Shown: positions 1-43,256, numbered from the stretch's first letter. The stretch: 43,256 nt of DNA from a virus (IMGVR_UViG_3300046710_000084:1-43256); one strand, 5' to 3'. The notes: generated by a model not told the origin, from the sequence alone. Numbers and translations are program-made.

Positions 1-2849
1 CACTCAAGTCCAGCCTTGTTATTGCCGTAGGGTGGAGCATAGATACCCATGTTGCGGAACTGGTAGGGGCCACGGCAGTAGGTGGGTGGAGTAATCTTGC
101 CACTCGCTGGATGTCCAGTGGTCGGCCCGTAAGTGTACTTATTCTCCCTAATCCTGAGTGTTCCAGAGTCAGGGAAAGCTGAGATGCTGTCCAGGGGATT
201 GACAGGGATGCCATCGGCATTCGTGACTGTCTCGCTATTACCAGCGTAGTAGCCCATGATACGCACCCATGGGGCAGCGATGTTTCCGTAGATACCACAG
301 CGCATGGCTACAACACGAGAGGTGAACTGAAAGCCATCTGTCTCTTTCCAGTCATAGCTGACCACAGTCTCAAAATTGTCTGTGGTGTAGTTCCACATGT
401 TCAGGATATACGTGCCATCCTTGTGGATGAACTGCAAGCCCATATTACAATCGCCTGTAGGGTCATCAATGGCAGTGAAGCCTGGAGCGGCGTTCACGAG
501 TTCACGCTCAATCCCACCCCTACATAGGACAATCTCGGCCTTGCTGGTCGTCCTATTATATCTGCCAACGATGTAATCTGAGGCGGTCTCTGCGTGACCT
601 ACAAGCCCACAGGCCGTAGGATAATTGGCGATACCACCAGTGATACTATTCCCAAAGATTGAAGACTGGTTGAAGTTCCATGCATTGTAGGGCTTCTCAG
701 CGAACATGATAAAGGGTCTACCAGTGGATGGGACTTTGAACGTGCCATTGTCTTGTTTTGTCCAACTGGTGTTTGTGTCTGACCAGACCAGGGGAACCTC
801 TACACCATCCAAGAAGTCTACACGTGCTGGACAGAACCACGTGGCATTGGCACAGTGGAATGACAGCCCAACCTTCTTTATCCTGTCTCCAATCACCCAT
901 GCATCAGCATGGTCGCCAGTGTTAGTGATGCTCACGACAATAGGATAGTCTCCAGCCTTGGCAGTTGGGTAAGTATTCGGGAAACGGCGTGTATCTGCTA
1001 TTGTTATAACGGGAGCTTTCTCGTTTCCGTCCTCGTCTTCTACAATAAAGATAAGGTGGATATCATCGTTGTTGTCGCCAGACACAGCATGAGACCAGCC
1101 ATAGATATTGATATTCAAAGTGTTGGCTGTAATCTTGGGGTTCGAGTCCAGGTTCAGGATAGAAGAGATTTCATCCTTATTGATAAATCCAAGGTGATGA
1201 GCACCTGTAGTCTCTTTGTAATCTACACCACCAGAGACAATCAGGTCTACTGGAGTAATGGTCAACCCGCCACCAGTATAGGTATATCCCTCGTGGTTCC
1301 AGAAGTCGATAGAGAACTTCGTGGTAGTCATACTGCCACCAGGGGCAGTATAGAGCTTGCCGCTGTCTTCGGTCATAGGGTCAAACAGGGCAGACTTACC
1401 AAAGAACTCTGCGTAGAATGGCATGGACAATCCGCTCAGACGCCACTGAGACTCATTGATACAGGACACCTTGCAATCACGTGAGCCCAGGTCGATGCCA
1501 TAGTCTGCATCATCAATGATGTACGTTCCATACAGCACGTACTCATCATAAAGGACAGGATTAGCAGGGTCGGCAGGGTCGGCGGTCTTCATGCCTACAT
1601 ACAGTTTCAGTCTAGCAGTTTCGGTAAGGTAGACGCTATTGAAGTACTCTTCCTTGCCAGATACAACCGAGAGATTGAGTTGGTTCAGGCTGCTGTCTGA
1701 GGCTGACAGGATTTGGCTTTCAGACAGGTGGGTATGAATATAATCAGTGCCATTCTTTCCATCAAACACCCACGTGATATCAGCACTGGCATACCTATTG
1801 CAGCTTGAAATAAAGAGCTTCGCATCTCCCACAGTAGCAAGACTACGATAGCCTATGTTGCTGACCAGGGTGAACCTGTCAATCGAAAAGGTCTTCCCAT
1901 CTTCAGTATAAAGGATGAGCGTGTAGGGGTTCTGTCCCTCGTAGGCATCAGTCCTAATGAACTGTCCTGCCATGTAGATTGTGCCATTGTGCTCGTAGAC
2001 GTTGGCAATTCTGAACTCACACTGAGATACTTCGAGCTCAGCAGGAAGAGCAACGTAGATATCGCTCCAGGTGTTGGTGTCATAGTCATAGTAGACCGCT
2101 TCAACATTACCCATGGAGGCGTTGCTCATAAAGCAATAGGTCTTGTTACCAAGTCTGGCAGCACCAGAGAATTGAGCAAGGTCATCATAAGCAGTAAGGT
2201 CACGCTTAGCTGGCTCACCTTCTGCGGGAGTAGGAAGGTCTACCCTCTTCGGGAACATGAAACGGTAAGGAGCTTCAATCGGAGTAGTACCATTCATAAT
2301 AATGGGGCGATAGCCACCATCGTCATAGGTAATCAGAACGGCCTCAGATGTACTCACGGCATGTACGGCATGTACAGGATAGGCTGTGGGTGGGGTCAGT
2401 GTAGCTTCCGCTGCGCTCAGACTTATCGGAGAACCCCAGGTAATACTATACCTTTTGACATCAGAACTGATTACCGCAAAGAGCTTCGAGCCGAATACTC
2501 CAGGCTTAGCACTGGTCGTCAGTGCAAGAGAGGTCTCACTGGCAGAGCCATCTACAACATACTTCAGGGTAGTGCCATCCACAAAGAACGTGACGAGCTT
2601 ACTCAACGTAGCTGAGTAGGCAATCTCCTGCCGAAGTGGATTGTCGATAACTCCTATAGCGTCTGCTACATCTGCTATGGGATTGGCGTCATCAGTCCAG
2701 TCATCGAAGTAGATACGTGAAGGAGCTACCTCAGCCCTCATCAGTAGGTAGTAGCTGTTGGGGATATCAATAGCATTCCGCAGGAAAGCTCCAGTCGGGT
2801 CTATTAGATTTTCTGTCTTATCTACAGCTTGCGTGAAATCCCTTGCCAT
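1..2849 (-). CDS. Large tail protein (tail tip/baseplate hub-like), runs off the window edge, >=949 aa
   Basis: Not in the ORF track because it has no stop inside the window. ATG at 2849 overlaps the upstream TAA (TAATG). My translation MARDFTQAVDKTENLIDPTG... stays open to position 3. Rich in G/T/D/Y and lies after the TMP and Dit-like genes. Confidence 0.7.
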   Translation of the reverse strand, partial: MARDFTQAVDKTENLIDPTGAFLRNAIDIPNSYYLLMRAEVAPSRIYFDDWTDDANPIADVADAIGVIDNPLRQEIAYSATLSKLVTFFVDGTTLKYVVDGSASETSLALTTSAKPGVFGSKLFAVISSDVKRYSITWGSPISLSAAEATLTPPTAYPVHAVHAVSTSEAVLITYDDGGYRPIIMNGTTPIEAPYRFMFPKRVDLPTPAEGEPAKRDLTAYDDLAQFSGAARLGNKTYCFMSNASMGNVEAVYYDYDTNTWSDIYVALPAELEVSQCEFRIANVYEHNGTIYMAGQFIRTDAYEGQNPYTLILYTEDGKTFSIDRFTLVSNIGYRSLATVGDAKLFISSCNRYASADITWVFDGKNGTDYIHTHLSESQILSASDSSLNQLNLSVVSGKEEYFNSVYLTETARLKLYVGMKTADPADPANPVLYDEYVLYGTYIIDDADYGIDLGSRDCKVSCINESQWRLSGLSMPFYAEFFGKSALFDPMTEDSGKLYTAPGGSMTTTKFSIDFWNHEGYTYTGGGLTITPVDLIVSGGVDYKETTGAHHLGFINKDEISSILNLDSNPKITANTLNINIYGWSHAVSGDNNDDIHLIFIVEDEDGNEKAPVITIADTRRFPNTYPTAKAGDYPIVVSITNTGDHADAWVIGDRIKKVGLSFHCANATWFCPARVDFLDGVEVPLVWSDTNTSWTKQDNGTFKVPSTGRPFIMFAEKPYNAWNFNQSSIFGNSITGGIANYPTACGLVGHAETASDYIVGRYNRTTSKAEIVLCRGGIERELVNAAPGFTAIDDPTGDCNMGLQFIHKDGTYILNMWNYTTDNFETVVSYDWKETDGFQFTSRVVAMRCGIYGNIAAPWVRIMGYYAGNSETVTNADGIPVNPLDSISAFPDSGTLRIRENKYTYGPTTGHPASGKITPPTYCRGPYQFRNMGIYAPPYGNNKAGLE

Positions 2850-3274
2850 TATGAGCCCTCGTTATCCCTGATGTACTGTAGGTTTATCTGTACGATATGC
2901 CATGCGTTTGAACCCTCAAGCATGGTTGTGAGTGGTGTCGGTTCCAAAGAGCCAGTGAAGAAGCAATCAAACTTACTGCCATAGTGGTCAGTAAGAGTAA
3001 TCACGTCAGAGGGAACTGCGTTAGGATTTGTCAATCTCCAGAGTGTCCTTAGGTCTGTCATGTCTCCATAGTCGTTACCCTGGTCGTCCTCAGGAACACG
3101 CAGGACGTACATGAATGCCCTGAGGATTGGGCCAGAGGCTTTGTCTGGAGTGCCATCTACGGCGAACCTGAGACTATCTGTACGTGGTTCGGGAACCTTC
3201 AGGTCAATCGCCTTGAACCACTTTATCAGAGAACCGTTGCTATTCTCAAGGACGATATACTTATTTGTAGCCAT
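2849..3274 (-). CDS. Distal tail (Dit)-like / minor tail protein, 141 aa
   Basis: Directly after the TMP-slot gene with TAATG coupling at both ends. Size and position are typical of Dit-like genes; function is inferred from synteny. Confidence 0.55.
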   Translation of the reverse strand: MATNKYIVLENSNGSLIKWFKAIDLKVPEPRTDSLRFAVDGTPDKASGPILRAFMYVLRVPEDDQGNDYGDMTDLRTLWRLTNPNAVPSDVITLTDHYGSKFDCFFTGSLEPTPLTTMLEGSNAWHIVQINLQYIRDNEGS

Positions 3275-6200
3275 TACAGTTCCTCCTCCACAGCTTTGAC
3301 GACATAGCGCTTGAGCTCTTCGTTGCCGATGTTGACGATAATCAAGGCTGGCTCACGTTCTCTCCTATCAGATGCGACAGTAGATTTCATGCTTGTTGAG
3401 TCCCATGGCTTGTAGGGAGTAATCTTGCCGTTGACGTTTGGAACGAACCATTCTGGCTTACCATGCTCACCAACCACTTGAGGCTCTCCAGCACCTATCG
3501 GGCTGCCAGTAGCAGACATGTGAACTTGTTGGATATGAGCATTCAATTGTGACGCTGGCCCTGTCCAGTCACTAGCAATTGGACAAGTGACATTGGGGTC
3601 ATTACCAGAAGGAGGATTGCCACCAGACTGTGGTGTACCACCGAGAAGAGCTACCCACTCCTTGAGCTTGGTGTCCCAAAGGGTAACAAAGTCTACACCA
3701 TTCTTCTGGATATCCTCAGTCATGGTCTGCTGTTCGAGCATGGTGGCACTGATGCCAGCTTGCAGGGTAGCATAGTCGGCTGCGTCCTGAGCTTGTTTAG
3801 CCTGAATGCCTACCATCTGTTTCTGGAGTTCCCACTGCTCACGCTGATACTCACGCTGAAGGTCACGTAGCTGAGTCTCCAATACTACACGTTGCTCGAA
3901 GAACTCTTTTTGCTTGGCGATGCCTTCCTCTTGGAACTTTTGATTTTCCATGAACTGTTGCTTCTGAAGGTCAAAGCGTTCATCCTCAAGAGCCCACATT
4001 TCTTCCTGGCGCTTGCGGTTCTTATCAATCTGGTCGCCTTCCTGGTCATGGGTAATCGTAGCACGAGACATCTGGCGCTCAGCCAATCGGCGGTCACGCC
4101 CTGTCATAAAGCGTACATTCTCCTGGAAGTCTTCGACTTGCCAACCCCACTGCTGGTTACGCTGCTGGTCTTGAGTAACCCAATCCTGGCGTGTCCAGCC
4201 ACGCTGCATATTCATCTGCGTCTGCTGCATACCCCAATTTTGCTGAGCTTGCTGCTGCTGCATCTGGAGACCTTGCTCCTGACGCTGGAAGCCCCATCGC
4301 TGTTGCTCGTATCCAAGGTTCGTCGTCTGGTCTTGGATGCCCCACATCTGAGGCGTGTATTTCATAGCGAGAGCTAACTGAGCCGCAGAGTTGCCAGCAT
4401 AGGCAGCTTGGTTCTCTGCCTGTTGTACCATAAGATAGTTCTGAGCACCCTGGAGACCAGCCATCGCAAAGTTAGTGCCAGGAACCTGATAGCCTTGCGA
4501 GAATGCCTGACCTACCCCGCCCTTCCAGTTCATAGATGAACCGAGGTTCTGTTGTAGCATCCCAAATAGTGGGTGTGATGCACCAGACACAGTGAAGGCT
4601 GGAGCGTTGAGAGGCATTCCTGCCATCCCCATCGGAGCATTCGGCCCCCAAATATCACGGCTTGCCATAAACCCTGGTATCTGAGTTTCAGTTCCAGGGA
4701 TGTTCAAGCCATTGGCTACGCCCTGAGTAAGGGCATAGGGCTCGAATTGAGCTATACCCTGTATCATGTTCTTATAGTAATCGTTATAGGGTGTACCCAT
4801 TGGCGTTACCCTGGCTTCTGGCATACCACTAGCTACCTCAGCTTGCCAGTTTAGCATAGAGAGAACATCTGCCTTCTGCGGCTCTCGTAGAGACCATCCC
4901 ATCGCCATCTGTTCGGCGGCGGCAGCACCCCACTGAGTCTCCTTCGCAAACCTTGTGATTTGCTGCGGAGTTCTATTTGCCTGTAGATATTCCATCTGAG
5001 GCTGAGCGACACTATAGGGTACTCCCTGCTGCATAAGCATTTCTCTGGCAGCGAGCAATTGGTCTTGAGAACCCTGCTGTATAATTCTCTCTGATGGAAC
5101 CATTGACTCCATCTGAGCTCTATAGTCCTGATAATATTGTTCTGTCTTTCCAGGTACTAGGGAGCGCTGCATAGCAACCGACTTAGCTAAGTCAGACATT
5201 TCATCCAGCATCTTCTGGAGCTCACCGACACTTTTCCCGCTGAGACCCTGCTGAGTAGTCCATGCTTCAGTGTCAGTCCTGCCAAGATAGTTAGACTGGA
5301 TTGCGCCAATCTGGTTGACCAGTTGGCTTACATTCTCGGCTTTCTGAGACCTGATTGCCTCTATCCCTAACTCTTCCTGAGTGGGGGTATGTGTTAGCAT
5401 AGCAGCGTTTGGCTGCTGGACATTCCACCCGAACTGCTTTTGCTGTTGCCACTGCTGCATTTGGTTCGTGAAAACTCCAGCCTGTGGTGTGCCAGCATAC
5501 TGACCAAGGGTAGATGTATAGTTCTGTAATTGAGTCCAGTCCATGCCCTGAGTTGCATAGGTAGCGGCAGTACCCATTTGCTGAAGTACACCCTGTCCAG
5601 CCTCAAGATACTTGGACATCGTTGGCGTCATCGTTCCCATTGACTGAAGGAAGGCTTGACCTAGTTGTCCACCACCATATTGAGCTCCGTAGCCCCTACC
5701 AGTCAACGTCATAATATTTGACATCACCTCAGGTGACATACCAGTCTGCTGCATGTAGGCGGCTACCTTGGAGTACTGGTCTTGAGCAATGCCAGTGGAA
5801 GCGCCAAAGGAGTAAGCCTTCGCCACGGCCTCAGGAGAGAGCTCTGGATTTTCCTGAAGAATAAGGCGCATCGCTCTGATGTTGGCTTTGTTCGCTTCCT
5901 CTGCTGTAAGTTTGCCACCATGCATCGTACCAAGTTGAGAGACCATCGAAGCTGGTGTAGCACCACGGCCCATAAGGAAACCAACTTCTTGGTATCCCTG
6001 AGTAGCCTCTTTGGTTCCAGATGGATTTAGTATTTGAGCTATAGTGTCAGTAAGACTAAATATCTGACCTATTGCCTCGCCAGGAGTAGACCCAATCCTC
6101 GAAGCATAGGCCATTCTCTGACCTACAGGTTCAGGGTTCTGAGCTTTCTGAGCACCTGTTCCGATTAGAGATGCTGCCGCCAAAACTCCACCAATCGCTG

Positions 6201-9200
6201 GAGCGTACTTGGATAGCATAGAGTCTTTACCACCAAGGCTACCAATCCAGGCTGCATACCCAAAGCCACCAAGACCAGCTACGGCTGTATTGTAAACATC
6301 CGATAGCCCAGGTGTGGTTTGAGCAAATGTCTGAAGACCTGGAAGTCCCTGAACTTCACTGCCATACAGAGCCTTTAGGTTCTGTATACGTTGTGCCTGA
6401 TTGTATGGCATGTATGGTGTGCCAGACATCTGTCCTGCTGCCCCGCCAAAGACACCCTCTAGCTGAGCAGCCTCAGCGCCACTATAGGTCATGCCTCCAG
6501 TGGCTAAACCGAACATACGACCAGCGAACATCATACCCCATCCACCAAGAGCCTTGCGAGCCATGCCCCCAAAGCCAGCCAGTCCCCTTGGTTGTGCTTC
6601 TCCTGGTAGTACACCAGCCAATTCTTCATTTCTAGCAGCTTCAAATTTTGCTAGGTCTTCCGCTTGCTTGATGCCACGAGGAACAATACCAGCTATCCTC
6701 TCTAGCTGTCCTGTGGCATTTCGCTGAAGAAGACCAGCTTCCTCAAGAGGCCCACCCACCTTCTCGGTCTTTATCTGCGCCGATATCTGAGAGCCTTCTT
6801 TGACAAGTCGAGTCTCCTCGTTCTTGGCAGTGTTGTAATCTATGGAGCCCTTCCTTAGGGCTTCCATATTGTCGTATAACTTCTGAGATATTGTTGAAAG
6901 TTTCTCGAAGTGAGCAGCGAGAACTGACCCCATAGGAGCGCCAGCGGTATCTTTGGTCTTCGTGACCTCGAAGGCTTTGGATGCAGTGATTAGAGGTACT
7001 CCAGCCTGACCCTCTTGTGTTGATGTGTCACGCACCTGACGTGCCAAATCTATAACTTGGCTTCGCTGTGCCGCTGGTAATTTGTCGAAGGCTATTTGAC
7101 TTTCGTTCTTGATGACCTGTCCAGCAAGTCTGTACATCTCGTGCAACTGCTGTCCTGGCTTCTGGAAACCACCAAATTTCTTGGTTATATCCTCGGAGCT
7201 CATATTAGCCAATGCCGCAGATGCTTCAGCTACAGTGGTAACTGAGGTTCCAGTAACAGCGCCTAGCTTTGCAAATAGAGCCTGATTAGCTGCATAAACT
7301 CCCCTATTCAGGTCTGGAGCGCCAGAACTCGTCTGTGGGAAGAATTGGTTGTACTGCTGTAAGAACCTGTTAGCTTGAGCGGTTGGGTCAACCTGTCCAG
7401 GCTTGGGAGCCAAAGGAACTCCACCACTTGGAGCAACAGGAGCACCAGTTGTGCCACCAGGGGCTACAGGGGTTCCAGCCGTAGGAGCGCCACTTCCAGT
7501 GGGAGGAGCGTATCTTCCAACCTGATTGACAAAATTGCTATTGTCAAGTCGTTTGTTTATCAGTTGCTCCATACGTGCCTTGCCAAGAAGAGTCGGAGCC
7601 TGACGTTGTTCTCCAGCCAGACGAGCTAACTCTTCTGCATCTTTTTGAGTATAGCCACCAAGAACTGGAGTGGTGGGTATGGCAGTGGGAACAGTGGTAG
7701 CGGCTGGAGGGGTAGCGGCGGGAGGTTGCACTGGAATAGTGGCCTGTTGACTCAGAGGCGTCTGAGCTTGAGTAGTACCACTAGTAGTACCAGTTGCTCC
7801 AGGCATAGGTGGCATAAATGGCATTCCTGCAAATGCAGAGCCCATACCAGACTGGATGACAGAGGGGCCTGTAGCCTGTGTCTGTGTCAAGTCCTGGTAA
7901 GCGCCTACACCAATCGAGCGTAGGGCTTTGTAGGCAGCACCCGCAGTATCCATCATCGCTCTCACATGAGAGAGAGGTTGTCCTGCCGCCTGTAATTGCT
8001 TCTGACGTTGTTCCCAATAAGCTGGAGCGGCTGCGGCGATGTCCCACATCTTGGCAAGCGACCTTGGTCTGGCAGCCAGCACATCTCTTGAGCCAGCGGC
8101 TATCTGCTGTGTAAGCTCATCGTGCTGTGTAGGGTTAGAGACATACGAAGTGGTAATCCCTGCGCCCCAATATCCAGGCTGATGTTGCTCTTCAATCATA
8201 CCCTGAATAGCTCCGACATCGGCGTTAGCGCCCTTCTCGATTTCAGTAGCCAATGGACTACCAGCCTGAACGAATGTCGGACGAGAACCAAAGCGACCAG
8301 CCAATAAGTTCTCTTGTGCTTCTTTATATTCAGCCTCGGTCTCAAAGCGTGAGCGCAGTGGTTGGAGTATCCGCTCAGCGGCAGCTTCACCTTCTTTACC
8401 ACCCCTGGCAACATCCTTCAGGTTTTCTTCAATTGTCCAGGGAGTAACACGTGACTGTAGCTTGGCTGCTGGTAGACGCTCTTTGATGATTTGCTCTCGT
8501 GTAATACCAGCGCTTACGTGCTTGAGTTCCTCGAATTGCATGAAGGACTCTTGCCCAGGTCTACGTACATTGTGTACAAAGTCTTCGGTTGCAGACACAA
8601 TGGTTTCATGCTGCTGACCAGAGAGTTTACCTCTCCATGTGAACGGAGAAGACCAGGGGAACGCAGGATTGCTGGCTTCCACACTTTCGAGTCTACCAGT
8701 GTCTTCGTTATAGCGCATGGGATTGACACTCTTCCATCCAGCCTTTTCTCCCATGATAGCTCCAAGTCGAGCCTCCATGATAGTGCCAGCTTCTAGGTAC
8801 TTATTCCCCTCAGATGGGAAAAGCATATTGGACAGCTTGAATGGATTTTGATATCCAAGGAACTTTCCAACAGAATAAACATTGGATGCAAGTAGGGACT
8901 GTTCACGATACTCTTGGCGAGGCCTCTTACCCAATGTGGTGTTAGTCTCGTATTTGGGGCCGACTCCAGCCAGGGCTGGAACTTCGTGACCACGTATCTC
9001 TACAGGCATATCTGCTACCTGTTCGTACATCGTGCCGAGCTCAGAGGTCAGCCCCATCTTACCAAAGCCCAATAGGTTCTGGATGTTACCCAATCCCCAT
9101 GCAAGAGTATTATTGACACCCCTACCAAGGTTCTGAGCTCCACGCATGAACTTCATAGCTGTATCAGCAGGGAATAATTTACCCTTCATCATATTGAAGA

Positions 9201-12200
9201 GTGGTTGCTGAAGAGCGGCATTCTGCATGAGTAATTGCCCTTCTTCAGTCTGAGCAAATGCATCTGGAGGTTGCCACCCAGGTTCATTGAGAGCCTTCGA
9301 TGCTACAGCCTTGCCGAACATAGCTCCGAGGATAGGCATATTGAACATCTTGAGGCGGTTTTCGTCCTGAGCGTAATTGGCCCTGAACCAATCCATACCA
9401 GCATCACGCATCGCCTGAGCCTTCTCGACTATCGTTCCCTTGCCCTGATAAGGGCCAGTGAGTGCCTCTTGTAGACTTGTCTGCTCATAGTACTGGCGCT
9501 CCATCTCCAAATTCGGAGTACCAGCGTTCCTGGCAGCCTGTATGTCTCTCCACATATTCACATCGAGTGGATTACGCCCTGATGCTGGAACAAACGCTCG
9601 TGAGCCTTCAGGAGAGAAGTCGCTTGCCAGAAGTTCTGGAGTTGGTAAGAACTGCTTGCCCAATAAGTTGCTTGGCTGGATGGCAGAGTAGAGCATGTTC
9701 TGAGTAGTCTGCATGATACTCGCCTTGTCCAGGCGGTTATTCTGAGCAGCCTTACTCGTCCAGTTTATATCGTTCTTGTCATTCGTCAAACCCCATCCCA
9801 TGCCAAGGGTTCCAACGCCACCGCTAGTACCTGTTGACAAGAAAGACTTTTGGTACATCTCCACCAGTGGTGTTGGGTTCTTGGCTAAGATATCCAAGAA
9901 TGGCTGGTATAGCTGAGCACGAGTGCGGCGAGCTTGCATGATTTGTTCAGTCGTCCATCCACTGACGGATTGCTGAGCTTCTCTTGCCCTAGTGTAGTTA
10001 TAAGTACTACCCATCATGGTCTTTGAGCCCGACCATGTTTGTAGGCTTTCCTTGAGCATCTGGTATGGATATAGGCCAGCTTTGTCGTACTGTGTACCCA
10101 TCAGCTTAGCTATGGCAGCCATGCCACCAGAGCCAGTCTTTAGAATGTTCTGATAGAGCGGGTCAAATTGCTCACTCATGCCAGAGGGAAATAGTCCCTC
10201 AAGTATCTTGCGATAAGGGACACCAGCGACCTCTCGAAGACCAGTCTCAACGCTTGGTCTGAGCTCGCCCTTTCTGGTGAATGCCCCAAACTGTACGGAC
10301 AAATTTCCACTCTTCCCACGGCGAGCACTTGTGATGCCCATCGCAGCCCACAACTGGTCTAAGTCAAAGTCGCCACCAAGAATGGAGGATAGTCCAGCCC
10401 CAATACGAAAGACGGAGTTGGACATACCACTTGCAATAGGCACTGCCGAGCCCCTACGTTCTAGCTGTTGACTTGTGACAAGGTTGCCAAAGAACGCAGA
10501 GCCCTTACCTTCTAGCAGAGGCCATCTACCGCCAGAGATAGGAAGCCCCATCTCTTTGACGTATTGCTTCACTGCTGAGGGCATCCGTATCTTGGAGTTC
10601 TTACCCTGGATAGCGTTCCACATCTGGTTTACGTCTTCTTCAGTTGGTTCAACACCAATGCCAGTAAGACCATGACGAATAGATGCTCTGGCGAGCTCTT
10701 CAGGAACATAGACCTCGTTCTGTTTCAAGCCCTGCCAGTATGAATAACGAGCGTTTGTGATAGGCACATCGCTTCCGAACAGTGCTTTATTGCCTTCGGT
10801 CTTCACGCCCTCGGAGAGTCCAAACCTCTTAGCGAGGTAGTTATATATCTTATTCCCACCAGACATGACAGCATCGGGGTCATGGTAAGTAGAACCCTCA
10901 ATGCCCTGGCGAATAGCACCCTGAGCCATGTTCCATAATCGGGTCTTATCTTCTCCAGTGACACTCTCTTCTGCCTGAGTACGAATGGCATGAGTGGATG
11001 GTAGGTAGTACCCTGGCGCTGTCTCAAAAGCAAGAGGTCTGGTCTTCAGGGTATCAGGTTCTACATTCGGGAAGTATTCCTGAAGTTTAGACTCGAAGGC
11101 TGTCAATCCCGCAAGGGTCGAACCACTCCTACCAAGGGATGACATCAAGCCCACGTCCGATGACATCTTGCTCGCCATCTGCTCAGTGATGGTTGTAGAC
11201 TCTGGTATTTCAAAGCCTGAGGTTCCTCTTGCCCTATCTACCATGGATAGAGCGGTCAATTGAGCCGCTCCCCATCGTGCAGGGTTCCTCATCTCGTGTA
11301 TCTTCTGAGCCTCAAGCCCACGTGACAAATTACCAGCAGCTTCAGTATCAAGAGTGGACAGTCCAAGAGCAGCAGCGTAGTCAGGAGCCTTGGCTGTAAG
11401 TAGTCCAGCGATTTCAGCATTAGCTCTACCACCACCGCTCCACTCTAGGCCAGCACTGGATATACCTGTAACCGCAAAGCCAGGGATACCATGCGTCCTC
11501 ATCCTCTGACCATTCTCGGCTTGCGCTGCAAAGCCAAATTGTTTCTGAAATGCAGCTTCAGACTCAGCAGCACCCATGTTGGGATTGGCAAGCTGATAGG
11601 GAGATAGAAGGGTCTGATACTCTTGCTCTTCATACATCCTGGATACCTGGGTGGTCATGTCCGAACCCACAAAGCCTGTGCCATATCTCCTCAGATTTGT
11701 AAGGTTCTGAGGAGACTGAGCCATGGTGTTGAGTTCAGTCTCAGACATCTGAGAAAGTTGCTGAGTAGTTCTACCACCAAGAAAGATGCGCTGTAGGATA
11801 TCTCTACCAACCTCATGCGCTGGTAGTCCCATAAGTTCACTCATGCGGTCAATATCAAGACGAGCCGCAGGGTTCTGAGCCCTGGCTGTTCTGGTCTCTC
11901 CAAGCACTGTAGTAACACCCTCGTACTGTTGTGCAAGAGCCTGAGCCTCTGCACCAGTCTTCTGAAGCTCAGATAATCTGAGGTCTTCAGCGTACTGAGA
12001 GAGTAGTCTCTCTTGTCGAGTGGCATTCAATCCACCGAGGGAAGTAATCATCTTCTCTGGTAATGACTTTATTTCAATGGACGTTGTAGTGATGGGAATA
12101 GGCGACTTTGTGCCAACGTTGATTACTGGTCTGCCAGCTTCTTCGGTAAGACCAATCTTCTCGCCTTCTCCAGCCCACTTAGCGTTTACGTCAACAAATG

Positions 12201-13779
12201 AGTTAGGAAACTCCAGGTAAGCCTTATTGACTGTCTCGTTGGTAGTAACACCAAACCCAAGCCTCGCCTGAAGTGCGGCTATCTCTTTGTTGGTAACTTC
12301 TCTGAGCTCACCAGCAGCAAGACGGTCAGGGTCATAGGACTCGCCATAGCCTGAGTACGCATTACGATACTTAGGGATGACTAGCTGGTGTTGACCAAGG
12401 ATAAGGTTTTGAGCTCCCATGCGTTCCTCAAGAGGAACTTCTGGAAGGTTCTCAAGTTGACCTTTCTGGTTTACTATCCTGCCCATGGAGACATTCGCAT
12501 AAGTCCACTTATTGCTTGATGGAACAATCTCTCCAGCGTGGTGTGGGACATTGATATTGATATCACCCTGGATTAGCCCCTCAATGTTTTCTGCAACAAC
12601 GTAGCTTGGGGTCTTACGAAAACCCATTGCGCCAATCTTTATCCCCATATTCTCTGGATAAAGTGTACCGCCTCCAGGTTGTAGGGCTTCCTGTGGGGTA
12701 TAGAGATTAGTCGTGACAAATCCAGCCTCAGGGATACGACCACCTACCTGTGCTGTAGTAAGGCGATAGCCAGCACCAAAGCCCCTTTGCGGAATGGGGG
12801 TTGGAGCTATTGGCTGTCGATTGAAGTCCAGGGGTTCGGCTGTATCTCTGCCCTCAATAAGGTTCAAGTGCTTTGACATCGAAGACGTAGGCAGATATCC
12901 GAGGTTGCCCCTGGCTGCATAGTGGAAGTACTCACGTAAACGGCGGGTCTCTCCACCACTCATACCTCTGTCCTGAGCGTAACCATATTCTCTCAGGGCT
13001 GAGCCAAAGGTGGATGTATAGTTGGGTTGACCAGGAGGAGCCTGTACGTAGATGGGAGCATTGGTCTCTATCGTATGATAGGTATACTCATTCATACGGC
13101 GAGCCTGTTCCATCTGAGCAACACCAGCGGCCTTCTCATCTGCAAAGACGTTGGATAGCTGAAGAGTCTTAGCAGCATTCTGGACAAGCGATGGAGCGGA
13201 GCGTTTATTGATGAGCATCGTTCCAGCGGCTACCGAGATGTCTGCATTCTCGTCAGCACCTTCAGCAGCGATGTTGTACAAATGACTCTGCACGTCAGCA
13301 TTAGTGTTGCCCTGAGCTCTTTCAGTACGGACTGTCTCGAATGACGTGGAGAGTGCCGCAGCAAAACTAGCTGTCGGGCCTCGTAGTACCTGTTGGATAG
13401 TAAATGGGTCTTTAGCGGTTCTGGCACGATTGCCCTGCTGAGCACCTAGCTGATAACTTCTTTCAAGTGTGCCAGCGAACACATAGCCATAATCGCCTCT
13501 ACGTGTCATCAACTGCGGAGCCCACTCATTCACAGGGGCAGCATTTTGATTGCCATAGTTGGTGGTAAAGTTCGATTGTGCAGGAAGATTTATATTGAGA
13601 TTGGTGGATACGGTCTCGTTGCCACGAGTATGCGAGATGTGAAAGAAACTCGCTTCTGGTAACACCTGACCACGTGGGGTCTTGCGCTCGATGTACGAAA
13701 CTGCGTACTCTGGCCCCAAAATGGACTCAAGATATTTCCCAAAGTCCTGCATGTTTGGCTTATTGAAATTGGCTGGCAT
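3274..13779 (-). CDS. Giant tape measure protein fused to a putative two-barrel RNA polymerase and a YqaJ-like nuclease domain, 3501 aa
   Basis: Follows the frameshifting tail chaperones (canonical TMP slot). C-terminal part has Gly-rich hydrophobic segments, Q/E coiled coil and the TMP-type end motif SATGSPIGAGEPQVVGEHGKPEWFVPNVNGKITP. N-terminal part has KWAGEGEK (aa ~534-541), NEVYVPEELA, GRWPLL (R1085) and GGDFDLD (D1137-D1141). Confidence 0.75.
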   Translation of the reverse strand: MPANFNKPNMQDFGKYLESILGPEYAVSYIERKTPRGQVLPEASFFHISHTRGNETVSTNLNINLPAQSNFTTNYGNQNAAPVNEWAPQLMTRRGDYGYVFAGTLERSYQLGAQQGNRARTAKDPFTIQQVLRGPTASFAAALSTSFETVRTERAQGNTNADVQSHLYNIAAEGADENADISVAAGTMLINKRSAPSLVQNAAKTLQLSNVFADEKAAGVAQMEQARRMNEYTYHTIETNAPIYVQAPPGQPNYTSTFGSALREYGYAQDRGMSGGETRRLREYFHYAARGNLGYLPTSSMSKHLNLIEGRDTAEPLDFNRQPIAPTPIPQRGFGAGYRLTTAQVGGRIPEAGFVTTNLYTPQEALQPGGGTLYPENMGIKIGAMGFRKTPSYVVAENIEGLIQGDININVPHHAGEIVPSSNKWTYANVSMGRIVNQKGQLENLPEVPLEERMGAQNLILGQHQLVIPKYRNAYSGYGESYDPDRLAAGELREVTNKEIAALQARLGFGVTTNETVNKAYLEFPNSFVDVNAKWAGEGEKIGLTEEAGRPVINVGTKSPIPITTTSIEIKSLPEKMITSLGGLNATRQERLLSQYAEDLRLSELQKTGAEAQALAQQYEGVTTVLGETRTARAQNPAARLDIDRMSELMGLPAHEVGRDILQRIFLGGRTTQQLSQMSETELNTMAQSPQNLTNLRRYGTGFVGSDMTTQVSRMYEEQEYQTLLSPYQLANPNMGAAESEAAFQKQFGFAAQAENGQRMRTHGIPGFAVTGISSAGLEWSGGGRANAEIAGLLTAKAPDYAAALGLSTLDTEAAGNLSRGLEAQKIHEMRNPARWGAAQLTALSMVDRARGTSGFEIPESTTITEQMASKMSSDVGLMSSLGRSGSTLAGLTAFESKLQEYFPNVEPDTLKTRPLAFETAPGYYLPSTHAIRTQAEESVTGEDKTRLWNMAQGAIRQGIEGSTYHDPDAVMSGGNKIYNYLAKRFGLSEGVKTEGNKALFGSDVPITNARYSYWQGLKQNEVYVPEELARASIRHGLTGIGVEPTEEDVNQMWNAIQGKNSKIRMPSAVKQYVKEMGLPISGGRWPLLEGKGSAFFGNLVTSQQLERRGSAVPIASGMSNSVFRIGAGLSSILGGDFDLDQLWAAMGITSARRGKSGNLSVQFGAFTRKGELRPSVETGLREVAGVPYRKILEGLFPSGMSEQFDPLYQNILKTGSGGMAAIAKLMGTQYDKAGLYPYQMLKESLQTWSGSKTMMGSTYNYTRAREAQQSVSGWTTEQIMQARRTRAQLYQPFLDILAKNPTPLVEMYQKSFLSTGTSGGVGTLGMGWGLTNDKNDINWTSKAAQNNRLDKASIMQTTQNMLYSAIQPSNLLGKQFLPTPELLASDFSPEGSRAFVPASGRNPLDVNMWRDIQAARNAGTPNLEMERQYYEQTSLQEALTGPYQGKGTIVEKAQAMRDAGMDWFRANYAQDENRLKMFNMPILGAMFGKAVASKALNEPGWQPPDAFAQTEEGQLLMQNAALQQPLFNMMKGKLFPADTAMKFMRGAQNLGRGVNNTLAWGLGNIQNLLGFGKMGLTSELGTMYEQVADMPVEIRGHEVPALAGVGPKYETNTTLGKRPRQEYREQSLLASNVYSVGKFLGYQNPFKLSNMLFPSEGNKYLEAGTIMEARLGAIMGEKAGWKSVNPMRYNEDTGRLESVEASNPAFPWSSPFTWRGKLSGQQHETIVSATEDFVHNVRRPGQESFMQFEELKHVSAGITREQIIKERLPAAKLQSRVTPWTIEENLKDVARGGKEGEAAAERILQPLRSRFETEAEYKEAQENLLAGRFGSRPTFVQAGSPLATEIEKGANADVGAIQGMIEEQHQPGYWGAGITTSYVSNPTQHDELTQQIAAGSRDVLAARPRSLAKMWDIAAAAPAYWEQRQKQLQAAGQPLSHVRAMMDTAGAAYKALRSIGVGAYQDLTQTQATGPSVIQSGMGSAFAGMPFMPPMPGATGTTSGTTQAQTPLSQQATIPVQPPAATPPAATTVPTAIPTTPVLGGYTQKDAEELARLAGEQRQAPTLLGKARMEQLINKRLDNSNFVNQVGRYAPPTGSGAPTAGTPVAPGGTTGAPVAPSGGVPLAPKPGQVDPTAQANRFLQQYNQFFPQTSSGAPDLNRGVYAANQALFAKLGAVTGTSVTTVAEASAALANMSSEDITKKFGGFQKPGQQLHEMYRLAGQVIKNESQIAFDKLPAAQRSQVIDLARQVRDTSTQEGQAGVPLITASKAFEVTKTKDTAGAPMGSVLAAHFEKLSTISQKLYDNMEALRKGSIDYNTAKNEETRLVKEGSQISAQIKTEKVGGPLEEAGLLQRNATGQLERIAGIVPRGIKQAEDLAKFEAARNEELAGVLPGEAQPRGLAGFGGMARKALGGWGMMFAGRMFGLATGGMTYSGAEAAQLEGVFGGAAGQMSGTPYMPYNQAQRIQNLKALYGSEVQGLPGLQTFAQTTPGLSDVYNTAVAGLGGFGYAAWIGSLGGKDSMLSKYAPAIGGVLAAASLIGTGAQKAQNPEPVGQRMAYASRIGSTPGEAIGQIFSLTDTIAQILNPSGTKEATQGYQEVGFLMGRGATPASMVSQLGTMHGGKLTAEEANKANIRAMRLILQENPELSPEAVAKAYSFGASTGIAQDQYSKVAAYMQQTGMSPEVMSNIMTLTGRGYGAQYGGGQLGQAFLQSMGTMTPTMSKYLEAGQGVLQQMGTAATYATQGMDWTQLQNYTSTLGQYAGTPQAGVFTNQMQQWQQQKQFGWNVQQPNAAMLTHTPTQEELGIEAIRSQKAENVSQLVNQIGAIQSNYLGRTDTEAWTTQQGLSGKSVGELQKMLDEMSDLAKSVAMQRSLVPGKTEQYYQDYRAQMESMVPSERIIQQGSQDQLLAAREMLMQQGVPYSVAQPQMEYLQANRTPQQITRFAKETQWGAAAAEQMAMGWSLREPQKADVLSMLNWQAEVASGMPEARVTPMGTPYNDYYKNMIQGIAQFEPYALTQGVANGLNIPGTETQIPGFMASRDIWGPNAPMGMAGMPLNAPAFTVSGASHPLFGMLQQNLGSSMNWKGGVGQAFSQGYQVPGTNFAMAGLQGAQNYLMVQQAENQAAYAGNSAAQLALAMKYTPQMWGIQDQTTNLGYEQQRWGFQRQEQGLQMQQQQAQQNWGMQQTQMNMQRGWTRQDWVTQDQQRNQQWGWQVEDFQENVRFMTGRDRRLAERQMSRATITHDQEGDQIDKNRKRQEEMWALEDERFDLQKQQFMENQKFQEEGIAKQKEFFEQRVVLETQLRDLQREYQREQWELQKQMVGIQAKQAQDAADYATLQAGISATMLEQQTMTEDIQKNGVDFVTLWDTKLKEWVALLGGTPQSGGNPPSGNDPNVTCPIASDWTGPASQLNAHIQQVHMSATGSPIGAGEPQVVGEHGKPEWFVPNVNGKITPYKPWDSTSMKSTVASDRREREPALIIVNIGNEELKRYVVKAVEEEL

Positions 13780-13785
13780 AACTCC

Positions 13786-14052
13786 CTACTTCCCTGCTAG
13801 AGCAATTTGTGTCTTTTCTACAGTAGCCCATTCTTCAAGGAACTGTTTTATTACACCATGCTCTTGCACCCACCAAAATGGTTGGTCTAGCAAACCGCCA
13901 GCGACATAAGGAAGACCTAAATCCCTGGCTTGTTCATAACGAGTAAGGGCTTCAGGCTTCTCTAGTCTCTCTTCAGGTGGTATCTTGCCACCCGCTCGAA
14001 TTTCATTACCTTGTCCGAAGTAGTCCCACAGATACGTTTTGAGAGCATTCAT
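13786..14052 (-). CDS. Tail assembly chaperone C-terminal extension (gpT-like), probably made by -1 frameshift
   Basis: In the -1 frame relative to 14067..14534. The -1 frame is open from the slippery site (G-I-V-L-S-Q-Q-M-N-A-L-K...). Confidence 0.7.
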   Translation of the reverse strand: MNALKTYLWDYFGQGNEIRAGGKIPPEERLEKPEALTRYEQARDLGLPYVAGGLLDQPFWWVQEHGVIKQFLEEWATVEKTQIALAGK

Positions 14053-14066
14053 CTGTTGGGATAAAA

Positions 14067-14534
14067 CTATTCCCCCAAGTCGGTGTCGCCCACGCCTCCC
14101 ATAATCCAGTGCGGGTTCATCTCTTGGACTTTTGAATGAATTTCGGCGGCTGTCTCATCGTCAAGTGTGCCAAAGGCATCGTTGAACTGGTCAGTTCTCA
14201 TGTCCAGAAACGGCCCATTAGCATCACTCTTGAAGCGAAACAGAGGTTCTTTGCCATCAGCCTTGGTGATATTGCATCCTACCAGTGTCAACTCGACTTC
14301 CTTGGAGATAAGGTCATACAAAGGAAGACGGAAGATGACACGCTCTTTCCCGCCGTTATTGTCGGCAAGCTCACGAATGTACTCCGCAAACAGCTTACTA
14401 CGCAGGGAGTTCTGCCGTACTGTTGCCAGACGGATAGTGACAATGGTCTTTTCATCGGTTGGAATACCTTGGCGCTCGTCTAGCTTCTCAAGTTGAAACT
14501 CTTTTGTCTCAGGTGGTGATACACGTGCTGGCAT
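14067..14534 (-). CDS. Tail assembly chaperone (gpG-like), 155 aa
   Basis: Acidic ~150-aa gene two genes before the TMP. AGGAG RBS; ends TTG GGG GAA TAG. Confidence 0.75.
   Translation of the reverse strand: MPARVSPPETKEFQLEKLDERQGIPTDEKTIVTIRLATVRQNSLRSKLFAEYIRELADNNGGKERVIFRLPLYDLISKEVELTLVGCNITKADGKEPLFRFKSDANGPFLDMRTDQFNDAFGTLDDETAAEIHSKVQEMNPHWIMGGVGDTDLGE
14070..14076 (-). other. Programmed -1 ribosomal frameshift site GGGGGAA
   Basis: G GGG GAA immediately before the gpG-like stop, and the -1 frame joins 13786..14052. The same heptamer is the known gpG/gpGT slip site of mycobacteriophage L5. Confidence 0.75.
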
Positions 14535-14543
14535 GTTAGTCTC

Positions 14544-15182
14544 CTAATGTACTCGTTTGAGATACCCCGAAGGGTTCCATGTGATTAGATATTGCTCGCA
14601 TTCTCGGTCAACCTCAAATGCGTGGTTCTCTTTCAAGAAGGTCTGTATAGCTGGATAGGGGCCGCTGTAGTTCCTTGGTAGTCCATGATTGGCGATACTG
14701 TCTTCCACGATGTAATAACCACCCTTCTTTATAAGGGGTGAGTATAATCGTAGACAAGCAAGTGTATGCTTTTCGTCATGGCTGGAGTCCTCGATGACTA
14801 TGACCTTCTCAGGAAATTTTATTTGCTCAAGTATTTGAGGTAAGACATCCAGGGCTGCCCCTGTAAGGAACATACAACGTGGATGCTGTCTCGCTAATGG
14901 GTATATTTTATCACAGATATCAACACTGATGATACGCCCCTTGCCTATTCTGTCAAGCCAGTGTGCCATCATTAGAGCACTGCCACCAAACTTACTGCCA
15001 ATCTCTATGATGACATCTGGCTTATAGTTGAACAGGAGTTGCTGATATACCCATGCATCCAGAGGAAATTTGTAGGTTGGGATGCCGAAGTATGTCGCTT
15101 TCTTCAGAATACCATCTTGAATGTGTCGAAACACAGTTTCAAGGTCTACTCTTTTCTCAACAGCCTGTTCGTGAGTAATCAT
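14544..15182 (-). CDS. CmcI (cephalosporin hydroxylase / rhamnosyl O-methyltransferase) family SAM methyltransferase, 212 aa
   Basis: Motifs K.PLDAWVYQ, PDVIIEIGSKFGGS, IISVDI, VIEDSSH, GGYYIVED, ITWNPSGYLKR. Start placed at MITHEQ (ATGA overlap with upstream stop). Confidence 0.85.
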   Translation of the reverse strand: MITHEQAVEKRVDLETVFRHIQDGILKKATYFGIPTYKFPLDAWVYQQLLFNYKPDVIIEIGSKFGGSALMMAHWLDRIGKGRIISVDICDKIYPLARQHPRCMFLTGAALDVLPQILEQIKFPEKVIVIEDSSHDEKHTLACLRLYSPLIKKGGYYIVEDSIANHGLPRNYSGPYPAIQTFLKENHAFEVDRECEQYLITWNPSGYLKRVH

Positions 15183-15796
15183 TTTCGTGTAGCGCTCCAG
15201 ATGCGACCATAGGTGTGATAGTCCTTCCATAGACCAGAAGGTATCACAATTTCGTCAATGACCTTGGTGACACCCACTTGGCGTGTATGGTAGTCATGGA
15301 AGGCGATATGTCCACCAGAGGGAATGAACCCAAACCAAGCAGTGTAGTCTGCAAGTACATTTGCAAACTTGTGGCTTGCGTCAATGAAGAGCAGGTCAAT
15401 GGGTTTGGTGCGCCGAGATGCAGCCTTTAGGCTGCTAATCATCTTTGGGATAACAAAATCACTCAGACCCATCTGAGCCACTTGGTCTTGGAATATCTGC
15501 CAAGTTTCCTCACTGGAGTAGTGAGCGAAGGTCTTGCCAACACCCTTTGTCCAAAGGTCAATGGCATAGATTTTGGCTGTGTTATTGCCAGCCTCTTTAG
15601 CAGCAGAGGCCATAACACAAATCGACTTGCCACGGTGGGAGCCAATCTCAACAATACATCCACCCATGGGGATATTCAAGCCAAGCCACGAAAGATGCTT
15701 GACCTCAATATCGTTGATGCCTGTGGTGCTACCCTTGTCGCCAGACAAGAGTGCATTCAGTTCATCATGTTTGTTCAAAATAGAAAGCTGTTCCAT
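15179..15796 (-). CDS. Class I SAM-dependent methyltransferase (Methyltransf_24-like), 205 aa
   Basis: IVEIGSHRGKS, IYAIDLW, IDLLFIDASH, GGHIAFHDY. Confidence 0.85.
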   Translation of the reverse strand: MEQLSILNKHDELNALLSGDKGSTTGINDIEVKHLSWLGLNIPMGGCIVEIGSHRGKSICVMASAAKEAGNNTAKIYAIDLWTKGVGKTFAHYSSEETWQIFQDQVAQMGLSDFVIPKMISSLKAASRRTKPIDLLFIDASHKFANVLADYTAWFGFIPSGGHIAFHDYHTRQVGVTKVIDEIVIPSGLWKDYHTYGRIWSATRK

Positions 15797-16853
15797 CTCG
15801 TTTACTCCTTATGTATTCTGTTATTGCCCTAGCAGCCCTCTTCGCAGATTTGCCCATGTAGGGATACAACTCATCAATCATCTTGAGTCTTTGTGGATAA
15901 AATTCTTCTGGATGAGCTATGGTTCTACGAACTGCTGTTAGTAGCTGGCTAGGTTTGTTCACACAAATTCCTATGTCTGTGTAATCCCAAAACCTTATTC
16001 CCCAATGTACATCTCTACGGAACCAAGGTGCGTTCAATATTATAACAGGTTTACCAGTACAGGAAAACTCGTACATCGTTGACGATGCATCGTTGATATA
16101 GATATCGCAACGCTTCATAATCTTACTGAAGTCGGGCTCGATGTCAGTAATACCACAGTTGTTATAAAGCGGAATTAGCTTATTGATGATTTTGGGGTGT
16201 CCGTGTCCTACAATATGAAATTTCTGTGCAAGTTCTGGAAGTATCTCCAGGTAGAAGTCAAAGGCGTTTCCAGCCTCAGGACAAACGGCTTTACCGTCCC
16301 AATGAAAGGATATCCCAATTGTAGGATTTTCTTTCTTGGTTGGCATCTCTAGTGAGATGGTATCCATCTTTGGAGTACCTATAATAACCTGTGGCGCTGT
16401 CGGGAAAGTCTTAGCTGTCTTATCGTATATATTCTGATTTGGAGGAAGGAACAATGATACTTTACTACGCAAGCCCTCTCCACCACCATAGCCTGGATGT
16501 ACTTCAAAACTAAGTCCTACCCCATGCTCCATGAGAAAGAATGGTCGCATAGAGAATTGATGCCACGCTTGCTCCATATCCCCATAAGCACAGGTAACGA
16601 TTGGCGACATGCCTGGAGGTCGTACTAGGAGTTTGTTCCCTCTTACGCTATGGGAGTGTAGGGTCTCGTACTCAAAGCCCTTGGTTTTAGCATATTCTTC
16701 AATGCATTCAGGAATATAAAACGTACCACGCTCAGATGGTCTGAGCTCGTTCCAAACTGGTAATAAATGGTCTATAAAATGAGTTCTACGTGCAAAGAAG
16801 TCGGGCTTCATAGCCCAAGACGGTTTGTGTACCGTGGGTGCGTATTCTGCCAT
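15765..16853 (-). CDS. GT-B fold transferase (CDP-glycerol glycerophosphotransferase / glycosyltransferase-like), 362 aa
   Basis: MEHG, IIGTPKMD, GHGHP and CDIYINDASSTMYEFSCTGKPVIILN resemble the TagF/TagB motifs G.PR.D, HP and D.LITD.SS..EF...KP. Confidence 0.7.
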   Translation of the reverse strand: MAEYAPTVHKPSWAMKPDFFARRTHFIDHLLPVWNELRPSERGTFYIPECIEEYAKTKGFEYETLHSHSVRGNKLLVRPPGMSPIVTCAYGDMEQAWHQFSMRPFFLMEHGVGLSFEVHPGYGGGEGLRSKVSLFLPPNQNIYDKTAKTFPTAPQVIIGTPKMDTISLEMPTKKENPTIGISFHWDGKAVCPEAGNAFDFYLEILPELAQKFHIVGHGHPKIINKLIPLYNNCGITDIEPDFSKIMKRCDIYINDASSTMYEFSCTGKPVIILNAPWFRRDVHWGIRFWDYTDIGICVNKPSQLLTAVRRTIAHPEEFYPQRLKMIDELYPYMGKSAKRAARAITEYIRSKRDGTAFYFEQT

Positions 16854-16864
16854 GTCTCCACCTT

Positions 16865-16895
16865 GGTAGCCCTCAGAGGAGGGCTGAGGGCTACC
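16865..16895 (-). terminator. GC-rich hairpin after tail tube gene (terminator or processing site)
   Basis: 12-bp perfect stem GGTAGCCCTCAG/CTGAGGGCTACC with a 7-nt loop; no clear U-tract. Confidence 0.45.
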
Positions 16896-16914
16896 TATTC
16901 AATTGTGGTGAAGG

Positions 16915-17997
16915 TTATGAGCCAGCGGAAGGCCAGACGTAACTGGCGGTCTCATTCTTCAGGATAAAGGTTGCGTAATCACCAGCAGTGGGTTCGAGAG
17001 CCGTACCAGTGAACCGAGCGATGATAGCCTGTCCACCAGCAAGCTGGATGGGGCCATTCATCTGCCACATGATGTTCTGTGCGGCGATGTTCAACTGGAA
17101 CTTCTGCGTTCCTGAGCCAGCGATACCAGTACCAAGCATCGCAACGTCCATGGAGCCTGTCATCGGGTTTGAAGACCAAGTTGTGCCGACATTACTGCCA
17201 GTCAAGATGGCCTTGTACAGTCCAGGGTTGTTCCATTTGATTGTGCAATCAAATGTAATCTGGCGCTGGAGGATAGTGATATCTTCCAGAGCAGGAGACC
17301 CATAGACCTTCTCCTGACGGATGTCAAGGTTCTGGTTTGCGAAGGTGACACGAGCACCAACAACAGGGAGTTCCTCTCCAGTCAAGCCACCACCAGTGAA
17401 CTTGATAAAGCCACCGAGCTCACAACCAACGGGGATTGAGTCCCAGTTTTCGTAAGCGGCGTTTTGCCAAGACCAGCCAGCGATGCTGTCTGCGAGTGCG
17501 AACTCACGTCCCATGAAGTCCCACCGAGCAGTGATGGGCGAGTCGTTGGGCAGGGTGAGAGCGAGGGCAATCGGTTTTACATCGGTATAAAGCTCACCGA
17601 TATCCGTGTTGGGGTCACTCTCTTTCATGGGGATATATTTCCGCAGGGAAAGCCAGCGCACGAAGCTCTGGTCAGACGCAAGCGGTTTGAAGGTGTGTGT
17701 ATACACACCACTGGCGGGCGCTCCAGTAGAGCAATCTCCGAGGGTTGCGTAAAGCAACCATCCGAGAGAGTTCTCCAGACGAGGCATGAGTTCCACGCCT
17801 CCACCCACGACATATCCTGCCTTATAGGGGAAGGTAGGGAACGGGCCTGAGCCGATTTCCATCGGGCCTACCCGAATATCATCATTCACGCCGAGGTCGA
17901 TGAGCGTAGCCTTGTGCTTCCAGAAGAGAGTCGCAGCCTCTTCCATCGCACCCTGAGGGCCAAACCCAAAGACACCAGCTTGAGCAGTTACAGCCAT
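16915..17997 (-). CDS. Major tail tube protein, 360 aa
   Basis: Position after head-tail genes and before the chaperones. G/T-rich beta-type sequence with YTHTFKP, typical of siphovirus tail tube proteins. Confidence 0.75.
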   Translation of the reverse strand: MAVTAQAGVFGFGPQGAMEEAATLFWKHKATLIDLGVNDDIRVGPMEIGSGPFPTFPYKAGYVVGGGVELMPRLENSLGWLLYATLGDCSTGAPASGVYTHTFKPLASDQSFVRWLSLRKYIPMKESDPNTDIGELYTDVKPIALALTLPNDSPITARWDFMGREFALADSIAGWSWQNAAYENWDSIPVGCELGGFIKFTGGGLTGEELPVVGARVTFANQNLDIRQEKVYGSPALEDITILQRQITFDCTIKWNNPGLYKAILTGSNVGTTWSSNPMTGSMDVAMLGTGIAGSGTQKFQLNIAAQNIMWQMNGPIQLAGGQAIIARFTGTALEPTAGDYATFILKNETASYVWPSAGS

Positions 17998-18020
17998 TTT
18001 ATCACCTCATAGTCGTAGAG

Positions 18021-18578
18021 TTAGTCCCATGACCTTTCTGTCAGGCACTCCCATATCAACTTACCTCGCCAGAGATAAGAAGTGGGTGGCCCTCCAGACT
18101 GGTACATGGAGTTTTGGGTATGGAACAGCTTGACAGCGTGTTCCCCGAAGTCATCAGTAAGTCCTGACATGTTGAAGAGCTCGATGTTGCTTTGTATCCG
18201 TCCGAGGACGGTATAAGCCCTATCACGAGCTACTTCTTCTTCCAGGTTCTCAATGATAAAGAACAGTTCCAACCTGACAACACCTCTTCGATACCACATC
18301 TGCGAGCCCCCTATTTCACGAGGGGCAAGTGAGAAAGCGAGCTTGGTGTCGTTGTTGGTAGGGTTGCTCACAATCGAGTCCATCAAGTTAGGGTCTTCCA
18401 AATCACCACCCTGTACAGACGCACGAAGCGCAGTAGTGTTAGGGTCTTCTTGGAAACGACCATACTTGACTACGGTAAGCCTTGTGGGGTCTCCGTAGGG
18501 TATCTCAGCGATGCAGATACGATTTAGTTCATCTACAATCCGCTGACATATCATGGGTACGATGTGATTGTTAGCCAT
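18021..18578 (-). CDS. Tail terminator / head-tail completion-like protein, 185 aa
   Basis: Synteny between adaptor and tail tube; size fits. Confidence 0.5.
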   Translation of the reverse strand: MANNHIVPMICQRIVDELNRICIAEIPYGDPTRLTVVKYGRFQEDPNTTALRASVQGGDLEDPNLMDSIVSNPTNNDTKLAFSLAPREIGGSQMWYRRGVVRLELFFIIENLEEEVARDRAYTVLGRIQSNIELFNMSGLTDDFGEHAVKLFHTQNSMYQSGGPPTSYLWRGKLIWECLTERSWD

Positions 18579-19206
18579 GAACGCCTCTTATCCTGGCTGG
18601 CATACGTTCCATCTCGATGCGGAAGCGTTCTAGGTAGTATGTGGACATGTCTCTCATTGGGTTCATTATTGGTGTGCCACTATCTACCTGTACATTCCAC
18701 TGTCGGATGTTAGCTGCCGATGACGATTTCTCAAGTAGAGCATAAGACGCTGCGTAGAACACGATTGCTCGTGTACACCATGCAGGGGACTCTAATTCGT
18801 CCTCGTCATCCACAGGAACCGCCCACGTTGCGCCATACAGGAGAGTTACATTTCCGACTGGCGCATTGGCGAGACTGAGACTTCCCTCAGGATACTCCAT
18901 CCAGTCCTGGTTCGAGTTTAGGTCAGAGCCAGGACTATCACCAGCGCTCAGAGTGTTCTGTTTCAAATAGCGACCAGAGTCAGTATCCAAGACCGCCGTT
19001 ATACGGTAGAGGTCTGCGGGTAACTCGAACTCTGTGATGTTACTATCTGCCTCAAGAACTACCTCTGAGCGCTTGAATACCCAAGGGAGTATGGCTTCCA
19101 AAGCAGCAACTATTCCGTCATTGACAAGTGAAACACCGTACTGCTGTGCAGAAGGGTCTGCCAGCACACGGTACACTTTAGCTCTGACTTCGGAGAAAGT
19201 TGCCAT
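18571..19206 (-). CDS. Head-tail adaptor protein, 211 aa
   Basis: Directly after the capsid gene. MATFSEVRAKVYRVLAD N-terminal helix, FELPAD and 'AIVFYAASYAL' fit phage adaptor families. Confidence 0.65.
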   Translation of the reverse strand: MATFSEVRAKVYRVLADPSAQQYGVSLVNDGIVAALEAILPWVFKRSEVVLEADSNITEFELPADLYRITAVLDTDSGRYLKQNTLSAGDSPGSDLNSNQDWMEYPEGSLSLANAPVGNVTLLYGATWAVPVDDEDELESPAWCTRAIVFYAASYALLEKSSSAANIRQWNVQVDSGTPIMNPMRDMSTYYLERFRIEMERMPARIRGVHG

Positions 19207-19217
19207 CAGAAACGCTC

Positions 19218-20594
19218 CTAGCTACCCAACCGCCCTTTTAGACGGACGGAACCAGCCGAGAAGACGACCTCGAAGACCTCTGGAGCGTAAGGCTGATGCC
19301 CCATGCGGTCATTCCAGGAGAAGCGGTAAATGCTCTCCAGGTCATCAATCGGGGGAGGAGTGTGCAGACGGATTGGGGCTGCAACACCCGTTACGACACC
19401 CTGAGGCCCACCAACGAAGATTGACGCATGGACATTGAAGCCCTTGGTCACGTAACCGTAGTTAGCGCCTTCGATGATGGTTGCGAGGTCAGCCATGATT
19501 GGCTTGTCCAGGCAGATGCGGTCATTACCAGTGTCGATGGACACTACACGCCGATACTGGTTGGAACCATCAAATGGGTCAACTGAGCCAGTCGCACCAT
19601 AGGAACTGGTCTTGCTGGTGTGAATGGTGATGATGTCGTTCACCTGAAGATTGCTCTCCAGTGTGCCTGTGTCTGGACTGGTGTCCAGTTGCAGATAGTG
19701 GACGATACCACCAGAAGTCTGACCGACTTTGTACGTTCCATCAACCTTGGTTGAGGCAGGGTTCGGAGCGCCATCGCCAGCATGTGCCGCAGCAGTGATG
19801 CCAGCCTGGAACTCTACAGTTCCAGCATTCCACAAGACGAGGCGTGGGGACTCCACGAAGCGCACGTTCTTGTAGGTTCCAACTTCGTACTTGAACAGAG
19901 AGCCTGGGGAGGCATATTTCGCCACTTCCACCCAATCGGGGTCTTTCTGTAAGTCGAAGATTACTCCAGGCGTGGTGTAGCAGATCACTGCACCAGCGGA
20001 GCCATCGGGGTTCAAAGCGCCGTTCACTTCACGGTACTTCATACCAAGCTGGATGGTCGGGGGGATTGAGATGTCCATGACATCCGTAGATATCATGTCA
20101 CCAAAATCGGTTGCGGAGCCAGCGTAGTACACGTACCCTGTGTGGGCGAGAGCACCTTCAATCAGGGCGTTACGTGCTAAGTAGTCATGCACGTCAACGA
20201 TGTTTGCACCCAAGACCTGATTGAGGATGGCACGTAAACCTTGGGTTCCGTTTGCCTTCCAGTAGGTCACTAGGTCATCGTACTCATGCATGGCAACTTT
20301 CCCGCCATGATGTTGGAAAGTGATTTCGATTGCCCGACTGTCAATATGCATGGCAGGGAGCCACAGTTGACGAGTCGCAATCGCATTGTAGTTAGCATGA
20401 GGTTCCAGCACTTGCGTGACTGTCATGCTAGTCGCACGAACATCTGCGAGGTTTCGGGCATACGTCACAATGTCCGAGAACAAAGAACGTGTGCGGAAGA
20501 GGGCCAACACGTCAGGGTCGTACCAGACACGTTGGTTCTTATCCAGAACCTCGACAGGATTGTCGGCATAATAATCAGTGATAGGGTCAGCCAT
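19218..20594 (-). CDS. Major capsid protein (N4-gp56-like family), 458 aa
   Basis: After the scaffold gene. DLQKDPDWVEVAKYA...LFKYEVGTYKNVRFVES is characteristic of N4-gp56-type MCPs. Confidence 0.8.
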   Translation of the reverse strand: MADPITDYYADNPVEVLDKNQRVWYDPDVLALFRTRSLFSDIVTYARNLADVRATSMTVTQVLEPHANYNAIATRQLWLPAMHIDSRAIEITFQHHGGKVAMHEYDDLVTYWKANGTQGLRAILNQVLGANIVDVHDYLARNALIEGALAHTGYVYYAGSATDFGDMISTDVMDISIPPTIQLGMKYREVNGALNPDGSAGAVICYTTPGVIFDLQKDPDWVEVAKYASPGSLFKYEVGTYKNVRFVESPRLVLWNAGTVEFQAGITAAAHAGDGAPNPASTKVDGTYKVGQTSGGIVHYLQLDTSPDTGTLESNLQVNDIITIHTSKTSSYGATGSVDPFDGSNQYRRVVSIDTGNDRICLDKPIMADLATIIEGANYGYVTKGFNVHASIFVGGPQGVVTGVAAPIRLHTPPPIDDLESIYRFSWNDRMGHQPYAPEVFEVVFSAGSVRLKGRLGS

Positions 20595-20614
20595 TTCAAT
20601 ACCTCTCTAGGGGT

Positions 20615-21307
20615 TTAGGGTTTGGGTTGCGCCTTCTTAGCCTGTATTGCATCCCATTTGGCTTGCCACTGAGCCGCTTCTTTGGGGTTGCGTCCCATGG
20701 TTTCCATCAGCTTCTTCCAGACGAAATCCTCAGACTCATCGCCAGCGTTTCCACCTTGGTTCCCAAGGTCTGTATTACCACTACCTGGAGGGGTAGCACC
20801 AGACATCAGGTTCTTTAGGTCAACGCCTAACTGACCAGCGAGAGTCTCACGGAACTGAGTGAGCAATTGCTTCGACTCAGCCTCGTCCTTGCCTTTGGCA
20901 ATCAAGCCCTTGGCTTCCCACTTGGCGAGCTCAGGAAAGTCGTTCATAATGAGCTTCGCACGAGCAAGGTCGCCTTCAATGGTTGCTTTACCGCCTTGCA
21001 GCGCAATCATTTGATTATTCAGGTCAGTGACCTGTTTCGTCAAGGCAGCCATCTGGCTATCCTTGGTAGTGTGACCGAGCTTCGCTTCTTCAAGCGCAGC
21101 CTTAGCTTCAGTAAGTTTTTGGGTAGTATCCAATATTGATTTATCGGATGTTTCCTTCAACTTATTGTAAGTGGTCTGAAGGCCCTTGTAGGAGCCTTCC
21201 CAATCAGTACCACCAGATGGCGCTCCACCTGTTCCACCTGTACCTCCAGCGGGGGCTGGAGCACCAGGGGTCGGGTCGGGCGAGTTTCCAGGGGCTTGGT
21301 CAGTCAT
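20615..21307 (-). CDS. Capsid scaffolding protein, 230 aa
   Basis: Start moved to MTDQAPG (AAGGAG RBS at ~21315-21320). P/G-rich N-terminus, long coiled coil, PPG linker and C-terminal helix; between portal and MCP. Confidence 0.7.
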   Translation of the reverse strand: MTDQAPGNSPDPTPGAPAPAGGTGGTGGAPSGGTDWEGSYKGLQTTYNKLKETSDKSILDTTQKLTEAKAALEEAKLGHTTKDSQMAALTKQVTDLNNQMIALQGGKATIEGDLARAKLIMNDFPELAKWEAKGLIAKGKDEAESKQLLTQFRETLAGQLGVDLKNLMSGATPPGSGNTDLGNQGGNAGDESEDFVWKKLMETMGRNPKEAAQWQAKWDAIQAKKAQPKP

Positions 21308-21311
21308 TCTA

Positions 21312-22931
21312 TTACTCCTTTGTGTCAGGTTTAGGTTTTGTGGGCGGTTTCGGCTTTCCTGCGCCGCCAGCACCCACCATAGCGGGTGGAGGCATCGCAT
21401 CAGCACGAATTTCCGCTAATTCCTTGATTTGAGCTTTGATGGCAGCGTACTCGCCTTCAGGGTCTTCAATATCGTCAAATTGAGCCAATAAGTGCTCTAG
21501 TGAGCCCAAATTGCCTGAAGCACGACTGACCATCTCGTTTACGAAGATTTCTCTGTCTCGTGGAAGCACAGGAGCCCATTTGCGCTCTATACGCATATCC
21601 AGCACTGCCTCAGGTAGTGTAGGCAGTTTCCATTGACTTCTGACAGCTTCAGGGACAGATAAAGTCATCTTCAGTAGTAAATTATCCATAAGTGCAAGAG
21701 CATCAGCCCATGCAATGCGTTCCATACCTGTATGCGACCACAAAGGCCACATACGCATCGCCAGGGTCAAGGCGCTCCTCTGAGAGCCTTCATCCTCGCC
21801 ATCAGCTACCGCAGGGATGAAGGCCTCTCTTCGGAACTGATTGTAAAGCTGCTCATTGAGTTCCTTCATGGACGTGGAGGCTTGAGCAGCGCCTAGCTCA
21901 CTCATGTCAGGGTCTCCCTCTTTGCCAGTGATGGACGGATTTGGGGGAAGTTGGACAACCCTAACTCCTGGAGCTAGTTCGTACACATCGGGACGACCTG
22001 AGGTGTTCTTGATGACATAATAACGATGGCTGTCATCACTTACAGCGTCACCATAGTCGGCAATACGCTTATTCATCTCTTCTACGATACCCTGGACGTT
22101 CTGAGTAATCAGACTGTCTCCGTAGAAGCCACTGGTACGAACATGGGGGATATACCAAATTGGCACAGCCCCAAACTTGTTGTCACCCTGATAGTAGAGA
22201 TTTGCAGCCGTAGTGGGGTCTGACTTACCAGTAGGAACCAAGCGACCATTTATAGTCACTTCATAGTAGTCAGGCTGCCAGTACTCGACATAGTAGACGA
22301 GCTCATCAGGTGGAAACTCCATGCCATAAAGTCGGAAGGCTTCATGTGGAGAAATGGCTCGAACTATCCAGCCTTGCTCTAGTCTGAACTGGTCTCCCGA
22401 CATAGGGATACCAACGAAGTTTCCAGGGTGTACATCTTCAATTCTGAAGGGAGAAGGAACAAATTTGGCTTCAGGGACGAAAGATAGCTTGAAAACACTA
22501 CCTCCGTACACCTGAGCGTTGATACCATTCGTGAGCATCAAAGAACGACCACTATTGTTGTACCAGACACGATTTATCCAGTCCTGACCAGCTTTCGCCT
22601 CTTTCTTCATGTTCATGTCGTCAGGATGCAGAATAGCGGGTGCTAGGGGTCTGGAGTCGTCTTTTGTCTCGCCAAATAGGGCATAAGCGTGTTTGTAGAC
22701 CGCTCCACGAATAGGATTTATCTTTATAGGGTATTTCTCAACGGTACGTCCACCCTGAACCTGTCTCTCGTTCAGTTTGTCGCCGTTGAACCAAGACTCA
22801 AGCTCGTCATACTCCATGCGCTTAGAGTGCCATTCACTTTCAGGAAAATCGTGAATAGAGCCCAGGTTGAATACTCCGAGCTTTATTTCTCCAAGAAGTT
22901 CATTTACTTTTATGAAATTAGGCACAGACAC
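21312..22931 (-). CDS. Portal protein, 539 aa
   Basis: Size and position upstream of scaffold/MCP. NKFGAVPIWYIP, FYGDS and SQRSALTL resemble SPP1 gp6-like portal motifs. Confidence 0.8.
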   Translation of the reverse strand: MSVPNFIKVNELLGEIKLGVFNLGSIHDFPESEWHSKRMEYDELESWFNGDKLNERQVQGGRTVEKYPIKINPIRGAVYKHAYALFGETKDDSRPLAPAILHPDDMNMKKEAKAGQDWINRVWYNNSGRSLMLTNGINAQVYGGSVFKLSFVPEAKFVPSPFRIEDVHPGNFVGIPMSGDQFRLEQGWIVRAISPHEAFRLYGMEFPPDELVYYVEYWQPDYYEVTINGRLVPTGKSDPTTAANLYYQGDNKFGAVPIWYIPHVRTSGFYGDSLITQNVQGIVEEMNKRIADYGDAVSDDSHRYYVIKNTSGRPDVYELAPGVRVVQLPPNPSITGKEGDPDMSELGAAQASTSMKELNEQLYNQFRREAFIPAVADGEDEGSQRSALTLAMRMWPLWSHTGMERIAWADALALMDNLLLKMTLSVPEAVRSQWKLPTLPEAVLDMRIERKWAPVLPRDREIFVNEMVSRASGNLGSLEHLLAQFDDIEDPEGEYAAIKAQIKELAEIRADAMPPPAMVGAGGAGKPKPPTKPKPDTKE

Positions 22932-23003
22932 TCCTCACACGAACTAACTTTGAGCAAAACTAGGTTATTTGTCATGTGTTGTTTCCGATGTCTGAGCTTT
23001 GTT

Positions 23004-23032
23004 AGTGTATTATACATTTTCAGGGTTGTCAA
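23004..23032 (-). promoter_or_regulatory. Sigma70-like promoter upstream of portal/head operon
   Basis: TTGACA (23032-23027), 17 nt, TACACT (23009-23004) in an intergenic gap. Flanked by CTCAGA palindromes at 23036-23051 and a degenerate copy at 22983-22996. Confidence 0.65.
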
Positions 23033-23054
23033 GTACTCAGACGAGTCTGAGTGC

Positions 23055-23363
23055 CTATTCCTCGTTCTTTTTGAACTTCGAGCGCAGATATTGACCAAAA
23101 CGGAACAAAAACAGGTTCCAAGAGAAACGGAAATAGCGCCTTGCATCAAGTTGGACATGTGCAAGTGCAATAGCGTTCACGTCAGGTGCTATTACGGTCA
23201 TTTCTACCCAGGGAACGCTATCGGGTTCGAGATGAAGATGAATTTCACGAACATGGTCTATCCGAGTACCATCTTCCATGAAAACTCCATTATCCCGACC
23301 TGAATATGTGCCATCGCAAGTGATTTTGACCTTATTGAATTTTCTATTGCTCATAGTACCCAT
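23055..23363 (-). CDS. Hypothetical protein, 102 aa
   Basis: Co-oriented, tightly packed ORF. Confidence 0.6.
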   Translation of the reverse strand: MGTMSNRKFNKVKITCDGTYSGRDNGVFMEDGTRIDHVREIHLHLEPDSVPWVEMTVIAPDVNAIALAHVQLDARRYFRFSWNLFLFRFGQYLRSKFKKNEE

Positions 23364-23551
23364 TTCTCAAGCTCCCTTTGTTCTTTCAACTTCTCTTTCT
23401 TGTACTCCCTAGCATCAATGACCTGTAACCACTTCACGTGGTATACCGTCATGCCATACATGCACATGGATGCAACAAAGAATAGTACACTTCTTACAAA
23501 AAGCTCCGACATCTGAGACAAACCACCCCAAATGCCGAGTAAGAAGAGCAC
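23351..23551 (-). CDS. Small membrane protein (start uncertain)
   Basis: Hydrophobic N-terminal half, charged C-terminus. Confidence 0.45.
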   Translation of the reverse strand: MLFLLGIWGGLSQMSELFVRSVLFFVASMCMYGMTVYHVKWLQVIDAREYKKEKLKEQRELEKWVL

Positions 23552-23588
23552 TTCTACGCTCCAGAGGCAGAACCAAGTACCAGGATGG

Positions 23589-23840
23589 TCACGGTATCGG
23601 AGTTTCAGGATATGTCTCCTTCTCCCATTGTTCGTAGGCTGTTACAGCGAGGCTCAGCCACGTTTCCTCTTTACCTGAGCGCTCGTTGCCATGAGCGAGC
23701 AATCGTACCACAACGCTTGGGGGAAGTTTTCCTTTTCGTCCTTCGAGGATGCGTTTCATGCGAGGATTTACTTCCTTCGGGACTTTGAGCTCCTCTTTGA
23801 GAGCTTTCAAGAACTCTTGTAGATGGTCTTTGGGTGGCAT
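23589..23840 (-). CDS. Hypothetical protein, ~83 aa
   Basis: Start at MPPKDH right after the upstream stop. Confidence 0.55.
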   Translation of the reverse strand: MPPKDHLQEFLKALKEELKVPKEVNPRMKRILEGRKGKLPPSVVVRLLAHGNERSGKEETWLSLAVTAYEQWEKETYPETPIP

Positions 23841-23841
23841 G

Positions 23842-24147
23842 TCACACCGCCTCGTATGTAGCATCAAAGATGTCTGGCTTGCAGGGATAGAGTTCGCCCT
23901 TTACGCCACGAATAATCCAGTCGTTTTGAGTCCCTATCATCAATCCCTCAAGTGTAGGTATCATCAAACCGATTGTTTCAGACCAGGACTTATCGGGAGT
24001 TGGTTTCCCATCTGCCCCAATGAAACACCCTTCGGGCTTGCCTTCTTTGAGGCCTCCAATACCAACAAAGTCACACATTTCGCTCCAGTTGTCCCACCTG
24101 AGTTGAACTGCCTCGATTACTACTGGTTTCTTGCGGAATTTAGCCAT
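23842..24147 (-). CDS. Conserved phage protein of the RKKPVVIEA...TLEG...YPCKPDIF family (possible anti-defence nucleotide sponge), 101 aa
   Basis: [21 protein letters not shown] and [24 protein letters not shown] mark a widespread small phage family; the function is uncertain. Confidence 0.7.
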
Positions 24148-24148
24148 G

Positions 24149-24328
24149 TTATCGCCTCACGATAATACGAGCTATGGAGTAGCCAAATCCAGTACTGGAT
24201 ATGACTATCATGCAAAGCAATCCAACTCTGATTGCTCCATCCTGTACAAAGAAGTACAGGATAAGCGAACCAATGAACAAGACCAAGAACATCAGTGCTA
24301 TCATTACTCTGTCGAGCTTTGTTGCCAT
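24149..24328 (-). CDS. Small two-TM membrane protein, 59 aa
   Basis: Not in the track (<60 aa). [59 protein letters not shown], with AGGAGA RBS. Confidence 0.65.
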
Positions 24329-24383
24329 GTTTTATCTCCTAAAGTTTCTGTCTCTGTTCCGTATGTCACGGTTTTTGTTGTGC

Positions 24384-26003
24384 TCAGCGTCTATAGTCTC
24401 TCGTGGACGCAGGTTGACGGATGTTTCTTCCAGCAGCTTCGAGTAATGCAAGAGTCTCTTGGCTGTTGTTATTCTCGTCTTCCGCTCCAACATTATAATA
24501 CGCTCGAATAACGAATGCAGCCATAGCGAGAGTTGCGACAATATCTTGTGCAATTTTTGGCTCTCCTCCTCGGTCTAACATGGGGTCGTAGCTGTACATC
24601 TGCATTTTGATGCCCTTGGCTATATCGGCCCACTTGAAAAGACCAAGTTCAATCATATTCCGAAGGCTCAAGAGCATGTTCATCTTGCGCCCAACACTGA
24701 AATCCATACCTGTAATGGGGATTTGTCCCCAAAGTTCACGCAACGGTTGTCCGTCCCATATCTTTTGGAGGTTCATCAATTGTACCATGCCAGCCTGAGG
24801 GCCTGTACTGTCTATACCAGCGAAAATCGGACGATATTTCTCTTTATACTCGTAAACCTTGTCAATAAAAGGCTGAATATGTCGATTTCCGTTGCCCCAC
24901 CAGAACGCAGTGACGATTGCAGGGCTCTCAGGGAGTTTCGAGGCGTCAACCACAGCCACACAAGGCGCATTTCGGGCAGGAAACGTGCCAGTACCAGGGT
25001 CTCCGAGCAGAAAACAGTAGTCAGAGGTCTTCGGCATCTGGTATTCAACGGCTCCCAAGGTAGGAGCGGTTATCAGCTTGTAATTATTCTCGCCTTTGGC
25101 GACTTTTTGCTCGACAAACTCACTCAGGTAGGGGTCTGAAGCCGCAGCTACACGTCCTTTGGCGAAGTATTTACCTTTACCTTCAGGTCGCAAGCCCATA
25201 AGTAACCGTTCCTGCTCTTCAGGGTCACGGATGAACTTGAGGCTGTTCTTGATTTGTCTGTCAGTGACGTTCTTGTTGGCGCTGGTTGGCACTGAAATGG
25301 AGAGGCATTCGTCTGGATTGTCGATTGCAAGGTCGTAGAAGTAGTAAACATGTGAAGCACTCTCATTATCCCATGGGTTTGTCATCAAGCTCATGCGGCC
25401 CAGGAACTCACGCCCACGTGCGGTCTTACCAGTAAGACGTGTGCTCAAGTTCATCAGAGCTTGGTCGAGGTTGTCTACTAGTGCTGCCTCGTCCAGATTT
25501 ATCCAGTCACCTCTCCAAGAGAAGATTTTAGCAGCCTGTTTATCCATGGACATAAACTCCATGGTGGAGCGCATCTTGCTACGCCCAACTTTGAAACCTA
25601 ATGTAAGTTTCGGGAAGGGTGTATCAACCGAATTTTCGATAAACTTTTCCGCAGGGGTATCTATAAGCTGTGTCTCGATGAGTTCTTTCATAATTCGAGA
25701 TTGCCACGCCCAATTAGCCCCATTCATAAACTTGAAGCCCTCAGTGGACATCGCCCAAGTAAAGGCTCCCATCCCTACTCCGAGGGTCTTACCAGAACCA
25801 ATACCCATGACACCCACGATAAGGGTCTGCTGACAGAAGACTATCTTCTTCTGCCATGCGTACTCAGGAACGAAATTTCTATCGAATAAGAAGGTGCTTC
25901 CGTCCCCCTTGTTGTACCAATAATTGCAGAAATAATCCAGTTGCTCAGGAGACTCTAAACCCTGCTGGATTATCTCTAATTCCGCTTGTGTTAGCGAATA
26001 CAT
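24384..26003 (-). CDS. terL: Terminase large subunit, 539 aa
   Basis: Walker A GIGSGKT, Walker B WINLDEA, coupling motif MTNP and RNase H-like acidic motifs LLGDPG, GIDSTG and QDIVATLA. Confidence 0.9.
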   Translation of the reverse strand: MYSLTQAELEIIQQGLESPEQLDYFCNYWYNKGDGSTFLFDRNFVPEYAWQKKIVFCQQTLIVGVMGIGSGKTLGVGMGAFTWAMSTEGFKFMNGANWAWQSRIMKELIETQLIDTPAEKFIENSVDTPFPKLTLGFKVGRSKMRSTMEFMSMDKQAAKIFSWRGDWINLDEAALVDNLDQALMNLSTRLTGKTARGREFLGRMSLMTNPWDNESASHVYYFYDLAIDNPDECLSISVPTSANKNVTDRQIKNSLKFIRDPEEQERLLMGLRPEGKGKYFAKGRVAAASDPYLSEFVEQKVAKGENNYKLITAPTLGAVEYQMPKTSDYCFLLGDPGTGTFPARNAPCVAVVDASKLPESPAIVTAFWWGNGNRHIQPFIDKVYEYKEKYRPIFAGIDSTGPQAGMVQLMNLQKIWDGQPLRELWGQIPITGMDFSVGRKMNMLLSLRNMIELGLFKWADIAKGIKMQMYSYDPMLDRGGEPKIAQDIVATLAMAAFVIRAYYNVGAEDENNNSQETLALLEAAGRNIRQPASTRDYRR

Positions 26004-26006
26004 TTA

Positions 26007-26399
26007 CTAAGCGCCCCGCACAAACTCTCTGTTAGCTGTCCAGAAGAAAGCGGTAGTCAGGTTCGTCACTACCCGCTCCTCGTGTTTCATGCCTCGCTCA
26101 CGCATCTCGTTGACCAGTATATGCACAAATTCGTGGACGAGTATGAACTCAATCTCTTTCTTCTTCTTGCCGCGAAAAGCTGGTACGTTTATCGAGACAG
26201 TAGCAGTGCCATAACGCCAGTCAGATGTGACCGTAGCTGGAACTACCCTGCCATCCTTGAGTCGGTTGAACCTGTCTGCAATCTCAGACGCATCGGTGTA
26301 GTAGTTTATCCTTACTTCCCACCAGAGCAATCCGAGAGTTGACAGCCATCGTCCTCGACACTTCTTTATTTTCTTGATGGTCTTTTTGTTGGACTTCAT
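26007..26399 (-). CDS. Small HExxH (zincin-like) metalloprotein, ~130 aa
   Basis: ILVHEFVHILVNE...HEE; start at MKSNKK by ATGA overlap. Confidence 0.6.
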   Translation of the reverse strand: MKSNKKTIKKIKKCRGRWLSTLGLLWWEVRINYYTDASEIADRFNRLKDGRVVPATVTSDWRYGTATVSINVPAFRGKKKKEIEFILVHEFVHILVNEMRERGMKHEERVVTNLTTAFFWTANREFVRGA

Positions 26400-26644
26400 T
26401 TCAGATATTGTGATGGATTGGGGTCTTCCTCGAATTTGGGGCATTCCCAAACTGGTAGAACCATGCCAGTCTCAAGGACTACGGCAAAGTTCAGGTTAGC
26501 CAGTGGGCAGTTTTCCTCTGGCACTCCTGGATTGAACTTCAGGCATTGATAGCACAGGCAGTGTTCACGATGAAGACCTTTGAGCTCAGCGTTCACCCAC
26601 ACTATCCTGTTGTGATGTTCGTACTGAATGAATTTGTCGGACAT
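26396..26644 (-). CDS. Cys-rich hypothetical protein, 82 aa
   Basis: HCLCYQC...NCP...WECPKF, probably metal binding. Confidence 0.6.
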   Translation of the reverse strand: MSDKFIQYEHHNRIVWVNAELKGLHREHCLCYQCLKFNPGVPEENCPLANLNFAVVLETGMVLPVWECPKFEEDPNPSQYLK

Positions 26645-26647
26645 GTT

Positions 26648-26944
26648 TTAGTTCTCCTTGTATCTGCGTCTGCGTACCTGTTCGTGGTGACGTAGGTTCA
26701 TCTGCCACGTTATTTTGGCTTTCCACCAATCGGTATACTTGAATGTCATGGAGTCAGCCTTGCCACTCAATATCGCTTCAATAGTAGGCCAGACTTCCTC
26801 AAGACTGAAGGCGTAGACCAAACTGACATTATCGTTGGTGGGCTTGATACTCACGGCATTGAAGCCAGCCATGATAAGCACCTCGCACATAATCTGGTCT
26901 GTCGTTTCGTACAACTCCCCTGTTGGTTTTGTCACGACATCCAT
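26648..26944 (-). CDS. Hypothetical protein (DUF5659-like), ~98 aa
   Basis: YETTDQIMCEVLIMAGF...VYAF pattern; start at MDVVTK after the upstream stop. Confidence 0.5.
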   Translation of the reverse strand: MDVVTKPTGELYETTDQIMCEVLIMAGFNAVSIKPTNDNVSLVYAFSLEEVWPTIEAILSGKADSMTFKYTDWWKAKITWQMNLRHHEQVRRRRYKEN

Positions 26945-26945
26945 G

Positions 26946-27182
26946 TCAGTTCCCCAGGTCAGTGTGTTTCTTAGACATGATTTGCGGTTTTCGTTTTGGA
27001 GGGTCTGGCATCGTGATACTAGTGCCACCGTACATCTGCTGTTCCGTCATTGGGGCAAACACTGGATGCTCCCTGCCATTAGGAAGATAGACTCGATACG
27101 TCATTCCCCCATCTTCCACATACTGAGCCTGTCCATCCCACAGCTTTGTAAGCCTATCTGTCTCTTCTTGCGTCATCGTCAT
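26946..27182 (-). CDS. Hypothetical protein, 78 aa (paralog of 27265..27519)
   Basis: DRLTKLWDGQAQYVEDGGMTYRVYLP. Confidence 0.65.
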   Translation of the reverse strand: MTMTQEETDRLTKLWDGQAQYVEDGGMTYRVYLPNGREHPVFAPMTEQQMYGGTSITMPDPPKRKPQIMSKKHTDLGN

Positions 27183-27209
27183 GTAGCACCTCGTGTGTAA
27201 AATTTTCGC

Positions 27210-27242
27210 AATCTGTCACTATTGATTGGATAGTGACAGATT
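27210..27242. repeat. Perfect 13-bp inverted repeat (hairpin/terminator/operator)
   Basis: AATCTGTCACTAT-7 nt-ATAGTGACAGATT between the two paralogs. Confidence 0.7.
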
Positions 27243-27264
27243 ACGATTTTTGAATTTGACTAAA

Positions 27265-27519
27265 TTATCCCTTTGCTTCTTTGGCTTCTTTGGCGTCTGC
27301 CTTCGCCTCACGCCTCGCAGCGTTCTTCTCATCCTTCACGTCCTGGGCGGCGGTCTTGGCAGTGTCAACGTCCGTGTAGAAGTTGACCAGACCGTCGTCT
27401 GGAACAATCACTCGGTATTGCTGACCACCATCAAGCACGTAATCAGCTTTACCATCCCATAGAGCAGTAAGACGCTCAATGAGAGTCTTATCGGTTACAA
27501 GTACAGTTTTCGTTTCCAT
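27265..27519 (-). CDS. Hypothetical protein, 84 aa, with K/A/E-rich tail; first gene of the left arm
   Basis: AAGGAG RBS (27527-27532); ERLTALWDGKADYVLDGGQQYRVIVP. Confidence 0.7.
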   Translation of the reverse strand: METKTVLVTDKTLIERLTALWDGKADYVLDGGQQYRVIVPDDGLVNFYTDVDTAKTAAQDVKDEKNAARREAKADAKEAKEAKG

Positions 27520-27545
27520 ATTTCATCTCCTTGTTGGGTAGGTCG

Positions 27546-27554
27546 ATTATAGCA
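27546..27554 (-). promoter_or_regulatory. Extended -10 promoter for the left arm
   Basis: TG-C-TATAAT about 27 nt upstream of the ATG at 27519. Confidence 0.6.
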
Positions 27555-27559
27555 TATTT

Positions 27560-27740
27560 TCGGGCAAAAAAATTTGGGGGGGAGTGTTATTGATGGTTGG
27601 GGAGATGTGAAAGTGAACATACCCCTTATATATCATCAATAAAACAATAAGGCAGAGATACCGTAGTCCCCTGCCCCCATCCCCCCTCCCCCCTACTCCC
27701 CCAGGGGGAGGGAGGCCTACCCCCATGCCTTGAAAGGAGG
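27560..27740. other. Divergent non-coding strand-switch region with A7-T3-G7 and poly-C/poly-G runs (candidate genome end, pac site or origin)
   Basis: GCAAAAAAATTTGGGGGGGAG and CCCC-TG-CCCCC-AT-CCCCCC-T-CCCCCC-TACT-CCCCC-A-GGGGGAG; gene orientation switches here. Confidence 0.5.
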
Positions 27741-27745
27741 CACGA

Positions 27746-27961
27746 ATGTCCAAGATAGTGTATCGAATAACCCAAAGCGGTCTGGTCAAGCGAGTTGACT
27801 TAGACCCACCACGTGAGCGCAACTTGTCATGGATAAAGGCGCTATGGGATGTCCTTCTGATGTTTGCTGTTGGCATCATAACCGCCCTTGTAGTAATGGC
27901 TCTCTACAACATCGTAGTTGAGTTCATTGTTACGCTCACGACATTCTTCCCAGGAGGATAA
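27746..27961 (+). CDS. Small membrane protein, 71 aa; first gene of the right arm
   Basis: AAGGAGG RBS; hydrophobic C-terminal half. Confidence 0.7.
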   Translation: MSKIVYRITQSGLVKRVDLDPPRERNLSWIKALWDVLLMFAVGIITALVVMALYNIVVEFIVTLTTFFPGG

Positions 27962-27962
27962 C

Positions 27963-28151
27963 ATGGCTACCACTTATGCTGAGTGTCGTTCTACTAAGGA
28001 CAGCACGTGCATACGCATGTGCGTGTGTAAGGTCAAAGATGGCAAGCCTGTTGCCCCTAAGGGATGGGAACTGGTTGAGTGTAGTGTTATGCCTGAGCAG
28101 TACTATCACTCAGGTACAGTAAGACATCAACCTGTGTTCAATAAGCGCTAA
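27963..28151 (+). CDS. Cys-rich hypothetical protein, 62 aa
   Basis: GGAGG RBS before MATTYAEC. Confidence 0.55.
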   Translation: MATTYAECRSTKDSTCIRMCVCKVKDGKPVAPKGWELVECSVMPEQYYHSGTVRHQPVFNKR

Positions 28152-28301
28152 TCCTTGCTCTAGTCTGCCTGTGTAGGGAGCATAGGCAGATAAGCAGTGA
28201 CTAGCACTGCTCACAACTGAATGACTTGCACTGTGCAAGCAAGTGCGTAGCACACTACTGCTATACCAAACTGTAAGATGCGTGGGAGCGCATAACAAAC
28301 A

Positions 28302-29576
28302 ATGTCTGGTAAGAAACAATCTAACGGGTACGTAGAGTACACATGCCCAATCTGCCATGATGTGTTTCAGTTCAACGGCAAGGCTAAGGATGCTAAGTAC
28401 TTCCATGATGTGGAATATCATCCCAAGCAAGAGCTTCCTGCTGTGCCTGAGCCTGTTGCTGAGCCCATTGTAGTAGCGCCTGTAGTGGCTGCACCTGTAG
28501 CCCCTGCTGCTGCTGCCCCTAGCACAGTAAGCGATGTAACCGCAAGGTTGCTTCGTCTTGAAACACTGATTGCTGAGAAAGTGCAGAAAGAAATCGCCCT
28601 TGCTAAAGACGAGCAAGCACAGTACGTTGATGTGTCATGCTTGCAAGCACAGGTAGAGAAGATTGAGAGCAAGACTCTGCCCATGCTTATGTCTGTGCCT
28701 GAAGGCTATCGTGACAATGATGTCATTGATATGCTACAGCACGAGCTTGCTTCTGCAAAGAGCAAGTTAGCACTAGCGATGCTCTCTCCTGCATACCTCA
28801 GGGCTGAGGCTGCTAAGGCTGCCCTTGACAGGGCAGTACGTATAGAGCAGGCTACTAAGCAAGTAGCACAGGACAATGCTGCTGCTAACAACGTCTTCTC
28901 TGCCATTGGTAAAGAGTGGCTTGATGAGACTACGCAGCGCTTTGATGCTATGGTCAATGGTGACATTTGGATACCACGCCCTAAGCGTGAGCCAAATCGC
29001 ATCTGCTTCATGCATGACTTCTGGTGGGGCTTGCAGACACATGCTGCACGTGGCTTAGTCGATGAGGAAGGTACTTATCTACGTCCTCCTATGCCTAAGA
29101 ACGAGCGCACATGGGAAGCACTGGAGCCCTTAGTAGCAGAGGTCTTTGATGAGCTAATGGCTAAGTACAGCTTTGACTTCAACAAGACTAAGCACTATGA
29201 CATACGTGTTGACCTAAAGAAGGTTGATGCAGATGGCTTCATAGTCAAGGCTGATAGCAAGATTGTGCCTGTGTCCTATGCCCTGCCCTACAATGAGTGG
29301 CTTGCACGTATCAAGGGTATCATGCATCAGATATGGCGCAAGACATGGAATAGGCGTGATGTGAACGAGGCTAGTGCTATTGCTGAACTTGGTTATTATG
29401 GCAGTGGCAAGGAAGACTTGTCCAGAGAGTACTGCACGTGGGCAGGGAAGCAAGACGCAAAGACCAAGCTAGGTAGGATGACTAGCATGGAGTATGCGCT
29501 GTTGGCTGCCAAGGGTGAGTTACCCAAGGACGCCCCTGTGAAACAGCCTAAGGCCTCTTCCCGCAAGAGCAAATAG
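28302..29576 (+). CDS. Hypothetical protein, 424 aa (N-terminal CxxC, P/A/V linker, coiled coil)
   Basis: YTCPICH at the N-terminus; long open frame. Confidence 0.75.
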   Translation: MSGKKQSNGYVEYTCPICHDVFQFNGKAKDAKYFHDVEYHPKQELPAVPEPVAEPIVVAPVVAAPVAPAAAAPSTVSDVTARLLRLETLIAEKVQKEIALAKDEQAQYVDVSCLQAQVEKIESKTLPMLMSVPEGYRDNDVIDMLQHELASAKSKLALAMLSPAYLRAEAAKAALDRAVRIEQATKQVAQDNAAANNVFSAIGKEWLDETTQRFDAMVNGDIWIPRPKREPNRICFMHDFWWGLQTHAARGLVDEEGTYLRPPMPKNERTWEALEPLVAEVFDELMAKYSFDFNKTKHYDIRVDLKKVDADGFIVKADSKIVPVSYALPYNEWLARIKGIMHQIWRKTWNRRDVNEASAIAELGYYGSGKEDLSREYCTWAGKQDAKTKLGRMTSMEYALLAAKGELPKDAPVKQPKASSRKSK

Positions 29577-29600
29577 GCTGACTGACAAATCCTTTCTTTC

Positions 29601-30575
29601 ATGTCTAAGAAAACAGGAACCAATCCGATTACTGAAACAACCGCTGTAAACAATTCAAATATGGACACAACTCAAACACTTTCTCAAACCACTGTCGCTA
29701 CCCCCAACGTTGTTCTTGAGAACCCCAATGGCACGAGTCACCGTCTGGTCGTGTATAGCCGTTCAGACTGGAACCCCTCTACTGATTTATCCATGCTTGA
29801 CTTGTCCCAAAGTCGAGCGGCTCTCAATGGTATTGCTAAGTGGGTAGCTGGCGGCATCAAGGGCAGTGCAAAGCTGCTCATTGTTGCTCCAACTGTAAAG
29901 TTGGCTTTCTCCAATGGCACAGGTACATTTGCGTATGTCAGAAATGACTTCGTTCCAGGCGTAGATGACCTGACCATTGACGTAGATGGCACTCCGATAT
30001 TCCTGACTGTTGATGGTAAAGATGTTCCCAACACTCGTGGTTATCGCCGTTTGCACTTGGATGGTGGCGAGCTCTATGCTAAAGCATGGGAGCCTATCTT
30101 CACTCACAGTGATGAAGACCCCTTTGTGTATTGGTACTGCCGCTGCCTGAGCGCTATTCTGGAAGGCAACAATGTCTCTGTAAGCATCGGCCCGAAACTT
30201 CTGAGCGATGCTGAAGAGGTGATGAAGGTTGTAAATAGCCCCGATAAGGCTGCTGCGAATGATGCACGATTGTATGTTGGTCGTGTCTCTTCTCGCTTTA
30301 GCCAGGACGTAAGGGCTAACACAGCCGAGATTATTGGGAATGCTGTTGAGTCAGGACAGGGCATCAACGTTGGTGCATCTGATTTGATTGTTCCCCTTGC
30401 TGGTGGTGGTACTATCAGCTTGGTGCGCTTCAATAAGGTGACACCCATCCGTGTGATGACTGAAGGTGGACAGATTTTACGCCCACGGTTCCTGGCTAAT
30501 GACACAGACGTAGCTCGCTTGGCCTTCGCTTCAACGATGCGCCAGCAGAAGCTCTCTGTGGTTCTGACTCAGTAA
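29601..30575 (+). CDS. Hypothetical protein, 324 aa
   Basis: Long ORF with T/N-rich N-terminus. Confidence 0.75.
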   Translation: MSKKTGTNPITETTAVNNSNMDTTQTLSQTTVATPNVVLENPNGTSHRLVVYSRSDWNPSTDLSMLDLSQSRAALNGIAKWVAGGIKGSAKLLIVAPTVKLAFSNGTGTFAYVRNDFVPGVDDLTIDVDGTPIFLTVDGKDVPNTRGYRRLHLDGGELYAKAWEPIFTHSDEDPFVYWYCRCLSAILEGNNVSVSIGPKLLSDAEEVMKVVNSPDKAAANDARLYVGRVSSRFSQDVRANTAEIIGNAVESGQGINVGASDLIVPLAGGGTISLVRFNKVTPIRVMTEGGQILRPRFLANDTDVARLAFASTMRQQKLSVVLTQ

Positions 30576-30588
30576 TTTACTGATTATT

Positions 30589-30624
30589 GCCCCTGGCATG
30601 GCAACTCACCGCTGTGCCAGGGGC
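30589..30624 (+). terminator. Hairpin after the 324-aa gene (part of a larger structured segment)
   Basis: GCCCCTGGCATGGC/GCTGTGCCAGGGGC stem with G-U pairs, followed by TACTTGT. Confidence 0.5.
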
Positions 30625-30718
30625 TACTTGTCCCTGCTGAGCCATTGGCCCTAAGACGGACACAGGCGCATAGTATAACCAGCCCTTGCAGGGACACAAT
30701 CAGTAGCTACTATTTCCT

Positions 30719-30955
30719 ATGGCACAATTACCCCGAACCAACATACTGACCCATCACATGCTTGTCTTAGAAGGTGCATGTAAAGACCAGCGTCAGGTGT
30801 TTGTTGAGAACTTTGGCTATAAGGTCAAAGTGACTCAGATACGTCTGAGAAAAGCCCACGAGTTGGGATTGTGGCTGTCCTGGTTTGGAGACCACTTCAA
30901 CCGTGATAGAACTGCCTGGGAGAAAGACTTAGTAAGGTGGGCAGGACACATTTGA
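30719..30955 (+). CDS. Hypothetical protein, 78 aa
   Basis: Co-oriented ORF. Confidence 0.5.
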   Translation: MAQLPRTNILTHHMLVLEGACKDQRQVFVENFGYKVKVTQIRLRKAHELGLWLSWFGDHFNRDRTAWEKDLVRWAGHI

Positions 30956-31031
30956 GAAGATAAAGAGGATATGTGGGACGAAATGGCTAGAATGGTGTGG
31001 GTAAACTGCTGCTGGCATATCTAAACCAATA

Positions 31032-31072
31032 TTCAGTCGTTGAAATTCAATGACTGAAATTCAATGACTGAA
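31032..31072. repeat. 13-bp unit TTCAATGACTGAA: two direct copies plus one inverted copy
   Basis: Direct copies at 31046-31058 and 31060-31072; inverted copy with 1 mismatch at 31032-31044. Confidence 0.75.
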
Positions 31073-31394
31073 TTATAGACTTGTTAGCAACACCCCTCCT
31101 ACCACTCTTGGTAATAGAATAGACATCATGCCAATCGCATTCCCTTCCTTCCCTATATCTGGTATGTTCCTAGTTCCCCATCGTAAGAAGAGTAGCTTAC
31201 GTGTGTACAAGATAAAGCGGTGGTGGTAGCATCTATCACATAAATGACAGGACAAGTACTTATATACTACGTGTTGATGCTTCTCCTGAGATTGAGGCGC
31301 TGTTTCCTAAGGACAATCTCTATCACACCTTATATGTGTGGGCAGTTATTAGGGATAACACGTTCATCGTTATCGAGAATGCCTACTGGAGAAA

Positions 31395-31742
31395 TTGGTA
31401 GCTATGCTTGATTTCCCTCCTTACAACAATCTGCCTACTACGCCTTGTCCTGACCTATGGGAGTGTAAGCTCAATCACCTTCCCCCTGCTATACATAACA
31501 GCATCATGTACGATGGTAAGGTGTACATCCCTAATACGTTCAAGAATTACAACATCATGTGGGATTATTGCTACGCTGTCAAGGGTGCTGATATTGACAG
31601 GGATTATAGGCGTGTGTACAAGTTCCTCTTAGGACATTGGAAGTGCATCAATAGTCCTTATGGTGTGTGCGTCTACGATATGGCATCCAACATGAGGGAT
31701 GACTCTTGCGTTATCTGTGGTCAGCCTGACGAGCGTAAGTAA
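31395..31742 (+). CDS. Hypothetical protein with C-terminal CxxCGQPDERK motif, ~112-115 aa
   Basis: Probable start at ATG 31404; Cys-rich C-terminus. Confidence 0.6.
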   Translation: MVAMLDFPPYNNLPTTPCPDLWECKLNHLPPAIHNSIMYDGKVYIPNTFKNYNIMWDYCYAVKGADIDRDYRRVYKFLLGHWKCINSPYGVCVYDMASNMRDDSCVICGQPDERK

Positions 31743-31962
31743 ATGCCTCACAAGCAAACCGATAAAGAGTACATCACTGGAGTGCTCTTCCTACTGATAA
31801 TCATAGTGATTGTTGTGTTGCTTAGGCTCACATGAGATACGATACCCATCACACTAAAACTGATAATGCCATCTATGCCACTGAGCTTGTTGTAATAGGC
31901 ATTGTTGTATTAGCTTTACTCTTTGCTCCTGCCATAGTCGAACTACTGATATCCTTCATTCC

Positions 31963-32307
31963 ATGATTGAAATCGGAAACGGTCTCTTCTATACTGTAGA
32001 GCATTATCGTTTGCCTAACTTCAGCTATGTGTTCAAGAAGAAAGGTAAACCCAATGAGGATGACCTTGTACGCTTTATGCATGAAGCCAAAATATGGCTG
32101 CTTGAAGATAACGTCACTCACAGTACTGATGTGGTCAAGCCTCACACTACTGGTGGCAAGACGATTGTCTACATCCGTAATGCTGCTAAAGAAGTGCTGG
32201 CAACAGGCGTGATGTTATGTTCCATGTCTGAGACTTACTCTTACAAGTATGGTAGAGAAGAAGGACTGAAACGAGCTCTGGACAATTACAATGCTACCCC
32301 ACGTTGA
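31963..32307 (+). CDS. Hypothetical phage protein, 114 aa
   Basis: GGKT...G...CS..E.YSYKYGR...LKRAL pattern seen in small phage proteins. Confidence 0.6.
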   Translation: MIEIGNGLFYTVEHYRLPNFSYVFKKKGKPNEDDLVRFMHEAKIWLLEDNVTHSTDVVKPHTTGGKTIVYIRNAAKEVLATGVMLCSMSETYSYKYGREEGLKRALDNYNATPR

Positions 32308-32609
32308 GAAGTTCTTGATGGTAGAATGGGATGATGAACTCGGCTATTATGTACCAGTTGACCCGCAAGCTCCAGCTAAAGGCTGCATTCGTGGTGTATT
32401 GCTTGGTGCTGTATGCTGGATAATCATACTTTCCTTGGTTTACTTGGCAATACATCTGCTGTAGATAAAATGGTCATGTCGATGCATCGGCCTGGAGAAG
32501 GGTACATCATCAAGGCTGGTACAATCTATCACTTTGCTCACAGGAATGCGCCCTTGACCAAGTACTCAGATGTATCTGAGCAAAAGAAGAAGACCAAACG
32601 AGGTAGACG

Positions 32610-32822
32610 ATGAGACGCAGACAAACTTCCAATAACATAATGATAGCCTTTCTGAATATGCTCATGGGTACTGAGCCCACCATTGGCACTGGTAATATGA
32701 AGTTCGAGCATAAGGTCATGGAGCACAGCGGCATCACCAGTCGTGCATCCAAGCCCAAGAAGCCAGGGCGTGGACATCCTGCAAAGAACTACGACCCCTT
32801 CACAAAGACATGGGTGAAATAG
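32610..32822 (+). CDS. Basic hypothetical protein, 70 aa
   Basis: GAGG RBS and ATGA overlap. Confidence 0.5.
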   Translation: MRRRQTSNNIMIAFLNMLMGTEPTIGTGNMKFEHKVMEHSGITSRASKPKKPGRGHPAKNYDPFTKTWVK

Positions 32823-33283
32823 ACCAACTCCCTCCAGCCAACTGTTTCAAGGTTGTAAGGATACAACACGGTAAGAAACTGTCTTACATCTCCAAGTCTG
32901 AAGAAATCCAAAGCAAACGCTTCAAGGGCTGTGAGGATAAACCCTGCAAGCTCGTCATTGAATACTTCCAGCACGTAACTGTTTATCCCAAAGTAGGAAA
33001 GATACTGGTCTTCAAGAATTGGGAAGCAACACGTGAGTTGTATGCTGGCCCTAGCCATATTGGTGAACCATTTGAAACCTGGGCTTGTTACGGCACAGAC
33101 CTTGAACCTATTGATGTGCTACTTTATCCAGACTACATGAATGCCAACAGCGTTATCAAGTTCTGGAATAACGAGACCATTACCCCTATCCCATCAGCCA
33201 GATGGATAATGAAGTTTCAGATGAATGCACCCAAGAACACTCTAGGGGCATCCTCGCTGATGTTACTTCACAAGGTCAACTAA
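32810..33283 (+). CDS. Hypothetical protein, 157 aa
   Basis: Packed co-oriented ORF. Confidence 0.6.
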   Translation: MGEIDQLPPANCFKVVRIQHGKKLSYISKSEEIQSKRFKGCEDKPCKLVIEYFQHVTVYPKVGKILVFKNWEATRELYAGPSHIGEPFETWACYGTDLEPIDVLLYPDYMNANSVIKFWNNETITPIPSARWIMKFQMNAPKNTLGASSLMLLHKVN

Positions 33284-33505
33284 ATGGCTAACAAACCGTC
33301 CAAGCACCAACAGCTATTCAAACTGATAGATGGCTTCATCGACAACTATCCTGAGACCAGTCTTGCACAAGAATGGCGAGAGCAAGAAGCCCTTGGTTAT
33401 ACATCCATGGCTGATTACTCTGTGCCAGTTCTAAGACTGGAATGTGAACTTCCCAATCTTGCTCAGCGAGCCTTGGGAGTCATCAAGCCGCTGCTTGGTT
33501 TATGA
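33284..33505 (+). CDS. Hypothetical protein, 73 aa
   Basis: Abuts the upstream stop. Confidence 0.55.
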   Translation: MANKPSKHQQLFKLIDGFIDNYPETSLAQEWREQEALGYTSMADYSVPVLRLECELPNLAQRALGVIKPLLGL

Positions 33506-33754
33506 ATGGGACTATACAAACAGCTAGATACCAAACTACTGATAATGCTTCAGGAGAATTGGTCTCGCAAAGATATGGAGAACCATGTCTACAAGTTCCT
33601 TCTGGTAGGACATGGCATTCCTCATCCTGGGCCAGAGGACGATGTAGCAGACTTGGAAGAACTGAGCCTGAAGATTGTCTCAGATTATCTGAGGCAGCAC
33701 TGGTGGCAATATCTGATAAACCGCATCAGAACATGGATTTATGGGATATCCTAG
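33506..33754 (+). CDS. Hypothetical protein, 82 aa
   Basis: Abuts the upstream stop; preferred over the overlapping 33502 frame for this interval. Confidence 0.5.
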   Translation: MGLYKQLDTKLLIMLQENWSRKDMENHVYKFLLVGHGIPHPGPEDDVADLEELSLKIVSDYLRQHWWQYLINRIRTWIYGIS

Positions 33755-34014
33755 TAGTCAATCCCATTCAATATGGTACTCCGATGTCGGAGCTAGTTAT
33801 GCCATTTGATTATGACCATAGCTTTCGTGCTGACCGAGAGGCAGACAAAGACCCTGAAGATGCACTTGAGCCTACTGCACGTGATATAATACTTGCCTCT
33901 CTTACTGACAAATTGCTTGAGCTCACTCTTGCGAACCGTGACGATTGCGAGACCATGGCTGAGCAACTGCTAAGTAGGATTGAACCCTACATCTGCTACG
34001 AAGGAAAACAATAA
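33733..34014 (+). CDS. Acidic hypothetical protein, ~93 aa
   Basis: C-terminal part of the 33502..34014 frame; start uncertain. Confidence 0.45.
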   Translation: MDLWDILVVNPIQYGTPMSELVMPFDYDHSFRADREADKDPEDALEPTARDIILASLTDKLLELTLANRDDCETMAEQLLSRIEPYICYEGKQ

Positions 34015-34015
34015 C

Positions 34016-34474
34016 ATGTATGAATTAGTAATTCTCGTTGGTCGTCTTACTGCTGACCCTGAAATGCGCTACACCCCTGGTGGTGACGCAGTAACCAACT
34101 TCAACTTAGCTGTTGATGCTGATTACACTGATGCTCAAGGCACGAAAATCGAGCGCACCAAGTTCTTCAAGATTACGTGCTGGAAGAAAGTTGCTGAAAT
34201 CGTCAACCAGTACAAACACAAGGGCGACCCTGTGATGGTTGAGGGTGAAATGCAAATGAAGTTCGTGAAGAACGCTGATGGCAAGATGGTTGGCAACGGC
34301 CCCGATATCTGGAACCGCCAGGACGGTTCACCCGCAGCCAACTATGAAATCAGGGCGCAACGTGTTGTGTTCCTGCCTTCACCCAAGGCTGGTGTGAACG
34401 CTGCTGGCGCTGGTGGCACTCCTGCTGCAAGCTCAAGCGCTACTGACCCCACTGGTGACGGAATACCATTTTGA
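34016..34474 (+). CDS. ssb: Single-stranded DNA-binding protein, 152 aa
   Basis: LVGRLTADPEMRYTPGG, NFNLAV, KGDPVMVEG and C-terminal DGIPF. Confidence 0.93.
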   Translation: MYELVILVGRLTADPEMRYTPGGDAVTNFNLAVDADYTDAQGTKIERTKFFKITCWKKVAEIVNQYKHKGDPVMVEGEMQMKFVKNADGKMVGNGPDIWNRQDGSPAANYEIRAQRVVFLPSPKAGVNAAGAGGTPAASSSATDPTGDGIPF

Positions 34475-34497
34475 GAACGGTCTACACTAAATAGGTC

Positions 34498-34542
34498 TTG
34501 ACAATAAGGGCCTCTTGGATAATAATATATCCAGGAGGCCCT
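34498..34542 (+). promoter_or_regulatory. Promoter overlapping an RBS-sequestering hairpin upstream of an HNH-type gene
   Basis: TTGACA 34498-34503, 17 nt, AATAAT. A 15-bp stem 34507-34521/34528-34542 (one G-U) buries AGGAGG; ATG at 34543. Confidence 0.65.
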
Positions 34543-34971
34543 ATGACAACCAAGATTTGTTTCAAGTGTGGCAAAGAAAAAGACCTATCTGAGTTTTATA
34601 TTCATCCAGAAATGGCTGATGGACACTTAGGCAAGTGTATAGAATGTACTCGTAATGATGTTACCGACAACCGTAGTAACAGACGTGAATATTACTCAGC
34701 CTATGAACAAAAGCGCAATCATAGGCCTGAGCGCAAAATACAAAAGCGTGAGTGCCGAAGAAAGCGCCGATTAGAAAAACCCGAGAAGGAAAAGTGCTAT
34801 CGTGCTTTCTACTATGCTCTTGCCAAAGGAACTCTGATACGACAGCCTTGCGAAATCTGTGGAAAGAAAGCTCAGGGACACCATGAAGACTATTCTAAAC
34901 CATTGGAGGTACGCTGGCTATGCTTCAGGCATCATCGAGAAGCACATCACCAAACTGTTATTGTAGATTAG
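34543..34971 (+). CDS. HNH-like (His/Cys zinc-binding) endonuclease, 142 aa
   Basis: KICFKCG..K...EFY...C..C zinc module, then PCEICG...HHEDYSKPLEVRWLCFRHH. Confidence 0.7.
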   Translation: MTTKICFKCGKEKDLSEFYIHPEMADGHLGKCIECTRNDVTDNRSNRREYYSAYEQKRNHRPERKIQKRECRRKRRLEKPEKEKCYRAFYYALAKGTLIRQPCEICGKKAQGHHEDYSKPLEVRWLCFRHHREAHHQTVIVD

Positions 34972-34981
34972 GGGAGCCATT

Positions 34982-35836
34982 ATGAGATGCATACTAGAGC
35001 CACATCCAGACGGTATATCTGTCCGAACTCCATTCAACCGAAACTTTGTCTATGAATTGAAGGAGTCCATTCCTTCCCATGAACGTAAGTGGGATGGGGT
35101 GACAAAGCTGTGGATTGTAGCCCCCAAGCATGGTCAAACTGTGCAGAAGCTCATCTTGAGACATTTCAGAGAGAACGTATCTATTCCCAAGGTGAACATT
35201 GTCACAGAGAAACGCAGAGGCACAATCAAGCTGTTGTATGTTGGCTCTGCTAAAGAGCGTGAGGATGGCAGTAGAACCTCGTTTGGTATGCACTATGATA
35301 CCAAAGAGTGGTCTGTAGTCTTCCCTGAGAATGTGCTCCGTAATTGGTTCGATGGCGTAGAACTGAGCTCAGATGAGCCTGAGCATACGTTACTACCCAA
35401 GGGCAGCTTTTATCTACTACTTGGCATCAAGACCATTACAGATAACCAGGATGAGATAAAGTCTGCCTATCGTAGGATGGCACGTCAATGGCATCCTGAT
35501 GTCTGCAAGGAACCTGATGCAACTGAACGTTTCAAGTGTATCAATGAGGCGTACCAGGTACTCAGTGATGGCAGACAGAAGAAGCTGTATGATATTGGGC
35601 AGCGCATGGTTGACAGTACTGCTGGAACCAAGAAAGCATTACGCTCCTCAGTCTATCAGGATGACTATAAGCCAGACCTAAGATGTGGTGTCATCGACTG
35701 TGACTATGAGGTTCTAATGGGTAGAGCCTTTGTGCAGAAGATTTACTCATGGGCAGATATCACGAATGCCAAAGGCGAGACTCTGGTTACGTCCTGGCAA
35801 ATGAACGATAAGCAACCTACTGTGTATTGGATATAA
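34982..35836 (+). CDS. J-domain (DnaJ-like) protein with N-terminal HARP-like domain, 284 aa
   Basis: FYLLLGI...EIKSAYRRMARQWHPDV...ERFKCINEAYQVLSD...YD; N-terminal PFNRNFVYELK..IP...RKWD...KLW. Confidence 0.8.
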   Translation: MRCILEPHPDGISVRTPFNRNFVYELKESIPSHERKWDGVTKLWIVAPKHGQTVQKLILRHFRENVSIPKVNIVTEKRRGTIKLLYVGSAKEREDGSRTSFGMHYDTKEWSVVFPENVLRNWFDGVELSSDEPEHTLLPKGSFYLLLGIKTITDNQDEIKSAYRRMARQWHPDVCKEPDATERFKCINEAYQVLSDGRQKKLYDIGQRMVDSTAGTKKALRSSVYQDDYKPDLRCGVIDCDYEVLMGRAFVQKIYSWADITNAKGETLVTSWQMNDKQPTVYWI

Positions 35837-35840
35837 TCTT

Positions 35841-36059
35841 ATGGCAGGAATCACATTTGACGAAATCGAAACTGCTGAGCTTGCTGACAATCTTGAGTCC
35901 GTGGTCAAGGGCAACAAACTTATCCTGGTCATCGACTTAGCCGAAACAATTGGCGAGTCATCAACTGGTAAAATGATGGGTATTGCGTCCACTGGTGGGT
36001 TTATCTCAGTCCCAGGCACGAAAGCTAAGATGAACCTATATATTGGTAAGAAAATCTAA
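35841..36059 (+). CDS. Small conserved beta protein, 72 aa
   Basis: LVIDL....GESSTGK...IASTGG...MNLYIGK; similar to 36852..37088. Confidence 0.65.
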   Translation: MAGITFDEIETAELADNLESVVKGNKLILVIDLAETIGESSTGKMMGIASTGGFISVPGTKAKMNLYIGKKI

Positions 36060-36347
36060 ATGGCTAAGCCAGATTGCTATAAGTGTATCTTTCGTAGGCA
36101 ACTGATAGGTGATAGGCACAGTTCATGTGTTCATCCACCATTTGATAAACTTGTAGAAGACCCATTACTAGCAATATTAGGAATGATGTCCTCTGCTTGC
36201 AAGCAACCTATGCCTGACATGAATACAAAAGACATGAACTTGACAATCAATCCACACGGCAAGAAAATGGGTTGGGCGAATCATCCTTGGAATTTCGATG
36301 TAATATGGATAGATAATTGTGATGGCTTTACACCACTGGAGGAATAA
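36060..36347 (+). CDS. Cys/His-containing phage protein, 95 aa
   Basis: CYKC.FR....G..HSSC.HP...HG...GW..HPWNFD..W...CDGF. Confidence 0.65.
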   Translation: MAKPDCYKCIFRRQLIGDRHSSCVHPPFDKLVEDPLLAILGMMSSACKQPMPDMNTKDMNLTINPHGKKMGWANHPWNFDVIWIDNCDGFTPLEE

Positions 36348-36780
36348 CCGTATATCCCATATTTCGAAGTGTAGTAATCATGTCTTGTACAGTGATTCCT
36401 CTGCCATGGCTACCAACTTTCAATTCTAGATTCTCAATACGATTGTCATCCCTGACACCATTGATATGATGGACAGTTTCATCTTTACCGAGATATCTCC
36501 CAAGATATTTCTCCATGACTAAACGATGCTCAAAGAGATAGCCATTCTTGGGTGCATTCGGATGATGACCGTAATCTCTTATTAGCATATATCCATCACC
36601 ATCGAGGCGCTTACCGCCAATCCATCGTGACTTGTTACAGTCATCCGAGCAATATTTCTTTCCTACACAATATGCCCGAGATGGTTCTCTCCAAAACTCT
36701 TTACCACAAGTAAAACAAATGAGTTTGACCCATTTCTTACGTGGCGTAAATGATGTGGGAGGTCTATTACGTATTTGCAT
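36328..36780 (-). CDS. HNH homing endonuclease, 150 aa, antisense within the plus-strand arm
   Basis: CFTCGKEF...YCSDDC; EHRLVME..LGR.L...ETVHHINGVRDDNRIENL. Confidence 0.88.
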   Translation of the reverse strand: MQIRNRPPTSFTPRKKWVKLICFTCGKEFWREPSRAYCVGKKYCSDDCNKSRWIGGKRLDGDGYMLIRDYGHHPNAPKNGYLFEHRLVMEKYLGRYLGKDETVHHINGVRDDNRIENLELKVGSHGRGITVQDMITTLRNMGYTVIPPVV

Positions 36781-36786
36781 ATAGGG

Positions 36787-36795
36787 ATTATATCA
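36787..36795 (-). promoter_or_regulatory. Extended -10 promoter, probably leaderless mRNA for the HNH gene
   Basis: TG-A-TATAAT, 6 nt, then ATG at 36780; no SD. Confidence 0.6.
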
Positions 36796-36851
36796 CACCA
36801 TAACTGCTATTACCATTCTGATATCTGCACGTATCAAAAGTTTATAATATA

Positions 36852-37088
36852 ATGGCTAAAATAAAATCGCCTTCTATTCCAGAACTAAAATCAACTGGTA
36901 AGGGTTTCAAGACTGGTATGACTGATGATGGACTGTTTGTAATCGTAATTGACACTAAAGTGGAGATTGGAAAATCAAAGCACAATAATCCTCTATTCGC
37001 TATCACAAACGGCGTCTGTGGAACCCCATTTGGTAAAGGTATTTTCCTATCTCTTATGGTAGGTAAAGTAGCCAATGCAACCAAGTAA
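36852..37088 (+). CDS. Small beta protein, 78 aa (similar to 35841..36059)
   Basis: VIVIDT...IGKSK....FAITNG...LSLMVGK. Confidence 0.55.
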   Translation: MAKIKSPSIPELKSTGKGFKTGMTDDGLFVIVIDTKVEIGKSKHNNPLFAITNGVCGTPFGKGIFLSLMVGKVANATK

Positions 37089-37662
37089 ATCTCTCTCTAC
37101 CCACATTGTCAAGGGCTCAATGCTGGACGAAGCCAAGAAATCTGGTCAGTCTTTAGCATCGACATGGATGAACTGCAAACGTGCAGTTATCTGCGATGGC
37201 TCTGGCTCAATGTCCATGTGTGACAGTCGCGGTGGTAGGTCTCGCTTTGAAGTGCTGAAAGACGAGCTCATCAAGGTTCAGGGCGAGAACCCAGGCGCTA
37301 TCGCAGTAATTTCGTTCAGTGAATATCCTGAATGGAATGCCGATGGTATGCCAGTACAGTATGGCGGGGGAACTAGATTAGACCAAGCTCTGGAGTTCGT
37401 CAAGATGATAGATGATACTGGTATCGGTATCACTGTCATCAGTGATGGCGAACCTGATGACCCACGCCGTTGTATCAACATCGCTAAAACATTCAAGACC
37501 CATATAGATACAATCTATGTTGGCCCTGAGAACGAACACGGTGGTCGTGACTTCCTGGCTGAGTTAGCTAAGGCTTGCGGTGGTGTGCATCAGGATGATT
37601 TCAAGGTCAACCAGTTGGCCTCCAAGGTCGGGACTCTTCTTATCGGGAGTGGAAATGGATGA
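37075..37662 (+). CDS. von Willebrand factor A (vWA) domain protein, 195 aa
   Basis: MIDAS DGSGSM, GGT..DQAL, VISDGEPD, IDTIYVG, FL..LA...GG. Confidence 0.9.
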   Translation: MQPSKSLSTHIVKGSMLDEAKKSGQSLASTWMNCKRAVICDGSGSMSMCDSRGGRSRFEVLKDELIKVQGENPGAIAVISFSEYPEWNADGMPVQYGGGTRLDQALEFVKMIDDTGIGITVISDGEPDDPRRCINIAKTFKTHIDTIYVGPENEHGGRDFLAELAKACGGVHQDDFKVNQLASKVGTLLIGSGNG

Positions 37663-37793
37663 CCAGAAGTATGAGCCTGAAGAGCCTAAGTATGTCCTAT
37701 ACGAGGATTACAAAAAGCTGAAAACACAGGCTGATGCGCTATTGCTCACTATGAAGCATCTACAAACCAGAGTGGGAAAACTGGAACGTGTAA

Positions 37794-38396
37794 TTAGGCA
37801 GTGTCATCCTGCGGCGTGGCAGCTTGTGGACTAGGTTCTTCCTCATCCCCACTAGCAAGCTCAGGAAAGATATCAATGATGGTAGATTGGTGCGGGAGTG
37901 TCAGGTCTACTGAACCGTCAGGCATTGTCTTGATGTTGACAGTAGACCTCGACATCTCGTGCTTTACAGCCATCTTGCTATCTTCTACACGAGTCTTCGG
38001 GCCATGAAGCTGGTATTCCTTGGCATCATCAGACTGTGAGTGAACACCATGCTTGGTTTCGAGGTCATTACGTAGTTTGTCAACATACTTCAAGACCTTT
38101 AGCTGCATATCATGGTCTGCATATCCAGGCATGGTAACATTCTCTACAAGTCTACTAAGCAAAACAGCTTGAGCATTAGCCAGAGCAGTGAGTCTGATGC
38201 GCTCAGCTTCAGCAATATCGTTCTGGAGCATCTCAATGGCAATGTTATCTTTAGCAATCCATTCATCAAATTGCCATAATGAGATACCACTTACTTCGCA
38301 AGCTTTTGCTTTGTTTTCGCCCCTGATAATCATCTGGAGCGCTATCATCGCCTGAAGATATCTGGCTGCTTGAGTTTGCTCTGTAAGGTCAACCAT
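37794..38396 (-). CDS. HTH protein, terminase small subunit-like, ~200 aa, antisense
   Basis: N-terminal KAKACEVSGISLWQFDEW HTH, helical middle, beta/acidic tail. Start at MVDLTE. No TerS is evident next to terL. Confidence 0.5.
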   Translation of the reverse strand: MVDLTEQTQAARYLQAMIALQMIIRGENKAKACEVSGISLWQFDEWIAKDNIAIEMLQNDIAEAERIRLTALANAQAVLLSRLVENVTMPGYADHDMQLKVLKYVDKLRNDLETKHGVHSQSDDAKEYQLHGPKTRVEDSKMAVKHEMSRSTVNIKTMPDGSVDLTLPHQSTIIDIFPELASGDEEEPSPQAATPQDDTA

Positions 38397-38411
38397 GAGG
38401 AGAGTATACCA
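38397..38411 (-). promoter_or_regulatory. Extended -10 (leaderless) promoter overlapping the SD of the divergent gene
   Basis: Minus strand: TG-G-TATACT, 6 nt, ATG at 38396. Plus strand: GAGGAG, 8 nt, ATG at 38411. Confidence 0.55.
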
Positions 38412-38611
38412 TGAAATATTTATACGAATGTCCAAATTGTCATACACGCTATTGGCAAGAGCATGAGGAAACCAGCGACAATGCTTTTGTCAAGCACACT
38501 ACGATGTTTATACCTGAGGCAAACCCGACCATCGCTTTGTCTCCTGCTGATACCTGTGTCTGTGAGAATGTCTTTCTCAAAGACCTAGTTTATATAGCAT
38601 GTAAAGAATGA
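38411..38611 (+). CDS. Zinc-ribbon small protein, 66 aa
   Basis: YECPNC...CVC; GAGGAG RBS. Confidence 0.6.
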   Translation: MKYLYECPNCHTRYWQEHEETSDNAFVKHTTMFIPEANPTIALSPADTCVCENVFLKDLVYIACKE

Positions 38612-38820
38612 GAATAGTAATTGAGCACTCCCATACAAAGCGTGAGATAACAGGCGCTTTCAATATCTGTGGCAGTGGATATGACCTACGTGATTTAGCC
38701 GAGCAAATTCTGATGCAGGTTGGCAAGAAAGATAAACCTAAAGTTGAGTACGGATGGATAAGTATTACTGTACCAGCACCATCTATCGTTAGTACTGAAC
38801 CTAAACAGTGGGATGAGTGA
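38608..38820 (+). CDS. Hypothetical protein, 70 aa
   Basis: ATGA coupling. Confidence 0.55.
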   Translation: MRIVIEHSHTKREITGAFNICGSGYDLRDLAEQILMQVGKKDKPKVEYGWISITVPAPSIVSTEPKQWDE

Positions 38821-39092
38821 CAGCACCATGGGAATATGACCAAGACTCTGTTGAAGACCTGATGCGTGAGATATCCAATCTTGAGAAGCCAGGTGTATTT
38901 GATGTAAACTTACATAAGAAAGATTACTCTACGAACTTTGTAGCGTGTGCTACTTTGCGTGCTGATGGTCGAGGTTTCAGTGTCGAGCACAATAGCCCTA
39001 TCACAGCACTACAGGAGCTCAAGAAAGTATTGGCATCTCTATATTGCCTTACTTGTCATCAGCTAAAGCCAGCTAATGAGCAAAAAGAATAG
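38817..39092 (+). CDS. Hypothetical protein, 91 aa
   Basis: GTGA coupling; C-terminal CLTC. Confidence 0.55.
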   Translation: MTAPWEYDQDSVEDLMREISNLEKPGVFDVNLHKKDYSTNFVACATLRADGRGFSVEHNSPITALQELKKVLASLYCLTCHQLKPANEQKE

Positions 39093-39546
39093 ATATTTCA
39101 AAGTACTGAGACGCAATGCCTCTGCTCCAATAACATCTTTTCAATATACCAGATATCTACCCCATAAAGATGCTAATGGTAATTGGGTTCCTGGCAGATG
39201 GCTACCAGATATTCATGAACCACCCTACAGTAGAAATTTGAGAATGTGTCATCATGGATATCATGTTTGTAGAGCAGACGCTATCAAAATATGGTGGGAC
39301 TCGTACCATAGGCTTTTTGAGGTAGAGGTCAAAGGCAGGGGATTGCATAAAGAAGACAAATCTTGTTTCTCTAGCATTAGGCTACTCAGAGAAATCCCTA
39401 TAACCAGTGCCAAAATAGCTGGCATAAGGAGAAAGAGTAATTATCTATTTCAGAAATATCGGGTTGGTTATGACAGTCTGCGAAAGTATCTGGAACCTTA
39501 TTGTTTAGAGGTAATTGATAAACTATGCAACCTCTCACCAAGATAA
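39076..39546 (+). CDS. Conserved phage protein (C..G.H.C...EVE...K....IRLLREI family), 156 aa
   Basis: MCHHGYHVC, RLFEVEVKG, KSCFSSIRLLREI. Confidence 0.65.
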   Translation: MSKKNRYFKVLRRNASAPITSFQYTRYLPHKDANGNWVPGRWLPDIHEPPYSRNLRMCHHGYHVCRADAIKIWWDSYHRLFEVEVKGRGLHKEDKSCFSSIRLLREIPITSAKIAGIRRKSNYLFQKYRVGYDSLRKYLEPYCLEVIDKLCNLSPR

Positions 39547-39911
39547 AAGCTGTACTGTTCCCACCATTCATAAAATTGGTGGATACACTGGATGGTGTAT
39601 TTCATCGTACATCTATTCTGATAGATTATCCTGGTGAGACAATAAGTTTTGACTTGCTTGTCAAGCATGACTATAAGCTCTATCATGCAGCCAGAATAAA
39701 TGTAACCTGGACTGACACCAAGAAAGCTCTGTTAGATATCTGTCCTCCAGATGGTACTACGATTGATGTCTTTCAGTGGAAGAACGGTATCAAAACTATT
39801 GATATGCATGGTACTACCAGTTTACTGTCTGTCCAGCTTACACCAGAGAAACCTCTAGCTATAGGACTGGATAAGAAGGTTCTCAAGAAAGACCAAGATG
39901 CCACAAAATGA
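39525..39911 (+). CDS. Hypothetical protein, 128 aa
   Basis: Packed co-oriented ORF. Confidence 0.55.
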   Translation: MQPLTKIKAVLFPPFIKLVDTLDGVFHRTSILIDYPGETISFDLLVKHDYKLYHAARINVTWTDTKKALLDICPPDGTTIDVFQWKNGIKTIDMHGTTSLLSVQLTPEKPLAIGLDKKVLKKDQDATK

Positions 39912-40267
39912 CAGAGTTTACGTTGGTGCAGTTAGTTCCTAGTAATGTTACACACGCAGGACAATCTCATCAATGGTATATCTATGCTAATGACCTGAGA
40001 TTGTTCGAGTGGACAGTTGCATATCCTGAGTCAAGGTCAGTGGTGTATAGTAGACCAGCCTGGGAATTTGCTCCGTTCTTTGATGAAAGGGCTAAACTGG
40101 AGTCTACTATTGACCTCGATGGAGTAATGCAAATCTTGTGGCATCTCCGTATACCAAAGGAACAGATAAAAGCCTTTCAGTACTCTTTGGCTCATGGTGG
40201 TCACACCAGCAAATTGCTCAGATGGAACAGAGACAATGCCATACCTCAGCATACAGCTAGTAGTTGA
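39908..40267 (+). CDS. Hypothetical protein, 119 aa
   Basis: ATGA coupling. Confidence 0.55.
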   Translation: MTEFTLVQLVPSNVTHAGQSHQWYIYANDLRLFEWTVAYPESRSVVYSRPAWEFAPFFDERAKLESTIDLDGVMQILWHLRIPKEQIKAFQYSLAHGGHTSKLLRWNRDNAIPQHTASS

Positions 40268-40535
40268 AGCTACTGAAATTTTGCCTAGTTATGACCCTCC
40301 AGCGCAAAACCACTACGTAAAGCGGTTTGAGCCTGGAGTGGATGATACTACTCAGGCTTGGTATGCCATTTACTGCAAAAAGGGTGGCATGTCACACTGG
40401 ATAGTTGATTGTGCTGACCTTGGGATAGCACGTGAATGCGCCAAAGCCCTTGGTAAGAAGTATGGTTATCTAGTCGAAGAAGAGTTCCCTGCTGGCTGGA
40501 AGATACAGCCAGTCGAGAGACCGCTTGTTACTTGA
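40236..40535 (+). CDS. Hypothetical protein, ~99 aa
   Basis: Start placed at MPYLSI. Confidence 0.5.
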   Translation: MPYLSIQLVVEATEILPSYDPPAQNHYVKRFEPGVDDTTQAWYAIYCKKGGMSHWIVDCADLGIARECAKALGKKYGYLVEEEFPAGWKIQPVERPLVT

Positions 40536-40561
40536 CAAGCTCAGATATCTGAGTTTATAAT
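40532..40561 (+). promoter_or_regulatory. Consensus sigma70 promoter with a palindromic operator-like site in the spacer
   Basis: TTGACA (40532-40537), 18 nt, TATAAT (40556-40561); the spacer holds CTCAGATATCTGAG (40540-40553). Confidence 0.8.
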
Positions 40562-40574
40562 AAAGTATAACCAC

Positions 40575-40868
40575 ATGGTAAAACAAAACGAAGTATTCCA
40601 AATTGGAGAGTTGGTCTGGTATGCTGAGACACATAGGACAGCCAAGCATGTTCCATGCCCTGTTTGTTTCGGCACATTGGTGGTCACTGTTGTTTTAGGT
40701 AATGGGGAACTAATACTTACTCCATGCCGATACTGTGAGCGTGGTTTTGAAGGGCCTCGTGGATGGGTAGAGGGTGACTATGAATGGACAGCCGATGCAC
40801 GTGTAGGCAAAATCACCAGTATGCGTAGCGAGGTAGATGAGTTTGGTGAGCTCAGTGTTGTCTACTAG
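40575..40868 (+). CDS. Zinc-binding protein (CPVC...CRYC), 97 aa
   Basis: Two CxxC motifs. Confidence 0.6.
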   Translation: MVKQNEVFQIGELVWYAETHRTAKHVPCPVCFGTLVVTVVLGNGELILTPCRYCERGFEGPRGWVEGDYEWTADARVGKITSMRSEVDEFGELSVVY

Positions 40869-41688
40869 AGGATGCGGAGAATTAGCGCATGACGCTATGT
40901 ATCACTACTGGCCTCTTGGTAAGGGTGGTATTCCCATCAAGAGCCTGACACTATGCCCTGTATGGGTGCTAGACCGTGTAGCACTTGGAATTGGTTACAA
41001 GGGCATGACGTTACTCCCACAACTGGACTTGCTTGGAAACCCTGTAGTGGTCAATGGCAAGCCAGTGGTAGATATCTATGATATCGTGGGACGCAAGTAC
41101 TACAAGTACAAAGCCGACTTCTTTCAGGAAGGTTGTCTCCAGGGGTTTAGTCGGCGCTGGCCTACTAGTGTCGATATTGGTTTACTCACTCCTGGCTATT
41201 CTGTACACTATATGTGTACAGATGCCGCAGCTTATAAGGACGAGAGCGCCAATGAGATGCGTGAGGAAATCAATAACTGTAAAGAGCCAGCCTACAATCT
41301 GCACGAGTGCTACAAGAATATCCACAATTTACCGTTCACACCAGCATGGATTGAGACCTGTACATCTCAGTGGTATCACGAGATAGAGTTCTATGACACT
41401 CGTGAAAACATGGGATTGTTCTACAGGGATGTCAAATCCACTGACCCCAAAACAGGTCTGCCCTGGTCGTATCAGGTACATCCACGTATGGATGAACCAG
41501 AATGGCTGTTTGGGGCGTTCATGGCTCTTCCCATTGGTATCTTTCGTGCCACTACACCACGAGGCTCAGATAATCTGAGCGATAGGGTAAAGAAAGCAGC
41601 ACAGAAGGCTGTTGATATGGGTATTCCTGTAATGGTCACAAAGCTCAAGTCTGACCTTCCAGAAAGTGAAGAAGATGGCGAAGAGTAG
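40837..41688 (+). CDS. Hypothetical protein, up to 283 aa
   Basis: Long ORF with acidic C-terminus; start uncertain. Confidence 0.65.
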   Translation: MSLVSSVLSTRGCGELAHDAMYHYWPLGKGGIPIKSLTLCPVWVLDRVALGIGYKGMTLLPQLDLLGNPVVVNGKPVVDIYDIVGRKYYKYKADFFQEGCLQGFSRRWPTSVDIGLLTPGYSVHYMCTDAAAYKDESANEMREEINNCKEPAYNLHECYKNIHNLPFTPAWIETCTSQWYHEIEFYDTRENMGLFYRDVKSTDPKTGLPWSYQVHPRMDEPEWLFGAFMALPIGIFRATTPRGSDNLSDRVKKAAQKAVDMGIPVMVTKLKSDLPESEEDGEE

Positions 41689-41835
41689 TAGAGTACACAT
41701 CATATCTGGTGCTCCCAAGGATAATGTTTACATCAATCTCCAAAAATATTATCCAAGTGACTCTGTGAACGAAAGCATTATCCTCACTGGTGGCAAGAAA
41801 GTAACTATCATTGTTGTAGAAGAGGACGAAGAATA

Positions 41836-42399
41836 ATGGGTGACTTCAAACGAATTTCAAAAGAGCAAGCCAAAACTGTAAAGCACTTACTGAACTCTGC
41901 ATACAGTAACGATAGTCGCCCAATTCTGAGATGCATCAATGTTGATATCGAGAAAGACCAGATAGGTACTGCTAACGGTTTCCTGCTAACCTTTATCAAA
42001 TATAAAGAAAGCAGACTTGCTGAGATATTTCCTGAAAACGGTAGTTACAGTGTGCAGTTAGGTAAAATTGGCAAGGACAACATCATTGAGGTTGATAAAT
42101 TTATAAGCTCTGGTATGCCCTATCCCAATCTGAATGCCATTGTTCGTCCCCTAGCTATAAAGCCAACAGTAACTTTTGGGGTTGCCAAAGACCTGCTAGA
42201 GCGATTGACGCAATTGGCAGACGGTATGTTGATATTTCATGTGCTAAATGAAACAACGGCAATTGAGATGCAGTATGCTATAAACGGGGCTCCTTGCTTT
42301 AGTGTTCTCATGCCGATGCACATCTCAGACTCAACCAAAATCCGCACTGCACAGTGGCATCCTCAAGAGTTTGTACCAGTAGTAGCAGAGAAGAAATAA
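41836..42399 (+). CDS. Sliding clamp (DNA pol III beta)-like protein, shortened, 187 aa
   Basis: DSRPILRCINV, GTANGFLL (cf. ATDGHRL), YPN...IV and C-terminal VLMPM. Confidence 0.6.
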   Translation: MGDFKRISKEQAKTVKHLLNSAYSNDSRPILRCINVDIEKDQIGTANGFLLTFIKYKESRLAEIFPENGSYSVQLGKIGKDNIIEVDKFISSGMPYPNLNAIVRPLAIKPTVTFGVAKDLLERLTQLADGMLIFHVLNETTAIEMQYAINGAPCFSVLMPMHISDSTKIRTAQWHPQEFVPVVAEKK

Positions 42400-43256
42400 T
42401 GACCAAGAATATTCAGCTTCCGTTACTTACTGACCCTATTGGTGAACTTATCATGCTCAAGCTCTATGATATTACACCAGTGGAGGACTTGGACTGTCAA
42501 GAACCTGACCCTGAGCTCATAGCGATGGTTGCTCAGTCTTGGGTTCCCCCTATCATTGTTTGTCCTGACAACAGGTTTGTGAATGAAAACAACCATAATC
42601 TTTACTATCCCATTGATGGAAAGCGCCGTATCAAAGCCGTTGCGTATCTCGATGGACTTGGATATGAATTTCAGGGCATTCCTGTATCTAATATGCCAAT
42701 ACAGGCTATACTTCGTAAAGACCTCCATCCACAAGATGAAAATGCATATCGACTTGCATTTCAGGTAAACAACCTAAGAAGTCCCAATGTATCTACAGAT
42801 GTAAATGCCATCAGGTCTACTGCCCAAAGTTTAGGCGTAGATGTGTTTACTAAAGAGGGACGTTCTGCGATTGCGAAAGTATTGCGCTCAAATCCAGCCA
42901 CAATTGCACGTTTAGCAAAAGGTATAATGGTAGACCAAGTTGTAGTGGATGCCTACCAACGCAGTGAGATTTCGAGGGAGACCTTTACTGCAATTGCAGA
43001 GATGACTGACATTCAAGCCAAAAATGAGGTAGCTAGGCGTCTTACTGATGGTGAGAAACTCACCAAAGGTGATATTGTAGCTTACAAGAAAGAAGCCAAG
43101 CAAATCGAGCTTGTCCAATCTGTGGCATCACGACCAGCCAATGTCCAGGCGTCTGAAGGTAATCCATTGACCGAGGCTATTGAGTGGCTTGAGGTAGGTC
43201 TGGAGACTATCAACGAGCCCGAAGCTATCCCTATCAGAAAAGCATACGACTTGCTG
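42399..43256 (+). CDS. ParB-like protein (ParB/Srx N-domain plus HTH), runs off the window edge
   Basis: Not in the track (no stop). TAATG coupling; PPIIV...YPIDGKRRIKA, VNNLRSPN and HTH-like RSAIAKVLRSNPATIARL. Confidence 0.75.
   Translation, partial: MTKNIQLPLLTDPIGELIMLKLYDITPVEDLDCQEPDPELIAMVAQSWVPPIIVCPDNRFVNENNHNLYYPIDGKRRIKAVAYLDGLGYEFQGIPVSNMPIQAILRKDLHPQDENAYRLAFQVNNLRSPNVSTDVNAIRSTAQSLGVDVFTKEGRSAIAKVLRSNPATIARLAKGIMVDQVVVDAYQRSEISRETFTAIAEMTDIQAKNEVARRLTDGEKLTKGDIVAYKKEAKQIELVQSVASRPANVQASEGNPLTEAIEWLEVGLETINEPEAIPIRKAYDLL

Follow-up and report, generated by a model that had tools for sequence, protein, structure and literature searches.

Does the tape-measure protein of an uncultured phage carry an RNA polymerase (RNAP) that the tail would deliver into the host cell? 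The question was raised by an earlier note on a stretch of viral DNA of 43,256 nucleotides (hereafter the window), which read eight motifs in a 3,501-residue protein as those of a two-barrel RNAP fused to a tape measure; all eight are present, in that order and at those places (Table 1). We put the probability at about 0.8 that residues ~330–1400 are a one-chain, two-barrel DNA-dependent RNAP that the tail carries and ejects on infection, and that transcribes the first phage genes; since the tape measure carries conserved signatures of cell-type RNAPs, the phage probably brings a transcription enzyme of its own into the cell.

The setting of the giant gene is that of a tape measure. On the minus strand, a terminase-like gene is followed by portal, a scaffold-sized gene, major capsid, adaptor, a 185-aa gene and tail tube, then by a glycerophosphotransferase, two methyltransferases, a 155-aa gene and an 88-aa gene, and finally by the giant, a 141-aa gene and a large tail gene. 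The same order of terminase, portal, capsid, tube, chaperone, giant, 141-aa gene and large tail gene is found in L008–L011, which locus searches brought in, and in L098/L103 and L101/L104. Long-tailed phages as a rule encode a frameshifted chaperone pair directly upstream of the tape measure; here the -1 frame of the 155-aa chaperone gene is open into the 88-aa ORF in all three genomes translated, and the run GGGGGAA closes the chaperone gene in all eight loci. Because this gene order and frameshifting chaperone pair precede it, the giant occupies the tape-measure slot, as had been proposed. Its C-terminal ~1,400 residues are rich in Gln, Ala and Gly and end in a conserved block, with Trp recurring at 18-residue intervals across residues 3146–3218; Pfam and PHROG searches with the whole 3,501-residue protein gave no match.

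Table 1. Features of the window that bear on the giant protein and its neighbourhood; nucleotide positions are those of the window and residues those of the giant.
Feature	Nucleotides	Strand	Residues	Remarks
Giant ORF	3274..13779	minus	3,501 aa	1 Cys; RNAP module, nuclease-like domain, linker and tape-measure part
Predicted two-barrel RNA polymerase module	9580..12792	minus	~330-1400 (limits approximate)	Conservation and gp66 block matches
NAKWAGEGEKIG	12151-12186	minus	532-543	Contains K534 and K541
K534 and K541, likely basic pair of beta-like barrel	12157..12180	minus		17/19 each; spacing 7
PITTTSIEIK		minus	562-571	
K571, third conserved Lys	12067-12069	minus		18/19
SGGGRANAEIAGLL		minus	781-794	
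LKQNEVYVPEELA		minus	1018-1030	
GGRWPLL		minus	1083-1089	
R1085-W-P1087, R-x-P motif of beta-prime-like barrel	10519..10527	minus		19/19
ILGGDFDLDQ		minus	1133-1142	
DFDLD (D1137, D1139, D1141), predicted Mg-binding catalytic triad	10357..10371	minus		19/19
KTMMGSTYN		minus	1253-1261	
Predicted bridge helix	9988..10035	minus	1249-1264	gp66 block match
LYQPFLDILAK		minus	1290-1300	
Predicted trigger-loop helix (YQPFLD)	9883..9921	minus	1287-1299	gp66 block match
PD-(D/E)xK (restriction-endonuclease-fold) nuclease-like domain	8440..8802	minus	~1660-1780	E1669, D1733, E1751, K1753, Q1775
Pro/Thr/Gly-rich linker, poorly conserved	7390..7797	minus	~1995-2130	Sequence and alignment
Likely tape-measure part	3274..7389	minus	~2130-3501	Composition, Trp spacing, C-terminal conservation
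Tail assembly chaperone pair, 155 aa and 88 aa	13786..14534	minus		Slippery run GGGGGAA at 14070-14076
Tail tube protein	16915..17997	minus		Pfam Phage_tube_2 E 5.7e-06, 26.6 bits (just below cut-off 27); PHROG 290 tail E 1.3e-10
Terminase-like gene	24384-26003	minus		Pfam E 0.035, weak
First two large early-arm genes, 424 aa and 324 aa	28302..30575	plus		Candidate pre-early targets
Single-copy conserved element AAGTGAACATACCCC	27611..27625	plus		Between structural and early arms, pointing into early arm

Two protein searches returned 17 relatives of the RNAP region, 15 of them 3,011–4,095 or 2,032–2,149 residues long, along with one 560-residue piece and close duplicates; a capsid search added two phages that are more distantly related, and their giants have the RNAP motifs as well (profile E 1.8e-14 and 1.2e-09). 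A tblastn search of 50,697 phage records produced two chance matches and no real one, and a profile of the catalytic half found no stand-alone relative of 584–2,000 residues among 8,000 candidates, which is weak evidence. The bacterial genome collection held no relative of the RNAP region or of the capsid, so no host is assigned. DNA nearly identical to the window is present in peat metagenomes; among the sequencing runs that contain it, none of RNA is listed.

We measured conservation in an alignment of 19 sequences (A5: the window, six loci and 12 of the 17 proteins; P0002, P0005, P0009, P0015 and P0017 are near or equal to included rows and were omitted) whose pairwise identity is 16–70%, with a median of 32%. 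Across residues 330–1310 it has 17 invariant columns; R1085, P1087 and the three Asp of the DFDLD motif, for which the earlier note had predicted conservation, are kept in every sequence, as are E779 and Q1292, while D1296 and K571 are each kept in 18, and K534 and K541, likewise predicted to be conserved, in 17, their misses in L103, L104 and P0018 looking like local misalignment. DFDLD is the sole DxDxD of the 3,501-residue protein, and its D1137, D1139 and D1141 are the only invariant Asp among the 25 in residues 330–1310. The R-x-P motif lies 51–65 residues upstream of DxDxD in all 19 sequences. The fourth position of the motif is Leu in 12, Ala in two, Trp in two, and Tyr, Gln or Ile in one each; it is never Gly.

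These residues correspond to the published signature of the two-barrel enzymes. The eight invariants given in PMC2919709 are the three Asp, the Arg and Pro of R-x-P, a basic pair (Rpb2 K979/K987, QDE-1 R738/K743) and the MgB Asp; seven have counterparts in the giant. R-x-P, represented in Rpb1 by R446/P448, is expected 20–100 residues before the triad, and the published filter for two-barrel RNAPs built on this spacing, [RK]xPx{20,100}DxDxD, picks out the giant as the sole ORF of at least 200 aa in the window and in its relatives G002 (82 kb, 100% complete) and G003 (80% complete). The eighth invariant, the MgB Asp (Rpb2 D837, QDE-1 D709), had no counterpart that we could find at the place where it usually lies: residues 86–568 contain no column that is at least 80% Asp or Glu, and the conserved acidic residues E569, E779, E789 and D944 all come after the Lys pair.

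Database searches offered no direct link to RNAPs. Solved structures searched by sequence, with the region alone and with three profiles, yielded no RNAP at E values up to 10, Pfam and PHROG searches with pieces of the RNAP region gave nothing, and the Atlas returned three unnamed viral clusters at 0.85–0.87, which serve as leads only. Such silence would suit a reading in which the motifs arose by coincidence, within a large domain that is structural or binds metal and has nothing to do with RNA polymerases, as would the fact that no Atlas score reached 0.9. A link of this kind is not expected, however, because RNAP families have little in common outside the DxDxD region (PMC10770324) and because our positive control, the proven virion RNAP gp96 compared with 61 crAss virion RNAPs by hhalign, gave only P 0.24. 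In the corresponding comparison, the giant's family matched the crAss family on the DxDxD motif weakly, at P 0.017–0.053, and a crAss HMM detected DxDxD in none of 20 family proteins.

As the whole-profile comparison was weak, we scored conserved ungapped blocks instead, choosing the six most conserved blocks of the C-terminal half by information content and comparing them with a crAss set of 55–61 sequences per block. As an ordered chain, the six blocks scored against phi14:2 gp66 at a level that eight of 200 shuffles reached, and with z > 2 in 38 of 52 crAss proteins, a score driven in part by the triad block; the chain did not rise above shuffles for gp96 (34 of 200 as high), gp64 (91 of 200) or YonO (96 of 200). 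With the triad left out and each block scored by itself, the R-x-P block placed YRIP of gp66 first of 305 positions and RRP of gp64 first of 235, but not the RNP of gp96 first. Among 297 gp66 positions, the block at residues 1249–1264 scored highest at 1540 (z 6.1; it had been widened by hand from 1253–1265, which also ranked first), and that at 1287–1299 scored highest at 1603 (z 4.8). In the gp66 preprint (bioRxiv 10.1101/2020.03.07.982082), the bridge helix spans 1529–1559 and the trigger loop 1598–1636; all three blocks fall in register on the right gp66 element, and in order. Because family averaging favours conserved columns, 1 in 300 overstates how improbable each match really is; the block around R1011 gave no interpretable match. 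Together with the restriction of invariant Asp to DxDxD and the constant placement of R-x-P before it, three blocks that rank the right gp66 elements first leave coincidence as a highly improbable account.

The beta-like half is less firmly supported than this catalytic half. The block at residues 537–545, which contains K541, ranked the invariant crAss Lys K1065 first of 765, gp96 AGLKG second and gp64 AWKG joint first; the other blocks of the 10 tried in this half gave no consistent picture, and two blocks centred on K534 and K571 placed no beta-like site first in crAss. We take K534 and K541 as the likely basic pair of the beta-like barrel. The equation of SGGGRANAE with beta GGQRFGEME and that of LKQNEVYVP with RPB1 L.IDQVGVP, both made in the earlier note, found no clear match in the comparison covering crAss, gp96 and gp64 and are not retained. 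From the pattern of residues we infer a double-psi barrel fold for the module. The note's central claim, a one-chain two-barrel RNAP within the tape measure, is supported by conservation and by the gp66 block profiles, with seven of the eight published invariants accounted for.

Its premise that the known virion RNAPs are not siphovirus tape-measure fusions does not hold, since gp96 of the Thermus phage P23-45, which also occurs in P74-26, G20c and TSP4, is a proven, crystallised and active tape-measure-fused virion RNAP that is full-length in virions (PMC10770324). Like gp96, which is Cys-free, the giant is a very large, Cys-poor tape measure whose N-terminal part bears two-barrel RNAP motifs, and by eye it shares a YQxxxD helix late in the module, which block scoring did not rank. 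Unlike the members of a common family, the two show no detectable sequence similarity (hhalign P 0.18–0.43, off the active site): none of the four gp96 relatives falls in the giant's family, and BLASTP of the capsid, tube and post-tape-measure proteins found no similarity to P23-45. They differ in the triad, which is DFDGD in gp96 and DFDLD here, and in architecture, gp96 having a short connector and no clamp whereas 419–547 residues separate K571 from R1085 across A5. They also differ in cargo: gp96 has membrane helices, four in number, and an M23 peptidase, whereas the window's giant contains a PD-(D/E)xK-like domain and no strong transmembrane segment at hydropathy > 1.6. The design of a tape-measure-fused virion RNAP is thus already known, and the giant belongs, as far as its sequence goes, to a lineage with no detectable link to gp96; the literature searched, mostly outside subscription journals, contained no other such lineage.

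The best block-level match is instead the crAss-like phi14:2 gp66 (KC821624), a 2,180-aa DFDID protein with which the giant shares R-x-P, a DxDxD with a bulky fourth residue, the predicted bridge helix and the predicted trigger loop, although whole-profile similarity between gp66 and the giant's family is not significant. Unlike the giant, gp66 is not a tape-measure fusion and its connector is ~140 residues; the same preprint describes it as an active virion RNAP that lacks the Gly, with a DxDxD loop that is non-catalytic in the crystal. In order and spacing, the basic pair, R-x-P and DxDxD also agree with QDE-1 and SPbeta YonO (PMC2919709 and PMC9508822), single-chain enzymes that are not part of a virion; against the giant, YonO did not rise above shuffles, and QDE-1 was compared through the residues quoted in papers, among which D709 is the one without a counterpart.

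Downstream of the polymerase module lies a second putative enzyme, at residues ~1660–1780, which is absent from the earlier note. In PD-(D/E)xK nucleases the motifs run in the order E...PD...(D/E)xK...Q. The corresponding E1669, D1733, E1751, K1753 and Q1775 are kept in 15–16 of 18 alignment rows, and the D, E, K and Q are invariant in all five diverse loci. The nearest Atlas clusters are of restriction-endonuclease fold (Tox-REase-7) at a score of 0.91, with only 128 of 256 features in common, and Pfam, PHROG and PDB gave no match below E 1. We consider it probable that this segment adopts the nuclease fold. Its presence varies across the family: the 3,011-residue giant of G002 lacks the domain, and a 4,023-aa member has an extra, N-terminal exonuclease-like domain.

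How such a protein might reach the cell we infer by analogy with gp96 and gp66, from which the packaging, ejection, activity and timing proposed here are drawn. The giant would be threaded into the tail at assembly, unfolded or partly folded, because Cys is nearly absent; a flat shape like that of gp96 is unlikely because the 419–547-residue span separates the barrels. At infection it would be ejected first and refold at the cell envelope or membrane, where the refolded RNAP would transcribe the early arm during DNA entry from one entry site near 27.6 kb. The nuclease-like domain would be delivered together with the RNAP and likely act on DNA, either that of the host or the phage end that enters the cell. 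Until it is ejected the RNAP may inhibit itself, because the bulky fourth residue of its triad parallels the gp66 loop.

Alternatively, a real polymerase could be cut from the tape measure at assembly and work in the infected cell, in the middle or late phase, without being injected; the variable linker between the enzyme half and the tape half could accommodate such a cut, and the homolog P0018, which at 2,149 aa lacks the C-terminal block, may be a cut product. We regard this as very improbable, given that Cys numbers only 0–2 in all 18 family proteins checked and is equally scarce in the N-terminal half and the remainder, that gp96 stays full-length in virions, and that the gene lies in the late arm, where an RNAP of the phage's own has no obvious use if the host enzyme reads that arm. 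Delivery of the intact giant through the tail is the reading that we carry forward.

What an injected polymerase would transcribe is suggested by the other arm of the genome. The early arm diverges from the terminase arm, as in P23-45, and for each of its first two large genes G002 has a homolog in the corresponding position, as does G003 for the 324-aa one. P23-45 has a second, non-virion RNAP; the published filter found no second, gp64-like motif in the window, G002 or G003, although a very divergent enzyme could escape it. Because no second RNAP motif turned up in the complete relative, later genes would be read by host RNAP. No tRNA genes were found in the 10 stretches of G002 and G003 searched, and a sigma-70 scan stayed at chance level (10 found, 9.1 expected).

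A 15-mer, AAGTGAAC[A/C]TACCCC, recurs where the two arms diverge in the window, in G002 and in G003 (none of 300 shuffles) and is present in five of seven loci with upstream DNA, pointing into the early arm. In L024 it occurs with two mismatches, 704 bases upstream of the terminase, and in run X5 a relative that is ~85% alike has retained the AAGTGAAC core amid diverged surroundings. Scanning the collection gave 64 loci, 61 of them with no linked terminase or portal; apart from G002 and G003, the remaining one is G004, in which 849 bases separate the element from a distantly related terminase downstream, with the orientation unchanged and the hairpin not kept. Upstream of the terminase it is absent, at up to three mismatches, from L096 and L101/L105. 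We had also considered the element as an obligatory partner of the RNAP, which is unsupported because it is missing from L096 and from the RNAP-bearing L101/L105, the tape measure of L101 having the RNAP motifs. The G- and T-tracts around it resemble phage DNA ends; contigs themselves cannot show genome ends. A packaging or terminus site falls only a little short of even odds; a promoter for the virion RNAP is a tentative candidate, and some other operator is unlikely.

The early arm is also where the polymerase reading meets its closest competitor, that the fold is two-barrel and the enzyme another nucleotidyl transferase, making primers or short RNAs as QDE-1 does and working with the nuclease-like domain, not a promoter-dependent transcriptase. 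The early arms of the window (G000), G002 and G003 yielded no promoter motif in multiple copies and have at most one conserved element, whereas P23-45 has 14 AT-rich promoters; QDE-1 demonstrates that the fold is able to make short RNAs (PMC9508822), and both the missing MgB counterpart and the absence of Gly from the fourth DxDxD position could be read the same way. Yet gp66, an active virion RNAP, likewise does without the Gly, the bridge-helix and trigger-loop blocks match it, and the early arm diverges from the terminase arm just as in P23-45, so we judge this competitor improbable and retain a transcribing, tail-delivered RNAP.

A more elaborate version of that RNAP would combine an independent tail-delivered lineage whose active-site blocks are nearer crAss than gp96, a tape measure serving as a tool belt (RNAP and restriction-fold nuclease, with a 3'-5' exonuclease added in one relative), the phage's only RNAP, and an early arm transcribed from the single 15-bp site near the genome end; taken as a whole, this combination is doubtful.

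If the main reading is true, the fusion of RNAP and tape measure is not a hot-spring oddity; it would extend across a wide range of uncultured phages, probably through an origin separate from that of gp96. PMC10770324 puts forward the idea that gp96 gave up its clamp so that it could travel through the tail tube; the giant puts this idea to the test, for it keeps a 419–547-residue span between its barrels and would therefore travel unfolded. The family would also supply 19 divergent sequences and a non-Gly catalytic loop like that of the self-inhibited crAss enzyme, together with a candidate co-delivered nuclease and one candidate 15-bp promoter.

The DNA between the structural (terminase) arm and the early arm, here called the divergence region, holds a single-copy 15-bp element, AAGTGAAC[A/C]TACCCC, that is the sole 15-mer common to the divergence regions of the window and the related genomes G002 and G003 (shuffles, 0/300). 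In these three and in the relatives' loci L024 and L052, it lies 0.7-2.8 kb upstream of terminase and points away from it every time; a loose end in sequencing run X5, which contains a relative ~85% alike to the window, carries the element core too. The element was not found in relatives' loci L096 and L101/L105. Non-coding features of the window also include a terminator-like hairpin of 14 pairs and a head-to-tail repeat (14-base unit, about 2.5 copies).

Coordinates of features in the window and of element copies in relatives
Feature	Sequence	Position	Strand	Remark
15-bp element	window	27611-27625	+	single copy
15-bp element	G002	27557	-	
15-bp element	G003	21120	-	
15-bp element	L024	65	-	
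15-bp element	L052	6015	-	
Hairpin	window	27210-27242		between short leftward genes
Repeat	window	~31039-31075		within gene-poor stretch
Two methyltransferases and glycerophosphotransferase-like gene	window	14544-16853	-	insert between tail tube and chaperone
Two genes of unknown function	window	28302-30575	+	head of early arm; position kept in relatives
284-aa protein	window	34982-35836	+	internal DnaJ domain (Pfam, E 6.8e-21)

The tape-measure protein (TMP) varies in its domains. In the distant relative G009 it has 4,023 aa (L103 7207-19278, -), with an exonuclease-like domain at the N-terminus, preceding the RNA polymerase motifs; this domain matches PHROG 403 with E 7.4e-05 (DNA polymerase exonuclease subunit). 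Because the 3,011-aa member from G002 (P0009; L008 9098-18133) is without the nuclease-like domain, this domain is dispensable; the corresponding stretch is degenerate in family member P0018. Cassettes comparable to the window's methyltransferase and glycerophosphotransferase-like insert occur in L008, L010 and L011, with none in L009, L098 and L101; their products possibly modify the virion surface.

In G004, two stretches of locus L052 (2-2417 and 6864-9083) were read by eye: the early arm seems to carry a trio of ThiF/E1-like, JAB-like and E2-like genes, and the terminase seems to contain an intein. G002 keeps the window's DnaJ-domain protein (42%), and the two genes heading the window's early arm are candidates for host-takeover functions.
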